Translations under genes and position numbers: made by a program
The notes under the pieces: generated by a model
The model's database searches: none
The model's input: the letters and a program-made list of their open reading frames with translations, nothing else
Told to the model about the DNA's origin: nothing
In this document: positions 1 through 64,000 of the stretch, one piece after another
Position numbering within the stretch: position 1 is the stretch's first letter
Layout: every line of letters begins with the position of its first letter
Source: Acidobacteriota bacterium
Lineage (GTDB): Bacteria; Acidobacteriota; UBA6911; RPQK01; JAJDTT01
NCBI GenBank assembly: GCA_965263035.1
Contig: OZ253580.1
Coordinates: 1,056,001-1,120,000 of the forward strand
Reading direction: 5' to 3'
Length of the DNA stretch: 64,000 nucleotides

Positions 1-899
1 CGCTGGCGGACCTGGTGAACGAAATCATTCATGATGGGGATGTTTCGCCGCTGCTCGCCCAGCTTGAAGAACATGGGCATCCGGATCCAGTCCAGTTCGA
101 CTCCGTCGACGTCATAGCGCTGGCAGATGCCTTCGACGACTTCCAGATAACGGGCCCGGGTTCCCTCCAGAGCGTAATTGTAAGCAGGCCACGACCAGAG
201 ATCCCGGGATGCCAACCCTCTCCGGTCCAACACATCCTTGAGGGGATTCTCCTCGACGACTTGACGTCTCAGCTCGGACTCTGACGGGAGTACGTTGGAG
301 GGCGTCTCGCCCTGCTGTGCCCTCTGTTCCTCCAACCGGATGAATTTCGTGACCCAGGGCAGATATTTTTTCTCCCAATGTTCTTGCGAGATGTAACCGA
401 GTAGCAGCTCCGGGTGCTGGAGCCGAAACGGCACCCAGTATCCTCGATTGGGAGGGAAGTAGGCTGCATGGGTATCGTTCATTCGAATGGAATAAAAGAA
501 CTCCATCCCGTTACGACGTGCGAAGTCGACGACGTGTTTGACCGGGTTGGGCGCCAGGACGGCGATCCTCTCGGTAGGAAACTCCCAATCAGGTTCGTTC
601 GTGTGGCCGTTGTAGAAAATGGAGTTCACCTGAGTTCCTTCCAGGTACTTCATAGTGTAACTCAAGTATTGATCCACCGACTGGACCGGTGCAGGAAACG
701 TTCCCCGCCCACGGGCAGTACTCTGGATGTCACTTCCATCGTTGTTCCACACCAGCCGACGATTACGGCGGCGGGCTGCAAGCCGGTCTCTTGGGATCGA
801 TCTTGACCTCACGGCAGGACCTGCACTCTCCTGACTACAGGCCGTAGCCAGTGCAGTTACCGCTGTCAACTCTTTCAAAAAGACTCTTCGATTCTCCAA
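1..899 (-). CDS. Family 10-like glycoside hydrolase (GHL10/DUF187-like), Tat lipoprotein; 3' end runs off the window
   Basis: Not in the ORF track; translated by hand from TTG at 899 after a GGAGGAG RBS. MENRRVFLKELTAVTALATAC gives a twin-Arg signal and lipobox; later motifs RRLVWNNDG, MEFFYSIRMNDTH and RYDVDGVELDW. The frame is open to base 1. Confidence 0.75.
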   Translation of the reverse strand, partial: MENRRVFLKELTAVTALATACSQESAGPAVRSRSIPRDRLAARRRNRRLVWNNDGSDIQSTARGRGTFPAPVQSVDQYLSYTMKYLEGTQVNSIFYNGHTNEPDWEFPTERIAVLAPNPVKHVVDFARRNGMEFFYSIRMNDTHAAYFPPNRGYWVPFRLQHPELLLGYISQEHWEKKYLPWVTKFIRLEEQRAQQGETPSNVLPSESELRRQVVEENPLKDVLDRRGLASRDLWSWPAYNYALEGTRARYLEVVEGICQRYDVDGVELDWIRMPMFFKLGEQRRNIPIMNDFVHQVRQ

Positions 900-998
900 T
901 TTACTCCTCCTCAAAATGTCCTTACTGTCAGCGTTTCTTCGCCCGCCCGCATCAAACTCCCGGTAAACGTCTTGTGGCGGCTTCCTGGAATGCGGAAG

Positions 999-1165
999 CT
1001 AGGAGCCTGCGCCGCAGAAATCGATCTACTGCGAAAGCGGTAGAATCGGTCCATATTTCCCCGATTTCTCGGCGAATAGAACAACTATGCACCTCCAAAT
1101 CGAGAAAATCTGGCCTCGATTCCCCACTTTCTCGCTACGATCATTTCTACCGCGCAGACTCCTAG
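999..1165. mobile_element. MITE family A, copy 1 (167 bp including flanking CTAG)
   Basis: Terminal inverted repeats CTAGGAGCCTGCGCCGCAGAAA / TTTCTACCGCGCAGACTCCTAG; near-identical inverted copy at 51669-51835. Confidence 0.85.
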
Positions 1166-1290
1166 TCCTCCGCTCTTCAACGAAGCATTCCAGGTTCCTT
1201 TCTGCAGCACCTGGCTGCTTCCCATTCGAGTCTGAGCCGCGACTCCTGACGGACGGTACTCAGATACAAATTCACCAATCCGAGCGAGTA

Positions 1291-2556
1291 CTAGACCCGC
1301 TCGATCTTGACTTCCAACAGATAGATTCGGCTGCGCTCGCCGGAGTTGGGAGGAACCGGCTCCCAGCCGAAAGGAGTTCGGTCGTAAACCAGAAAAACCC
1401 GGTTCGGAGAGACCTCGATCACATCGATGTACGCTGATGTTTGCTTTGCATTCATCTGAAAGGAACTTGGAGCCGTCCGATTGTGATAAGCTATAAGGTC
1501 GACGGATTCCCACTTCTGGCCACGGGAATCTCCGGAAATCCACAGAAAGAGTCCCGGCCGACCCGTCACGAGCGTCAAAGCACCATTGGCCAGCCGAAGC
1601 AGTTGGGGGGCCACACTGTAAGCCGGCAGCCGGTCCACCCGGGACCAACTCTTTCCCCCGTCACCGCTGTAGGCGCGCGCCAACTTCTGGTCTTCTCCGG
1701 AACCGACTCGGCTCACACACATCAAGTCTCCGTCTGCCAAACGCACCAGGCAGGGCTCATCGAAGCCTTCTTTGGCATCGGGTACGGAGTCGGGTCCGGC
1801 GATTGTGGACAAATAGCGCCAGTGACGCCCTCCATCGTCCGAGGCCACTGCAACGGTGCCCCACCGAGCGTCTCCGTCGAACCGCACGGAGATCGTAGCG
1901 ACGTATTGGTCCAATTCCAAAATATCGCTGAACCAGTTAATTCGGGCCCACCAAGTGCGGCTCTCCTGGGACCAGGGTTCGACATCACGCGGCAGTCCTT
2001 CCACTACAGCCCCCCACGGCTCTACCATATAGCGCTTCCCTCCCCGATCGTACGTCCATCGGTGTGCGGAGAAGCGGCGGAACTGTCCGGCGGGATCAGG
2101 TTTCAAGTAGGTCGACGTACCGATGATCCGGCCATCGCGCAGACTGATCCTGGGCTCGCCGCAGCCGTTGTGAAATCCATTCACATCGTAAGCAAAATCA
2201 AAGTTCAGTCCCTCGTCCGTGGAAACGTGAACCGCCTGAGTGTTGGTGAGATTGATATTGACATCCGCGTTCAGGGAATGATTGAGCATCAACTCACCGG
2301 TCGAAAACTTCTCCAGGCTCGGATACCAGCAGTGCCCGGACGTCGTTTCGGCCACGACCCGAGGTTGACCCAGCCGCAGTCGGAAGTCTCTGATCCGGAT
2401 CTCCTCTCGCACCGTGGTGAAGCTCCTGGTTGAGGTCGCAGACAGCCCCGCGACGCCAAGGGCTGCCAGATGCCTCGATCCAACCTGAATGAATTCGCGC
2501 CGGTTAGACTGTTCTTCCAGATTTCTCCGATACCGGTCCTTCCTTGTAGAGTCCAC
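1291..2556 (-). CDS. Sialidase-like (BNR/Asp-box) beta-propeller protein, Tat-exported
   Basis: NRREFIQ twin-Arg signal; Asp boxes STDEGLNF, SDDGGRHW, SGDGGKSW; FDEP motif. Confidence 0.75.
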   Translation of the reverse strand: MDSTRKDRYRRNLEEQSNRREFIQVGSRHLAALGVAGLSATSTRSFTTVREEIRIRDFRLRLGQPRVVAETTSGHCWYPSLEKFSTGELMLNHSLNADVNINLTNTQAVHVSTDEGLNFDFAYDVNGFHNGCGEPRISLRDGRIIGTSTYLKPDPAGQFRRFSAHRWTYDRGGKRYMVEPWGAVVEGLPRDVEPWSQESRTWWARINWFSDILELDQYVATISVRFDGDARWGTVAVASDDGGRHWRYLSTIAGPDSVPDAKEGFDEPCLVRLADGDLMCVSRVGSGEDQKLARAYSGDGGKSWSRVDRLPAYSVAPQLLRLANGALTLVTGRPGLFLWISGDSRGQKWESVDLIAYHNRTAPSSFQMNAKQTSAYIDVIEVSPNRVFLVYDRTPFGWEPVPPNSGERSRIYLLEVKIERV

Positions 2557-2704
2557 GGTTCCCTCCTATACGAAATTACGAAATATTCAAAGGCTCTTTG
2601 ATCATTTCGAATCAACTGGTGTGGAATCCCCTTTTCGGCCCCAAATCGGTGGCCATCTCCTGAAACAGACGCACCCGAGGACCCTCACTCAATGTCCCTC
2701 CTGG

Positions 2705-3811
2705 TCAGCGAAGCCGGAAGTGGCAGTAACGGCTACCGTGGATGTCCTTCTCGTGACACCAGTACCCAACGAAAAAAGATCCGTCGGAAAAGGTCGCAAT
2801 TCTGGGCTCTCCGAAGGCAAAGTCGGCCCAGTACATGGCCTCCGTATCCTCGTCCTCCTCCCGGAAACCGGCGACTGCCCTCCAGAGGATGTCTTCGAAC
2901 TCGAGATGAAAACCCTTTTCGTCAGGACGGGCGATGGCAAACCCCACACCGGGAGGATTGCCGTACCGACGGTTGAAAGCACAGGCTACCCGGCCATCCT
3001 GGAGTGCGTGAACGGCAGTCGTCTGGCCGATCAGCCCGGTGGATCGATTGGAGCAGAAGCTCTTGCCCCCGTCCCGGGAAATACTGTATTGGACAGGCAG
3101 ATCTTCACCCGCTTCCATATCTCGAGCATAGGCAATGCCGAGGACCCCGCCATCGGCCATCTCTTCCACCCATACCTCCTGGTAGGCAATTTTCCCGGAA
3201 GGATCATCCATGAATTCGGCGTAATCGGGCCAACTCTCTCCCTGATCATGGCTTATCATGACGGCCGCTTTGCCCTGATTGTCGTTCGCGCCGGTGTGAT
3301 CCAACCAGGGTGCAAAAGGAGCCAGCCAGCCTCCTTGCCGGGTGGCACAAATCACTCCGCCCACTTCGGGAGGCTCGGGATAGCACATGGGAATGGACCG
3401 GATAGGACTCCAGCTGACACCCTGGTCATCTGAGACAGAGAAAATCAGCTCGGTGTGGGAAGCGCCCCCGGTCTCGCGATCATAGTAGGTCTCGCCGGCA
3501 GCGGGAGTGTCCCAGAGCATCCCTAATCCCAGCAACTTTCCGTTCTGGGTCCGGCTCACATTGAGCCGCCCGCTCTTCCCGGACGAACGCCAGTCCCACA
3601 TCGGGCCCTGATCTTGCCAACTGCTTCCCCAATCGTCAGAGCGGAAGATTCGGCTATAACTGCGCCCGGTTCCGATTTCGAGGTGGAACCCGACGGACGC
3701 AACCAAAGTGTCGTCCGCCAAGCGGACGATCTGGCAGTGCCTGGGATAGGCTCCGTTTTCGTCCGGCTGGCTCAAGAAATAGCCCTCTGAAAATATTTCA
3801 ACTCTCTTCAC
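2705..3811 (-). CDS. Sialidase-like (BNR/Asp-box) protein
   Basis: Asp boxes SDDWGSSW, SDDQGVSW, SHDQGESW, SRDGGKSF; start placed at GTG 3811 behind GGAGGG; no signal peptide seen. Confidence 0.75.
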   Translation of the reverse strand: MKRVEIFSEGYFLSQPDENGAYPRHCQIVRLADDTLVASVGFHLEIGTGRSYSRIFRSDDWGSSWQDQGPMWDWRSSGKSGRLNVSRTQNGKLLGLGMLWDTPAAGETYYDRETGGASHTELIFSVSDDQGVSWSPIRSIPMCYPEPPEVGGVICATRQGGWLAPFAPWLDHTGANDNQGKAAVMISHDQGESWPDYAEFMDDPSGKIAYQEVWVEEMADGGVLGIAYARDMEAGEDLPVQYSISRDGGKSFCSNRSTGLIGQTTAVHALQDGRVACAFNRRYGNPPGVGFAIARPDEKGFHLEFEDILWRAVAGFREEDEDTEAMYWADFAFGEPRIATFSDGSFFVGYWCHEKDIHGSRYCHFRLR

Positions 3812-3982
3812 CGGTCGCCCTCCACGACTACGTGACAATTAAAGTTAGGATATGGCCCGACGATCTGCGACGGCTCTTCACGCCGAACCCCGCGGATTCG
3901 CCGAGTCGCCCAGGCCGACCATTTGACGGTGCTTTAGTCGAACAAGCTGAGCGCCTTGCTTTCCCGAATACGTCTCTGTTCT

Positions 3983-6460
3983 TCAATGTCCCACCACCAG
4001 GTAAGAAATCAGCAGCCAGGGCAGCAGGGCTAGACCGCCCCACATGAGATTTGTCTTCCAGCCTTTTTCGCGCGTCGGAAGCATGCTCAAGAGCGGGCCA
4101 AAAATCAGGCCCGCCAGTAAGGAGACGACGGCAATCCATTGAAAGCTCACACCGGGCTGGCCGGTCAACACGTCCCAGAAGACGATCAGAGCGCCTGCCA
4201 AAAAACTGTAAATGGCTCCAAACGCCGCCCCAAAAGGGGTGGCAAAGGATACGAACAGGGCCAAAAAGAAGAGAATGAACAGGGGGACCAGAAAGAGGTA
4301 GTTGGTCTTGACTGCCACCTCCTGGATGTTACCGGGCACCTTATCGATGACCGAACTGATCAAGACCACGGCTACTCCAATGCCCACAGTGAGATAGCGG
4401 GCTGTCGCCAGGTGATATCTTTCCGTGTCCTTCTTGGACCGGTTGAGAAAATCCACCATGATGACCGTAGAAACAGAGTTGATCCCAGAATCGAGACTGG
4501 ACATCACAGCGGCAAACATTGCCACAATCACTAATCCGGCCAAGCCGATAGGGAGATAGTTTGCAACGTAGTGTGGGAAAATATAGTCGGCATCTTCAAT
4601 CAGACTTTGACCGTCGGGAATGAGGTGCGGATTCACACTGAAAAAGCCAAGCAGCGCAAATCCGACTAACGCCAGGACCACGGTAATAAAGATGCCGGCC
4701 ACGGAGTTGACCAGGAAAGCGCGTCGTGCCGCCGTGGCGTCTCGGGTGGCCAGGTAGCGTTGAATCGCCAGTTGGTCGGAGCCGGCAGTACAAATCCAGT
4801 AGATCAGGCTGTTCAGAAAGGCGCCCACGACGGTGGCGCGCACTGCCGGGTCCAGGGAGAAAAAGGGCTGAACGTCCCAGTTGGGGGCCCAGGACGTCGG
4901 AAACCAAGCGTTAAAGCTTCCCAGTTCACGATTGATCATCACAATGGTGAGAACCGCTCCCCCGAAAAGAATAAAAAACTGTGTCACGTCGGTGATCACC
5001 ACGGCACGCAAGCCGCCCAGTGCCGTGTAAATCACGGTAACGAATCCAGCCACGATCACGATATAAGGGAGAGTTTCCAGAGGCCAACCCAATACCACCA
5101 CCATGACTCTTCCCGTGAGGTAAATCATCAGCGCCATCCATACCAGTCGGGTGACGATGAAAATGAACGAGCCCAGCAATCGGATCCGGGTTCCGAGCCG
5201 GCGTTCCAGGATCTCGTAGGCGCTGGTGATGGGCAGACGCACCAGATACGGAATCAGGCCGTAACCGACGATGACATAGATGAGCGGGATCATTGCCACA
5301 CTGGCGAGAACTACGGGGCCATGTTTGATCATCTCCCCGGGATGAGCCAGGTAGGAAACCGTACTGAGTAGAGTGGCGAAAAGGGATATGCCAATGGCAA
5401 AGGAATTCATTTGTCGTCCGCCCACAAAAAATTCCTCGGTACTTTCCATCTTGCGCGATAGAAACCATCCGACCCCCAAGACTGCAGTGCCGTAAAAGAG
5501 CATCACGGTCCAATCCAGCCAACTCAAACCCCGATGTTGCCGGCGTTCGATACGCAAAAGGGCGTGAGCCGCGCCGACGCGCACATCGATATCCTCGCTC
5601 CTCAGCAGTGCGTCCAGTACATCCTCATCTAGCCGATCTCCCGCAGTTCCCAGGGCACCGCACACTTCGACTTTCTGCGCCGTGTTCCCCGTTGTGAGGT
5701 ATTCCAACAACTCCTGCCGAGCCTTCGACCTTCGTTCTCCGGAGGAATGGACGAAAAAGGCGCCCAGGGCATAGACTCGGCTGCGGTCCTCGGAGGATAG
5801 GCTGAACGCGATTTGCTCTAGTCGAGCCAAGGAAGCGGGCTGGATCTTTTTCAAGTTCCGCAGTGCGTAACTGACGGTAGCGCGCCCGTCCGAAGAGTCC
5901 AGGAGCTTAGCCAGGGCCACTTCGTCGTCAGCGTCCCCTGAGTTGGCTAAGGCCCACCGGGCGAAGGCGCGAAAAGAGCCTTTATCCTCCCTCGCGACCC
6001 GTAGGAGTTCCGCTGGCCGCTCGGAGTAGCCCAGTTTGGCCAGCGCTTCCACGGCGTGCACTCGGTCCGCTCCTTGTACATCCAAAAAGGCCTGTCGGAT
6101 TTTTCCGGTATGCCGTTTGGCGGCCGCTTGATTGTTGCCTTGCGCTTTGGCCAACGCTCTCCACAGCCCGATGCGATAGAAGGGACCCGCGTTTGCCAAT
6201 TCCTCTTCCAGCGCTTCCTTGACTCCCGCGTAGTAGCCATTCCAGAGCAGTGCCTCGGCGGCTCGCACCTTGGTCCACTGGCGGCCTTCTTCCAATGCCT
6301 GACGCAGGATGAATACCGCCCGTTCCCGACGTTCACCCTGCTGAGTCAATGACGTTGTGGGCGCGGCACCAACCCACGCTATGGACAGGACGAAGCTCAG
6401 GCAGCTGACCCACAGCAGCAAGTAAACGGGCGCTATGCTGAAAACTGCGGAGAAGCGCAC
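3983..6460 (-). CDS. Sodium:solute symporter (SSS) with N-terminal HEAT-like repeat domain
   Basis: C-terminal ~500 aa have SSS motifs (EEFFVGGR, YTALGGLRAVVITD, DQLAIQRYL, AAVMSSLDSGINS). N-terminal ~280 aa have HEAT-like repeats (VRAAEALL, VHAVEALAKLG, VRVGAAHALLRI). Confidence 0.85.
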   Translation of the reverse strand: MRFSAVFSIAPVYLLLWVSCLSFVLSIAWVGAAPTTSLTQQGERRERAVFILRQALEEGRQWTKVRAAEALLWNGYYAGVKEALEEELANAGPFYRIGLWRALAKAQGNNQAAAKRHTGKIRQAFLDVQGADRVHAVEALAKLGYSERPAELLRVAREDKGSFRAFARWALANSGDADDEVALAKLLDSSDGRATVSYALRNLKKIQPASLARLEQIAFSLSSEDRSRVYALGAFFVHSSGERRSKARQELLEYLTTGNTAQKVEVCGALGTAGDRLDEDVLDALLRSEDIDVRVGAAHALLRIERRQHRGLSWLDWTVMLFYGTAVLGVGWFLSRKMESTEEFFVGGRQMNSFAIGISLFATLLSTVSYLAHPGEMIKHGPVVLASVAMIPLIYVIVGYGLIPYLVRLPITSAYEILERRLGTRIRLLGSFIFIVTRLVWMALMIYLTGRVMVVVLGWPLETLPYIVIVAGFVTVIYTALGGLRAVVITDVTQFFILFGGAVLTIVMINRELGSFNAWFPTSWAPNWDVQPFFSLDPAVRATVVGAFLNSLIYWICTAGSDQLAIQRYLATRDATAARRAFLVNSVAGIFITVVLALVGFALLGFFSVNPHLIPDGQSLIEDADYIFPHYVANYLPIGLAGLVIVAMFAAVMSSLDSGINSVSTVIMVDFLNRSKKDTERYHLATARYLTVGIGVAVVLISSVIDKVPGNIQEVAVKTNYLFLVPLFILFFLALFVSFATPFGAAFGAIYSFLAGALIVFWDVLTGQPGVSFQWIAVVSLLAGLIFGPLLSMLPTREKGWKTNLMWGGLALLPWLLISYLVVGH

Positions 6461-6509
6461 TCCTCCCGGGGACTTGGAAGTTCCGCCGTTCCTATCAGAG
6501 AGACGAGGC

Positions 6510-6590
6510 TGTATGAATATATGGAATCTTAGAAATTATAGATTAACTAATTACATATAGTTTGCAAGAATGATGTCCCAATGTCAAGGG
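6510..6590 (-). promoter_or_regulatory. AT-rich regulatory region upstream of the SSS/sialidase cluster
   Basis: Strongly AT-rich tract with TTGACA and TATAAT on the minus strand, though not at canonical spacing to each other. Confidence 0.35.
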
Positions 6591-6996
6591 TACGAGTCTT
6601 CGGAAGTTCCCCCATTTTGGGAAAAAACCGACCCATTTCACTTGTCTAGTCATCTTGTTCGCCTGTTATCAATCACTTGAGGCGATTCCACCTCAGTTTT
6701 TGTGGAAACTCCTTGTCTCGGTGGTCTTGACATATCGGTCTGGAATTCCCCTTTTTTTCTGACTCGCTTTACGGGACTGCTTCGGGAACACCCTCACCAA
6801 GACCCGTTGTTCCCTCATCATGAGTATTTTCGTTGGTGTCCTTCTCTAGCTCATTTCAGGTACTGTTCTTGATTGAGGCAACAATTCCATTTCGGGTGCT
6901 TACATGGTGAGGAAACTCGGACCTTTACCGGCGAGGAGATCGAAACTATCCTTGTCCAAAATGCGACCCGACTTCTAGCCTTCGTCTGAACCGACA

Positions 6997-8592
6997 ATGC
7001 CACCCGAACTGATCATCTCCAACGGAACCCTGCTGGACGGGACCGGCGCCCCGCCGAGAACCGGTGACGTGGCCGTCTCCCAGGGCAGAATCTCGGACGT
7101 CGGGAACCTCGGAGCCGTCGCGGATGTCCCCCGGATCGATGCCTCCGGCCTCTACGTGACACCCGGCTTCATCGACATCCACAGCCACTCCGACTATTCC
7201 CTGGTGGTGGACCCGCGGGCGGTCAGCGCCATCAGTCAGGGAGTGACCCTGGAGGTCATCGGAAATTGCGGCCACGGCTGCGCACCCGTGGAGAGTGTGG
7301 AGTTGGCGGCCAGCAACATCTACGGCTACCAGTCCTCGCTGGGCATCCCCTGGAAGACCATGGCCCAGTACCTGGAGCACCTGGAGTCCCTCGAACCGGC
7401 CCTCAACGTCGCCACGCTGGCCGCCAACGGCAACCTTCGCCTGGCCACGCTGGGCCTGGCGGATCGCCCCGCCGACCCGGGAGAGTTGAGACAGATGGAG
7501 AAGCGCCTCTCCCAGGCCCTGGAGGAAGGGGCGTTCGGATACTCCACGGGGCTGGAGTACAACTGCGAGCAGGGAGCCAGCGAAGAGGAGGTGGCGGCCC
7601 TGTGCCGCGTGGCCCGGAAGGCGGGCGGCTTCTACGCCACCCACACCCGAAACCGGGCGGGGGAGGCCCGGGAGACCATCGCCGAGGCGATCCGGACCGC
7701 CGCGGCGGCGCGGATCCCGCTGCAGATCTCGCACATCGCCACCGTGGCCCGGTTGGCGCCGGACAGCCACTGGGCGGTCCAGCAAGCTCTCGACCAGGTG
7801 GAGGAAGCTCGCGCCCGCGGTCAGGACGTCACCTTCGACCAGCACACCCGCATCTTCGGCACCACCAATCTCAGCACCATGCTCCCCCAATGGGCCTTGG
7901 AGGGAGGCCCCGGTGCCATTGCGGAACGGCTCAAGGACTCCCGCATCCGCAAGGAGATGAGCGAACACCACAGCATCATCGTCTCGCTGGCTCAGCGAGA
8001 CTGGAACCGGATCGTGGTCTTCCGCAGCCGGGCGCTGCCGGAGATCTCCCAGAAGAGCCTGGCCGAGATCGCCGAGACCTGGAACCTGGAGATCTTCGAC
8101 ACGGTCTGCGAAATCCTGCTGGCGGAGATCGACGATCTGCACGCCACCATGGTCATCTGCTTCGCCTACGAAGAAGCGGACCTCCACCTGCCCTTCGCCA
8201 GTCCCCACTGCATGCCCGGTTCCGACGCCATCGCGCTGGCGCCGGACGGCCCCCTGAAGAACGAGACCTTTCATGGAGCCTACACCTGGGCCGGCTACTT
8301 CTACCGCACCTTCGTCCGGGACAAGGGCCTGCTCACACCCCAGGAAGCCGTCCGCCGCATGACCTCATTCCCCGCTGCGCGCCTGGGTCTCACGGACCGG
8401 GGCACGATCCGGAAGGGCAACTGGGCCGACTTGGCCATTTTCGATCCCGAGTCCTTCGCCGACTGCGGAACGACTTTCGATCCGAACCGGGTCTGCCGGG
8501 GAATGGTCCACGTGCTGGTCAACGGAACGCCGGTCCTGGAGTCGGGACGGCTGACCGGGGCCAGACCGGGACAGGTGCTGCGCAGCGGTTAG
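6997..8592 (+). CDS. N-acyl-D-amino-acid deacylase (D-aminoacylase)
   Basis: PGFIDIHSHSD, GNCG, YATHTR, EAVRRMTSFPAARLGLTDRG and ADLAIFDP motifs. Confidence 0.9.
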   Translation: MPPELIISNGTLLDGTGAPPRTGDVAVSQGRISDVGNLGAVADVPRIDASGLYVTPGFIDIHSHSDYSLVVDPRAVSAISQGVTLEVIGNCGHGCAPVESVELAASNIYGYQSSLGIPWKTMAQYLEHLESLEPALNVATLAANGNLRLATLGLADRPADPGELRQMEKRLSQALEEGAFGYSTGLEYNCEQGASEEEVAALCRVARKAGGFYATHTRNRAGEARETIAEAIRTAAAARIPLQISHIATVARLAPDSHWAVQQALDQVEEARARGQDVTFDQHTRIFGTTNLSTMLPQWALEGGPGAIAERLKDSRIRKEMSEHHSIIVSLAQRDWNRIVVFRSRALPEISQKSLAEIAETWNLEIFDTVCEILLAEIDDLHATMVICFAYEEADLHLPFASPHCMPGSDAIALAPDGPLKNETFHGAYTWAGYFYRTFVRDKGLLTPQEAVRRMTSFPAARLGLTDRGTIRKGNWADLAIFDPESFADCGTTFDPNRVCRGMVHVLVNGTPVLESGRLTGARPGQVLRSG

Positions 8593-8630
8593 GGTCGACT
8601 CCAGCGCTTGGGCGGTCCCGGAAATCCGAT

Positions 8631-11153
8631 TCAGAACGACATGAACTCGGAACCGGGAAACGGCTCGATCAAATCGTCGGCGGCGGGTTCCGCGTGGTGG
8701 ATCTGGAAGGCGTAAAGGTCTCCCTGCCGGAGATAGAACCGAAGGCGCACGGGACGGCCGGCCAATTCTCCCAGGTCTCTGCGATGCCTCCAACGAACCG
8801 GCTCTTGGACGCCGTCGAAGCTGGCGAGAACGCAGTCCGACTGACTGTAACCCTCAAGGGGATTTCCCTCGGCATCCAACACCTCCACCTTCAGATCTCC
8901 TTGAGGCACCTGGGCGTTGACCGTGAGGAGCCGGCCCTGGAAGACGAGCGGATGGGTGGTCAGGACCCCTATATCGCGGCCGGCTCTCCGGGAGACGAAA
9001 CCGTTGGTCCGGAATTCAGCCAGACCGGGCCAGATCCGGAAGTCGGGGCTTTTGGAAAGGAACGACTCGGGCGTCTCTCCGGTATTGGCGGTCAGATCCG
9101 CCCAGAAGCGGGTTCTGGCATCGTCTACCGTGCCATGAGTTCCCCGTCTCCAGCTCCAACCTGAGGGCATCAGGGACCAGGAGAAGCCTCTGGTCGAGGG
9201 CGGCGCCAGATAGGGACGTTCCACGAAAGTCTCGTCGGAAACGAGATCTTGTGCGTCCTTCCCCCCCATGCCGCTGTACAGGCCCGAGAGCTTCTCGCGA
9301 ACCCAGGCGTGGAAGTGGAGGTAGTTGGCTCCGTGATAGAAAATCCGGGTTCGCCCGCCCTGCCGGTGCCAGCCGGTGGGCATGTAGACGACGCCCCAGT
9401 CGAACGATCCCGGCGGGCCGTTGGCCAGCCATGCCTCTTCTCCGCCCGGCTGCTCCCAGTGGACGCCGTTGCGGCTCACCCAGAGCTGCAGATCCAGGTG
9501 CTGGGTGCGGACGTTGTAGCGGGGAAAGAACCCCAGGTACGAGTCTCCGCTCTTCCGGACACGGAAGCCGTAGTTGTGGAGGTTGGGATCGGAGACCTCG
9601 GGAACCCAGAGGTAACGGGCTTCCCAGTTGATGCCGTCCCGGGTGGCGTGGCGGGCCAGGGTCCGGGCCTTGGTGGAGTTGTCGTACCGGATCCGGCCCC
9701 GCCCGCGGTTGGGGGGACCCGGCGAAGTGTAGGCCACGAACTCTCCGGTAGCGCCGTCGTAGCCCATGGCCGCCGAGGTGTCGCCGGATACGGTCATGGT
9801 TTCGGTGCCACCCTGTCCCAAGCCGAACACGGGCGTGGGGCTGGTGACGTAGCTCTTCCCGTCCTGGTCCCAGACCACCAGATAGTAGCCGCGGCGGAGG
9901 GCCCAGCGATCACTGGTCTGCCGACCGGTGAAGAGCCACAGCCGGGCCCGGTGCAGGTCCGGATTCCCCCGGCGCGCGTAGTCCCAGACACCGGCGAAGA
10001 CGGGAAAGAGATCCCCCGGTTTGGTCACGTCCATCCGGGCCAGGATGTTGTTTGCTCGTGAGCCGTCGTGCTCCACCCTGCCCAGATCCGGCTTCGTCCA
10101 AGTGCGAAGGTCCTCGGAGACGGCCAGCATGTGATAGCGGAACTGGTCGTAGTTGACGTGGCGGTAGGTCAGCTCGTAACGATTCTCCTCGGGATTGTAG
10201 CGGGCCGAGTTGTCCAACAGGATGGAGTGGCCTTCATAGGACCGGTCGGGGGAGAGGATGGGCCCGTCCGTCACTTTTCGCGCCGGGTGAAACACTTTCC
10301 GGAGACCGCGCGACTCGGCGACCAGGTAGTCGTCCACGAGGAGTTGCGGTCCATCGCCGATCTTGGCCGCATCGCGCACGCGCGGCGCCGGTCCGTTTCG
10401 AAACAGTTGGAGGGTTCTGGCCACCCCGTCCGCCGACACCTCCCCCGCCCCCGGGAAACGGACACGGGCCTGGTAGGTTCCCGGCAGTAGATCCTCCAGG
10501 GAGAAGGTCACGCGGGTGTTGCGCCGGGTCAGTGACACCCGAACCGGTTCGGCGACCCGTTGACCGGTCAGAGGCTCGACCAGGTCCACCACCGCCGGAA
10601 GTTCGTCTGCCAGGGCGCCCGGGAGCAGCTTCAGGTCCAGACCGGCCTGCGCATCGTCGATGTAGAGAAGCCGATCCAGGTCGGCCCAGATCCATTCCTG
10701 GGGCGGAAGGCGAAACAGGGTCTGGAAGAGGATCTTTTCCGTAACCGGATCCCGGCCTGAGATCCTGAGCGTGTACTCCCCGGGATAAAACTGCCGGGGC
10801 CGATGCACCCAGGGACCGTGTCCCAGTAGCGGACCGAGGCCGAAACTCACCGGGCGGGGATCGCCGGAGGCCTCAAGGTACCGCTCCTGGCGAGTCGATC
10901 CTCCGTTGGGAAAGGTGAGGTCGGCGCGAATCAGGAGCGCCGGAGACGGACCCAGTTGGAATTGCACCGCGTGGTCCAGACCCCCGTCGAACGCCAGGGT
11001 GAAGCCGGAGACGATCTCTGAAGGTGGAGCCGCGCCCTCCACGTAGGAATCGAGTGGCACGCCGGCTTCGGCAGTCGATATGGCGAAAGCCCCAAGCATC
11101 AACGAGAATGTCGATACCAAGTTCGAAATCCCAAAGCCCGAAGAAATTCTCAT
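8631..11153 (-). CDS. Large secreted protein with putative 5-bladed beta-propeller glycosidase-like domain
   Basis: Signal peptide; motifs QLLVDDYLV, WTKPDLGRVEHDGSRANNIL, VSRNGVHW, LTTHPLVFQG; paralogous to 39243-41792. Confidence 0.6.
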   Translation of the reverse strand: MRISSGFGISNLVSTFSLMLGAFAISTAEAGVPLDSYVEGAAPPSEIVSGFTLAFDGGLDHAVQFQLGPSPALLIRADLTFPNGGSTRQERYLEASGDPRPVSFGLGPLLGHGPWVHRPRQFYPGEYTLRISGRDPVTEKILFQTLFRLPPQEWIWADLDRLLYIDDAQAGLDLKLLPGALADELPAVVDLVEPLTGQRVAEPVRVSLTRRNTRVTFSLEDLLPGTYQARVRFPGAGEVSADGVARTLQLFRNGPAPRVRDAAKIGDGPQLLVDDYLVAESRGLRKVFHPARKVTDGPILSPDRSYEGHSILLDNSARYNPEENRYELTYRHVNYDQFRYHMLAVSEDLRTWTKPDLGRVEHDGSRANNILARMDVTKPGDLFPVFAGVWDYARRGNPDLHRARLWLFTGRQTSDRWALRRGYYLVVWDQDGKSYVTSPTPVFGLGQGGTETMTVSGDTSAAMGYDGATGEFVAYTSPGPPNRGRGRIRYDNSTKARTLARHATRDGINWEARYLWVPEVSDPNLHNYGFRVRKSGDSYLGFFPRYNVRTQHLDLQLWVSRNGVHWEQPGGEEAWLANGPPGSFDWGVVYMPTGWHRQGGRTRIFYHGANYLHFHAWVREKLSGLYSGMGGKDAQDLVSDETFVERPYLAPPSTRGFSWSLMPSGWSWRRGTHGTVDDARTRFWADLTANTGETPESFLSKSPDFRIWPGLAEFRTNGFVSRRAGRDIGVLTTHPLVFQGRLLTVNAQVPQGDLKVEVLDAEGNPLEGYSQSDCVLASFDGVQEPVRWRHRRDLGELAGRPVRLRFYLRQGDLYAFQIHHAEPAADDLIEPFPGSEFMSF

Positions 11154-11281
11154 TATTCAAACCCCGATTTTCGATGCCAGTTTCCCGAATCCCCTGGTCC
11201 GCCGTCGCCACTGAAACCATTGAGCCGGTTACAATCCAGCGCGAGTTGTCCCGGATCAGGCACCAAACTACAATCCGGACC

Positions 11282-12442
11282 ATGCCAAGAGCAATCCTGG
11301 TACTCCTGACCATGATAGCCACCTGGGGTCATGCTGCTGCGGCAGTTGCACCCGAGCGCATCCACTACACCGGCAAGATCGGTCACATCGTCCAACTCCA
11401 GGACGGACGCCTGTTGACCCTCTACACGCTGGGAAGAGCAGGCGAGGACGGTTCGCTCAACGGACCCGAACAGCCGGCTTACGTTCGCTACTCCGGCGAC
11501 CAGGGACGAAATTGGTCGAAAGAGAAGATCGCTTTTTCATTCGCAGCCGGACGCGGGACGATGCCCACCTACAGGCAGTCGGCGGGTCCCTACCTTCTGC
11601 TGGACCGAAATGGAATCCTCCACCTGCTTTCCATCCGATACTATCGCGGCCCCAAACGAGGCGACCCGGCGGTGGTCGCGGTCTCAGAGCTTTTTCACAA
11701 CCTGTCACGCGACGGCGGCCAGACCTGGAACAAGCCGAAGAGGATCGACGTGGGCCATCACTGGTTTCCGCAAATCCAGTCCATGATCCAGCTTTCCAAT
11801 GGGCGTCTGCTGACCGCCGGAAACTATGCGAGCGACAACTACCTCTCTGACACGGGGGAATACGAGTATCGGATCATCGTGATTTTCTCGGATGACCAAG
11901 GTGAAACCTGGCAACTGGGACCGGACGACATCCGGATACCCATCGGTCCCTTCCGGGGGCATCCCGGCGCCATCGAGCCGGTCCTGGCCGAGCTGAGAGA
12001 CGGCCGGGTCTGGATGATCTTTCGCTCCCAGTACGGAGTCTTCTACCAGACCTTCTCGTCCGACGGCGGCAGCAACTGGGAACCCACATCGCCCACCACG
12101 ATCAAGGCGGCCAACGCACCCGCGGGAATATTGAGACTTGCGGACGGGAGGCTCATGCTCTCGTGGAACGATTGGGGCAACTACCCTGGTGGGCGGGTTC
12201 TGCGCCGGGGGCGACAATACCTTCACGTCGCGATTTCCAGCGATGACGGAAAGACCTGGAGTCCATCCAGACTGATCGCCGGACCCTCCACGCCTGATCC
12301 CGAAAACGCCCAGATGCGATACCCCTTCCTGTGCCGGACCAGCGACGGGTACGTGCTGCTCCGCTACCATCGCATCGAGCGAACCATCGGGATGAGTCGG
12401 CGTGATCTGCTCCGAATCGATCCCGACTGGATCGCCGAGTAG
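11282..12442 (+). CDS. Secreted sialidase-like (BNR/Asp-box) protein
   Basis: Signal peptide from ATG 11282; five Asp boxes (SGDQGRNW, SRDGGQTW, SDDQGETW, SSDGGSNW, SSDDGKTW); IEP and RYP motifs. Confidence 0.8.
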   Translation: MPRAILVLLTMIATWGHAAAAVAPERIHYTGKIGHIVQLQDGRLLTLYTLGRAGEDGSLNGPEQPAYVRYSGDQGRNWSKEKIAFSFAAGRGTMPTYRQSAGPYLLLDRNGILHLLSIRYYRGPKRGDPAVVAVSELFHNLSRDGGQTWNKPKRIDVGHHWFPQIQSMIQLSNGRLLTAGNYASDNYLSDTGEYEYRIIVIFSDDQGETWQLGPDDIRIPIGPFRGHPGAIEPVLAELRDGRVWMIFRSQYGVFYQTFSSDGGSNWEPTSPTTIKAANAPAGILRLADGRLMLSWNDWGNYPGGRVLRRGRQYLHVAISSDDGKTWSPSRLIAGPSTPDPENAQMRYPFLCRTSDGYVLLRYHRIERTIGMSRRDLLRIDPDWIAE

Positions 12443-12541
12443 AGCAAGAGTCTGATTCAGTTTCGCGCGGACGGTGTAGACCCCGATCGGGAGCAGACGG
12501 AATTCGTAGTAAACGACGTCGCTGCAAGGACGAATTGAACT

Positions 12542-13711
12542 ATGCAAGAAACAGCAGACGCGGTGGTAATCGGCGGTGGCATCATGGGAGCCAGCACGGC
12601 GCATTTCTTGGCCAAGAAGGGTGTCGGCAAGGTTGTATTGCTGGAGAAGCGGACTCTGGCTGCGGTGAGCACCGGCCATTCGGCGGCCAACATACGCTGT
12701 TCCTACTCCAATCCCGTCACCGTCCAACTCGCCTTGCGTTCCTTCGATATGTTCGAGAACGATCGTGAGGAAATGGGTGGAGACACCGGCTTCCGGCGAA
12801 CCGGCATGATTATCCTGCTCGAGAAAGAGCACGTCGCCGCCGGCAGAACGGTGCTTGAGTCCGAGAGAGAACACCACACCGAGACCCAGGAACTCGGACC
12901 GGACGAGATCAAGGAACTGGCACCCCAGTTCAACCTGGACGGAGTCGTCTGCGGAACGTACCAGCCGCGCGGCGGTTACGCGGACCCGGTACGGACCACA
13001 CGGACGCTGGTACGGGCGGCGGCAAAGTGGGGTCTGGTCGCGTACGAAGGTGTCAGCGCAAGGAGGATTCGAGTCGACGGCGACCGTGTCAGCGGTGTCG
13101 AGAGTGACCAAGGCGTCATTCAGACCGGGCTGGTGGTCAACGCCGCCGGACCCTGGGGGATCCACGTGGGGAGGTCAGCGGGCCGCCACTACTCCATTCG
13201 CTGGAGCCGGGAAGTCGATCTGGTCCTCCGGTTGCCGGAGGACTTCGGCCACTTTCCCATCATCGCCGATCCCGGGTGCCACATCTATTTTCGGCCTCAA
13301 CGGCAAGGGAAACTGCTGGCCGGCTTGGACTATCCCAAGGAAATCGAACCGCTGGACATCGACGACTACGATGCCAGCCTGGACGCCAACAGCCGCCGCC
13401 GAATCGAGCGGGGACTGTTCAGACGAATCCCGTCACTTCGAGACGCCGAGTTCGACCGCGGATGGGCGTCGATTTACACCATCACCGATGACTGGCATCC
13501 GGTGGTGGGTCCTGAGGGTGGCCCGGACGGCTACTATGCCTGTTTCGGCGGCAGCGGCCACGGATTCAAGTTGGGGCCACCCATCGGCGAGTCCTTGGCC
13601 AGCATCATGCTGGGCCAGGATCCCAGGATCGACCTCCACCCACTGCGGCCAAGCCGCTTCGAGGAGGGAGATACGTTCACTTCCGCGTGGGGCGCGGGAA
13701 ACCGGGCGTGA
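12542..13711 (+). CDS. FAD-dependent oxidoreductase (DAO/sarcosine oxidase beta-like)
   Basis: VIGGGIMG FAD-binding motif; VVNAAGPW; GGSGHGFKLGP. Confidence 0.9.
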   Translation: MQETADAVVIGGGIMGASTAHFLAKKGVGKVVLLEKRTLAAVSTGHSAANIRCSYSNPVTVQLALRSFDMFENDREEMGGDTGFRRTGMIILLEKEHVAAGRTVLESEREHHTETQELGPDEIKELAPQFNLDGVVCGTYQPRGGYADPVRTTRTLVRAAAKWGLVAYEGVSARRIRVDGDRVSGVESDQGVIQTGLVVNAAGPWGIHVGRSAGRHYSIRWSREVDLVLRLPEDFGHFPIIADPGCHIYFRPQRQGKLLAGLDYPKEIEPLDIDDYDASLDANSRRRIERGLFRRIPSLRDAEFDRGWASIYTITDDWHPVVGPEGGPDGYYACFGGSGHGFKLGPPIGESLASIMLGQDPRIDLHPLRPSRFEEGDTFTSAWGAGNRA

Positions 13712-13782
13712 CGCCGCAGCAAGCACCACCCCGAACGGTCCATTGGGGGCTTTCGCCCAGCGGCTATACTGGGGTCATGGGC

Positions 13783-15399
13783 ATGCGAAACCGGTTCGTC
13801 GTCACCACGTTCCTTCTGATTTGCCTGACTGCCGCTCAGGGCTGCACCGGGGAAACGCCCATCAGGCCGCCCAACATCGTCCTCATCCTGGCGGACGACA
13901 TGGGGTTTTCGGACCTGGGATGTTACGGAGGCGAAATCGAGACGCCCAACCTGGACGCGCTGGCCGCGGGGGGACTGCGCTTCACCCAGTTCTACAACAC
14001 GACCCGGTGTTGGCCCACAAGGGCGGCCCTCCTGACCGGATACTACGCCCAGCAGGTCCGGCGCGACGTGCTGCCCGGTCAATGCGGGGGCGGCGTCACC
14101 GTTCGTCCGGAGTGGGCCCGGTTGCTGCCGGACCTGCTGGGACCGGCAGGCTATCGCAGCTATCACAGCGGCAAGTGGCACATCGACGGCAAGGTGCTGG
14201 ACGGCGGCTTCCATCGCTCGTTGGACAGGAGGAACCAGGGCAACTTCTTCACCGCCGAGGGAAACTTCATTGACGACGCGCCGATCGAGCCGTCCGCGGA
14301 CGAGTCCGGATACTACGCCACCACCGCCACCGTCGACCACGCCCTCGACTGCCTCCGGGAGCATGCGGACGCCTATCCCGATCGGCCCTTCTTTCACTAC
14401 ATCGCGTTCATCGCGCCACACTTTCCCCTGCACGCTCTGCCTCAGGACATTGCACGCTACCGGGACCGGTACCTGGACGGCTGGGACGTCATGCGGCAAC
14501 GGCGTTACGCCCGGCAGCGGGAAATGGGGCTGGTCAATACGACCCTTTCGGAGCTTGAGCCCGAGGTCGGGCCCCCATATCACTTTTCCGTGGCCCTCAA
14601 GATACTGGGGCCCGGTGAAATCAACCGCCCGCTGCCGTGGAGCGAGCTGACGGAGGAGCAGCGGCGGTTCCAGGCGACGAAGATGGCGATCCACGCGGCG
14701 ATGGTGGATCGAATGGATCGTGAGATCGGCCGCGTTATCGAGCAACTCAAGGCCATGGGCGCTCTCCGGAACACGCTCATCTTCTTCGCCTCGGACAACG
14801 GCGCCAGTGCCGAGATCATGGTGCGCCACGGCGGTCATGACCCGGAGGCCCCTCCCGGCAGCGCGGCCACGTATCTCTGTCTCGGCCCCGGTTTCTCAAG
14901 CCCCTCCAACACGCCGTTTCGGCGTCACAAGACCTGGGTCCACGAAGGCGGCGTCAGCACTCCGCTGGTGGTGCATTGGCCCGAAGGGATTCGGGCCCGT
15001 GGCGAGCTCCGGCACACGCCGGGTCACGTGATCGACATCGTCCCCACCATCCTGGACGCCATCGGCATCGAGAAACCGGCGAGTTGGGGCGGCCAGCCTG
15101 TCCCCCAGGCTCCCGGCCGCAGCCTCCTGGGCGCGTTCGCCGAAGACCAGGTGATCGATCGCGAATTCCTCTGGTGGCTGCACGAGGGGAACCGAGCCGT
15201 TCGTACCGGCGATTGGAAGCTGGTCGCATCGAAGGGAGACCCGTGGGAGCTGTACGACCTGTCGACGGACCGTGCCGAATCACGAGACTTGGCACGGCTT
15301 CAACCGGACAGGGTCAAGGAACTGGAAGCGATCTGGCAGCGCGAGCTCGCCGCCATGAAACACCTCGCAGCCGAGGCTGCAGCAGACGAATCCAAGTGA
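13783..15399 (+). CDS. Arylsulfatase (formylglycine-dependent)
   Basis: PNIVLILADDMGFSDLG; CWPTRAALLTG (CxPxR); GKWH; APHFPLH; SDNG. Confidence 0.92.
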   Translation: MRNRFVVTTFLLICLTAAQGCTGETPIRPPNIVLILADDMGFSDLGCYGGEIETPNLDALAAGGLRFTQFYNTTRCWPTRAALLTGYYAQQVRRDVLPGQCGGGVTVRPEWARLLPDLLGPAGYRSYHSGKWHIDGKVLDGGFHRSLDRRNQGNFFTAEGNFIDDAPIEPSADESGYYATTATVDHALDCLREHADAYPDRPFFHYIAFIAPHFPLHALPQDIARYRDRYLDGWDVMRQRRYARQREMGLVNTTLSELEPEVGPPYHFSVALKILGPGEINRPLPWSELTEEQRRFQATKMAIHAAMVDRMDREIGRVIEQLKAMGALRNTLIFFASDNGASAEIMVRHGGHDPEAPPGSAATYLCLGPGFSSPSNTPFRRHKTWVHEGGVSTPLVVHWPEGIRARGELRHTPGHVIDIVPTILDAIGIEKPASWGGQPVPQAPGRSLLGAFAEDQVIDREFLWWLHEGNRAVRTGDWKLVASKGDPWELYDLSTDRAESRDLARLQPDRVKELEAIWQRELAAMKHLAAEAAADESK

Positions 15400-15504
15400 C
15401 GGGCGGAGCGCATCCCGGACTCTGGCCAGCCGATGACTTCCTTGGGTCGAGAATCCAGGTTCCGTCTCCACAGGCGTCCGGGGAAATAGGATTCTTGATG
15501 TACG

Positions 15505-18387
15505 TCAGAAGAGACGGTCCTGCTGTCGTGATCTGGGTCGCCGACGCAATGGAGTTCGCGCCGATTGCAAGGTCTTGTTGAGGTTTTTCTTTTCGGTGTC
15601 GTTCAGTCGAGCTTCCAGGCGCACGGGGCGCCGTGCAACCAGATCCTCCAGCTCTACGACCCACTGTAAATCGGCCTTCTCTTCGCCCTCTGCCAGCCGA
15701 ATGGCCCGATTGAATTTTCCGGATTCCCGCCAGTTGTGCAACGCGTCTCCAGGGAGCCCCGCCCGCTCGAATTCTTCGGCGGCCTCGAGTCTCCGGCCCA
15801 CATTCTCCAAGATCGTTCCGGCCATCTGCGGATCGGGAGAGTCCACCCGTGACAGCACACGACCAGCTTCCCTCCACTTGCCCGCCGTCGCCAATACACC
15901 GATCGCCTGGTTGCGCAATACCTCCGCCTCGGCAGCCATGTCGCCCGTATAGCCGATCAGATCGAGCCAGACCTCAACCTCGCCCGAATAGCGAGCTGCC
16001 CACGCCGGCTCGGCAGCGCAGCGGCGCAACGCGCTCAAGAGGGACTGGAGCAGGATCGGCAGAGCCGACTGCAGCCACCTGCGATCGTGTGATTCCAAGG
16101 CGAGCGTCGCCCGGATCAAAGCGAACGGCGCCTTTGCCCTCCCTCGCGTCCAGTGATTGAAACTGGCAAACGCCTTTCTCTGTGCGTCGTTGCCCCACAC
16201 CGAGGCCACTTTCCTGGCCGTGTTGACGATCTGGTTCCGTTCCCCATGCCCCAATGCAGCATCGACCATCCTGCGTGCGGCTACCAGGAGCACACTCGTG
16301 CAAACTTCTTGTCGAATTGCCTCATCGGCTTCGAAAGCGCCCACTTCCGGCTCGCCGAGCAGCCGCAGGGCTTGGCAGGCTCGCTGCCAGGCCCGTGCAG
16401 GAACCGTGTCCACCAGTGCCAATGCGTCACGACTTCTGACCAGAATCCGCTCGTCAAGAGGTCGATCGACATCCAGGAAGAACTCCGTCAGATCCTCAGT
16501 CGTGAATTCCTCGGGACTTTTCAGCAGGTCCTTGCTGATTCGCTTCTCGCTATCGTCAGGCTGAACGTCGACGAACACCAGATTCTCCGTCGCACGACTT
16601 ACGGCCACGCGCAGGCCATCGATGGCCGTGCGCCTTGCCTGAATCTCCAGCGGACCGTGGTTTTCCGTGTCGTGGCGGAGTTGCTTGACGAGCTTCCCGA
16701 CGTCCAGCACGCAGACCGAACCGTACTCGAGCCCTTTAACGGACTCAGGTGTGTGTATCACGTCGCGATGCTGGTGAGGCACCCATTCGGGAATCGTTTC
16801 TTTTGGGCTGACCACTGCTACATCGGCGACATCGTCCAGCTTCTCCACCAAGGAGCCCGCGCTCTCCCGGTCCGGTACGGAGACGTAGATGAGCCGGGCG
16901 ATGATCTCTTCCTCGACTTGTCTGCTTTTCTGGTTCTTCGGACGCCAGTCCTTGTCGATCAGCCTGTAGAGATTCGATGCTCGTTCGATGACGTCGGAAA
17001 TCAGACTCGGACTCCGAACGTTGTGATCGAGAGGAATCTCCCGGGGTTTTGTGAGCGTGCCGTTCAGCAGGGAGTTGAGGCGATTCGGGTCGAATCCGGA
17101 GGGCCTGACGGTCTGACCGTCATCAAAGGCCATCAGTAGCCACGGGGCATGACTTCGATTCAACGCCAGATCGCGGCAATACTCCACGACCACCGCCGAC
17201 TCGAGCAGCGAAAGGTCTTGAACCTCGTCCACCACGACACGGTCGTATGTCTGCAAGCTCGCGGGCAGGTTGCCCGTCCGCACTCGCTCCAAAGCTGTTC
17301 GGGCGGCGGCCAGTTCAGGGAAAACCTTTTCGTACCATTCCCGCCACCGAGATCGGCTGATGATCGCCAGCAGTGCCCGGGCGGCCTCGCGTCCGACTTG
17401 GCTGTTCGCCATGTACTGCTCGTCGGACAGGCGCCTGCCGTCGGCGGCGCATTCCATGAGACCCGGTACGGCACGTCCGAACAGGACCGCTCGCAGTTCG
17501 GCGTGGAGCGCGTTCAGTTTGTCGTGCCAGGGACCGAGGTGGTCCCTCAGTTTCCACCAGGCGAAAGCTTGTCTGAATTTCTCGCGGCTCGAGGCAAGGG
17601 TGAGCCTTGAAATGTCGGTTCCGCACAGACTGCCGATGAAGACCCGGAACTCTCGGGCATCCACTTGCGATTCGGGCGACGAAAACGCCGAAAAACGAGA
17701 TCGAGTGTCATCGATCAATGCACTCGACCAGGTGAGGTAGAGTGTCTTGCCCCCGCGCGATTCGACTGCCTTCCACAAGGCCATCGTCTTACCCGACCCG
17801 GGGTAGCCGTGGACCACTCTCACGGGCTCCTCGTTCTGCATGAACTCTCGCTGTGCCTCGGTCCAGGGGCTCTCGAATGTCCCGTTGGAATCTCCCGCGA
17901 GTTCACCCGCCGACAGTCCGAAATACTCGTCAAGGTTGCCCGCTTTCAAGACCCTATGTTGGTCATGGTGGCGTACCGTTCGCAAGAGGATCGCGCCTCT
18001 CGCCAAGCCATCGATTCCCTTCGATTGCGGGCTACCCTGCGGTGTCCACCAGAGGTAGTAGTGCATTCCGCCTTGACCACCAAGCGGGGTCCGGCGCCAC
18101 CCCCGGTTCGCCGCGTCGCCGCAGCCCTTGACGATGGTGGTTCGACCCAAGGCGGCGAGTTGTTGGACAGCGATTGCGAGCCGCTTACTGATCGCCGGAC
18201 GGCCTTGAATGTCGGCGAGGACGCTGCCGTGCAACCGAATGCGGTCACGCAGGCCTGCTCCCCCTCGCGGCTGACCATTCGTAGCGATGTCCGGACGAAA
18301 CGCCACTCGACTCCATTGCCGCAGGTGCTCAAATTGCTGAAGATTTCCAGTCACGGGAACGACCTTCCTTTCAACTCTGCACACCAC
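15505..18387 (-). CDS. UvrD/SF1 helicase with RelE-like N-terminal domain and TPR-like C-terminus
   Basis: Walker A GYPGSGKT, Walker B VVVDEVQD, AFDDGQTV, HNVRS, VKGLEY, VAVSRATENL. The start may be GTG 18354, behind AGGAAGG. Confidence 0.8.
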   Translation of the reverse strand: MVCRVERKVVPVTGNLQQFEHLRQWSRVAFRPDIATNGQPRGGAGLRDRIRLHGSVLADIQGRPAISKRLAIAVQQLAALGRTTIVKGCGDAANRGWRRTPLGGQGGMHYYLWWTPQGSPQSKGIDGLARGAILLRTVRHHDQHRVLKAGNLDEYFGLSAGELAGDSNGTFESPWTEAQREFMQNEEPVRVVHGYPGSGKTMALWKAVESRGGKTLYLTWSSALIDDTRSRFSAFSSPESQVDAREFRVFIGSLCGTDISRLTLASSREKFRQAFAWWKLRDHLGPWHDKLNALHAELRAVLFGRAVPGLMECAADGRRLSDEQYMANSQVGREAARALLAIISRSRWREWYEKVFPELAAARTALERVRTGNLPASLQTYDRVVVDEVQDLSLLESAVVVEYCRDLALNRSHAPWLLMAFDDGQTVRPSGFDPNRLNSLLNGTLTKPREIPLDHNVRSPSLISDVIERASNLYRLIDKDWRPKNQKSRQVEEEIIARLIYVSVPDRESAGSLVEKLDDVADVAVVSPKETIPEWVPHQHRDVIHTPESVKGLEYGSVCVLDVGKLVKQLRHDTENHGPLEIQARRTAIDGLRVAVSRATENLVFVDVQPDDSEKRISKDLLKSPEEFTTEDLTEFFLDVDRPLDERILVRSRDALALVDTVPARAWQRACQALRLLGEPEVGAFEADEAIRQEVCTSVLLVAARRMVDAALGHGERNQIVNTARKVASVWGNDAQRKAFASFNHWTRGRAKAPFALIRATLALESHDRRWLQSALPILLQSLLSALRRCAAEPAWAARYSGEVEVWLDLIGYTGDMAAEAEVLRNQAIGVLATAGKWREAGRVLSRVDSPDPQMAGTILENVGRRLEAAEEFERAGLPGDALHNWRESGKFNRAIRLAEGEEKADLQWVVELEDLVARRPVRLEARLNDTEKKNLNKTLQSARTPLRRRPRSRQQDRLF

Positions 18388-18641
18388 TTCGATGGAGGAA
18401 TTATGGTGAAGACCACTGACTTGATCTCAGTGCTTACTCAAATGGACATAAAATGACGTTGTATGGCCATCTGTTCCCGCTTCAATGCCTTGGTGCGGCG
18501 TCTGACGAGTTTCGAGAGAGCGGCCCAGTGCGCCGGCTGAGGACAGGAAAAGGCTGGAAGCCTTCATGCGCCGTTGCGGAAGAAGCCCTGTCAAGCCGCC
18601 CTTGGCCTGAATGATCCTGTCCCGCTTGTAGCCGCATCACC

Positions 18642-20397
18642 TTATCGGCTTGGCACTTCTGAATCAGTCGCGGTCGCCGCGACTGCCACGGACGCCATGG
18701 CATCCAGCTTTGCGCCAATCTCCGAGTCGATCTCGGAATCGGGGATGTGTTCCACCAACTGGTAGAAGTTCCTCTTGGGCATCAGATTCGGCAGGTTCAG
18801 CTTTTTTGGGTAGTAGGCGCGGAACAGAGGGTCCAGGAAGTCATCGCTGGCCTTGATGTCGGGACTCCAAGGAGAGCCCTTTCCGAGTGTCTTCAGAGCC
18901 GACTGAATCTCCGCAATCGCTTCGCGCATAGCACCCAGACGCCGGTCGCACTCAACCGAAGTGAAAAGATTCTCCGGTTCCGCCTCCCTTGCCGATGCTG
19001 TTGCAAACGCTTCCAGCGCAGCTCGCGAGCAGACGTAGTTCTCGATTTCTCGACGCTTCCAGACCAGGCACTCGACCGGGTCGATGCCCTGCGGTTCATT
19101 TTCAACGTGATCGAAGAGAACGACTCCATGCAGCGACGGGAGTGCCTCTCTCAGGCCATGAAAGTGTCTTCGAACCTCTCGGGCATTGTTCCCCACGTAG
19201 CGTACGAACGGTCGCTCCAGCACTCGAAGCGCGGATTCATGACCCAGTCGCCTGGCAAATGCCTGCAACATCGACAGGTCCGTCGACCCTTCAAGGTAGA
19301 GCACCCACCCCGTCTGCTCCGCTTGCTAATATTGCTCGAGCCCAATCTCTTTTAGCGCTTTCAACACCTGACTGTGGTGGTCGTCAATACGGTGAGGCGG
19401 GCCGACGAACGCTATGACGACGTCTCGACCCGCCGCCTCGTTGAGCAGTACTTCGGAATGGCTGGCGGCGATAATTTGACTGCCGCTCTGGTTGGCCACA
19501 TCGGTGAGCAGTCGGTAGATCTGACGCTGGCGCAGGATCTCCAAGTGTGCATCAGGCTCCTCCAGGAGCAGAACTGAACCAGGATTCGCGTACATGTACG
19601 CCAAGAGAAGAAGCGTCTGTTGGAGACCCCTCCCGGCTGATGACAGGTCAAGCTTGACCCCCCGTTCTCCATAGGTCATCACGATCTCGCCACGCTCGGG
19701 GATATAGCGTGGCGGATGCAACTCAGACCCGAACAAATTTTCGATCTGCTCTACCAGACTGGTCCACCGTAACGGCCGTTCTTCGTGGATCCGAAAACAG
19801 AGATTGCGCAATACTTCGACGGTACGTCCCTCTCCTATACGCACACTGACGGCACCGTAATCCAGACGTGTTTCCGTGGCCGCCAAACCCGACATCGGTG
19901 GCAGAAACGCGATCCGGGCTCTTCCCGCTTCGTCCGGCACCGGCATTCGGTCGGGGGTCTTGCCTTCGGACGAACGAAGCGGCCGACAATAGAGGGATTC
20001 TTCATTGGCATAGTCGAACTCCAGTCCGCAGACCCAGTGCCGGTCGTTGGCCACTCCCTCGACGATGAGATCGATACGGATGTTACTTGTGCGGAGCCGG
20101 CCGTCCTCCTTATCGTACGTCTCGCACGCGCAAACCGAGCCAAAGAAGGTTTGCCTCCGGAACAGGAATTGCAACGAGGTCCCTGCGGTTGACTGTTACT
20201 CCAGGGCGCTTTTCGGGGGTTCTTTTGCCGGATCGCTTCTCGTTCCAGCGCCTGAGCCCAATGTGCCAGAGCGCGAGAGCCTGTATTGCCGATGTTTTCC
20301 CGGAATTGTTGGGACCGATAAAGACAACCGGATTCCCGAGTTCGATCTCGACATCCTCAAATCGCTTGAAGTTGCGTATGGTCAGCTTGGTCAACAT
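18642..20397 (-). pseudogene. OLD-family ABC ATPase-TOPRIM nuclease, disrupted by a frameshift near 20112 and a TAG at 19326-19328
   Basis: Three ORF pieces join into one protein: IRNFKRF...GPNNSGKT; LSSAGRGLQQ, LLLEEPDAHL, ASHS; then TOPRIM YLEGSTD and REIENY. Pieces 2 and 3 are in frame across the TAG. Confidence 0.85.
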
Positions 20398-20525
20398 AAA
20401 CTGTCGATGAGCCAGCGACGAGTGTTACCAAGGCGCCAGACCCGTGCGCCCACCTCAGTGGTTCCCTCTTTGAGATTTGCATTTTCTTATCCGTTACGAC
20501 ACGGCCCAATCCCCGTATCCGGATT

Positions 20526-21713
20526 TCAGAAGCCTCGGGCCGGAACCATTTCGTAGACACTCTGGTGGTTCACGATCACAGCCTCTTCGAATCCTCCCCG
20601 GTGAATGACGAGGCGGTGGCGCAGATCCAGGGGCTGGCCGCGGGGAAGATCCACCGGGTGACGGCCCGGAAAGGCGACGTTCTGCATCCCGTAGTGGCGC
20701 AGGAGCCATCTTGGCGGGAACTCGGGATAACTGGGATGGGTCAGCATTCCAACACCCGAAATCATGCCGCCCTGCCCGAACGTCCCGCTGTAGTCGGCCC
20801 AGGGGCTGGACTCTCCGACCCGGTCCTCTTTCTGGATTCCCGACAGGTCATGGATGCGACCGTCCGGGGAGGCCTGGACGCGGACCGTGAAGCCGGAATA
20901 TCCCCGCGGATTCTCCGAACCACCGATTCGGATTCCATCCACGAGGGCTCGGAGCCGGATGTGGAAATCGATGACCTGAGAGTCTGGAGTGGAACGGAAG
21001 ACCTGGATCCGGACCCGCTCCCGCACCAGCGGTAACAATTCGCCGGCGCCGTCCTTCTGCAGAGGAGAGGTCCAGAGTGCGGACGCCTCCAGAACGGAGA
21101 ACAGAGGACCGTCGTGGACTCGGACGTTCTCCACCTCGGTCAGGAAGTCCTCCGTCAGCCACGGGTCGCCGGCCCGTTCGTCGCCGACCCAGAGTTGGTG
21201 CCAGGCCCAGAAGATTCCCCGGTGATGAAAATGGTCCTCAGGAAAGTCATGGGTCAGCACCCGTCCATCGAGGCCGTACAGGGGATGAACGTAACCGGCT
21301 CGCGTGTATCGCCCGTCAAGAGATCGGGGCGCCGACTGGTAGAAGAATACGGGGCGCTCTCCCTCGGAGACGAGATATCCCTGGGCATCCGCGGTGACTT
21401 GGAACGCCCCCTCCACGACTTCCGGCTCCGTCTTCACCGAGTGAACACCGGCCGCCGGCAGATCGCCCATCAGCCACAGAATCCCAGTCTCGGGATCCAA
21501 CTGGGCCAGGTTCCCGTTTCGGTTGGCGGACAGTACGGCAAAGACCCGACCCTGGGGCACCCGGCCCTCGAAGGTCGCCGCCACCGGCGAGGACCAGCCT
21601 TCGGGAATTCCGGGGGGTATGCGCACTGTGGCGCCTGAAGGAAGCTCCTGCCCCGACCCCGCGCAACCGGCCAACGGCCAGAGCAGGATGGCCAGTCCGG
21701 CCACCCGGTTCAC
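20526..21713 (-). CDS. DUF6807/PmoA-like family lipoprotein
   Basis: Lipobox LAGC; RAGYVHPLYGLDG and DFPEDHFHHRGIFWAW signature; start uncertain. Confidence 0.7.
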   Translation of the reverse strand: MNRVAGLAILLWPLAGCAGSGQELPSGATVRIPPGIPEGWSSPVAATFEGRVPQGRVFAVLSANRNGNLAQLDPETGILWLMGDLPAAGVHSVKTEPEVVEGAFQVTADAQGYLVSEGERPVFFYQSAPRSLDGRYTRAGYVHPLYGLDGRVLTHDFPEDHFHHRGIFWAWHQLWVGDERAGDPWLTEDFLTEVENVRVHDGPLFSVLEASALWTSPLQKDGAGELLPLVRERVRIQVFRSTPDSQVIDFHIRLRALVDGIRIGGSENPRGYSGFTVRVQASPDGRIHDLSGIQKEDRVGESSPWADYSGTFGQGGMISGVGMLTHPSYPEFPPRWLLRHYGMQNVAFPGRHPVDLPRGQPLDLRHRLVIHRGGFEEAVIVNHQSVYEMVPARGF

Positions 21714-21888
21714 ACTCTGTCTCAGACTCTCGAATCCGCTCACGACGATTCCCACGGTAACGGCCCCGGACTGCGGCGGCAAGACAGGCCCTCACACTTC
21801 CATAAGAATCTTCTCCTCTGAGAGAATAGGTGGCCTCAAACGTCGTCGGAATATCAACCGAAATGTCCCTGGAGAAGAGATCGATAGC

Positions 21889-22941
21889 ATGAACAACGAG
21901 AATTCCGTCATTCGAGTCGGCCTCGTGGGCGCCGGCGCCAACACTCGCAGAAGACACATCCCCGGTTTCCAGGCCTGTCCCGGCGTGGAAGTCGTTACGG
22001 TGGCCAATCGGAGTCTCGAATCCTCCCGTAGCGTGGCTCGAGACTTCGGCATTCCCAGGACCAGCGATTCCTGGCAGGAGGTGGTTCAGGACCCGGACGT
22101 GGACGCCGTCTGTATCGGCACCTGGCCCTACCTGCACCGGGAGGTTACCTGTGCCGCATTGGAGGCGGGAAAGCATGTCCTCTGCGAGGCCCGCATGGCA
22201 ATGGACCTGGGCGAGGCTCGGGCGATGCTCCAAGCTTCCCGTGAGCATCCCAACCTGGTGACCCAAGTGGTTCCCACTCCCCTCGGCCTGCCCTACCACC
22301 GGGCCGTCCGGGAGTTCCTCGACTCCGGCGGGCTGGGGAGAATGCTCGCCGTCGAGGTCCGAGACGTCTTCTCCGACCTGACCGACCCGTCCGCCCCCAT
22401 AAAGTGGAGACAGCGTTTGGAACTGGCCGGATACAACTACGTGAGTCTGGGACAGTGGTGGGAAACGCTGCTGCTCTGGGTGGGACCCGTCTCCTGGTTG
22501 GATGTGTCGGCCCGCATCGTCGTCGACTCCAAGGAGGATCCGGAGACAGGGGAGACGGTGCAGGTCCGGCTTCCGGACCACATCGTTGTCCTGGCCGAAT
22601 TCGAAAACGGAGCCGTGGGGAACATTCTGTCCAGCGCCGTCACCGGCAACGTTCCCGAGTCCACGCTACTCGTTCACGGCGACCAAGGCACACTCAAGTA
22701 CGAGGCTCTCTCGGACACCCTCTGGTGGAGCGAGAGCCGGAGCGGCAGCTACGCCGAAATGCCCTTGGATGCGGAGATCGTCGGAGGCTGGAGAGCTGAA
22801 GAGGAATTCATCAACGCGGTGAGGGGCCGGGAGCGAGTCCGGTACATCGATTTCGAAACCGGAGTTCGCTACATGGAACTGAGCCAAGCGGCGCACATCA
22901 GTTGGGCCGAAGGACGGCGGGTCAGCCTGCCCCTGCCCTGA
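21889..22941 (+). CDS. Gfo/Idh/MocA family oxidoreductase
   Basis: VGLVGAG; DVDAVCIGTWPYLH; AGKHVLCEARM. Confidence 0.88.
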   Translation: MNNENSVIRVGLVGAGANTRRRHIPGFQACPGVEVVTVANRSLESSRSVARDFGIPRTSDSWQEVVQDPDVDAVCIGTWPYLHREVTCAALEAGKHVLCEARMAMDLGEARAMLQASREHPNLVTQVVPTPLGLPYHRAVREFLDSGGLGRMLAVEVRDVFSDLTDPSAPIKWRQRLELAGYNYVSLGQWWETLLLWVGPVSWLDVSARIVVDSKEDPETGETVQVRLPDHIVVLAEFENGAVGNILSSAVTGNVPESTLLVHGDQGTLKYEALSDTLWWSESRSGSYAEMPLDAEIVGGWRAEEEFINAVRGRERVRYIDFETGVRYMELSQAAHISWAEGRRVSLPLP

Positions 22942-22962
22942 GTTGCCTGCATCAACCCTGCG

Positions 22963-24216
22963 TCACGCCCGGATCAATTCTTGCAGCGCGGAGAGGGCCC
23001 GGTCGATCTCGACTTGAGTGTTGAAGAAGTGGGTGGCGATCCGGACCGCGTCGTGTCCGTCGCGGACATGGTCATCCACACCGATGCCCCGTTCTTGAAA
23101 TCCGGCTCTCAACTCCATCCCGCGGTGCCCCGGAACCTCGAAGATGGTGATGCCCGGTGAGGAAAGACGGGGCGACCGGGAACTGATCAATCGGACACGG
23201 GGCAGACTTGCCAGCCTCTCCTTCAGGTAGTCGGACAACTGGCGGTTCCGTGCGCCGATCCGTTCCAAGCCTATATTCCGGAGAAAGGCAACGGCGTCGC
23301 CGATGCTGGCGCGCGTGGAATACCCGAAGGTCCCGGGCATCTGGAAACGGCGGGCGTCAGTCGGCTCTTCCAGTGCGAGCCCCGGAGAGAATTCGTTCTG
23401 GACTCCCCGACGGACATAGAGCACGCCGGTTCCTGCCGGAGCCAGAACCCACTTGTGGAGGCTGGCTGCAAAGAAATCGCATCTCAGGTCCCGGAGATCG
23501 ACCGGCATCATCCCCACCGCCTGGGCTCCATCCACCGCCGAGAGCACGCCTCTCTCCCGGGCCAGGGCACAGAGTTCCTTGACGGGATTGAGCAAGCCAC
23601 CGCGCGTGACCTGACAGAAGAACAGGACCCGGGTCCGGGAAGTCATGCGAGCACTGATCCGCTCCAGAATTTCTTCCTTGGGGGGGAGCGGACTGGGCAT
23701 GGGGACCTCGTACACCACGATCCCTTCCAGTTGGGCCCGGCGCCTCCAGGGCCGAATCCCGGCCGGGTGCTCGTGGCTCGTGGTCAGCACCTCGTCTCCC
23801 CGTTTCAGGGGAATCCCGGCGGCGATGCTCTGCAGACCCTGGCTGGCGTTCTGGGTGAAGGCCAATTCTCGGGGGTCCACACCGAGAAAGCCGGCCAGAG
23901 AGGGACGGACCTGCTCGATGATCCGGCAGCTCAGACGCCCCTTGGCGCCGACCGGGTCCACGGCCATGGATCGCCGGTTACGGGTCAGCGCGTCCACCAC
24001 AGGCGCCGGAGGAACCCCGATGCTGGCGCAATTCAGGTAGCTCGCGCCCGGCTTTAAGAGGAACTGTTCCCGAATCTGAGACCAGCCTGCCCCGGAACCG
24101 GTTTGGGAGCCGCTCCCAGCCAGAACCGAACTCCCGGCCAGCGCCGCCACCGTCCCTTCCAGGAACCGTCGCCGGTTGGATGTGCCGGTGTGAGCCGAAC
24201 GCCGATCCTTCCCCAC
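22963..24216 (-). CDS. Class V PLP aminotransferase (isopenicillin-N epimerase/cysteine desulfurase-like), Tat signal
   Basis: NRRRFL; YLNCASIG; HEHP; VDGAQAVG; ASLHKW PLP lysine; start placed at GTG 24216 behind GGAGG. Confidence 0.82.
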   Translation of the reverse strand: MGKDRRSAHTGTSNRRRFLEGTVAALAGSSVLAGSGSQTGSGAGWSQIREQFLLKPGASYLNCASIGVPPAPVVDALTRNRRSMAVDPVGAKGRLSCRIIEQVRPSLAGFLGVDPRELAFTQNASQGLQSIAAGIPLKRGDEVLTTSHEHPAGIRPWRRRAQLEGIVVYEVPMPSPLPPKEEILERISARMTSRTRVLFFCQVTRGGLLNPVKELCALARERGVLSAVDGAQAVGMMPVDLRDLRCDFFAASLHKWVLAPAGTGVLYVRRGVQNEFSPGLALEEPTDARRFQMPGTFGYSTRASIGDAVAFLRNIGLERIGARNRQLSDYLKERLASLPRVRLISSRSPRLSSPGITIFEVPGHRGMELRAGFQERGIGVDDHVRDGHDAVRIATHFFNTQVEIDRALSALQELIRA

Positions 24217-24254
24217 TCCCACCTCCGTCGACCCGAACGGGTCGATTCGGCCGC

Positions 24255-24677
24255 TCAGCTCTCGACCTTCAGGAGTTTGATCTCCAGGACTTCCCGGTTC
24301 AGCTCCAGAAACTTCACCTCGATCTGGAAGCCCGGCTTCAGGTCCTGCCACGACGTCTTCTTCTTTCCCAGTGCTTTCCGGACCTTTCTGGAGGCCTTCA
24401 CCTTGGCGCTTTCAGGGAAAAAGAGCGCAAAGGACGTGCCCTTCTTGCGGTCCAGCACGGTGAGACTCATCCGTTCATGGCTGATCCCGAGCAACATGCC
24501 TTTGACCGTGCGGGTGGGATTGAAATCGGAGCGGCGCTCAGCCCGGTAGGGTGGAGGGACCGGCGATCCCACATCTTGGGCCAAGACCCATTCCGAGCCG
24601 GCGCAGACCATGCACAGGCCGGCGCCGAATACGAGCCGCCACCACCGGGAATTACCAGTAAGCCATCGCATCTTCAT
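24255..24677 (-). CDS. Hypothetical secreted basic protein
   Basis: Signal-like N-terminus and Lys-rich beta-type domain; sits between two co-oriented genes. Confidence 0.55.
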   Translation of the reverse strand: MKMRWLTGNSRWWRLVFGAGLCMVCAGSEWVLAQDVGSPVPPPYRAERRSDFNPTRTVKGMLLGISHERMSLTVLDRKKGTSFALFFPESAKVKASRKVRKALGKKKTSWQDLKPGFQIEVKFLELNREVLEIKLLKVES

Positions 24678-25929
24678 ACATTCGGGCCAGTTCCTCCTCA
24701 CCGGCAGGGCGAGGAGAGAGTTTCGTCACACGGTGCTGGGGCAGCGTCCCCTGCACCAACCCGGGGATGTCTCCCGAATCATACCCGATTTCGGCGAGGC
24801 CGCTGGGCATCTTCAGGCGCCGCATCATGCGAATGATCTCATCCGCCAGGATTTCACCCGCGTCTTCCTCACTGGCGCCGGACGCGCGCGCTCCCAGGAT
24901 CCGGGCAACCTCCAGATGGCGTCGAGGACAGGCGGGGGCGGTGAAACGGAACACCGCCGGAGCATTCAGGATGACGGACATCCCATGGGGAACCATGGGA
25001 TGTCCGGGTCCGTAACCCTCCGGGCGGAAGCTCTCGACCATGCCTGAAACGGGGTACGACATGCCATGTGGCAGATGCACGCCGGCGTTTCCGAAACCGA
25101 TACCGGCGTAGGTGGCTGCCAGCAACATCTGGGAACGCGCTTCATCGTCCGCAGGATCCTCGACGGCGCGGACCAGATAACGGGAGACGATCTTGAGGCT
25201 CTGACGGGCCCAGATGTCGCTGATGGGATTGGAGCCCTGATAGGCGGGCCTTTCCAAGGGCCGTGCGGGAAGGGGCCGTTGGCCGAAGGGGATGGCCGTA
25301 AAGGACTCGAGAGCGTGGCTCAAGACGTCCAGACCCGTGGAGGCGGCCACCACCGGCGGCAGGGTCCGGGTGTTCTCGGGATCGATGATGCCCAACGTGG
25401 GCCTCAATCTCCGGTGGGCAATCCCCGTCTTGGCCTTCATTCTATGCAGATCGAAGATGGCCACGCCGGTGGTCTCGCTCCCGGTGCCGGCCGTGGTGGG
25501 AACGGCAATCAATGGTTTGAGCGGACCCGGAACCGGCCGGCCCCGGCCGATGGGATGGTTCACATATTCCAGGAATTCCGCGGGGTACGTGGAGTAGAGG
25601 TTGGCCGCCTTGGCCGTATCCATGGTGGAGCCGCCGCCCACGGCGACGAAGGCGTCGAATCCGCCTTCCGTCGCGAAATCGATGGCCTGTTGAAACGAGG
25701 CGTCGGTGGGTTCCACGCGGACCGCGTCGAAAAGAGAGAATTCCACGTTTTCGCGTGAGAGGGACTCCAGGGCCGACTCGACGGGAGGGCTCTCCACCAG
25801 GTTCGGGTCTGAGAGAACCATGACCCGCTTGGCGCCGAGATCGGCCAGGTCCATCCCCACTTCCCGGGTGGCGCCGCTTCCGAAGCGGATGTTGGACGCC
25901 GACATCTCGAACGCGAAATCCCGTTTCAT
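24652..25929 (-). CDS. Hydroxyacid-oxoacid transhydrogenase (ADHFE1-like iron-containing ADH)
   Basis: AFEMSASNIRFG..TREVGMDL, GGGSTMDTAKAANLY, PTTAGTGSETT, RPAYQGSNPISD, GVHLPHGMSYPVSG. Confidence 0.88.
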   Translation of the reverse strand: MKRDFAFEMSASNIRFGSGATREVGMDLADLGAKRVMVLSDPNLVESPPVESALESLSRENVEFSLFDAVRVEPTDASFQQAIDFATEGGFDAFVAVGGGSTMDTAKAANLYSTYPAEFLEYVNHPIGRGRPVPGPLKPLIAVPTTAGTGSETTGVAIFDLHRMKAKTGIAHRRLRPTLGIIDPENTRTLPPVVAASTGLDVLSHALESFTAIPFGQRPLPARPLERPAYQGSNPISDIWARQSLKIVSRYLVRAVEDPADDEARSQMLLAATYAGIGFGNAGVHLPHGMSYPVSGMVESFRPEGYGPGHPMVPHGMSVILNAPAVFRFTAPACPRRHLEVARILGARASGASEEDAGEILADEIIRMMRRLKMPSGLAEIGYDSGDIPGLVQGTLPQHRVTKLSPRPAGEEELARMYEDAMAYW

Positions 25930-26114
25930 GGAGCCTGTCTCTCAAGACGATCCACCCGGCCCGGGAGGAGAGGACACGACCTCAACTCGCCCGGACGTTA
26001 TGGTACTTGAAGGGTCGGAAAAGTCGCAAATTCAGGGCTGACTCCTTCCTCCCACAAGCCTTGACACCCTTCCGGTCCAATCCCTACAATCCGGCTTCCC
26101 AGGGGGACCGACTG

Positions 26115-27047
26115 ATGGACTACCGACGCTTCGGCAGCACTGAACTTCGAGTGAGCCAGATCGCCTTCGGAGGAGCCACATTCGGCCGGGAAACCGACCA
26201 ACCGACCGCTTGGCGTCTCTTGGACCGCGCCGTGGAACGGGGCATCAACCTCATCGACACGGCCGAGGCCTACAGCAATCGCGAATCGGAACGGATCATC
26301 GGCCGCTGGTTCGCCGACCGGAAGGTCCGCCAGGAACTCGTCCTGGCCACCAAATGCTACGGGAAGCTGGACGGGGCCATCATCACGGAGAAAATCGATC
26401 AGAGTCTGGAATGCCTGCAGACCGATTGGATCGACCTGTTCCAGATCCACCACTTTCCCCATGAGGGGGACCCCTTGGACGAGATCCTGGAAAGTCTGGA
26501 TCGGGCCGTTCAGGCGGGAAAGGTCCGCCACCTGGGGCTGAGCAACTGCGCCGCATGGCAATTCTGCAAGGCGCTCTGGCGCCAGGACCGGAGCGGATGG
26601 GCCCGCTTCGAATCGATGCAGCCTTCCTACAGCCTGGTCGAACGCAGCATCGAATCGGAGATGCTCCCGCTGTGCAAGGACCAGGACGTGGCCATCATTT
26701 CCTACGCTCCCATCGCCTCGGGATTCCTGGCCGGCAAGTACTCCAAGGGAGGACCCATCCCCGCCGGCACCCGGTTCGACGTGGCTCCCGGCCACCAGGA
26801 CGTCTTCTTCAGCAATCGGAACTTCGCGTGTGTGGACCGGGTCAAGGCCATTGCCGCGGAAGCAGGACGCTCACTGGTGGACCTGGCGCTGGCCTGGGCC
26901 TTTTTTCAGCCCGGCATCACCTGCGTTCTCATCGGAGGGAGAAAGCTCTCCCACGTGGATCAGGCCTTCGAGACCCTGGGACGGGGTTTGGATCCGGAGT
27001 TGAGGGAGCGCCTGGACCAAGCCTCGCAGCCTGACACCTTCGGTTGA
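26115..27047 (+). CDS. Aldo/keto reductase
   Basis: GINLIDTAEAY, LATKC, DWIDLFQIHH, GKVRHLGLSN. Confidence 0.9.
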   Translation: MDYRRFGSTELRVSQIAFGGATFGRETDQPTAWRLLDRAVERGINLIDTAEAYSNRESERIIGRWFADRKVRQELVLATKCYGKLDGAIITEKIDQSLECLQTDWIDLFQIHHFPHEGDPLDEILESLDRAVQAGKVRHLGLSNCAAWQFCKALWRQDRSGWARFESMQPSYSLVERSIESEMLPLCKDQDVAIISYAPIASGFLAGKYSKGGPIPAGTRFDVAPGHQDVFFSNRNFACVDRVKAIAAEAGRSLVDLALAWAFFQPGITCVLIGGRKLSHVDQAFETLGRGLDPELRERLDQASQPDTFG

Positions 27048-27087
27048 CCGAACCGCCGGATTCGATCTCCGGCTTCGGCGACGGCGA

Positions 27088-27654
27088 TCAGCGGGTCCAC
27101 TTCTTGATGTGCTCGTGGAGAAGCTCCGCCGTGTACTTCAGGCCGATGTCCATGCCGCGGTCCTGCAGCCAGACCGTCGGTTCGGGGCCGCTCTTTTGCC
27201 ATGCCAGGTGAGGCTTGTAAAGGACGAAGATGTCCCAAGCCGCATCGGAGCTGGGATATTCAAGCTGTTTGGCGTAATTCTGGCGTCCGAAGTTCCAGAG
27301 GTCCCAGAAATGTTCCGCGCGCGGGTCCCGAAGATAAGCGGTCGCCTGCTGCGTCGCCCTTCGAGAATCCTTACCCAGGATGGGCGCCCAGAGCACCAGG
27401 ACCTTGATTCTGGCACCGGATTCCTTACTGAGAATGTTCTGGATGTCGGCGGCTCCCCGAAGACAGTGGCCGCACGTGGGCGAAAAAACCGTCACCAGAC
27501 GGGTCCGGTCCGAGGCAGCGTTGAATACGTTTATGAACTCCCGTCCGTCGGGGGAGACGGCGCTGACCCCGGGGCTGGGGCCCTGCAACGCGACTACGGC
27601 GCCAGCATGGATCGGAACCAGAAGAAGGGACAGCAGAATTCTTCTCATAACCAT
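27088..27654 (-). CDS. Secreted thioredoxin-fold protein (CxxC)
   Basis: Signal peptide; FNAASDRTRLVTVFSPTCGHCLRG; HFWD; AWDIFVLY. Confidence 0.65.
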   Translation of the reverse strand: MVMRRILLSLLLVPIHAGAVVALQGPSPGVSAVSPDGREFINVFNAASDRTRLVTVFSPTCGHCLRGAADIQNILSKESGARIKVLVLWAPILGKDSRRATQQATAYLRDPRAEHFWDLWNFGRQNYAKQLEYPSSDAAWDIFVLYKPHLAWQKSGPEPTVWLQDRGMDIGLKYTAELLHEHIKKWTR

Positions 27655-27707
27655 TGCAGGGTAATGAATCCGTCGTCCGGGAGGCAAGTGCAGGCGGGAT
27701 GCCGGAA

Positions 27708-28874
27708 TCATCGGGCCCCTTCCCCAGCCCGGATCCGGTTGGCAATCTCCTCCGCCTGGTGGAGGATTCTGAGAGTATTTTCCCCCAGGATCCGCCTGAT
27801 CTGGCTCTCGTCATAACCCCGTTTCAGAAGCTCTCGGGTGATCTTGGGGAGAAAACTGACATCCTCCATCCCACGAGGCATATCCGCGCCGTCGAAATCG
27901 GAGCCGAGACCCACGTGGTCCACTCCCGCCACCTGGACGGCGTGATCGATATGGTCCACGATCCTCTCCCAATTCACCGGCGGGATCGGCTCCCGGTCCG
28001 TTTCCGCCTCCCCGCCTGAAGACACCTTTTCGATCGAGGCCTCCCGAGCCGCATGATGCTCCACGTCCAGAAACTGATCCACGAAAGTGATCTGGATCAC
28101 TCCTCCCTGTTTGGCCAGGCCCCGAATCATCTCGTCGTTCATGTTCCGGGGATGATTCGACAGGTCCCGGCAGGAGGAGTGACTCGCCACCACCGGAGCT
28201 TCACTGACCTCCAGAACGTCCCAGAAGGTCTCGTCCGAGACATGTGAGACATCCACCAGCACCCCCAGGCGGTTCAACTCCTTCACCACGCTTACGCCCA
28301 ACTCGTTCAGTCCTCCGTAGACGCGCGAATCAGCCACCGAGTCGGCCCAGTCGGTGTTCACGTTATGGGTCAGCGTCAGATAGCGGATCCCAAGCCGAGC
28401 ATACATCCGGAGAACGGGGAGGCTGTTGTGGATCATGTGCCCACCTTCCATCCCCATGAGCACGGCGAATTTGCCCGATCGTTGGGCCCGGCGAACATCG
28501 GAGGCGCTGGCGCACAATTCCAAGGAATCCCCGTACAGTTCCACCAGACGATGAACCGAGGCAATGGTTATCAAGGAGTCGCTGACGGCCTTGGGTCCGG
28601 TGACGGTCCCGGGCATGTAGATGGAGAAGAAGGCGCCGTCCAACCCACCTCGCTTCAGACGCGGCAGGTCCACGTGCCCCGATTCGTGCTCCTGGCCGAA
28701 GTCCCAGTTCGGGTCCTTCATCTGCAACGGGGTGTCGATATGAGTGTCCAGCACCAACGAAGAAAAATGCAGCCGGCGCGCCCTGGCAGCATCGTCGCCG
28801 CTGACTCCCACAGCCAGCCAGGCACTGGCCGCCGCCATGGCTACGAGCGCCAGCACGAGATTCCATCGTTTCAT
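27708..28874 (-). CDS. Membrane dipeptidase (peptidase M19)
   Basis: DTHID, GMEGGH, YLTLTH, DVSH, ASHS, VGLGSDFDG; signal peptide; AGGAG RBS. Confidence 0.9.
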   Translation of the reverse strand: MKRWNLVLALVAMAAASAWLAVGVSGDDAARARRLHFSSLVLDTHIDTPLQMKDPNWDFGQEHESGHVDLPRLKRGGLDGAFFSIYMPGTVTGPKAVSDSLITIASVHRLVELYGDSLELCASASDVRRAQRSGKFAVLMGMEGGHMIHNSLPVLRMYARLGIRYLTLTHNVNTDWADSVADSRVYGGLNELGVSVVKELNRLGVLVDVSHVSDETFWDVLEVSEAPVVASHSSCRDLSNHPRNMNDEMIRGLAKQGGVIQITFVDQFLDVEHHAAREASIEKVSSGGEAETDREPIPPVNWERIVDHIDHAVQVAGVDHVGLGSDFDGADMPRGMEDVSFLPKITRELLKRGYDESQIRRILGENTLRILHQAEEIANRIRAGEGAR

Positions 28875-28964
28875 GGTTGCTCCTGGTTTCCGGTTCGTCT
28901 CCTGTTTTGCGGGATCCAAGGTCAGTTCGTCCGCGAGTATACACGCGGGAGTTGGACGACAATC

Positions 28965-28991
28965 ATAGGGGCAACCCTTGTGGTTGCCCTC
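28965..28991 (+). repeat. GTAG-family REP-like palindrome
   Basis: ATAGGGGCAACCCTTGTGGTTGCCCTC: GGGCAACC/GGTTGCCC stem, loop shared with the 30831 copy. Confidence 0.6.
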
Positions 28992-28994
28992 CAC

Positions 28995-29657
28995 TCACTT
29001 GACGTCTGAAACCGAGGAGTAGTCCCAACGGGGACAGGCTTGGCCGTCGGGCAGAATGCATGCGGGGCGGACCGGATCCGATTCCATCCCGAACCGGGCC
29101 AGGAGCCGGGCCAGTTCACATAGAGGAAGGCCGACGATGTTGAAATAGCATCCCGAGAAGGATTCCACCAACTCCGCTCCGGCCGTCTGAATCCCGTAGG
29201 AGCCTGCCTTGTCCAGCGCATCGCCCGAGTTCAGATAGCGGCTCAATACGGACTGCCCGAAGCGGCGCATGCGCACCTGGGAAGTCACCACCGCCGTCTC
29301 TTCCCTTCCCGATGGAGCCTCGATCACGGCCACGGCCGTGATCACGTCGTGGATCCGGCCCCGGAGCGACCAGAGCATCTGCCGGGCATCGGCACGATCG
29401 GACGGTTTGCCCAGAATCCTGCGGTTCAGGCATACCAGAGTGTCGCACCCGATGACGAGGCGCCGGCGCGCGCCGAAGGCGACCTCCCGGGCCTTCATCC
29501 GAGCCAGCTTGGCGGCCAGCATCGACGGTTCGGGCGCTTCCACCAGATCCTCGTCCAGACCACTCTGACGACAGACAAAGGGGAAACCCAGGCGGGGAAC
29601 CAGTTCTCGCCGGCGGGGAGATCCCGAGGCCAGGATCAGTCTCGGCTCATCGGACAT
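28995..29657 (-). CDS. maf: Maf family nucleoside triphosphate pyrophosphatase
   Basis: LILASGSPRRREL, IGCDT, ILGKP, DKAGSYGIQ, NIVGLP. Confidence 0.92.
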   Translation of the reverse strand: MSDEPRLILASGSPRRRELVPRLGFPFVCRQSGLDEDLVEAPEPSMLAAKLARMKAREVAFGARRRLVIGCDTLVCLNRRILGKPSDRADARQMLWSLRGRIHDVITAVAVIEAPSGREETAVVTSQVRMRRFGQSVLSRYLNSGDALDKAGSYGIQTAGAELVESFSGCYFNIVGLPLCELARLLARFGMESDPVRPACILPDGQACPRWDYSSVSDVK

Positions 29658-29777
29658 GACGCACCGCCCGCGAACCCCCTCGGACCATCGGAGGAAGGCA
29701 CTCTATCCGACGGCGTTGTGCCACCAGCGTACCACCGGACCTTCCGTTCGCCCCCGCGTCTCACAGCCGGACGGGAA

Positions 29778-30788
29778 TCAACGGGCGATCTGGCCGGACC
29801 GCAAGGGGCGCTGCAAAGTCCTGGGCTCGTCCGGATAGAGAGCGGCCACGTATTTTTCGTAACCGTTGAACAGGGGGGTCGGGAACTCCTTCTCGGTGTC
29901 GAGCCAGTACGACTCGTTCTGCGGCCACCGGGGATGGGGAATGTAGGGATTGACGTTGGACAGAAAGCCGTACTCGTGCGCCTGGATCTGCCAGAAAGTC
30001 TTGGGCTGCTTCTCGACCAGTTCGATCTTCACGATGGACTTGGGACTCTTGTAGCCATACTTCCAGGGGACGACGAGCCTCACCGGGGCGCCGTGCTGCT
30101 TGAGGAGCGGCTCGCCGTACACTCCGGTCGCCAGCAGCGTCAGCTCGTTCATGGCCTCGTCCATGCGCAGGGCTTCGTGGTAGGGCCACGGATAGAGGCG
30201 GGCTTGCCGGACCCCGGGCATCTGACTGGGCTTCAAGGCGCTCAGAAAGCGGACGAAGCGGGCCGAAGCCTTCGGTTTCACGCGGTCCAGGAGCTTGCTC
30301 AGGGGAAAGCCACTCCAGGGAACGTTCATGGCCCAACGCTCCACGCAACGGAAGTGATAGACCCTCTCCTCATGCTCGAAACCGAACAGATCGTCCAGAT
30401 CCAAGGTCTGAGGCTCGTGGCACTCGCCGCTGACGACGACCTTCCACGGATCCACCTTGAAATCCTCGACGTGCTCCCAGACCGGGCCCCCGCGGCCGGG
30501 AATGAATTCGTAGAAATTATTGTGCACTGCGGCAGTCGCCCGGGGAGTCATGCGGGGGGCCACGTCCGCCGGAAGCGAGTAGGCCTGGTTTCGGTCCGGC
30601 GGAAATACGCCGGGCCGCTTGAAGGGAGCCTCCAACATTGTGTTCGAACTCGCTGCTCTTCCACAGAGCAGATTGCCGGCAGCCATTGCGGCGACGGAGA
30701 GCCCGCCGAGAAACCGGCGCCTGGAGAAGAAGACCTGGGGCACGGTTATGGAGTGGGATGAGATGTCGGCGATGCAATTCTTGTACAT
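29778..30788 (-). CDS. msrP: Protein-methionine-sulfoxide reductase catalytic subunit MsrP
   Basis: SRRRFL Tat signal; NNFYEF; EERVYHFRCVERW; GAPVRLVVPWKYGYKS; NVNP..PHPRW. Confidence 0.92.
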   Translation of the reverse strand: MYKNCIADISSHSITVPQVFFSRRRFLGGLSVAAMAAGNLLCGRAASSNTMLEAPFKRPGVFPPDRNQAYSLPADVAPRMTPRATAAVHNNFYEFIPGRGGPVWEHVEDFKVDPWKVVVSGECHEPQTLDLDDLFGFEHEERVYHFRCVERWAMNVPWSGFPLSKLLDRVKPKASARFVRFLSALKPSQMPGVRQARLYPWPYHEALRMDEAMNELTLLATGVYGEPLLKQHGAPVRLVVPWKYGYKSPKSIVKIELVEKQPKTFWQIQAHEYGFLSNVNPYIPHPRWPQNESYWLDTEKEFPTPLFNGYEKYVAALYPDEPRTLQRPLRSGQIAR

Positions 30789-30830
30789 GGAGCCTCCTCG
30801 ATCACTACTTCAAGATATCAAAGATGAGTC

Positions 30831-30922
30831 GTAGGGAGCGCCCCTTGTGGGCGCCCTCTTCGGTCCAAGGCGGAGCAGGACGCGGCCCGCTGAAGAGTCG
30901 CCGGCTGAAAAGCCGTCGCTAC
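30831..30922. repeat. Pair of inward-facing GTAG-type REP palindromes
   Basis: GTAGGGAGCGCCCCTTGTGGGCGCCCTC on + and GTAGCGACGGCTTTTCAGCCGGCG on -. Confidence 0.6.
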
Positions 30923-30998
30923 GGCGAAGATCCATTGGTTCCGGCCACGCCGGGATGGGGACTTTTCGCATTCGGGTGCTATATTCTGAAACTCGATC

Positions 30999-32459
30999 AT
31001 GCCGGAAAAACGGCCCAACGTGCTGCTCATCTGCGCGGACCGCTGGTCCGGACTCTTCACTCGTCCGGCCGGACATCCGGTGGTGATGACTCCCACGATC
31101 GCCCAGATGGCCCGCAACGGCGTCCACTTCGACCGTGCCTACTCCGCCTGTCCCATCTGTATTCCCGCACGTCGAAGCTTGATGACGGGCCTTTCGCCGC
31201 GAAACCACGGGGACCGGGTCTTCAACGAGTATTTGGAGATGCCGGACCCGGAAGAGGTTCCGACGCTCCCCGGGCTCTTCCGGGAGGCCGGTTATCAAGC
31301 TCATGCCGTCGGCAAGCTCCATGTCTATCCCCAGCGCGACCGCATCGGCTTCGACGAAGTGATCCTCAACGAGGAAGGGCGGCATCACCTCGATAACGGG
31401 TACGCCGACGACTGGGAGCTCTACCTGGCCGATCAGGGCTATCCGGGACAGGAGTACGCCGGCGGCCTCAGCAACAACGACTACCTCACCCGGTCCTGGC
31501 ACTTGCCCGACCATTGTCACCCCACCAACTGGGCGGCGGCGCAGATGTGCCGCACCATCCGGCGCCGCGATCACCGGAAGCCCGGTTTCTGGTACCTCTC
31601 CTTCGTGGGACCGCACCCACCGGTCTGGCCGCCGGCCGCGTATCTCGATCTCTACCGCAATCTGGAACTCGACCCCATGGTCTGCGGCGACTGGTCCCAA
31701 TCGTTCGAAGACCTGCCCTACAGCGTCAAGCCGTACATGGACCAATTCTGCATGCGCATGGCCATTCCAGGCGAGATCGACCGGGCGAGAAGGGCTTTCT
31801 ACGCCACCATCACCCACATCGATCACCAGATCCGGATGGTTCTGGGAACGCTGCGTGAAGAGGGGCTGTCGGAGAACACCATCGTCGCCTTCACGGCGGA
31901 TCACGGCGACATGCTGGGAGACCACCAGATGTGGGCCAAGGGGGTCATGTACGAGAAGTCCGCCCGGGTGCCCCTCATCATCGTGCCGGCGGCGGGTGAC
32001 GTCCGGTTTCGCCCCGGCAGTCGCGACCATCGGCTGGCGGAGCTTCGAGACCTGATGCCGACGCTGCTGGACCTTTGCGGCCTCGAGCCTCCCGGCTCCC
32101 TCGACGGAATCTCTCTGGCCGGCGAAGCGGACCGCGACCATCTCTACGGCGAGTTTCGGGAGGGTCCGGCATCCACCCGCATGATCCGCGACCGGCGCCA
32201 CAAACTCATCTACTACCCGGTCGGCAACGTCTTCCAACTGTTCGATCTGGACCAGGACCCCCTGGAACAACGAAATCTGGCTGGAAATGCCTCCCTGCGG
32301 GAGGTACAGGATCGTCTGGTGCGGCTGCTGGTGGACCACCTCTACGGCTCGGACCTCGAGTGGGTCCGGGAGGGCCGTCTCGTGGGGCTGCCGGACCGGG
32401 AATACGTCCCCACGGCGGACCGGGGCCTGGGCGCCCAGAGAGGCTGGCGGTTTCTTTGA
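30999..32459 (+). CDS. Sulfatase (choline-sulfatase/arylsulfatase-like), no signal peptide
   Basis: PNVLLICADRW; CIPARRSLMTG; VGKLH; PHPP; TADHGDMLGDH. Confidence 0.9.
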   Translation: MPEKRPNVLLICADRWSGLFTRPAGHPVVMTPTIAQMARNGVHFDRAYSACPICIPARRSLMTGLSPRNHGDRVFNEYLEMPDPEEVPTLPGLFREAGYQAHAVGKLHVYPQRDRIGFDEVILNEEGRHHLDNGYADDWELYLADQGYPGQEYAGGLSNNDYLTRSWHLPDHCHPTNWAAAQMCRTIRRRDHRKPGFWYLSFVGPHPPVWPPAAYLDLYRNLELDPMVCGDWSQSFEDLPYSVKPYMDQFCMRMAIPGEIDRARRAFYATITHIDHQIRMVLGTLREEGLSENTIVAFTADHGDMLGDHQMWAKGVMYEKSARVPLIIVPAAGDVRFRPGSRDHRLAELRDLMPTLLDLCGLEPPGSLDGISLAGEADRDHLYGEFREGPASTRMIRDRRHKLIYYPVGNVFQLFDLDQDPLEQRNLAGNASLREVQDRLVRLLVDHLYGSDLEWVREGRLVGLPDREYVPTADRGLGAQRGWRFL

Positions 32460-32478
32460 CGCGGGACCCGGAGATCTC

Positions 32479-33783
32479 ATGAGAGCCGGAATCGGGATTT
32501 GGGGTTCCTCCACATTGATGCTGGCGGCGACTCTGGTCCCGCTCCTGCCGGCTCAAGAACGGGAGCCCAACTACGACGAGAAGCAAGTCCCCGCCTACGT
32601 CCTCCCCGATCTCCTGGTGACGGAGGACGGCCGCCAAGTCAAGACCGCGCGGGACTGGCGAAAGATACGCCGTCCCGAGATCCTGGAGCTCTTCCGCTCC
32701 CAGATGTACGGGCGGCGTCCCGGACAGCTCCTGGAGCTGAGGTCCCGGGTCACCTCCGTGGACTCCCGTGCACTCGGCGGCACAGCCGTCCGCAAAGAGG
32801 TCTCGCTCTACTTCAGCCCGGAACGCGACCTCCCCCGGATGGATCTCCTGATCTACCTGCCGGTGTCCGGTTCCGGTCCGGTCCCGGCGTTTCTGGGTCT
32901 CAACTTCAACGGCAACCACTCCATCCATCCCGACCCGGGCATTTCCCTGACCAAAAACTGGATGCGGCCTTCCAAGGTAGAGGGTGCGGTGGTGGAGAAC
33001 CGAGCCACGGAGAAGGGCCGCGGAACGTTCTCCCGGCGCTGGCCGGTGGAAAAGATCATCGGCCGCGGCTACGCCCTGGTAACGGCCTACTACGGGGACA
33101 TCGATCCCGACTACCACGACAATTTCCGGAACGGGGTCCATCCCCTCTTCTACCGGCCGGGACAAACGCGGCCTGACGCCGACGAGTGGGGCTCCATCGC
33201 CACCTGGGCCTGGGGATTGAGCCGGGCCCTGGACTACCTGGAAACCGACCCGGGAATCGACGCGCACAAGGTGGCGGTGCTGGGCCACTCCCGTCTGGGA
33301 AAGACCGCCCTCTGGGCCGGCGCCGAGGACGAGCGCTTCGCCCTGGTCATCTCCAACAATTCCGGTTGCGGTGGAGCGGCCCTGAGCCGGCGCCGCTTCG
33401 GGGAGACTGTCGCGAGGATCAATCGGGTCTTTCCCCACTGGTTCTGCGGAAACTTCAAGCAATACGGCGGCAAGGAAGAAAGACTCCCCATGGACCAGCA
33501 TCTGCTGGTAGCTCTGGTGGGCCCCCGTCCGGTCTACGTGGCCAGCGCGGCGGAGGACCGATGGGCGGATCCGAAAGGCGAGTACCTGTCGGCTCGCCAC
33601 GCCAGCCCCGTCTACGCGCTCCTGGGACTGCCCGGACTCCCCGGGGACTCCATGCCCGGCGTGAACCAGCCCCTCATGGGTACCATCGGCTACCACATCC
33701 GGAGCGGCCGGCACGACGTGACCGATTACGACTGGGACCGGTATCTGGACTTTGCGGATCGGCACCTGCGCAAAGGACGTTAG
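32479..33783 (+). CDS. Glucuronoyl esterase-like protein (CE15)
   Basis: Signal peptide; NYDE.QVP.Y.LPD, WAWGLSRALDYLE, GHSRLGK, SGCGGAAL, WADPKGE. Confidence 0.85.
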   Translation: MRAGIGIWGSSTLMLAATLVPLLPAQEREPNYDEKQVPAYVLPDLLVTEDGRQVKTARDWRKIRRPEILELFRSQMYGRRPGQLLELRSRVTSVDSRALGGTAVRKEVSLYFSPERDLPRMDLLIYLPVSGSGPVPAFLGLNFNGNHSIHPDPGISLTKNWMRPSKVEGAVVENRATEKGRGTFSRRWPVEKIIGRGYALVTAYYGDIDPDYHDNFRNGVHPLFYRPGQTRPDADEWGSIATWAWGLSRALDYLETDPGIDAHKVAVLGHSRLGKTALWAGAEDERFALVISNNSGCGGAALSRRRFGETVARINRVFPHWFCGNFKQYGGKEERLPMDQHLLVALVGPRPVYVASAAEDRWADPKGEYLSARHASPVYALLGLPGLPGDSMPGVNQPLMGTIGYHIRSGRHDVTDYDWDRYLDFADRHLRKGR

Positions 33784-34505
33784 ACGGAAATGGCCGGAAT
33801 TCTGACGAGCCGGTCCTCTTCCTGGCACCAGGCCGTCAACTCTCCCCCGTACACGCATCCCGAATCGAGGCCCATGGTGAGGCGGTTGCGGTAGAACCCC
33901 CGCGCTGCCCAGTGCCCGTGAACCACCAGGACGTTTCCCCGGTAGAAGCTGTCCCACGGCTGGTAAGGCGGCGTGCAGCCGGCGGGGGGGCCGCTGTACT
34001 TCAGAGGAAGACCCTCGGTGGTACAGCAACGGACCGACGTGGCGAATCGCACGCCGTCACTCTGGAGCCAAGCGTCATCGTGAGGTTCCGCGTTGAGCCT
34101 CCGGGCCAGAGCTGGCAGGTCGTTCCAAGCGGGCTTCAAGCCGGCGTGAACAATCCAGGCCTCGGGGCCGTCTCCCAGGGGCGGGAGATGCACCACCACC
34201 GGGCACGCTCTCAGCCGGGCCATGAAATCGCCTACGTCAGGTGCGGCAAAGAGTGTCCGGAGGGATCTGGGTGGCTCGGGCCTGATTCCCGAGAAGGCGA
34301 GAAGGGCGTGAATCTCGTGGTTCCCCAGAAGCGAGCGCCCGCCAATGTCCAACCAGATTCTCAGCGTCGCCAGCGAGTCGGGTCCCCGGTTGATCAGATC
34401 ACCAAGGCACCACAACTGGTCCCGGTTCGGATCGAAGCGGATGACCGAGAGGAGTTTCTCGAACTCCCGGGCACAACCTTGTATATCGCCTACGACCCAG
34501 CGCAC
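33780..34505 (-). CDS. apaH: Symmetrical bis(5'-nucleosyl)-tetraphosphatase ApaH
   Basis: VGDIQGC, GDLINRGPDS, LGNHE, VHAG, HGHWAA, LDSGCVYGG. Confidence 0.85.
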   Translation of the reverse strand: MRWVVGDIQGCAREFEKLLSVIRFDPNRDQLWCLGDLINRGPDSLATLRIWLDIGGRSLLGNHEIHALLAFSGIRPEPPRSLRTLFAAPDVGDFMARLRACPVVVHLPPLGDGPEAWIVHAGLKPAWNDLPALARRLNAEPHDDAWLQSDGVRFATSVRCCTTEGLPLKYSGPPAGCTPPYQPWDSFYRGNVLVVHGHWAARGFYRNRLTMGLDSGCVYGGELTAWCQEEDRLVRIPAISV

Positions 34506-34850
34506 GACACTTCCCGAACTCGGTTCCGAGTCGACCGTCCCACGACGGAATCAGACTGCATTTTGGACACGCCGCCTCCCGGAGCGGATGTTCAATCAAG
34601 AAAGAATCGGCCGTTTCGCATCATGGATGTACCCGGCCGCGGATCACAGGCCTCGCAGATCACGGCGAATATCGATGATATCGAGCAGAAACGTGGAAGC
34701 AGCCCTTCCGTCGCCGGTCCCATTCGTGGGAGCTGGCCTGAGTCATTTCCTCATCAACCCCGAACTCATGAGGATCTCCAGTGCGAAGTCTAATCGAAGG
34801 AGATGATTGGAGGATCATGCGGGCCAGTGCTTCAGAATCCAGTCGGAGAC

Positions 34851-37800
34851 TCATTGACCGCACCATTCCCGGGCGTTCTGGAAGAGTCGGAGCCAAGGGG
34901 AAACTTCCAGACGATCCTTCCAATCCTGGGGCATCCAGCCCCATTGCCATTTCAGGAAGGTTCGCTCCGGATGGGGCATCATGGCGAGATGGCGGCCGTC
35001 GGGGGAGCAGAGCGCGGCGATTCCGTCCGCCGACCCGTTGGGGTTGAGCGGGTAGTCGTCGGTAACCTGACCCGCGTCGTCCACAAAGCGGATGGGCGCC
35101 AAGCCCTGATCCCGGATCCGAGCCAGCGTGGACTGCTGCGGAAAGAATGCTCGCCCCTCCCCATGGTTCACCCAGATTCCCAGGACGGATCCGGTCATCC
35201 CCTTCAACATCAGCGCCGGACTCTCCTGGATACGAACCGTGGAGAAACGGGACTCGAATCGTCCTGATCGGTTGCGTACGAATCGCGGTTGGTCCGCGGT
35301 CCCGATTCCCCTCCAAGGGATCCAGCCCAGGAGGGCCATGAGCTGACAACCGTTGCACACTCCCAGGCTGAAACTGTCGGGCCGACGGTAGAAGCGCTCG
35401 AACTGTTCCCAGAGCTCCGGATTGAACCGGATGACGCCGGCCCAACCCTTCGCCGAGTCCAAGACGTCCGCGTAGCTGAAGCCGCCCACGAACGCGACTC
35501 CGCGGAATGAGGAGAGTTGGACGGAGCCGGAGAGCAGGTCGGACATGGTCACGTCCCAGGATTCGAAACCGGCTTGGTGAAATGCCGACGCCATCTCCCG
35601 GTCTCCGTTGCTTCCCTCTTCTCGCAAGATGGCCACCCGGGGACGCCCCTCGCCCGCGAGCCGGTCCGGCGCCGTGGCCCGGGGAGTGAACGAGAGTGAG
35701 TAGGCCGGAGCCCGCCGCCGTTTCAGAGAACGGCGCTCCTGACGGGCGCATTCCGGATTGACTTGAAGCAGTTCGATCCGGTAGCTGGTCTCCTCCCAGA
35801 GATCCCTCAGTTCCCGGACGTCGCCTTCCAGGACGACGGCGCCATCCACCCGAATCTCGACCCGGAGTTCCCGCAACGCGCGGCCGATCACCCGGCAGGG
35901 GATGTCCGCATCCTTCAGGATTCGGCGGACCCGGGCCTCCCCCTCGGGACTCACCTCCAGGATCAGTCCCAACTCCTCGGAGAACAGAAGGGGAAGAACT
36001 TCCTTCCCCTCGGCATTCTCCAGATTCACCTCGACGCCGCAGTCCCCCGCAAAGGCCATCTCCAGAATCGTCGTGAGCAGTCCTCCTTCGCTCCGGTCGT
36101 GGCCGCTGGCCAAGAGCCGCTCTCCAATCAGGGTCTGGACCGCCTCGAAGGACCGGCCCAGGATCCCGGCATCCTCCAGATCCGGGGGCTCGTCACCCAA
36201 CTGTCCGTACACCTGAGCCAGGGCCGATCCCCCGAGACGGTTCCGGCCCGAGGACAGGTCCAGGAACAGTAGACGGCCTCGCCCCGGCAGCTTCAGGTCA
36301 GGTGTGACCGTTTGCGTGATGTCGGAACAGGTGACGTAGGCCGACAGGACCAGTGCCCCGGGCGCCTTTACCGTCTCCTCCCGGCCCGAGTCACCCAGAG
36401 GCGCCAAGGCCGCCATGGAAAGGCTGTCCTTGCCTCCGTCCACGGCGATTCCCAACTCCAGGAGGGTGTCCCGCAAGGCCATCGCGGCGGCGTAGACGCG
36501 GGCTCCCTCCCCCGGGAGCTTGGCCGGCCACATCCAATTGCCTGAGCACTTCACGTCCTGGAGATGACTCACCGGAGCCCAGACCAGGTTGGTCAGGGAC
36601 TCGGCCAAGGACATCCGGGCCATGGCCCCCGGATCCAGCAACCCCAGAATGGGCCGCTCTCCGATGGCCGTGGCGGCGCCGGTGGACCCGAAGTGGCTCT
36701 GGGCGATGACCGAAACGTCTGAAAGGGTCAGCTGGAGAGGACCGACGCACTGTTGCTGGGCGACCAGACCGGTCACGCTGCGGTCCACCTTGTTGGTCAG
36801 GAATCGCTTGGACCCCACCGAAACCAGTCGAAAAACCCGCTCCAGCGATTCCCGGACCGACGCCGAGGCAGGAAGCCGGAGCGGCCTCAGTTGCAGCGGC
36901 AACCGCTCGAGCTGGAAGACCTTTCGCGGCATGGATCCCAACACCTGGTCCAGTTCCAGGTCCACCGGAGTCGACCCGTCCCGCTCGTCGAAAAGGACGA
37001 TGCGCCCGTCACCCGTGACCCGTCCGACGAAGGCGGCCGGCACCTTTTCCCGCCGGCAGAGGTCGAGAAACAGCCGGGAGTCGTCCGGTCTCAGCAACAG
37101 AGCGTCCTGCTCCTGGTATTCGGCCACCCAGATCTCCAGAACCGACAGGGTCTCGTCTCCGACGGGGATCTTTCGAAGTTCGATCCTGGCCCCGGCCGGC
37201 TCGGCGATCTCCTTGAGCACGTTGCAGTTTCCGCCGGCGCCCTGGTCGTGGATGCTGACGATGGGGTTCCCTTCCCCCATTTCCACGCAGGCGCGGATCA
37301 CCCGGTTGACCTTCTGCTCCATCTCGGCATCGCCCCGCTGGACGGCGTTGAAGTCCAGCTCGGCCACGTTCTCACCCTGCACCATGCTGGAGGCGGCCCC
37401 CCCGCCCAGACCGATGCGATAGGCGGGACCTCCGATCTTGACCACCCACATCCCCGCTTCGGGCACTTCCTTGCGCAGGTGGCGGGCGTCGATCTGGCCC
37501 AGCCCCCCGGTGAACATGATGGGCTTGATCCACTCGCGCCGCTCGCCGCCCGGCAACCGCAAGCCGAACGAGCGGGTAAATCCCTGGATCAGCGGTTCTC
37601 CGAACTTGTTGCCGTAGTCGGAGGCGCCGTCGCTGGCCTCGATCTCGATCTGGAGGGGAGAGGCCAGGTTGTCCGGATACCTGAAATCGCTGTCCTCCCA
37701 GGGCAGCTCGTACCCGGGAATACGCAGGTTGCCCACGCAGTAGGCGGCCGTCCCGGCCACCACCAGAGATCCCTTCCCAGTGGCATGGACGTCCCGGATA

Positions 37801-38771
37801 CGCCCGCCGGTCCCCGTCTCCGCTCCCGGAAACGGGGCCACCCCCGACGGAAAATTGTGGGTTTCGGCGGTGAAAATGATGTCGTGGTCCACCTGAGAGA
37901 CCGCCATGGGCCCCGGACTTCCCGGCTCCGAAGGAAGCAGGGTCTCGATCCGGTAGCCGCGAATCGCGCTGGAGTTGTCCCGAAAGGCGAGGACGCTGTT
38001 ACGGGAATTGGCCCGCATCGGCTCCTGGATCAGTTCCATCAATGAGGCCGCCTGCTCCTGTCCGTCTATCACCATCCGGCCCTTGAAGAACCAGTGACGC
38101 GAGTGCTCGCTGTTGGACTGGGCGATGTCGAAGCACTCCACGTCGGTGGGGTTGCGGCCCAGCCGGCCCGCAAAAAGATCCGTGTAGTAGTCCAGATCCC
38201 AGTCGTCGAAGGCGAGACCGGCCTCCCGGTTCAGCCGCTCCAGCGCGCCTCTGCCCTCTTGGAGAACGGGGACCTGGAAGCTGGCCTCGGGGCGGACCGC
38301 GCCGTCGAATGACGTGAGGGGTGCGGAATAGGGGAACTCGGTCATCCGATCGTGGACCAACTCCAGGAATCGTCGCCGTTGACGATCCGAGAGCCGGCCA
38401 GTTCGCCGAAGAAGGTACCGCCGGGATCGTTCGATCCGAGTGATCTCCTCCAAACCGCAGGAATGGCAGACGGCAACGGCGTTGGTGCACCAGGCCGTCT
38501 TGAAGCTCAACCGGGGTCCCACTTCGAGACAGATTCCGTCCGCAGAGAGAAAGGACCGATCACCAAATCCTTCCGGCTCGAAGGTCTCGCCCAGGAGCCA
38601 GGACAAGATCGTTTTTCCTTCTTCGGTCAGCCGGCCGGCGGCTTCCACGTAGAAGCAATACTCGGTTTCGATCTCCCCGATCTCCAAGCCGAGCGCCGCG
38701 CGGACCTGCCGGATCAGCTCCCGCTCCTTCGCGTCGGAGAGCGCCGGTTTCCGGTAGAACTGATTCAGCAC
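34851..38771 (-). CDS. purL: Phosphoribosylformylglycinamidine synthase, large fused form
   Basis: 1306 aa; AETHNFP, DFNAVQRGD, DGGKDSLSM; glutaminase domain GGFSYAD, LGVCNGCQ, MMPHPER. Confidence 0.97.
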   Translation of the reverse strand: MLNQFYRKPALSDAKERELIRQVRAALGLEIGEIETEYCFYVEAAGRLTEEGKTILSWLLGETFEPEGFGDRSFLSADGICLEVGPRLSFKTAWCTNAVAVCHSCGLEEITRIERSRRYLLRRTGRLSDRQRRRFLELVHDRMTEFPYSAPLTSFDGAVRPEASFQVPVLQEGRGALERLNREAGLAFDDWDLDYYTDLFAGRLGRNPTDVECFDIAQSNSEHSRHWFFKGRMVIDGQEQAASLMELIQEPMRANSRNSVLAFRDNSSAIRGYRIETLLPSEPGSPGPMAVSQVDHDIIFTAETHNFPSGVAPFPGAETGTGGRIRDVHATGKGSLVVAGTAAYCVGNLRIPGYELPWEDSDFRYPDNLASPLQIEIEASDGASDYGNKFGEPLIQGFTRSFGLRLPGGERREWIKPIMFTGGLGQIDARHLRKEVPEAGMWVVKIGGPAYRIGLGGGAASSMVQGENVAELDFNAVQRGDAEMEQKVNRVIRACVEMGEGNPIVSIHDQGAGGNCNVLKEIAEPAGARIELRKIPVGDETLSVLEIWVAEYQEQDALLLRPDDSRLFLDLCRREKVPAAFVGRVTGDGRIVLFDERDGSTPVDLELDQVLGSMPRKVFQLERLPLQLRPLRLPASASVRESLERVFRLVSVGSKRFLTNKVDRSVTGLVAQQQCVGPLQLTLSDVSVIAQSHFGSTGAATAIGERPILGLLDPGAMARMSLAESLTNLVWAPVSHLQDVKCSGNWMWPAKLPGEGARVYAAAMALRDTLLELGIAVDGGKDSLSMAALAPLGDSGREETVKAPGALVLSAYVTCSDITQTVTPDLKLPGRGRLLFLDLSSGRNRLGGSALAQVYGQLGDEPPDLEDAGILGRSFEAVQTLIGERLLASGHDRSEGGLLTTILEMAFAGDCGVEVNLENAEGKEVLPLLFSEELGLILEVSPEGEARVRRILKDADIPCRVIGRALRELRVEIRVDGAVVLEGDVRELRDLWEETSYRIELLQVNPECARQERRSLKRRRAPAYSLSFTPRATAPDRLAGEGRPRVAILREEGSNGDREMASAFHQAGFESWDVTMSDLLSGSVQLSSFRGVAFVGGFSYADVLDSAKGWAGVIRFNPELWEQFERFYRRPDSFSLGVCNGCQLMALLGWIPWRGIGTADQPRFVRNRSGRFESRFSTVRIQESPALMLKGMTGSVLGIWVNHGEGRAFFPQQSTLARIRDQGLAPIRFVDDAGQVTDDYPLNPNGSADGIAALCSPDGRHLAMMPHPERTFLKWQWGWMPQDWKDRLEVSPWLRLFQNAREWCGQ

Positions 38772-38901
38772 GAATCCTCCCTCCAGCCTCTATTGTAGCC
38801 GTCCCCTCCCGACAAGATGAGAAGTGAGTAGAGCTGGAAGAGATGCGCGAAGGTGGCCTTGGGATCGGTTCCTTCGTAGTAGACTGGACGGGAGGGAATC
38901 C

Positions 38902-39246
38902 ATGACGGAAAGGGACAGCCTGGTCATCGTCTTCGCAGGGAGCGTCTTCGATGCGACACTGGCCAAGAATCTGTTGGAGAGTGTGCAGATCGAGGCGTTC
39001 CTGTTGGACGAGCAGATGGGCCGGCTGATCCCTGCCTACATTTCCGCGTTCGGGGCGGGGGCGGTCAAGGTCGCCGTGAGACCGTCCGATGCGGAGGAGT
39101 CAAGGGAAGTGCTGTCTGCCGCCGCGGAGTCGCCGCCGGTGGTAGACGGAACCTGGGAATGTCCCAACTGTGGTGAAGTCCTGGAAGCTCAGTTCGGGGC
39201 CTGCTGGAGTTGCCAGACAGCCCGGCCCGACAAGGAACAGTCATGA
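38902..39246 (+). CDS. DUF2007-like protein with C-terminal zinc ribbon
   Basis: A.LAKNLLES.QIEAFL.DE N-domain; WECPNCGE...FGACWSC. Confidence 0.75.
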   Translation: MTERDSLVIVFAGSVFDATLAKNLLESVQIEAFLLDEQMGRLIPAYISAFGAGAVKVAVRPSDAEESREVLSAAAESPPVVDGTWECPNCGEVLEAQFGACWSCQTARPDKEQS

Positions 39247-41792
39247 GGCCGAGTCGGTCGATATCAGGAGTTACAACACTGCTTTGCTTGGCTCTGGGCC
39301 CGGTCTTCCTGGCCGGTGGTCTCGCAGAATCGGAGGAACACTGGTTCCTGGTTCGACACGAAGATTACTTCCGTCAGAAGCTGCTCTTCGACTGGCCCAC
39401 GCAAGTGTCTGATTCGTCGTTGGAGGCGCGCCTGACCGTCGTCCAACCCCACGGCTTCAGCCATGAGCTGACCGCCGTTGCGACGCGGGAGAAGGACACC
39501 GGAGCGCTCGAGGTCGACTTCCCCCTGCTGGACGAGGGACGTTATGGACCTCTCCCCGAATGGCGGTGGGACATGGGGCACTACCGCTTTCGATTGGATC
39601 TCTCCAGCGAAGGCCGGTCGGTCGGCGTCCGCACCCTGCAGCTGGATCCTCACAACTTCTTCCCCCTGAATGCGGGAAGGCCACTCTCCCTGGCGGATTC
39701 CAGCCGGCAGTTCATCGAGTGCAGTCCCGAACGTCCCGCCTACATCGATCATCCCGAAATCGGCTACACCATCCGCACCCTCCCGGACCGGGTGAATTCA
39801 TGCCGCGTCGAGATCGATGTGCAGGGTCCCGACCGGACCCGGATGGCGGGCCCGGTCCGGCTGGATCTGGACCACGCCACCCAGCGGCGAAACTTCGACG
39901 GGACGGGTTGGCCCCGGGGCGAGTACTGGCTTCGGGTCCGGGTCCTGAAGAACGAAAAGGCCGTGGGCCCTTACCTGGTCCGCCATTTCTGGGTCGAAGA
40001 TTCGCAGGAGGCGCAGTCTCCCCGACTGCCCCTCCGACCCGGTCATCATGCCCAATACCTGCTGGACAACTGGATCCTGGCCGATTCCAAAGGCTTGAGG
40101 CACCGCCCCGACGGGCTCAGCCGGCTCTCGGACGGGCCCGTCCTGAGACTGGACAAACCCTGGGAGGAAGGCTCTTATGTAGTCTCTCTCGAATCCATTT
40201 CCCGGGACCCCGATACGGGTCAATATCAGGCAACGTACTTTGCGGGCGTGGTGGACGAGGACCCCCTCTACCGCCGCTTCGGCGGATCGGTCGGCCGGCC
40301 CCGTTATCTCTGCCAAGTGGTTTCGGACGATGGAGTCCATTGGCGAAAGCCCAACCTGGGACGCGTCTCCTACGAGGGCTCCCGAGACAACAACATCCTC
40401 CGCGACCTGACCCGGGAGGACTTCCTCCAGGACGGACAGTCCGACAGCTATCCCTATCCCAACAAGGATCGGCCCACGCCTCGCCGTTACCGTTTCCGCT
40501 TCTACGAACCGAGACAGGACGGACCCGTGGACATGGACCGTTTCGTCCTGCGCTATTTCTCCCGGAAGGCAGATGACTCCCCGGCCCAGTATGCAGGCGA
40601 TTTCCGTCCCCGGCCGGGTGAGTTCTGGGGATTGGAGCGGAGGGGCGACCTCTTTCTGGCCCTGACCCGGGAGCCGATCCTCCGCACCGGAACCGGCATG
40701 TCCCTGATGGTAACGACGGAACGGGCGTCCACCTATCCCTTCGAGGGAGAGCCCTTGGCCCTCTACCAGTCGGCGCGGTCCACCTTCACCCACTATGACC
40801 CCAGGTCCAAGACCTTTTTCTACTACTTTCGGCCCGAGTATCCCCCCTATCCTCCGCACGGCGTCTCCTACGAGTATTTCAAGAAGAGCGCCCGGCGCAC
40901 GCGGGGCCTGCTCTGGAGCCGGGACGGGAGATCCTGGAACCGCCGCCACATCGTCGCGCCCGACGAGCACGACCTTCCCGGCACCAGCTTTTACGGCTTC
41001 GGGTTCATCCATCCTGCCGGGCACGTGGAATCGGACACCGGGGGCCAGCTCTTTCTGGGAGCCGTGCTCCACTACAACCTGACCCTTCAGACCCAGTTTC
41101 AGGAACTGGTCTGGAGCCGCGACAAGATCCACTGGCGCCGTTTCGGAGCGGGCCGGACGCCTCTTCTGGAGAACGGACCGGTGGGAGCCTTCGATGCCGG
41201 GTTCGCCAACAACATGTCCGCCTACTTCTCTATTCCGGGTGCCCAGGGGGAGGAGGAGTGGTGGTTTCCTTACATGGGAAACCAGGCGCGCTACATGCTG
41301 GCGGCAGCCCGGGACACGGTGAAGAAACTACGCGTAAGCCTCCGTGACGTGGGCCTGGAGATGTTTCGGGAAACCTATCCCCACTTCCGTCTGGCTCCCT
41401 TCTTCACCAACTGGGAGGACTTCTTCAAGGAGTCGCAAGCATCAGTCTGGATCCCGGGCTTGGCGCGATGCAAGGCGGGGAGGCTGGGCCACGTTGAACC
41501 TACAGATGGCACAGGGGAGTTCACCACTCATCCCCTGGTCCAGGAGGGCAACCGGCTCCTGATCAACGCTCGGATCGAGGACGGAGGAAGCGTGCGGGTG
41601 GAGGTGCAGGACGCTGACGGAAACGTCTTCCCCGGGCTGGAGTTGGAAGGGTCGACCCCTTTGTCCGGCGACTCCGTGGCGCATCCGGTCCCCTGGAAGC
41701 GGGCCGGCCTGAAGGAAGTGTACGGAAGAGTGATCCGGCTGCGGGTCGTCCTGGACCGGGCCCATGTTTACGGCTTCCGCCTGGCCCCTTGA
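39243..41792 (+). CDS. Large secreted protein with putative beta-propeller glycosidase-like domain
   Basis: Signal peptide; WRKPNLGRVSYEGSRDNNIL, WSRDKIHW, FTTHPLVQEG; paralogous to 8631-11153. Confidence 0.6.
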   Translation: MRPSRSISGVTTLLCLALGPVFLAGGLAESEEHWFLVRHEDYFRQKLLFDWPTQVSDSSLEARLTVVQPHGFSHELTAVATREKDTGALEVDFPLLDEGRYGPLPEWRWDMGHYRFRLDLSSEGRSVGVRTLQLDPHNFFPLNAGRPLSLADSSRQFIECSPERPAYIDHPEIGYTIRTLPDRVNSCRVEIDVQGPDRTRMAGPVRLDLDHATQRRNFDGTGWPRGEYWLRVRVLKNEKAVGPYLVRHFWVEDSQEAQSPRLPLRPGHHAQYLLDNWILADSKGLRHRPDGLSRLSDGPVLRLDKPWEEGSYVVSLESISRDPDTGQYQATYFAGVVDEDPLYRRFGGSVGRPRYLCQVVSDDGVHWRKPNLGRVSYEGSRDNNILRDLTREDFLQDGQSDSYPYPNKDRPTPRRYRFRFYEPRQDGPVDMDRFVLRYFSRKADDSPAQYAGDFRPRPGEFWGLERRGDLFLALTREPILRTGTGMSLMVTTERASTYPFEGEPLALYQSARSTFTHYDPRSKTFFYYFRPEYPPYPPHGVSYEYFKKSARRTRGLLWSRDGRSWNRRHIVAPDEHDLPGTSFYGFGFIHPAGHVESDTGGQLFLGAVLHYNLTLQTQFQELVWSRDKIHWRRFGAGRTPLLENGPVGAFDAGFANNMSAYFSIPGAQGEEEWWFPYMGNQARYMLAAARDTVKKLRVSLRDVGLEMFRETYPHFRLAPFFTNWEDFFKESQASVWIPGLARCKAGRLGHVEPTDGTGEFTTHPLVQEGNRLLINARIEDGGSVRVEVQDADGNVFPGLELEGSTPLSGDSVAHPVPWKRAGLKEVYGRVIRLRVVLDRAHVYGFRLAP

Positions 41793-41806
41793 AGGCTCGC
41801 CCCTAC
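41785..41806 (-). repeat. Partial GTAG-type REP
   Basis: GTAGGGGCGAGCCTTCAAGGGG on the minus strand, between convergent genes. Confidence 0.4.
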
Positions 41807-41809
41807 GAC

Positions 41810-42300
41810 TGTTCTCTAACGACTCTCTTCTGACGGATACTCCGGCCAATCGGACGTCCACCTCTCCCCGGCGCCAAGAATTCGTATAGGAAGTGTCGAA
41901 GACCAGGAGGATCTCTCCCGGTCCCATCTCCACCATGTCGGTGTAACAGGTGGAGGCTCGACCCTCACCGGGCGGGGAAAGGAGACCGTGGCGTCTTCCT
42001 GGCTCATCCACCGGCCGCCGTCCCGGGAGATGCAGTAGCCCCCGAAATCGCTTCCCTCCGGATAGCGCTCGTCGTTGGACATCCAGCACCCGACCATCAA
42101 CTCTCCGGTGGAGAAACGGCTGATCTGGGGAAACCAGAGCCACCGGTTATCCTTCCAGACCCTGGACGGCTGGCGCGTGACTACGACCGGGCCGCCCACC
42201 TGCACCGTGAGGCGATCCTTCGATTTCGCGGGCGCCGCACCAATCGGAGAGAAGAGCACGACAATCGACGCCAGTAACCAGTTTGCCGAAAACGGGAAGT
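41810..42300 (-). pseudogene. Internally deleted sialidase-like gene remnant
   Basis: N-terminal WFPQISRFSTGELMV...SRDGGRW and, in another frame, C-terminal TCYTDMVEMGPGEILLVFD. These match the two ends of the 1291-2556 protein, with the middle missing. Confidence 0.6.
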
Positions 42301-42438
42301 CTCCCGCTGCGGAGGTGGATGGTCGAATCTTGCACCTGGCTACGCGTCATTCCTTTCCGACGGGACGTGTATCAAGGAGGGAAAACCAGGACAACGGCGA
42401 CAGTTCTGACTTGAAGAGGTCCTTCCTTCCGGAAATTG

Positions 42439-42453
42439 TGACCAAGTTGGTCA
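42439..42453. promoter_or_regulatory. Palindromic operator of the TA operon
   Basis: Perfect inverted repeat TGACCAA-G-TTGGTCA abutting the first antitoxin ATG. Confidence 0.6.
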
Positions 42454-42767
42454 TGAACAAAAAGAATCTCAAAGAGTACCCTCGTCAGACCAGGCAGCCC
42501 GGTTCGATGCGGATTCACGGCTGGAAGTTGGGAGAGGCCAAAGCCAAGTTCAGCCGTGTCGTCCGCCTCGCCGCCTCCGGCCAGCCGCAACGTGTGACGG
42601 TTCGCGGCAAGGATGCGGTCGTTATCGTCGCGGCGGCTGAGTTCGAACGCCTCCGTGCCCGAGCTGCGTCGGACAGCCTGCACGAACTATTGTCTCAATC
42701 TCCATTGAACCGCCTGGAACTCGACGATGAGGGAGTGCGGAGTCCGGTCCGTGAGGTCGAGTTGTGA
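42453..42767 (+). CDS. Phd/YefM family antitoxin
   Basis: WKLGEAKAKFSRVVRLA..GQPQRVTVRGKDAVVIV; start is 42453 or 42507; GTGA overlap with the toxin gene. Confidence 0.88.
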   Translation: MNKKNLKEYPRQTRQPGSMRIHGWKLGEAKAKFSRVVRLAASGQPQRVTVRGKDAVVIVAAAEFERLRARAASDSLHELLSQSPLNRLELDDEGVRSPVREVEL

Positions 42768-43189
42768 ATGGATGGCTGCTCGACACCAACGTTGTGTCCG
42801 AGTTGCGCAAGACCCGGCCCAACCGCCGGGTGAAGGAATGGTCCGATGCGCAGGCGGCAGACGCCTTCTTTCTCAGCATCATCACGATTGCCGAGATCCG
42901 ATTCGGGATCGAGCGACAGACAGACCCCAGGTTTCGACAGGAGCTCGAGGACTGGCTCGCCCACCGGCTGAGACCCTGGTTCGCGGGACGAATCCTGCCC
43001 GTGGACGAGGAGGTGATCCTGGAATGGCGCCGCATGGTCGCGCGCGGCAAAGAGAGGGCGTTGACTTTCAGCCAGCCCGATCTCTTCATCGCCGCCACCG
43101 CCCAAGTGCATTCCCTGACGCTCTGTACGGGTAACGAGAAGGATTTCCCCAGGACGAACATCACGGTCTTTAACCCCTGGTCAGCGTGA
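42764..43189 (+). CDS. vapC: VapC family PIN-domain toxin
   Basis: WLLDTNVVSE, TIAEI, DLFIAATA, TGNEKDF. Confidence 0.9.
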   Translation: MNGWLLDTNVVSELRKTRPNRRVKEWSDAQAADAFFLSIITIAEIRFGIERQTDPRFRQELEDWLAHRLRPWFAGRILPVDEEVILEWRRMVARGKERALTFSQPDLFIAATAQVHSLTLCTGNEKDFPRTNITVFNPWSA

Positions 43190-43318
43190 TTCCCGGAAAC
43201 ATGGCGGCCGGAAACCAACTCGCGGCTCGTAGCTTTCCAGAAAGATTGTCGGATTCCGGACGTGCGGACCGTGGCGCTCGGTTCGTGAACGTCCCTGGGA
43301 CGCGGGGAGAATTGCCGG

Positions 43319-44386
43319 TTAGAAACGCTCCGGGCAGGGGACACCCAACTCGGCCGAGAGGCGCTCCAGTGTCTTCCAGGTTGCCGCTTCCAGACAGACT
43401 CCTTCGCGGAGACTCTTCTGGACCATCCTCCAGTCCGGATCACCAGGCACGAGAATCTCATCGAATCCCGGAGCCAGCTCCGACGACTTCAACTGTTCCA
43501 CGTAGTCCTGGACCCTGGCCAGGAAACGTTCCGGCTCCATGAAATGCTCCACCGACAGTGCCAGGAAGAAGTGGCCCGTGTCCTGGGGCTCCTCCTCCTC
43601 AGGCCACGGGTTGATCTGCCGACCGAAGAGAGCCCCGGTCAACACTCCGCTCAGGACGTCCACCATCACGGCCAGGCCGTACCCCTTGTGATTTCCCATC
43701 GGGGCCGGCATCCCCCGGACCACCTCCTCGGGATCGGTGGTGGGCACTCCCTTCCGGTCCAGCACCCAGTCGTCCGGGATCGGCTCTCCCCGGAGCAGCG
43801 TCACCATGATCTTGCCCCAGGCGGCGCGGCTGAGGGCGATGTCGATCATGACGGGAAACTCCCCGCCGGTGGGTACCGCGATCGCGAGGGGATTGGTCCC
43901 GTAGGTGGGCGTGGAGCCGCCCCACGGCGCCATGCAGGCGCCGGTATTGCTGACGGCGAGTCCGATGAGTCCCTGGTCCGCGGCCATGCGCGCGTAGTAA
44001 CCGGCGGTTCCGAAGTGATTGGAACGGAACACGCCCACCACCCCGGCTCCCAACTCCCGGGCCCGGGAGCAGGCCAGGGTCATGGCCCGGTGGCCCGCCA
44101 CCTGTCCGGGTCCACGGTCAGCATCCAGTAGGAGAACGGCGCCCTGGTCGGAGACGACTCGGACCTGGGGGTGCGGGTTGACTCCACCCTTCTGGACCCG
44201 GCCCACCAGGAAGTCGAGGAAGCCCAGCCCGTGGGAGTAGACGCCCCTCAGATCGGCGTCCAAGAGGTTGTCGACCACGCGCCCGGCCTCGGAAGAACCG
44301 AGACCGGCCCGTTCCAACAGGGATTCGGCAAACCTTCGCAGGTCCTCGGCCCGGGCCCGCCTGCCCTTCTCCTTGAGATCCGTCAT
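43319..44386 (-). CDS. Ldh_2 family oxidoreductase (malate/L-lactate/sulfolactate dehydrogenase-like)
   Basis: ADLRGVYSHG, SNHFG, GTNPLAIA, HKGYGLA. Confidence 0.88.
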   Translation of the reverse strand: MTDLKEKGRRARAEDLRRFAESLLERAGLGSSEAGRVVDNLLDADLRGVYSHGLGFLDFLVGRVQKGGVNPHPQVRVVSDQGAVLLLDADRGPGQVAGHRAMTLACSRARELGAGVVGVFRSNHFGTAGYYARMAADQGLIGLAVSNTGACMAPWGGSTPTYGTNPLAIAVPTGGEFPVMIDIALSRAAWGKIMVTLLRGEPIPDDWVLDRKGVPTTDPEEVVRGMPAPMGNHKGYGLAVMVDVLSGVLTGALFGRQINPWPEEEEPQDTGHFFLALSVEHFMEPERFLARVQDYVEQLKSSELAPGFDEILVPGDPDWRMVQKSLREGVCLEAATWKTLERLSAELGVPCPERF

Positions 44387-44522
44387 CGACCCTGCACGCC
44401 TTCCTATTGACCCCCCGCCGGGAAATTTCAGTGCCCAACCATTCGAAGCAGCCTCCGACCACGGTCCCCTCTCTCGGATATTTGAACTTGCACGCCTCTG
44501 GGCCCGTGAAAACCAGCCCGCT

Positions 44523-45560
44523 TCATTTCTGCGTTCCGGCTTCGTTGGCGGCTCCTTCGTCCTCCTGGACTCCCAAAGCCGTGGCCGCGTTCCGCCAGAA
44601 GATGCCCTCGATGTCCGACTTGGACAGCTGCGCAATTTCGGCGGCATCCCGCAGGGACAGTAGCTGTTCATAGACCGACAGCACGGGCCGTCCGTCGCAG
44701 TGGGGGAACTTGAGGCCGCCGTCATCGGCATCGTAGTGCTGCCAGGCCCGGCCCAGCGCCGCGTACTGACCGTGAAAGAAGGCGGCTCCGACGCCGTCCG
44801 AGCCCCAGAAGATCCGCTTCGGGTCCTCTTTGGTGAGAAGGGTGATGTAGGGACGCACGTCGGTCACCGCGGAGGTGTCGTAGTGAATGTTGGGCAGATC
44901 CCGCAACCTCTCCACCGCTTGGCGAATGGGCCAGTAGGTGAAGCTCCGGGCGCAATGGGCCAGCAGCCACTTGATCTTGGGGTACCGCTTGGTGGTGTAC
45001 TCGGTCAGGTCATCCAGATTCCACTCGTCGGCACAGCCGTGAAAGCGCGACAAGTGCATGGTGACCCAGAGGCCGTGATGGTCCGCCAGCTCCATCTGTT
45101 CGTGGGGCAGGAACTCGTGGATCCGGCATTGGGCGATGTCCCCGGTCACCGAATACGTCCGGTACGGTTTCAGGCCGGTGAACTGAGGGTGCCGAAGGTC
45201 CCGTTCAATGTCCTCAGTGCGGCAGGAGGGCGTGACCAGCCGGTTATAGCGGATGCCCGGCACACCGTTGATCTCCCTGCGGACCGACTCCACGTGCCGG
45301 GCCACGTCGATGCCTACCACCGGCATGCCCAGGATCAAATACTGCATCCGGCGGCCCGGATAGAGGACCCGGGCCCAGTCGTTCAGCGTGGACAAACCGG
45401 CATCGTCTCGCGCCCCTTGCGGCGGCGGAATGGGAAAATCGGAGGCCCAGAAGAAGTGAATGTGCGCGTCCAGGATCCGGTCGGGAACGAATTCGCTCAG
45501 TTCCTCTTCCCAGATCTGGCGGTCACAGTCTCGGTAGTCGATGGTCGAGTGATCCTTCAT
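44523..45560 (-). CDS. Amidohydrolase family protein
   Basis: ILDAHIH, LAHC, YDTSAV, FWGSD. Confidence 0.8.
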   Translation of the reverse strand: MKDHSTIDYRDCDRQIWEEELSEFVPDRILDAHIHFFWASDFPIPPPQGARDDAGLSTLNDWARVLYPGRRMQYLILGMPVVGIDVARHVESVRREINGVPGIRYNRLVTPSCRTEDIERDLRHPQFTGLKPYRTYSVTGDIAQCRIHEFLPHEQMELADHHGLWVTMHLSRFHGCADEWNLDDLTEYTTKRYPKIKWLLAHCARSFTYWPIRQAVERLRDLPNIHYDTSAVTDVRPYITLLTKEDPKRIFWGSDGVGAAFFHGQYAALGRAWQHYDADDGGLKFPHCDGRPVLSVYEQLLSLRDAAEIAQLSKSDIEGIFWRNAATALGVQEDEGAANEAGTQK

Positions 45561-45756
45561 TTGCTGCTCCTGAGTTCCGATGAAGCCGGCATGGAGGAGA
45601 AGCTGAGGAACGACTCCTCTTTGGCCGCGACATACGTTACCTTGGTCCGTGACACGAATCCACCAGGGTTCGGAATTCCCCGGGGACTCCTCTGGGGATA
45701 GGATTGAACCGGGTGACCGGCCGCGCGTTCGACCGGTTTTTTCCAGCGGAAACGAG

Positions 45757-46716
45757 ATGGATCCTTTCGTCCAAACTCAAATCGGGGACCTGATCGGCAA
45801 GACTCCCATGATGCGGTTGGGCCGGCTGGGCCGAAAAGGGCAGGCGGCGATCCTGGCCAAGCTCGAGTACCTGAACCCGGGCGGCAGTGTGAAGGACCGG
45901 ATCGCCCGGAGCATGATCGACGCCGCCGAGGCTGAAGGACGGCTGCAGCCTGGAATGGGGATCGTGGAAGCGACCAGCGGGAACACCGGCATCGGACTGG
46001 CCATGATCTGTGCCGAGCGGGGGTATCGTTTGATCCTCACCATGCCGGAGACCATGAGCTTCGAAAGGCGCTCCCTGGTCATCCGTTATGGAGCCGAGGT
46101 GGTGCTGACGCCGGGAAAGGAAGACATCCCGGGAGCAGTTCGGCGCGCGCGCCGGCTGGCGGGGCGAAATCCGGGTTGGATCGAGCTTCGCCAGTTCGAA
46201 AACCCCGCCAATCCCCAGGTGCATCGGGAGACCACGGGACCCGAGATCCTGGAGGCGACCGGGGGAAACATCGACGCCCTGGTGGTGGGCGTGGGAACCG
46301 GGGGGACGATTACCGGAGTCGGCGAGTTCCTGAAGGAACATGTCCCCGGCGTCCGGATCATCGCCGTCGAGCCGGCCAGCTCCGCCGTGCTCAGCGGTCG
46401 GCCGCCGGGACTGCACGCCATCGAGGGAATCGGCGCGGGGTTCATTCCTCCGGTCCTGAACCAGGAGGTGATCGACGAGGTGATTCCGGTCGACGACAAG
46501 GACGCCTTTCGCATGGCGCGGCGCCTGGCCAGAGAGGAATCGCTCCTGGTCGGCGTCTCCTCCGGCGCCGCCGTGCTGGCGGCCCGGCAAGTCGCCGAGC
46601 GTTTGTCCCCGGACCAGAACGTGGTCACCGTCCTTCCGGACACGGGGTCCCGTTACTTCAGCGTGGAAGAGTATTTCAAGGAGGAGCGGGACTACGATGA
46701 AAGCCTGCTGCTTTGA
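45757..46716 (+). CDS. cysK: Cysteine synthase A
   Basis: KLEYLNPGGSVKDRIA, EATSGNTGIGLA, QFENPAN, GVGTGGT. Confidence 0.92.
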   Translation: MDPFVQTQIGDLIGKTPMMRLGRLGRKGQAAILAKLEYLNPGGSVKDRIARSMIDAAEAEGRLQPGMGIVEATSGNTGIGLAMICAERGYRLILTMPETMSFERRSLVIRYGAEVVLTPGKEDIPGAVRRARRLAGRNPGWIELRQFENPANPQVHRETTGPEILEATGGNIDALVVGVGTGGTITGVGEFLKEHVPGVRIIAVEPASSAVLSGRPPGLHAIEGIGAGFIPPVLNQEVIDEVIPVDDKDAFRMARRLAREESLLVGVSSGAAVLAARQVAERLSPDQNVVTVLPDTGSRYFSVEEYFKEERDYDESLLL

Positions 46717-47867
46717 GCTGGAAATCTGACCTGAGCCGGTCCGAGCGGAGATTCGAGCGACAGTTCCGCAAGAGACTGGCAGTCCCCCAAAAGGCCTTCC
46801 GGTGGCCGGGCCTGCTGGTCTGCGTCCTGTTGACGGTGCTCGCGGCCTGGTTGAACCACCTGCCCTACCCCCCGTTCACCACGAGCGACGGACTTCATCC
46901 CGTCAGCGAAGTCCTGCTGGCGCTGCTGTTGGGCATGGCCATGCGGACTCTGATTCGGGCTTCCGCGGGTCTGAAACCTGGTGTGGACCTGGTGGTCAAG
47001 AAGCTGCTTCCCGTGGGGATCATCCTGCTGGGCGCCCGGTTGGATTTCCACACCATGCTTCAAGTGAGCCTGGACGTGCTGCTGGCCGTCCTGGTCATCA
47101 TCGCCGGCGTGGTGGCGAGCACGTGGCTTCTGGGGCGTCTGCTGGGAATGGGGGAAAGGCTCTCCCTGTTGATCGGGGTGGGAACGGCCATCTGCGGCAG
47201 TTCCGCCATCGTGGCCACGGCGCCCGTCGTGGACGGCGAGGAACGAGACGTGGCACTGTCCATTGCCACCGTCAACCTGATGGGAGTGCTGGCCATGCTC
47301 CTGTTTCCCCTCCTGGGCGCACTCCTGGAGCTGACCGCTTCCGGCTACGGCGTCTGGTGTGGCCTCTCCATCCACGCCACTCCACAGGTGCTGGCCGCCG
47401 GATTTGCCCACCATCTGAACGGGCAACTGGCCGGCGAACTCTCCACGATCGTCAAGCTCACGCGGATTTCCGTACTGGGTCCCGCCGTCTTCGTCATCGG
47501 TTACCTCTACGCCCGCAGGCGGCGCAGGATGGCCGCCTTTCCCCGGCGCACCATCCACTACGGCAAACTCCTGCCGAGCTTCATCCTCCTCTTCCTGGGC
47601 ATGGCGCTGCTTCGGACCCTGGGCTTCTTCCCGGAAGTCACTTTCCACCTGACGGATCGATTCATCCTGGGTCCGGGAGACTACCGGGTGGACATGGCGC
47701 TGCTGCTGGGCAGTTCGGCCCGCTGGATCATCACGGGGGCCATGGCCGGAGTCGGACTGATGACAGACCTGCGGACCTTCAGAACGGGTGGGACCAAAGC
47801 CTTTTCACTGGGTCTGGCCGCCACCGCCGTCATTGCTCTCCTGGGACTGGTGAAGATCAGTCTTTAA
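46713..47867 (+). CDS. YeiH/UPF0324 putative sulfate exporter family membrane protein
   Basis: GIILLGARL, GTAICGSSAIVA, IHATPQV, VKLTR; overlaps the cysK stop codon. Confidence 0.85.
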   Translation: MSWKSDLSRSERRFERQFRKRLAVPQKAFRWPGLLVCVLLTVLAAWLNHLPYPPFTTSDGLHPVSEVLLALLLGMAMRTLIRASAGLKPGVDLVVKKLLPVGIILLGARLDFHTMLQVSLDVLLAVLVIIAGVVASTWLLGRLLGMGERLSLLIGVGTAICGSSAIVATAPVVDGEERDVALSIATVNLMGVLAMLLFPLLGALLELTASGYGVWCGLSIHATPQVLAAGFAHHLNGQLAGELSTIVKLTRISVLGPAVFVIGYLYARRRRRMAAFPRRTIHYGKLLPSFILLFLGMALLRTLGFFPEVTFHLTDRFILGPGDYRVDMALLLGSSARWIITGAMAGVGLMTDLRTFRTGGTKAFSLGLAATAVIALLGLVKISL

Positions 47868-47942
47868 TCCATGCGGCGGCTTGATCGGGCAATACCCCCC
47901 GGCGATAATGGCGAATCATCGTCACTTTAAGGAGGAGCCACA

Positions 47943-49232
47943 ATGTCTGAATCCATCGACCGGAGACGTTTTCTGGGCAGTGCCGCCATCGGAGTAGCCG
48001 CTTCAGGACTGTCAGTCTCGGCCAAGAGCGCCACCAAATACGATTCGCCCAACACCCGCGTCGTCGTCGGGATCATGGGGATGAGCCGGGGCAGGCGTTT
48101 GGCCGAAAGTTTCGGGCAACTACCCAACGTCCACATCAAATACGTCTGCGACGTCGACTCTCGCCGTCTGGACAAGGTGGCCCACACGGTCGAGCAACAG
48201 GTGGGAAAGGCGCCTCTGAAAGTCGGAGATTTCAGGCGGATCCTGGATGATCCCGAGGTGGACGCCCTGCTCAACGCCGGGCCCAACCACTGGCACGCCC
48301 CAGCTACCATACTGGCCTGTTCGGCCGGGAAGCACGCTTACGTGGAGAAGCCGTGCAGCCACACCCCCCGCGAGGGAGAACTCGTGGTCGCCGCCGCCCG
48401 CAAGTACAACCGGGCGGTCCAGATGGGGACCCAGCGACGAAGCTCTCCGGGGACCCGAGAAGCCGTTCAACAGCTGCGGGAAGGGGCAATCGGCAGGGTA
48501 TACATGGTTCGCACCTGGTACAACAGCGGCCGGGGCACCCTGGGCCGGGGCAAGCCGACACCCGTCCCTGCTCACCTGGACTACGACCTCTGGCAGGGAC
48601 CGGCCACCCGTGTTCCCTACAAGGACAACCTGATCCACTACAACTGGCACTGGCACTGGCACTGGGGCAACGGGGAACTGGGCAACAACGGTATCCACAC
48701 CCTGGACCTGTGCCGTTGGGGAATGGGCGTCGATTACCCGATCCGGGTGACCTCCAGCGGTGGCCGCTATCTCTTCGATGACGATCAGGAGACTCCCGAC
48801 ACCCACACCGTCTGCTACGAATTCGAAGGCAAGCGATCCATCTCCTGGGCCGGGTTGAGCAACAACCGCCACAGCCCCGGCTTCATCACCTTCTATGGGG
48901 ACCGGGGAGCCTTGGACCTGGGCACGATGGGGTCCTACGCCATCTACGACAAGGACGATAAACTGGTCGCGAAGAAGGGGGAAGACAGCTACGGTGACAT
49001 TCCCCACGCCCAGAATTTCGTGGCTGCAATCCGCAACGACGACCCCACGATCTGCAACGCCGAGATCCTCGAGGCCCACAAGAGCACGCTCATGTGCCAC
49101 TTGGGGAACATCGCTCACCGCACCGGCCGAAATCTCAGGTGCGACCCCGGCAACGGCCATATCCTGGGAGACGATGAGGCCATGGGTTACTGGTCCAAGG
49201 AATACGCCAAGGGCTGGGAACCGAAGGTCTAG
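47943..49232 (+). CDS. Gfo/Idh/MocA oxidoreductase, Tat-exported
   Basis: DRRRFL; PNHWH; GKHAYVEKP; QMGTQRRS; AAGGAGG RBS. Confidence 0.9.
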   Translation: MSESIDRRRFLGSAAIGVAASGLSVSAKSATKYDSPNTRVVVGIMGMSRGRRLAESFGQLPNVHIKYVCDVDSRRLDKVAHTVEQQVGKAPLKVGDFRRILDDPEVDALLNAGPNHWHAPATILACSAGKHAYVEKPCSHTPREGELVVAAARKYNRAVQMGTQRRSSPGTREAVQQLREGAIGRVYMVRTWYNSGRGTLGRGKPTPVPAHLDYDLWQGPATRVPYKDNLIHYNWHWHWHWGNGELGNNGIHTLDLCRWGMGVDYPIRVTSSGGRYLFDDDQETPDTHTVCYEFEGKRSISWAGLSNNRHSPGFITFYGDRGALDLGTMGSYAIYDKDDKLVAKKGEDSYGDIPHAQNFVAAIRNDDPTICNAEILEAHKSTLMCHLGNIAHRTGRNLRCDPGNGHILGDDEAMGYWSKEYAKGWEPKV

Positions 49233-49396
49233 CAGTCCGTGGTGAAAGTCCCGCGAGCACCGAGACCGTTCCTGCGCCCGCCGGACCAGGCGCAACGGAG
49301 GGAGCATACCTGGAGTATGTGACCGAGTCGCAACGCAGTCCGCGCACGATGCAGGGACGGTCGAATGCCGTGACGACTTTTGCCACGGGCTGCTAG
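49229..49396. mobile_element. MITE family B (168 bp including flanking CTAG)
   Basis: Inverted termini CTAGCAGTCCGTGGTGAAAGTC / GACTTTTGCCACGGGCTGCTAG; no coding capacity. Confidence 0.75.
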
Positions 49397-49482
49397 CGCC
49401 CGCATTTCTTGCCGGGGGGGCCGTCAGGCTCCCCCGGTTCAGTCCCGCCTCTGTCCGGAAACGGTGTGCGGACCAGGTGTGT

Positions 49483-50202
49483 TCAGGGCTGATACGGCAG
49501 GCGCCGGATCCAGATGTTGCGGAATCGAACCGGACTCCCATGGGCCTGCAGCTTCAGCGGGCCCTCCGAGACCATGGGGTTTCTCCGGCCCCGGCCCGTC
49601 CCTTCCCTGAGGGTGCGCTCGTACTGGACCAGGACTCCGTTGTGAAGAATCGTAAAGCGGGCCGGTTTCACGACCTTGCCTGATCGCCGGTCCAGGCGGG
49701 CGGCTCGAAACAGGATGTCGTAGCTCTGCCACTCGCCCGGCGCCCGGGTCACGTTGACCATGGGGGCGTAGCGGTTGAAGAGTGAGGCGCACTGCTGTTT
49801 CGCGGTGAATCTATTGGGGTTGTGGGAATCCAGAATCTGGACCTCGTACAGGTCGTGGAAATAGAGACCACTGTTGCCGTGGGACGGGTCATCGCCGGGT
49901 AGATTGAACTCGACGTGGACCTGGGCGTCCCGAAACCAATCCTTGCTGATGATGTCGTGATCCCCTGCAATCAGCACGCCATCCTCCACTCTCCAGTCCG
50001 CCGGACTGCCATCCGGTTGGGTGAAGCGGAAGTTGCCGGAGCCGTCGAACAGAACCAGCGCGTCGGCGGGAGGGCGGCCATCGGTATCGGTCTCCACCAC
50101 CGGCAGGACGGGCACGTACTTCTGGGCCGGGACCTCCGTGAGGGAGAACAATGGCAAGACGGACAGAAACCAGGTGGCCAGCGGCCGGTGATGTGGAATC
50201 AT
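49483..50202 (-). CDS. DUF1080 (3-keto-disaccharide hydrolase-like) secreted protein
   Basis: PPADALVLFDG, HVEF, GNSGLY, YEVQILDS, GEWQSYDI, LQAHGSPVRFRNIWIR. Confidence 0.88.
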   Translation of the reverse strand: MIPHHRPLATWFLSVLPLFSLTEVPAQKYVPVLPVVETDTDGRPPADALVLFDGSGNFRFTQPDGSPADWRVEDGVLIAGDHDIISKDWFRDAQVHVEFNLPGDDPSHGNSGLYFHDLYEVQILDSHNPNRFTAKQQCASLFNRYAPMVNVTRAPGEWQSYDILFRAARLDRRSGKVVKPARFTILHNGVLVQYERTLREGTGRGRRNPMVSEGPLKLQAHGSPVRFRNIWIRRLPYQP

Positions 50203-50439
50203 GGACCCGAGTATTCCAGTCCCGGCCCGTTCGAATCAAGGCCCAAGAGGAGGAGTAAGAATTGGGGAGTGAGAGAAGAGGAGGTGTCGCGTGGCTCCGG
50301 GGTGGATCGGTCCCATTCGAGGCATCTGAATTGCGGGTGAGAAGAAGAGAACAGCGTCGAAGCCCCGGCTCCAGATCATATCGATCCTCTCTCCTCTTTC
50401 GTCCGTAGTAGACTGGGAGCCTTGGAGCCCGGTGACACC

Positions 50440-50865
50440 ATGACGATCCGAGACCGTGTCGCTGAAACCCGATTCCGGGTGCGCTACGCCGAGACCGACC
50501 AGATGGGATTCGCTCACCATTCCAACCATCTGATCTGGTTCGAGGTCGCGCGGCTCGAGTTCTTTCGGGAGTTGGGCTTGAGCTATGACCGTCTGGAACG
50601 GGAATCGCAGACGTTTCTTCCGGTCGTGGAAATCAATTGCCGCTACATGAAGCCACTCTTTTACGACCGCGAGTTCGTGATACGAACCCGTCTCAAGCGC
50701 CTGGGCCGGCGGGGCATGACCTTCGGTTACCGGATCGTGGATCCCACCGGAAGCGTGAACTACGCCCGGGGAGAAAGCCGGCACATCGCCACCAACCGGA
50801 ACGGCCGACCATGCACCTTCCCCGACTACTTTCTGCGAGCCTGCCGTCTCGATGATGGTCCGTAA
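50440..50865 (+). CDS. Acyl-CoA thioesterase (YbgC/FadM, hotdog fold)
   Basis: RVRYAETDQMGFAHHSNHLIWFEVAR. Confidence 0.88.
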   Translation: MTIRDRVAETRFRVRYAETDQMGFAHHSNHLIWFEVARLEFFRELGLSYDRLERESQTFLPVVEINCRYMKPLFYDREFVIRTRLKRLGRRGMTFGYRIVDPTGSVNYARGESRHIATNRNGRPCTFPDYFLRACRLDDGP

Positions 50866-50988
50866 CGGCCGGGGTCGGAATCGGTGGGAACGCCGGTGCG
50901 CTACGCTTTTCGTTTATCGGTCCGTCATTCGTCCTTTCTCAGCAGCATGACCGGCCCCAACGAAATCACACCATGGCACCGGCGGACG

Positions 50989-51687
50989 ATGAATCGGCTG
51001 CCCCGTTGGCTGCATCGGCTGATTCTCCGGTTCGAAGCCTTGATCGAGGACCGTGTGGCCGAGTTCGCGCGCTCCCTGCCGGCCGGGACCCGAGTGCTGG
51101 ACGCGGGAGCCGGCGAGTGCCGGTACGCCCGCGAATTCTCCCATTGCCGTTACGTGGCCGTGGACCTGGCCGTGGGAGACGCCGATTGGGACTACTCGCG
51201 GCTTGACGGAGTGGCGGATCTGGCGCGGCTGCCGTTTCGGGACGCCTCCTTCGGCGCGGCCATCAACATCGTGGTCCTGGAGCACGTCCGGGACCCCCGG
51301 GCGGTGCTGGAAGAGCTGAGCCGGGTGCTGGCTCCGGGTGCCCGCTTGCTCCTGGCGGCGCCCCAGGAATGGGGAGTCCATCAGGCTCCCCACGACTACT
51401 TCCGCTATACCCGGCCCGGCCTCCATTGGCTGATGGAGCGGGCGGGTTTTGCCGACATTGCCATCGAAGCCGGCGGTGGATTCTTCACGCTTCTGGGAAG
51501 GCGGCTGCTGGATTCGACACTCTACTTCCAGGGAGGATGGCGGTGGCTGCTGTTCCCATTGGCTGCCGTCCTGGGTGGAGCCTTGGGAATCCTCCTGCCG
51601 ATTCTCGACTTCCTGGACCCAAACCGAAACACGACACTGGGCTATGTCTGTATGGCCAGAAAGCCGAGCTCGGAGTCTGCGCGGTAG
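50989..51687 (+). CDS. Class I SAM-dependent methyltransferase
   Basis: VLDAGAG, LPFRDASF, VLEHV.DP, PHDYFRYT; start may be 50947; the stop codon lies inside the MITE. Confidence 0.85.
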   Translation: MNRLPRWLHRLILRFEALIEDRVAEFARSLPAGTRVLDAGAGECRYAREFSHCRYVAVDLAVGDADWDYSRLDGVADLARLPFRDASFGAAINIVVLEHVRDPRAVLEELSRVLAPGARLLLAAPQEWGVHQAPHDYFRYTRPGLHWLMERAGFADIAIEAGGGFFTLLGRRLLDSTLYFQGGWRWLLFPLAAVLGGALGILLPILDFLDPNRNTTLGYVCMARKPSSESAR

Positions 51688-51835
51688 AAATGATCGTAGC
51701 GAGAAAGTGGGGAATCGAGGCCAGATTTTCTCGATTTGGAGGTGCATAGTTGTTCTATTCGCCGAGAAATCGAGGAAATATGGACCGATTCTACCGCTTT
51801 CGCAGTAGATCAATTTCTGCGGCGCAGGCTCCTAG
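51669..51835. mobile_element. MITE family A, copy 2 (inverted relative to copy 1)
   Basis: Reverse complement of 999-1165 with two internal substitutions seen; one flank is CTCG rather than CTAG. Confidence 0.85.
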
Positions 51836-51914
51836 CCCGAGTTTACCGTATTGGAGATCAGGATAAAGATAAGTTGTTTTTTTGCAAAGAGATAGGGCAG
51901 GTGTCCCGTATGAC

Positions 51915-53641
51915 CTACGGAGCCGCACCAAGGGGTCGGATGGCGTGTTTTTCGAGTCCCAGGACTTCGTACATCGTGCGCTGTTCGTCCGTCATCTGCG
52001 AGAGCGTCGTCCGGAGTTCGGGCTCGCCGCCCTCCTCCCGCGCTGGATACAGCACGTCGACCTCGCGGATCCCGCTGAGCGCGCCCAGCAGCGCGGGGAT
52101 CGAATCCTGCACGCCGTGGCGGCTCAGTTCCCGCTGCAGCAGGCCGCACAGCAGCAGCGCCAGCACGCAGCAGAACACATGCACCGCGATCTTCTGGTCC
52201 GTCCAGTGGTATTGTGGCCGGATGGCGATGCAGTTGCTGTCCTTGAGCTGCCGGAAGGCGCTCTCGACATGATGTTGCGCGCGGTAGCCGCGCACCAGCT
52301 CGGCGTCGCTCCAGCCCGCCTGGTCGGTAAACAGCAGGGTCTTGCCCAGTAACGTGCGCTGAAGCTGCTCCCAGGCGCGCCGCTGGAAGCGATAATTCAC
52401 CTTCGGCAAGCCGTCCACCTCACGCACCTGAACGGCGAACAGGTCCCGCATGTGCCGGGCCCGCAGCCAGCCGTCGACCTTCTTGCGCGTGCCGGCCAGG
52501 CTCGGCTTGCGTCCCCCCCGGATCTTGCCCTCGCGCCAGCGCCGCAACTGCCACTGCAGGGCGCGCAGGTGCTGGCGCCGCTTAGCGATCTCGCGCGCAG
52601 CAGCGTCCGACATTGGGCGTCGAACAGCGCTTGGTTCCAAGTCACCAGCACCGTGCGCTGGACGCCGAACACTTTGGACTCGGTGCGGTAGGAGCGCACG
52701 CCGGCCAGCCCGTCGGCCTCCAGCGAGCGCATCTGGTCCGCAGGCACGGCCAGCAGGTGCGGATGCTGGGTGGGGACCAGCGAGCCGATGAAGTGGAACG
52801 GGCTGCGCTCGACCCAGTCCAAGTTCGGGCGCGAGTTGTTGCCCTTGTCGAAGACCAGGGTGACCGTCTCGGTCCCGGCGGCGATCTCCCGGTAGCGCCG
52901 GGCCAAGTCGGCGGCGAGGCTTTGGAACGTTGGCGCGTCGGGGCGGTTGCCGGGATAGGTGCGATGCAGCAGGGGCAGGCGGAAGTCGGCCGTGACCAGC
53001 AGGGCCACGCCGATGATGCGCAACGACCTGCGGCCCTCCTTGCTGTGACCGCGCTGAGCCAGTTGGGAGCGCTGGTTGAAGGAATTGATGTAGGTAAAGA
53101 AGTGGGTGGCGTCAAACAGCACTTGGCCCAGGTCGAGGCGGAACTCGCGGGTCATGGCGGCAACGATGTCGCGTTCAATGGCGGGTAGGGCGGGGACGGG
53201 GACGCGGTGCATATGGTCCCAGAAGCGCTGGCTGGTGAGCTGGTTGGAGCGCAGGGGGAGCAGGCGGCGCAGGGCGGTGGAGTCGAACCAACGGGCGAGG
53301 CTGGCCTTGGAGCCGGGGGCGAGGCAGCGGTTGAGGACGGCGGCGAGCAAGTAGGTGCCGACGGAGGGACCGGAGCCGCGCTTCGGGAGATGGCGGTCGA
53401 TGTGCTCGACCAACTGCAAGCGGCGGGCGAGGGTAAGCAGGGCGGCCGAGGCCCCGAATTCGCGCACGACCGCCTCGAGCGGCTGGGCGGGGGCGGGGGC
53501 GGCGCGGAGCTTCTCGATGATCTTGTCGGCGCGACCGAGATAGGTCTGGGAGACGATCTTGGGTTTGCCGTCGACGCGCTTGCAGACGCGGGCGTAGTAG
53601 TAGGGGCGGCCCCGGATGATCTTCTTGACGAGGCTGGCCAT
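51915..53641 (-). pseudogene. IS1634 DDE transposase, frameshifted near 52595
   Basis: Motifs FDAT, GHSKEGR, LVFDKGN, then YRAQHHVESAFRQLK and IRPQYHW in a second frame. Removing one GC from CTGCTGCGCGCGAGATC restores LLREIAK. Confidence 0.85.
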
Positions 53642-53654
53642 ATATTTAGGTCAT

Positions 53655-53684
53655 ACAATAGCGTATGGATCCGACCGATGTCAA
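53655..53684 (-). promoter_or_regulatory. Sigma70-like promoter of the transposase
   Basis: TTGACA-18 bp-TATTGT on the minus strand, 13 nt before the ATG. Confidence 0.55.
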
Positions 53685-53938
53685 GCGAGTTATCCGTAAA
53701 AACTTCATTTATAGATGGAATAATAGTTCTGGAGAAGACCTGACAAATCCCACCATATATTAGGCCATACAAAAATCAATGGGACGAGAGCAAGGGCCTC
53801 GGCCGGGCTGGGTGATAAACCCTTCCTTATCAATAACTTGAATCTGAATCGTCGGTCTGCCCACGCGCTAGGGCAATGCTATGCTGGTGCGAACACGGTA
53901 AAGTCGAGCTAGGAGGTCACACCCATGGAGACGAGTAA

Positions 53939-54358
53939 ATGAGCCAAAAAAAACGAGCCGCCATCAATCCGCCGGGGGTGTTTCCTCCGGGTGGAGAATA
54001 CTCCTGCGCCGTGAGTGCCGGAGGCCTGCTCTTCATTGCCGGTCAGACCGCCTCTTCACCCGAAGGCAAGCTGGTGGGAGAAGGGGATGCCGCGGCCCAG
54101 ACGCGGCAGGTCTTCGAGAACATCGGCCGGATTCTCGAAGGCGCCGGCGCCTCCTTCAGTGACGTGGTGGAGTTCACCACCTACCTGGTGGGTGTGGAAT
54201 CGGTCGGTCCTTTCCTGGAGGCCCGCCGGGAACTGTTCCCGGCTCTCTACCCGAAAGGAGACTATCCCACCAACACCTTGCTCAACATCGAGTCTCTGGC
54301 CGGTTCCAAGGCCCTCGTGGAGATCAGGACCGTGGCGGTTCTTCCCGAATCGGACTGA
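53939..54358 (+). CDS. RidA (YjgF/YER057c/UK114) family protein
   Basis: YSCAV..GGLLFIAGQ, AQTRQVFENI, YPTNTL, LVEI. Confidence 0.88.
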   Translation: MSQKKRAAINPPGVFPPGGEYSCAVSAGGLLFIAGQTASSPEGKLVGEGDAAAQTRQVFENIGRILEGAGASFSDVVEFTTYLVGVESVGPFLEARRELFPALYPKGDYPTNTLLNIESLAGSKALVEIRTVAVLPESD

Positions 54359-55994
54359 CCGGAGACAGAGAATCGTCAGGCACGGCATTCGACCGGCCGT
54401 TCGCTGCCGTTTCACGATGGCCGGATGGCAACCAGAGAATTGCCTCGGTGCCGTCGGGCAGCGGCCAGCGCCGGGAGACACGCCAACCGGTCTGCTCCAG
54501 GCGCTCGTACACCGCTGGATTGAAGACAGTGAGATAGCTGATCCCCTGGTGTCCCGTCTTCCCGACCACGACCTGCACTCGTTCCAGTTGCTCCGGCGAC
54601 CCGGCCGAATGGCCCAGCCGGATGACGTCCAGTTCCCTTCCCGACTCCAGAGCCTGGAGACGGAGGGCCAAGAGATGAAAATGCGCCAAGTCGGGGACGA
54701 AGCCGACTCTGGCCCCCTCGGGAATCTGCTCCAGGATCTCCCGGTGGCACCAGTTTTCCCGGCGCGGCGGACCGGCCACGTCGAAGTAGCGGGAGGCGAA
54801 CAAGACCCACTCCCGTCCGGCGCTCCGGTAATCTCCATCGTCCGGGACCTGGAAGAGAGCCAGCTTTCCGGGGACCAGAGGCAGAGGGAACGACACGGCC
54901 AGAAATTGGAGCAGCGCCAGCGACGCCGCCAGACGCACGACCCATCGGCGCCGGTCCCAGGGCAGGAAAATCAAGATCGCCAGCGGTCCGGCCAGCGGAA
55001 GGACATACCTGGGATCCTTGGCCTCCAACAACGTCATCAGAAACAGCCCGCCCCAGAAGGTCCATCGGATCAGGCTCACCTCCGGAGGCCGGTCCTGCTT
55101 CCGCCCGGACTTGAGGAACGCCCCCAGGACGAAGAGTGCGGTGAGGGGAAGGAACAGGTAGTAGCTGGCCAGCGACCGGGGATAGTAGAGCCAGCCCAGC
55201 AGGGATTCCAGGCCCGGGTCCTGTTCCCATCCAGCCGCCTGCATGGTGAGAGTGAAGCGCTCCGACAGGTTCCCGGCGTTGGGCAGGTACCACCAGAAAA
55301 CCAGAGGAGCAGCCACCAGCGCGGCATCGACCAGATTCAGGAGCGAGCGCTTCCGGTCCCGGGAGCGGACCAGCGCCCAAACCAACGGAAACACCAGAAA
55401 CAGGATGAAGGTCCACTTGGTCAAAAGCCCCGCCGCGATGACCAGACCCAGCAACAGGCTAGAGCCCTTTCGTTCCAGATGCCGGCTCTTGGCCACCAGA
55501 CAGAGGGCCACCATGACCCACCCGCTGAGCGCCACGTCCAGGAGAGAGAAGCGGCTGGTCCAGGCCACGAGGGGAAAACACCAGGCCAGCAGCGCTGCCC
55601 AGGGGGCGGTTCCCCGAGTCAGACATCGGGAGGCCAGCCACCAGACGCCGCCGAAGAGCATGACCAGCCCCGGAAGATTGGAGAGGAAGACGAGGGCGTC
55701 CCGGTTGGGCCAGAGGGACAGAACCACCATTTCCTGGAGGTAGTAGAGGGGCGGGTAATAAGAGGAGAGTGAGGGAAAGTCTTCCGGCAGCCTCCCGGCG
55801 TCCAGGGTCCGCAGGGACTCCCAACCCTTGATCTGGTGGTGAGCCATGTCCCAGACCTGAGGCTGCTCATCCAACCCCAGCCAGACCAGGTGCAGCACCA
55901 GGACTCCCAGTCCCAGGAAGAGGACCGCGAATCGATCCGGCGCCGGCCGCGGCCGCTCACCAGTGGGTTGCGGGGTCGGGGACGGGACCATCAT
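54324..55994 (-). CDS. GT-C fold glycosyltransferase (ArnT/PMT-like)
   Basis: Polytopic membrane protein; WDMAHH after TM1, YYPPLYY, LLDVAL, GLLTKW, KDPRY. Confidence 0.78.
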   Translation of the reverse strand: MMVPSPTPQPTGERPRPAPDRFAVLFLGLGVLVLHLVWLGLDEQPQVWDMAHHQIKGWESLRTLDAGRLPEDFPSLSSYYPPLYYLQEMVVLSLWPNRDALVFLSNLPGLVMLFGGVWWLASRCLTRGTAPWAALLAWCFPLVAWTSRFSLLDVALSGWVMVALCLVAKSRHLERKGSSLLLGLVIAAGLLTKWTFILFLVFPLVWALVRSRDRKRSLLNLVDAALVAAPLVFWWYLPNAGNLSERFTLTMQAAGWEQDPGLESLLGWLYYPRSLASYYLFLPLTALFVLGAFLKSGRKQDRPPEVSLIRWTFWGGLFLMTLLEAKDPRYVLPLAGPLAILIFLPWDRRRWVVRLAASLALLQFLAVSFPLPLVPGKLALFQVPDDGDYRSAGREWVLFASRYFDVAGPPRRENWCHREILEQIPEGARVGFVPDLAHFHLLALRLQALESGRELDVIRLGHSAGSPEQLERVQVVVGKTGHQGISYLTVFNPAVYERLEQTGWRVSRRWPLPDGTEAILWLPSGHRETAANGRSNAVPDDSLSPVSPIREEPPRS

Positions 55995-57627
55995 AGGGCT
56001 TCTTTACCCGGAAGATATTGAACCACTCCCACGGCCCGCCTCCGGAGATGCTGACGGGGAGAATGCCCCAGCCCGTGCTGTAGAACCCAGCGTGGGAAGA
56101 CGGGTCCAGAATGCGCCACGGAGTGTTCAAGCGCGCCGGGCGCTGCTCGAGCAGATCGAGGTATTCGTCGGAATCGTAGAGGGTCACCCACGGGGAGGCC
56201 AGGACCGGCTTGACCAGGATATCTCCAGCCTCGGGACCGACTTCGGACCGCTCCAGTATCCTCGCTCCCTCCTGCTCCAGGTAATGGCGGAAGCCCCACT
56301 CGGCAGTGAACCAGAGAGTTTTCCCCTCGTGCCCGTAATCCTGTGCGATCTCCTGGGCCGCCTGCTGGTAGCTCCGAGCGAAACGGTAGTCGGCATGGGC
56401 TATGGTCAGAGAATAGACGGCGGTCAGGACCACCCCGAGCCAGACCAGGTTCCGGAGCAGATAGGTCTCCTTGACCCGTTTCTCCAGGGAGGCGATCCAG
56501 AGCAGAATCACCGGTCCCGATACCAGCGTCGAGTATCGCACCGATCCCGAATAGTACATGAGGAGGCACGCCAGGCAGCCCCCGAAGAACCAGAGCCAGA
56601 TGGGAAGCCAGCGCCAGTCCCGTTTGGAGAGAAGTTCGGTCCCGCAGCCGGACAGAAAACGCCAGAACACCGCCACTCCACTGGAGAGAAACAGGGAAAA
56701 CAGAAATACCTGGCTCCATGTCCAGTTCTCCCACCACAGGTAGAAGGGGACGAAGGAGAGCAGGAACAGGACGGCCAGAATGCGGGCGCCGATGCGGCCG
56801 GCCAGACCGTACCAGAGCGCCACGGGGAAGAGCACCGTTCCGCCCAGGTTCAGCAGCAGGGAGAGAATTTTCTCCCCCATGATCGAACCCGAATAGATGT
56901 CTCGCTGAAGTGCGTGAATAGCCGTGTTCAGCAGCAGGAAGCGATCGTAGTGGAGAAGGGCACGCAGGTACCAAAGACCCCACAGCAGCAGCGGAGAGGC
57001 CAGGACCAGCAGCATCTTTCCCCTGGAGATCCGGGGAGCCTCAGCCTCCCGCACGAAAAGACAGACCAGCATCAACAGCACCAAGCCGCCCCCCAGGACG
57101 GAGATGAAGCAGGTTCCCAGCAACGACACTCCCCAGATCAGCCAGTCCCAACCCGTGGCGGTCCCGTCCCGCACCCGCAGGAAACGGGAAAGGGCCACGA
57201 TCCAAAGGGACCAGAAGGGGACGTCGGTCATGACGGTGTGGCTGGAAACGAGAAAACCGGGCGCCGCAATCAGGAGGCAGGAGGCAGCCAGGGGAAACCG
57301 GACATAACGCCGAGCCAGATCGTGGAACCCCCAAGCCGCCAAGACGGGAAAGATCAGAAAGCCGAGATGGTAGACCCACTCGGCCTGGCTGTTGCTCACC
57401 CACTTCAGCAGAGCCAGATAATAGCTGACCAGGGGCAGGTGGCTGTGACTGGCGGCATCGGGCGCCCCCATGCCCTCGAAACTGATTCGGAAGTCGTAGG
57501 GATAGAGGGGCGTCTGCAGAATGTTTTCGGCCACCCGCAGATAGATGCGGTCGTCGATGTGGAAGGCCTGGAAGAGGAAAGGGAGCTGAGTCCCCAGAAT
57601 CAGCGGGATCAGAACCCTGGCCCGCAT
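55957..57627 (-). CDS. GT-C fold glycosyltransferase (ArnT/PMT-like)
   Basis: Polytopic membrane protein; FHIDD acidic motif after TM1, HLPLVSYYLA, VMTDVP, SVRY. Confidence 0.75.
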   Translation of the reverse strand: MRARVLIPLILGTQLPFLFQAFHIDDRIYLRVAENILQTPLYPYDFRISFEGMGAPDAASHSHLPLVSYYLALLKWVSNSQAEWVYHLGFLIFPVLAAWGFHDLARRYVRFPLAASCLLIAAPGFLVSSHTVMTDVPFWSLWIVALSRFLRVRDGTATGWDWLIWGVSLLGTCFISVLGGGLVLLMLVCLFVREAEAPRISRGKMLLVLASPLLLWGLWYLRALLHYDRFLLLNTAIHALQRDIYSGSIMGEKILSLLLNLGGTVLFPVALWYGLAGRIGARILAVLFLLSFVPFYLWWENWTWSQVFLFSLFLSSGVAVFWRFLSGCGTELLSKRDWRWLPIWLWFFGGCLACLLMYYSGSVRYSTLVSGPVILLWIASLEKRVKETYLLRNLVWLGVVLTAVYSLTIAHADYRFARSYQQAAQEIAQDYGHEGKTLWFTAEWGFRHYLEQEGARILERSEVGPEAGDILVKPVLASPWVTLYDSDEYLDLLEQRPARLNTPWRILDPSSHAGFYSTGWGILPVSISGGGPWEWFNIFRVKKPYDGPVPDPATHW

Positions 57628-57633
57628 TTCGGG

Positions 57634-58650
57634 CTAATGATCCCTGAAGATCGGCATCTTGTAGAAGATGGCCAACTTCTCCATCCGGGGAATCCAGCGG
57701 CGGACCTGCAGGGTGTCCACCATGAAGCTGCCCAGGATGATGGGGAGACGGGGATTGGGCGCGTGACAGTCCTGGCACTCGGGATAGTCGGTCAGGTCTC
57801 CCTTCAGATGAGCCTCCCGCATCCGCTCCATCCTCTCCGAATTCCAGAGGTCGTAGATGGAGGAGTCTCGGACGTTGCCGATGGGCTCGGTCTGCCAGGT
57901 GTGGCAACAGGGGAAGAATTCCCCCTTGTAATTGACCATGGCGGGCCCTTGCCAGAGCTGGTAGCACGGATGCCGCCGCCGGGTGTGCTGAATCCTCTCC
58001 TCCAGCGCAACCTCCGGAATGACGATCTCGTCCTCCTTGATCCGAACTTCGTCGACGCCGTCGATGGACCACATCCGCTGGAAGTCCCGGACCTGGTGCT
58101 GATTTTCGGGAAGCCGGACCATCTGGAGAACCACGAACAGATCGGGACGCTGGACCTTCTTCATCTCCAGGAAGCTCAGGATGTTGGCCCTGACCTTCTC
58201 GAAATTGGCCCCCTTGCGGTACTTCTCGTATGTTTCGGGAGTGGTCCCGTCGAAGGCGATGATGAGACTGTCCAGCCCCGACTCCAGGAGTTCCTGGCTC
58301 CGGCGCCGGTCCAACAGGGTGGCGTTGGTCGAAACCACGGTGTAGATATCAGCGTCGTTGCAATATCGGACCATGCGGAAGATGTCGGGATTCATGAGAG
58401 GCTCGCCGCCTCCCCAAGGGAATACCAATTCGGTCTTTTGGCTGATCTCGTCGATGATCTGCTGGAAGAGGCCGAAATCAAAGTCCTCAGGGGGATAGTA
58501 GCCCAGCTCCCGCGGACACATGGGGCACTTGAGGTTGCATTTCCCGGTGTTCTCGATGATGAGGGTGATGGGGTAGGCTTCCAGATCGGCGCGTCCCGTA
58601 AGGTACCCGGAGAGCAGTTTCCACCGATTCTGTGCCTGAGTCAGCCTCAT
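57634..58650 (-). CDS. Radical SAM protein with SPASM/twitch domain
   Basis: CNLKCPMC (CxxxCxxC), GGGEPL, STNA; C-terminal CYQLW...PCC...CQDC. Confidence 0.9.
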   Translation of the reverse strand: MRLTQAQNRWKLLSGYLTGRADLEAYPITLIIENTGKCNLKCPMCPRELGYYPPEDFDFGLFQQIIDEISQKTELVFPWGGGEPLMNPDIFRMVRYCNDADIYTVVSTNATLLDRRRSQELLESGLDSLIIAFDGTTPETYEKYRKGANFEKVRANILSFLEMKKVQRPDLFVVLQMVRLPENQHQVRDFQRMWSIDGVDEVRIKEDEIVIPEVALEERIQHTRRRHPCYQLWQGPAMVNYKGEFFPCCHTWQTEPIGNVRDSSIYDLWNSERMERMREAHLKGDLTDYPECQDCHAPNPRLPIILGSFMVDTLQVRRWIPRMEKLAIFYKMPIFRDH

Positions 58651-58740
58651 GTGCCGCTACCTGGAATATGCGGTGCTCATCTTAGCAGAAACACCACCAC
58701 GGCACTTATTTGACGACATGGAGATCCGAGGCGTCGCGGA

Positions 58741-61458
58741 TCAGAGAATTTGCCCTTCGGCGAAGAGAGGGGCCGCCCGGATTGCGGCTTGGGCCGCCGC
58801 CAGGCGGGCCACGGGAACCCGAAATGGGGAACAGCTCACGTAGTCCATCTTGATCCGGTGGCAGAAATCGATGGATTCCGTATCCCCACCGTGTTCGCCG
58901 CAGATCCCGATTTCAAGATTGGGACGCCGGGCCCTTCCCTCTTGTACCGCGATCCGAATCAGCCTTCCCACACCCTCCTGATCCAGGGTCTGGAAAGGAT
59001 TCGAGGGCAGGATGCCCTCGTCCACATAGCGCAACAGAAAGTGCGTCTCCGCGTCGTCCCGGGAGTAACCCAACGTCATCTGGGTCAGGTCGTTGGTGCC
59101 GAACGAAAAGAACTCGGCAACCTCGGCCAGTTGATTCGCGGTGATGGCGGCCCGGGGCACCTCGATCATGGTCCCGAACATGTACTCGAGCCGGCATCCT
59201 CGCTCGTGCATGACCTCCAACGCCACCCGCTCCAGAACCGGCTGGATCACCTTCAACTCGTTCACGTGCCCAACCAGAGGAATCAGGATCTTGGGCCGGA
59301 CCGTCCCGCCTTCCTGGACCACGTTGCAGGCCGCCTCGAAGACGGCACGCACCTGCATGCTGACGATCCCCGGCATCACGATACTGAGCCGAATTCCCCG
59401 CAACCCCATCATGGGATTGCTCTCGTGCAGCTTCCGCAACGTGGCCAGGGTCCGCTGCAACTCGACCACCTCCTGAGTCCGCCCCTCGGTTCAGCACAGC
59501 TGCAGACGCTCCCGAATCTCCTCCTCCGTGGGCAGGAATTCGTGCAATGGCGGATCGATGAGCCGGATCACAACGGGACACCCATCCATCACCCTGAAGA
59601 GACCTTCAAAGTCCCCCCGCTGCAATGGAAGGAGCCGATTCAGAGACTGTTTGCGTTCCGTCTCGTCACTCGACAGGATCATCTGCCGAACGATGGGCAG
59701 ACGGCTGGCTTCGAAGAACATGTGCTCGGTCCGGCAAAGGCCCACTCCTTCCGCACCGTAAGCCAGCGCCCGGACGGCATCCTGGGGGTGGTCCGCATTG
59801 GCCAACACACCGAGATGCCGCCGGCTGTCGGCCCAGGCCAGAAGCGTTTTCAGGTCTTCCTGCGCTTCCAGGTCGGATTCGACGGTCGGGATCTTTCCCA
59901 AGAAGATTTCTCCCGAGGTCCCGTCCAGGGAGATCCAATCCCCCTCGCGCACCAGATGTCCCTTGGCCTTGAGCCGGCGTTTCGTCTCCCGAAGTTCCAT
60001 TCCTCCGGCTCCCACCACGCAGGGTACGCCGAACTGACGAGCCACTACGGCGGCATGGCTCGTCGCACCGCCTTCGATGGTCAGGATGCCTCGGGACGCG
60101 AGCATGCCGTGAACGTCGTCGGGCCGGGTAAAGGGGCGCACCATGACCACGTCGGTTCCTTCTCGACCCCATCTCTCGGCCGTATCGGCGTCGAAAACCA
60201 CCCGTCCGACGGCGGCCCCCGGAGAGGCGTTGACTCCGCGGCCCAGCAAGTTTCCGGCGTCCCTGGCCGTATCCTTGGCACGAGGCGCGAACGCCGGGTG
60301 CGGAAACACGTCGATATCCTCGGGACGGACCCGGAGCAGCGCTTCGTCGCGGGTGACACGTCCCTCCTTGCAGAGATCCACCGCAATGCGAATCGCCGCT
60401 CTGGCTGTTCTCTGCCCGGTTCGCGTCTGCAGGATCCAGAGCTTGCGCCGTTCGACGGTGAACTCCACGTCCTGCATGTCACGATACCGCTCTTCCAGCT
60501 TCCGGCAGATCCGAGCCAGCTCCCGGGAGACTCCCGGCATCCGGGTCCCGAGATCGGTGATCCTCTCCGTATTGCGGATTCCGGCCACGACGTCCTCTCC
60601 CTGCGCGTTGGGAAGGTAGTCGCCGTAGAGAGTCCGGGCTCCGGTCACCGGATTTCGCGTAAAGACCACACCCGTACCGGAATCGAGGCCCATATTCCCG
60701 AAGACCATGGAGACGACGTTGACCGCCGTCCCCAGGCCATGGGGAATGCCCGAGGCATTGCGACAGTCGAAGGCGCGTTTGCCGTTCCAGCTACGAAAGA
60801 CCGCCTGAACCGCCATCCGCAACTGTTCGAAGGCGTCCTGCGGAAACTCCATGCCGGCCTCCGCCCGGATGATCCGTTTGAAATCTGCCGTCAACTCCTT
60901 CCAGTCCGAAGCCGTCAGATCTGCGTCCGACGCCGCCCGCCGGTCGCGCTTCAACCGTGCCAAAAGCGACTCGAATGCTTCGTCGCCCAACTCCAGCACC
61001 ACACTGCCGAACATCTGGACCAGACGACGATAGGCGTCGAACGCAAACCCATCGTCTCCGGAGCCGGCCGCCAGCCCCGCGGCCGTCTCGTCGTTGAGTC
61101 CCACGTTGAGCACCGTATCCATCATTCCGGGTATGGAGTGCATGGCGCCGGAACGACACGAGACGAGCAGCGGGTTCTCCCCATTGCCGAAGCCCTTGCC
61201 GCTGGCCTCCTCGATCCGGTCCATGGCCTCCAGCACCTGGTCCCACAACCCCTCGGGAAGATCGCCTCCCGAGCGCAGGTACTCGACGCACGCTTCCGTG
61301 GTGATGACGAAACCCGGTGGCACCGGCAGGCCGATGCGGCTCATCTCGGCCAGGCTCGCACCCTTCCCGCCCAGCAGAGCCCGCAACGACTCCTTGTCGT
61401 GATGAGTCTCCGCGGGGGGCACTTCGTCAAACCGGAACACCCATTTGCCGACGTTCAT
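58741..61458 (-). pseudogene. ppdK: Pyruvate phosphate dikinase, interrupted by an in-frame TGA at 59491-59493
   Basis: LLGGKGA, PGMMDTVLN, TSHAAVVAR, GLCRTEHMF in the first part; ESNPMMGLRG, FGTNDLTQ, GICGEHGG in the second; both parts in the same frame. Confidence 0.9.
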
Positions 61459-61516
61459 ACAAACCGCCTCAAAGGGAGATACGAAAAGAAAGATCCGAGG
61501 AAGACACCCCGCGGGA

Positions 61517-61554
61517 ACCGGCGGGCGGGCGGGACCCGGTCCCGCGCCGCCGGT
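61517..61554. terminator. GC-rich stem-loop just downstream of ino1
   Basis: ACCGGCGG..GCGGGACC-C-GGTCCCGC.CCGCCGGT; no clear U-tract. Confidence 0.35.
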
Positions 61555-61562
61555 GAGGCGGG

Positions 61563-62888
61563 TCAGGATTCATAGTAGTCGAGACCCAGATGGGTGATCT
61601 GCTCTTCTCCGCGCAGATAGCGGAGGGTGTTCTTCAACTTCATGAGCTGGATGAAGAGATCGTGCTCGGGATAGAGCTCGGGCAGGGTCATGGGGCTCTT
61701 GAAATAAAAGGAGAGCCATTCCTGGATGCCCGACATTCCAGCCCGCTTGGCCAAATCCAGGAACAGGACAAGATCCAGCACGATCGGGGCGGCCAATATG
61801 CTGTCCTTACAGAGGAAATTGATCTTGATCTGCATCGGGTATCCCAGCCAGCCGAAGATATCCAGGTTGTCCCAGCCCTCCTTGTCGTCCTTGCGCGGCG
61901 GGTAATAGTTGATCCGAACCTTGTGGTAGAAGTCGCCGTACAGGTCCGGATAGTGTTCGGGCTGCAGAATGTATTCCAGAACCGAGAGCTTGCTCTCCTC
62001 CTTGGTCCGGAAGGATTCGGGGTCGTCCAGAACCTCGCCGTCCCGGTTGCCCAATATGTTCGTGGAGAACCAGCCCGAGAGCCCCAGGAGCCTGGCCTTG
62101 AGTCCAGGGGCGACGATGGTCTTCATCAGAGTCTGTCCCGTCTTGAAGTCCTTGCCGCAGATGGGAACGCCCTGCTCAAGGGCCAGCTGTTGGAAGGCCG
62201 GCGCATCCACCGTCAGGTTGGGAGCGCCGTTGGCGTAGGGAATCCCCAGCTTGAGGGCCGCGTAGGCGTAAATCATGCTGGACGGAATGTCGGGATGATT
62301 GTTCTTGAGACCCTCTTCCAGAGCCGAAACATCCTCGTGAACCGGTCCCTTCTCCAGAAAGATCTCGGTGCTGCCGCACCAGACCATCACCATGCGATCG
62401 ACCTGCTTCTCCCGCTGAAAAGACCGGATCTGTTCCATCAACTGGTGGGCCAGCTCCCATTTGGTCCGGCCTTTCTTGACGTGCGTTCCATCCAGCCTCT
62501 TGACGTATCGGTTGTCGAAGACCGCCCGATAGGGTCGGACTTCTTCCAGCACCGGCCTGAGCTGTTCCAGGAGACTCGTCTCCAGTACGCCGGCCTTGAC
62601 GGCCGCCGTGTACGCGTCGTCGTCGAACAGGTCCCAGGACGCGAATTCCAGATCCTCCAGTTGAGCCAAGGGAACGAAATCGGAGATCTTGGGCGACCGC
62701 CCCTCCGTCCGTTTTCCCAGCCGGACGGTACCGAATTGGGAAAGAGACCCGATGGGCAGAGCCAGTTCCCTCTTGACGGCCTCGACGCCGGCAATGAAGG
62801 TGGTGCTCACGGCACCCAGGCCAACCAACAGCACCCCCAATTTCCCCCGGGGCTCCTCGATCCGTACACCCTTCTCAATCATGTCCAT
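61563..62888 (-). CDS. ino1: Myo-inositol-1-phosphate synthase
   Basis: VGLGAVSTT, WCGSTE, YANGAPN, GKDFKTGQT, NILGNRDG, DSILAAP. Confidence 0.93.
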   Translation of the reverse strand: MDMIEKGVRIEEPRGKLGVLLVGLGAVSTTFIAGVEAVKRELALPIGSLSQFGTVRLGKRTEGRSPKISDFVPLAQLEDLEFASWDLFDDDAYTAAVKAGVLETSLLEQLRPVLEEVRPYRAVFDNRYVKRLDGTHVKKGRTKWELAHQLMEQIRSFQREKQVDRMVMVWCGSTEIFLEKGPVHEDVSALEEGLKNNHPDIPSSMIYAYAALKLGIPYANGAPNLTVDAPAFQQLALEQGVPICGKDFKTGQTLMKTIVAPGLKARLLGLSGWFSTNILGNRDGEVLDDPESFRTKEESKLSVLEYILQPEHYPDLYGDFYHKVRINYYPPRKDDKEGWDNLDIFGWLGYPMQIKINFLCKDSILAAPIVLDLVLFLDLAKRAGMSGIQEWLSFYFKSPMTLPELYPEHDLFIQLMKLKNTLRYLRGEEQITHLGLDYYES

Positions 62889-62947
62889 TCACCTCAAATT
62901 CGTCGTGCCTTGGGCACAGCATGAGTTATTGCCGTTCGATCTTCGAA

Positions 62948-64000
62948 TCAAGTCCTCGCCACCATGGAAATGTCCGCGTAGGACAAGAAAAGTTGCGAGA
63001 TCTCATGGAGGATCCTCAATCGGTTCCTGCGCAGGTCTTCCTCGTGCGACATCACGAGTACGTCCTCGAAGAAACGGTCGACGGGTCCGCGCAGGCGGGC
63101 CATCTGCTTCAGCGCTTCCAGGAACTCCCCCTTCTCCAGCCTGGCGACGACCTGGGGCCGCGTCTCTTGGACCACTCGGTTCAAAGTCCGTTCGGCCGGT
63201 TCCCTCAGTTCGCTGGCGCGGACCCGATCCAACTCGATCGCCTGGCCTGCCAGAATATTCTTGATCCTCTTGTAGGCCGTTGCCAACACCTCGAAATCCG
63301 CCTCGTTCCTCATCTCCTCCAGGGCGACCGCTTTCCTGAGCCGGAGATGCAGGCTCCGACGGGAGTCTACCGCTTGTACGGCCCGGATGACGTCCTCGGA
63401 GACACCCCGGTTCAGAAAAACATGCCGTACCCTTCGCTCCAGGAATGCCAGGACCCGGCCTTCCGACTCCGTTCCGGCAGCATGGTCCGGGAGGGACTGC
63501 CGCGCCATCCGGACCAGGTCTTCAAGCGGGTAATCGAGGCGGTACTCCAACAATAGCTTGACGATACCCTGGGCTTGACGACGCAGTGCGAAGGGATCGC
63601 TGGAGCCCGTGGGAACGATTCCACCGGAAATACAGGCGGTGACGGTGTCCAGCTTGTCGGCGAGAGCCAGCAGGGCTCCGGCAAGTGTGGAGGGAGGGGC
63701 ATCGCTGAGAGAGACCGGCTTGTAGTGCTCCAGGATTGCCTTCCATACCTCGGCGGGATAGCCCTCTCGGCGTGCATAGAGGCCCCCCATGACTCCCTGC
63801 AATTCCGGAAGCTCACGAACCATCTCGGAGGTGAGATCGGCCTTGGACAACAGAGCCGCAAGCTCCAGCTGGGGGTCCGGTTTCAATCGGGAGCAGAGCG
63901 CCTTCAACCGCCTTACCTTGTCCAGGTAACTTCCCAGCCGCTGGTGAAAGACGATCTCCGCCAGCCTCTCGCTCCGCGCCTCCATGCTGGTCTTGAGATC
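62948..64000 (-). CDS. glyS: Glycine--tRNA ligase beta subunit; 5' part lies outside the window
   Basis: KADLTSEMVRELPELQGVMG, ADKLDT, PTGSSDPFALRRQA, FFEDVLVM, RRNRL. Confidence 0.95.
   Translation of the reverse strand, partial: DLKTSMEARSERLAEIVFHQRLGSYLDKVRRLKALCSRLKPDPQLELAALLSKADLTSEMVRELPELQGVMGGLYARREGYPAEVWKAILEHYKPVSLSDAPPSTLAGALLALADKLDTVTACISGGIVPTGSSDPFALRRQAQGIVKLLLEYRLDYPLEDLVRMARQSLPDHAAGTESEGRVLAFLERRVRHVFLNRGVSEDVIRAVQAVDSRRSLHLRLRKAVALEEMRNEADFEVLATAYKRIKNILAGQAIELDRVRASELREPAERTLNRVVQETRPQVVARLEKGEFLEALKQMARLRGPVDRFFEDVLVMSHEEDLRRNRLRILHEISQLFLSYADISMVART

Follow-up and report, generated by a model that had tools for sequence, protein, structure and literature searches.

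Two co-oriented genes, one for an OLD-like ABC ATPase and one for an SF1 helicase, are probably separate accessory genes which share a spot in this genome. They are not likely to form one Gabija-type system, and the helicase would work alone as a conflict or defence protein. Both are found on the minus strand of the 64,000 nt stretch of DNA that we have analysed, which we call the window. An earlier note had described two co-oriented genes among metabolic genes, at the same positions, and had suggested a Gabija-like pair with independent neighbours as a fallback. The description of the locus is correct and the fallback is the better reading, with the counter-point that the pair persists together within a close clade. 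The main features are these:

15505..18354, minus strand: intact gene for a 949 amino acid protein with a RelE/ParE-fold domain, an SF1 core and an alpha-solenoid (ORF, start in the alignment, AF2 model)
15556..16458, minus strand: C-terminal all-helical repeat region, TPR-like, residues about 644-944 (helices only in the model)
16468..17865, minus strand: SF1 helicase/ATPase core, residues about 175-640 (invariant motifs in the 23-sequence alignment; Foldseek)
17893..18270, minus strand: N-terminal RelE/ParE-fold domain, residues about 40-165 of the 960 amino acid ORF (domain model; Foldseek)
18355..18641, minus strand: intergenic gap of 287 bp, from the ATPase stop to the likely helicase start (gene coordinates and alignment of starts)
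18642..20397, minus strand: pseudogene for an OLD-like ABC ATPase whose C-terminal domain is TOPRIM-related (three ORF pieces, 96% identity to the intact relative P0121)
18984..19313, minus strand: TOPRIM-related stretch with the motifs LYLEGSTD, LFDHVEN and RREIENY (BLASTP through a Natrinema intermediate; Atlas features)
19326..19328, minus strand: in-frame TAG at about residue 357, a Tyr in intact relatives (window sequence compared with relatives)
20110..20112, minus strand: TAA stop which results from a one-base insertion, with a +1 frameshift after codon 95; the extra base is at 20112 (tblastn of P0121)

In the ORF list of the window the ATPase/TOPRIM gene covers 18642-20397 and the helicase 15505-18387. 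The gap between them is 254 bp when counted from the start of the helicase ORF and 287 bp from its likely start. No sigma-70-like promoter or terminator-like site is found in this gap (18355..18641), although such a scan is uninformative for an organism of this kind. GC3 is 0.70 and 0.66 in the two genes, lower than in the adjacent sulfatase gene (0.81) and in most other genes of the window. The flanking genes are annotated as coding for a sulfatase, an FAD oxidoreductase, a DUF6807 protein, a GFO/IDH/MocA oxidoreductase and an aminotransferase. The neighbourhood in the window is metabolic, which counts against a defence reading.

The two genes are probably not a Gabija-type pair, because the helicase relatives in other species stand alone. 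None of 15 loci from other species has the ATPase within about 10 kb of the helicase. A tblastn search with P0121 covered 34 loci, 15 of which are family members (14 of these with at least 4.9 kb upstream), and it matched the window alone. The unfiltered ATPase family HMM, applied to six-frame ORFs of the 15 loci, gave a best score of 16 bits, 6.5 kb away in L007. Helicase homologs outside the window's clade are found with no OLD neighbour, and this is the observation that the earlier note had named as speaking against its own proposal.

Within the clade, where helicases are 82-99% identical, helicase and ATPase entries agree in contig size for nine contigs, all below 100 kb (5554, 11716, 14309, 16508, 17659, 21508, 25590, 52388 and 62246 bp). 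Equal contig size in bp is our proxy for a shared contig. By this proxy the two genes share the nine contigs, therefore the pair is kept together in the clade. The ATPase is intact on several of them; the smallest carries a 947 amino acid helicase and a 583 amino acid ATPase. A more distant helicase, P0048 (47% identical), and the ATPase P0225 are both on contigs of 59,343 bp. Apart from this case, joint occurrence is limited to the window's own clade, with helicases at least 82% identical. On several clade contigs one or other gene is broken.

These contigs might suggest that this clade alone has a true Gabija-like system, with two genes which act together and a window copy which was recently inactivated. 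We consider this unlikely. It agrees with the order of the genes, OLD and then helicase, co-oriented, the context which defines class 2 OLD in the accessible part of PMC10568477, with the nine small contigs, and with a GC3 lower in both genes than in most of the window. On the other hand, the ATPase is absent from all 15 loci of other species, and its family is far larger than that of the helicase: All 8000 scored candidates passed (8000/8000), against 157 for the helicase. Profile matches to GajA and GajB stop at the P-loop, the genes are 287 bp apart, and a break in one gene, whichever of the two, can coexist with a whole copy of the other. Synteny between close relatives can also be inherited without any functional link.

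The helicase ORF reaches a GTG at 18387, which gives 960 amino acids. In an alignment with 22 relatives, these begin at a second GTG, at position 18354. A protein with this start has 949 amino acids, and this shorter form has an exact match in the protein collection. The AF2 model has a mean pLDDT of 80.7. The features of SF1 (UvrD-like) helicases are present: two RecA-like domains and motifs I, Ia, II, III, V and VI. All 23 aligned family members have identical residues in the motif columns. With the numbering of the 960 amino acid ORF, the motifs are Walker A, G194-T201; Ia, Y217/W220/S221; II, D387-E388-x-Q390-D391; III, D422-G424-Q-T-V; V, K551-G-L-E-Y; and VI, R593/S597-R598-A599-x-E601. 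The modelled core is closest in fold to UvrD/HelD. Foldseek matches it to HelD (8qn8_H, E 1.1e-9), to UvrD (4c2t_D, E 2e-9, TM 0.44 by target), and also to PcrA, Rep and FBH1, with E values of 1e-9 to 1e-7 for HelD, UvrD, PcrA and Rep. GajB (8tk1_F) has rank 35 among these matches. Pfam detects in the core Viral_helicase1 alone, a marginal match (22.1 bits, cut-off 21).

The N-terminal domain has a model with a pLDDT of 82.2, and its elements follow the order of the RelE/ParE superfamily fold: strand-helix-helix-strand-strand-strand. A Foldseek search against PDB gives toxins of RelE, ParE, YoeB, YafQ or HigB type in 38 of the 39 matches listed, with target-normalised TM values of 0.40-0.74, E values of 0.03-0.5 and a probability of up to 0.99. 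These fold matches are weak, as none of those listed has an E value of 1e-3 or less. No sequence profile for residues 40-165 is found in Pfam or NCBIfam, and the best Atlas score, 0.87, corresponds to no named family. The family alignment shows R136 and R139-H140-H141-D142-x-H144 to be invariant. Ribosome-dependent RNase or gyrase-poisoning activity is typical of the superfamily, and the conserved His, Arg and Asp residues are the one feature of the domain which may relate to it. No conserved neighbour which might be a cognate antitoxin gene adjoins the helicase in the 15 loci and the window.

With the family profile, the C-terminal region weakly matches intraflagellar-transport proteins in their TPR regions (best E 5.2e-5), and no Pfam TPR is found in the window helicase. 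Canonical TPR arrays are added at the C-terminus of the relatives P0258, P0321 and P0341. Other relatives have different C-termini: an FGE-sulfatase plus TPR in P0316, phage-type zinc fingers in P0102 and P0313. The earlier note had proposed a RelE-like N-terminal domain, an SF1 core with all its motifs, and a protein longer than GajB, with additional domains on either side of the core. The fold agrees with the first, the family alignment and Foldseek with the second, and the length of about 950 amino acids with the third. Its TPR C-terminus holds in part: There is a helical-repeat region, with canonical TPRs in relatives, but the window protein itself is weakly TPR-like.

The helicase belongs to an unnamed family. 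The family search gives 157 matches, and the N-domain profile detects 423 clusters (50% identity) at E values of 1e-3 or less; among the 150 clusters listed, 93 are longer than 800 amino acids. Conservation in the family alignment is full-length, with a mean column identity of 44%. No family of neighbours is common to more than three loci (15 loci and the window). In 9 of the 14 loci with a whole gene, a count which has no background control, a transposase, integrase, toxin-antitoxin, restriction-modification, Cas or DruA-domain gene is found within 6.5 kb. The copy in a plasmid of Rhodothermus marinus is surrounded by TOTE, CARF-HEPN and TnpB genes, and a distant relative in a Picosynechococcus plasmid adjoins DUF1156/DUF499 and PIN/HicB genes. 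The helicase is not always maintained: It is split in L006 and L020 and in pieces on two clade contigs.

We propose that the helicase is a stand-alone conflict protein, with a repeat sensor, a helicase motor and a RelE-like RNase effector; we infer its enzymatic activity, its trigger and its role in defence. A helicase with its own toxin and sensor was also an idea of the earlier note, and for the helicase taken by itself it is still the best hypothesis. A trigger would be recognised by the variable C-terminal repeats, or these would keep the protein inactive. The motor might then engage nucleic acid and couple the use of ATP to activation, after which the RelE-like domain could cut RNA or block translation, leading to cell arrest.

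A different role is suggested by the RNA polymerase-bound mycobacterial HelD structures (8qn8_H, 6yxu_H), which are among the best fold matches: The helicase might be a housekeeping nucleic-acid factor, involved in HelD-like RNA polymerase recycling or in ribosome-associated RNA unwinding as an RNA helicase, with the RelE-fold domain as a docking module. The strong full-length conservation of the family would also fit. Nevertheless, such a role is quite improbable, in view of the shifting genomic context with no conserved neighbours, the plasmid-borne copies, the split copies described above, the swappable C-terminal modules and the invariant His/Arg/Asp cluster of the RelE-like domain.

The other gene comes from an OLD-like ABC-ATPase/TOPRIM family which is very common and highly conserved, and the copy in the window is decayed; its intact relatives have 577-584 amino acids. 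Pfam places it among AAA_15/AAA_21 ABC-type ATPases, and the N-terminal ATPase characteristic of OLD nucleases is present in P0121 (AAA_21, 3.5e-21; AAA_15, 1.8e-20). Among PDB sequences, the Thermus scotoductus class 1 OLD (6p74_A, E 7.4e-9) matches best, for the ATPase part only. The 220 amino acid C-terminal piece has no direct match in Pfam, NCBIfam or PADLOC. Its relation to TOPRIM is seen through an intermediate: P0121 residues 249-471 match a Natrinema OLD-family protein (BLASTP, E 3e-13), whose residues 369-433 correspond to Pfam OLD-like_TOPRIM (29.1 bits, cut-off 23.2). An Atlas feature search on this stretch gives DUF4435 (0.93) and OLD-like_TOPRIM (0.90). By pairwise alignment only, the Glu of the metal motif is found in LEG, aligned with VEG of the Natrinema protein, and the DxD position, D-S-D in Natrinema, is D-H-V-E in P0121, D-R-L-E in P0124 and D-R-R-D in P0199. 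The TOPRIM motifs reported in the earlier note are real but divergent. A search for a longer version of the ATPase, fused to another domain, gave none, which is weak evidence against a conserved pairing.

The window copy is a pseudogene, and the frameshift together with the nonsense codon makes it non-functional here. Piece 1 (20397-20110, 95 amino acids) is terminated by the TAA derived from the insertion. When the intact P0121 is used as a tblastn query, its residues 1-95 match 20397-20113 and residues 96-583 match 20111-18645. At the position of the TAG, P0121, P0124 and P0199 have EQYYQAEQ or DQYYQAEQ. Close relatives present a series of such lesions, in other combinations. That both breaks are sequencing or assembly errors in a gene which is really intact is very unlikely: Many related records are metagenome-assembled genomes, and split genes for one or other protein occur on several clade contigs, but the same out-of-frame leader recurs in P0409, P0410, P0411 and P0426, four further proteins of the database, the broken pieces have exact matches on two contigs each in the protein collection, the TAG is a base substitution, the frameshift is outside any homopolymer run, and no other gene of the window looked broken in a non-systematic look.

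Gabija consists of GajA, a class 2 OLD nuclease, and GajB, a UvrD-like helicase. The locus resembles it in having a gene for an ABC-ATPase/TOPRIM protein and, after it in the same orientation, one for an SF1 helicase, and GajB is among the fold matches of the core, a likeness which is generic for UvrD-type helicases. It differs in the helicase, which has about 950 amino acids and further domains at its N- and C-termini, in the gap and in the broken ATPase. PADLOC models for GajA score no more than 52 bits on P0121, P0422 and P0199, which are intact orthologs, over residues about 1-43 and 272-321 only, and the window ATPase pieces show the same Walker A/B pattern. GajB models give 22 bits at most (17.3 on the window helicase, up to 21.7 on relatives), in short stretches. 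These results speak against Gabija: The GajA and GajB profiles reach P-loop stretches only, no tandem is found outside the clade (0/15 loci of other species), and the ATPase is not intact. In the accessible part of PMC10568477, class 2 OLD is defined by its context, an OLD gene and then a co-oriented UvrD-like helicase, and has a helical insert in the Toprim domain and a 4:4 GajA:GajB complex. The order of the two genes formally fits this context, which counts against reading them as separate.

The ATPase also resembles stand-alone class 1 OLD (Thermus scotoductus, PDB 6P74), with about 580 amino acids compared to 528 and an ABC ATPase followed by a TOPRIM-type C-terminus, but the match spans the ATPase part only and TOPRIM is seen only via the intermediate. 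The top PADLOC scores on the intact orthologs correspond to ATPase-only models, NsnB (85 bits) and AriA (83 bits). AriA of PARIS (77-83 bits) is among the highest, and the fused AriAB model aligns over residues 273-456, into the TOPRIM-related part. These scores are far below full-length membership, however, and the locus lacks a separate AriB gene.

For the helicase, the closest parallels share its first two domains. According to the accessible part of PMC11090510, CnuH of Type II/III-A CoCoNuT, a predicted conflict system, has an SF1 helicase which is preceded, on its N-terminal side, by a RelE-fold "RNase toxin-like" domain, as is the case here. As described there, CnuH is Upf1-like, has an SmpB-like OB domain and is found in McrBC-type operons, while our helicase has a UvrD/HelD core and no conserved partners. 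None of the 144 neighbour ORFs scanned is of McrB/McrC type. Tiamat "Type I-K" neighbourhoods, as far as the accessible part of bioRxiv 10.64898/2026.09.30.754977 describes them, have a helicase with an N-terminal RelE-like domain beside a defence ATPase; compared by description only, this is the same two-domain idea. A difference is that the family of the window helicase has neither a Tiamat-like nor a methyltransferase gene as a conserved neighbour. Finally, Avs/STAND antiviral receptors have an N-terminal effector, a central NTPase and a variable C-terminal repeat sensor. Their NTPase is a STAND ATPase and ours is an SF1 helicase, which makes the comparison an analogy rather than a case of membership, but the order of effector, NTPase and variable repeats (TPR, FGE-sulfatase) is shared.

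Two minus-strand genes with the same orientation fill positions 15505–20397 of the window, with metabolic genes on both sides:

FAD oxidoreductase, low-coordinate side of the gene pair
13687–15399, sulfatase, low-coordinate side of the gene pair
15505–18354, minus strand, helicase gene of an unnamed family
18642–20397, minus strand, OLD-like ABC-ATPase gene
20526–21782, DUF6807 protein, high-coordinate side of the gene pair
GFO/IDH/MocA oxidoreductase and aminotransferase, high-coordinate side, with the DUF6807 protein

These open reading frames and their metabolic flanks confirm the arrangement described in the earlier note, two co-oriented genes among metabolic genes. The GC3 of the two genes is 0.70 and 0.66, as against 0.81 in the adjoining sulfatase gene, and is also lower than in most other genes of the window. 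A tRNA search found no tRNA genes in the window, which therefore give no island boundary, a repeat search of the window found no flanking repeats marking an island, and a scan of the gap between the two genes for promoters and terminators found nothing. The window also contains three BNR/sialidase-like repeat proteins (1291–3838 and 11024–12442), two sulfatases (13687–15399 and 30999–32459) and a sodium:solute symporter fusion, which suggest a glycan-degrading neighbourhood.

The ATPase gene in the window is a dead OLD-like gene, broken into three pieces of 95, 282 and 220 amino acids. Its closest intact relative (P0121, 583 amino acids, 96% identity) aligns by tblastn with residues 1–95 at 20397–20113 and residues 96–583 at 20111–18645: One extra base at 20112 thus puts the gene out of frame and produces a TAA codon. 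There is also an in-frame TAG at 19328–19326, where the relatives P0121, P0124 and P0199 have a tyrosine. The exact 282 and 220 amino acid pieces are present in the protein collection, on two contigs each. Some close relatives are intact (P0121, P0419, P0420, P0422 and P0425), others are broken in different ways. P0409 and P0411 (510 amino acids) have the codon 95 frameshift alone, with an identical out-of-frame leader; P0426 with P0404 has this frameshift and a second break near residue 460; the sole break in P0415 with P0405 is near residue 360. From these sequence comparisons, we read the lesions as real pseudogene decay and not as sequencing errors, although some entries may still contain errors. 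We considered and rejected programmed frameshifting at the TAA, because of the second, unrelated nonsense lesion and the other lesions in relatives.

The only Pfam matches of the ATPase are AAA_15/AAA_21. Among solved structures, the best sequence match is 6p74_A (E 7.4e-9), a class 1 OLD nuclease from Thermus scotoductus, which covers the ATPase part only. Searched directly against Pfam, NCBIfam and PADLOC, the C-terminal 220 amino acids give no match, even when E is allowed to reach 10. Nevertheless, residues 249–471 of P0121 align to a Natrinema OLD-family protein (E 3e-13), whose residues 369–433 correspond to Pfam OLD-like_TOPRIM (29.1 bits, cut-off 23.2). In this alignment LYLEGSTD stands opposite IYVEGPSD, and RREIENY is identical. 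An Atlas feature search of the C-terminus, to be taken as a lead only, gives DUF4435 (0.93) and OLD-like_TOPRIM (0.90). The alignment, the motif pairing and the Atlas features would tie this region to a TOPRIM domain. The DxD position is not kept: Three relatives have D-H-V-E, D-R-L-E or D-R-R-D.

This ATPase family is very large, with at least 8000 relatives (8000 of 8000 scored candidates pass E 0.001). The 120 matches listed (P0121–P0240) are 72–96% identical over about 580 amino acids; the source names are Acidobacteria and Aminicenantes. Such uniformity is unusual for a presumed defence gene, and suggests a housekeeping function or one under strong constraint. From archaea, an OLD-family ATPase that takes part in the cell cycle has been reported (PMC12796447). 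No longer, fused forms of the ATPase were found, which the search tool itself rates as weak evidence. Two distant relatives, about 26% identical, are found inside or beside BREX systems: one in a Nostoc plasmid (L035, 5001–6878), between pglX and pglZ, the other in a Natrinema plasmid (L036, 3248–4903), adjoining a BREX-5 pglZ.

The helicase gene is intact, and belongs to an unnamed family of proteins that combine a RelE-fold domain, an SF1 helicase and repeats. The start used in relatives is the GTG at 18354, which gives 949 amino acids. The family search found 157 proteins, mainly of 940–1140 amino acids, named, if at all, "hypothetical". In an alignment of 23 sequences, none of the SF1 motifs I, Ia, II, III, V and VI varies. 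In the AF2 model (mean pLDDT 80.7), the core is nearest in Foldseek to HelD, UvrD, PcrA, Rep and FBH1 (E 1e-9 to 1e-7), and GajB appears at rank 35; Pfam gives a marginal Viral_helicase1 match only.

The N-terminal domain (130 residues) was modelled separately from 14 sequences (pLDDT 82.2), and is formed by a strand, two helices and three strands. In Foldseek, 38 of the 39 rows shown are RelE, ParE, YoeB, YafQ or HigB-type toxins, with target-normalised TM of 0.40–0.74 and E-values of only 0.03–0.5. The Atlas feature search finds no named family for this domain (best score 0.87). An invariant R-x-x-R-H-H-D-x-H run is found at the end of its last strand. RelE-type RNases have their catalytic residues in the last-strand part of the fold; by analogy, we infer that this run may lie at the catalytic part. 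The C-terminal 300 residues are all-helical in the model; their profile matches to TPR regions are weak, and the family profile finds only weak TPR-like matches and one FBH1 match among PDB sequences. The domains assigned in the earlier note are largely right: The RelE-like fold, the SF1 core and the OLD-like ATPase hold, the TPR matches are weak.

A subgroup of the helicase family (P0049, P0052, P0058, P0092 and P0104) has an extra N-terminal segment of about 60–90 amino acids with a conserved KTIxQLARxL...VSxAARxVLG stretch, which looks like a helix-turn-helix; in P0049, Pfam gives a weak HTH_29 hint (E 0.25). A NUDIX fusion, considered since "NUDIX" proteins of 212–221 amino acids clustered with the helicase P0040, was dropped because those proteins do not align to P0040.

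The proposal that both genes form an atypical Gabija-like system is not supported. In PADLOC, intact ATPase orthologs give their best scores with NsnB (85 bits) and AriA (83 bits), while no GajA model exceeds 52 bits, and the match is confined to the Walker A/B stretches. The helicase gives at most 22 bits with GajB and 18.6 bits with Nhi. There is no full-length GajA or GajB match, and these profiles argue against a Gabija system. A genome scan with the helicase-family alignment, using one genome per species, gave 34 loci. Family members are found in 15 of them, 14 as whole genes and one cut by a contig end (L003); the other 19 contain unrelated SF1 helicases (19–29% identity). The ATPase was found by tblastn with P0121 in none of the 34 loci, and an unfiltered ATPase-family HMM search of all their six-frame ORFs yielded no score above 16 bits, this best hit being in L007 at a distance of 6.5 kb. 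The OLD neighbour expected beside helicase homologs is absent within about 10 kb in the 15 loci of other species, and occurs only within the window's clade. No gene family is common to more than three loci in neighbour clustering.

In the window's clade, whose helicases are 82–99% identical, ATPase and helicase entries occur together on nine contigs of less than 100 kb, equal size being taken as a proxy for the same contig. The smallest (5,554 bp) codes for a 947 amino acid helicase and a 583 amino acid ATPase. By the same proxy, a more distant helicase (P0048) and an ATPase (P0225) share a 59,343-bp contig. Two clade contigs have the helicase in pieces and an ATPase of 427 or 577 amino acids. 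In our reading, the pairing is synteny inherited within a single clade, where either of the two genes may decay.

The helicase family is sizeable. The N-terminal domain profile finds 423 clusters (50% identity) at E≤1e-3, of which 350 also pass E≤1e-10. Among the 150 clusters listed, 93 exceed 800 amino acids, the domain is always near the N-terminus and the short entries are mostly fragment-like. Most members are from Acidobacteriota, some are on Rhodothermus plasmids. The C-termini vary: canonical TPR arrays, FGE-sulfatase with TPR, or phage-type zinc fingers. Nine of the 14 whole-gene loci (L001, L002, L004, L005, L006, L009, L012, L014 and L020) have, no more than 6.5 kb away, at least one gene of the following kinds: transposase, integrase, toxin-antitoxin pair, restriction-modification, Cas or DruA-domain; this count stands without a background rate for comparison. 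The copy in Rhodothermus marinus plasmid pRMAR01 (36% identical, E 4e-131) sits among TOTE, CARF-HEPN, RecQ-family and TnpB genes, and a distant relative in a Picosynechococcus plasmid has DUF1156/DUF499 genes before it and a PIN/HicB pair after it. The phage collection contains no match to the helicase. We think that the helicase acts alone in conflict, because of the number of clusters, the varying C-termini, the mobile and defence surroundings and the plasmid copies.

Some individual loci deserve mention. The annotated pRMAR01 gene (L037, 9055–12018, strain DSM 4252) begins within the RelE-like domain. Its tblastn match already starts at record position 57578, which is 54 bases before the annotated start (57632), so the deposited start is probably too far downstream. 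The homologs in L006 (9581–13096) and L020 (10201–12697) are split into 3–4 ORFs, and are either pseudogenes or assembly frameshift errors. In L001, two DruA-domain proteins (2427–3506 and 15815–18190), one fused to a transposase DNA-binding domain, lie on either side of a Bryobacterales helicase homolog; a sulfatase adjoins this helicase, as in the window, but on the opposite side.

In summary, an OLD gene beside a UvrD-like helicase is insufficient to call a class 2 OLD or Gabija. The failure of this locus as a Gabija variant spares effort on a misleading layout: The part worth following is the RelE-fold/SF1-helicase/repeat family, and the pRMAR01 copy, in a cultured strain, is a tractable starting point. 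Should the family prove to be a defence protein that acts by itself, it would show that a translation-targeting toxin can be gated by a helicase motor in the same chain.

We have not found this family in print, and the supplements of the cited papers may list it. The words "helicase", "UvrD" and "TPR" are absent from the main text of a survey of multidomain RelE/ParE toxins published in 2025 (PMC11980606). In the literature searched, the only fusions of this kind are CnuH of CoCoNuT, with a RelE-fold domain fused to an SF1 helicase (PMC11090510), and one helicase with the same fusion in the Tiamat "Type I-K" neighbourhoods (bioRxiv 10.64898/2026.09.30.754977). A rather doubtful proposal is that the family is an undescribed single-chain immune receptor which recruited the OLD-like ATPase of the clade as a partner, so that a Gabija-like system would have arisen independently. 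The highly conserved ATPase would then be a lineage-specific partner in the window's clade. The helicase would hold the place of the STAND NTPase in Avs proteins, with a RelE-fold RNase effector on one side and interchangeable sensors (TPR, FGE-sulfatase, zinc finger) on the other.
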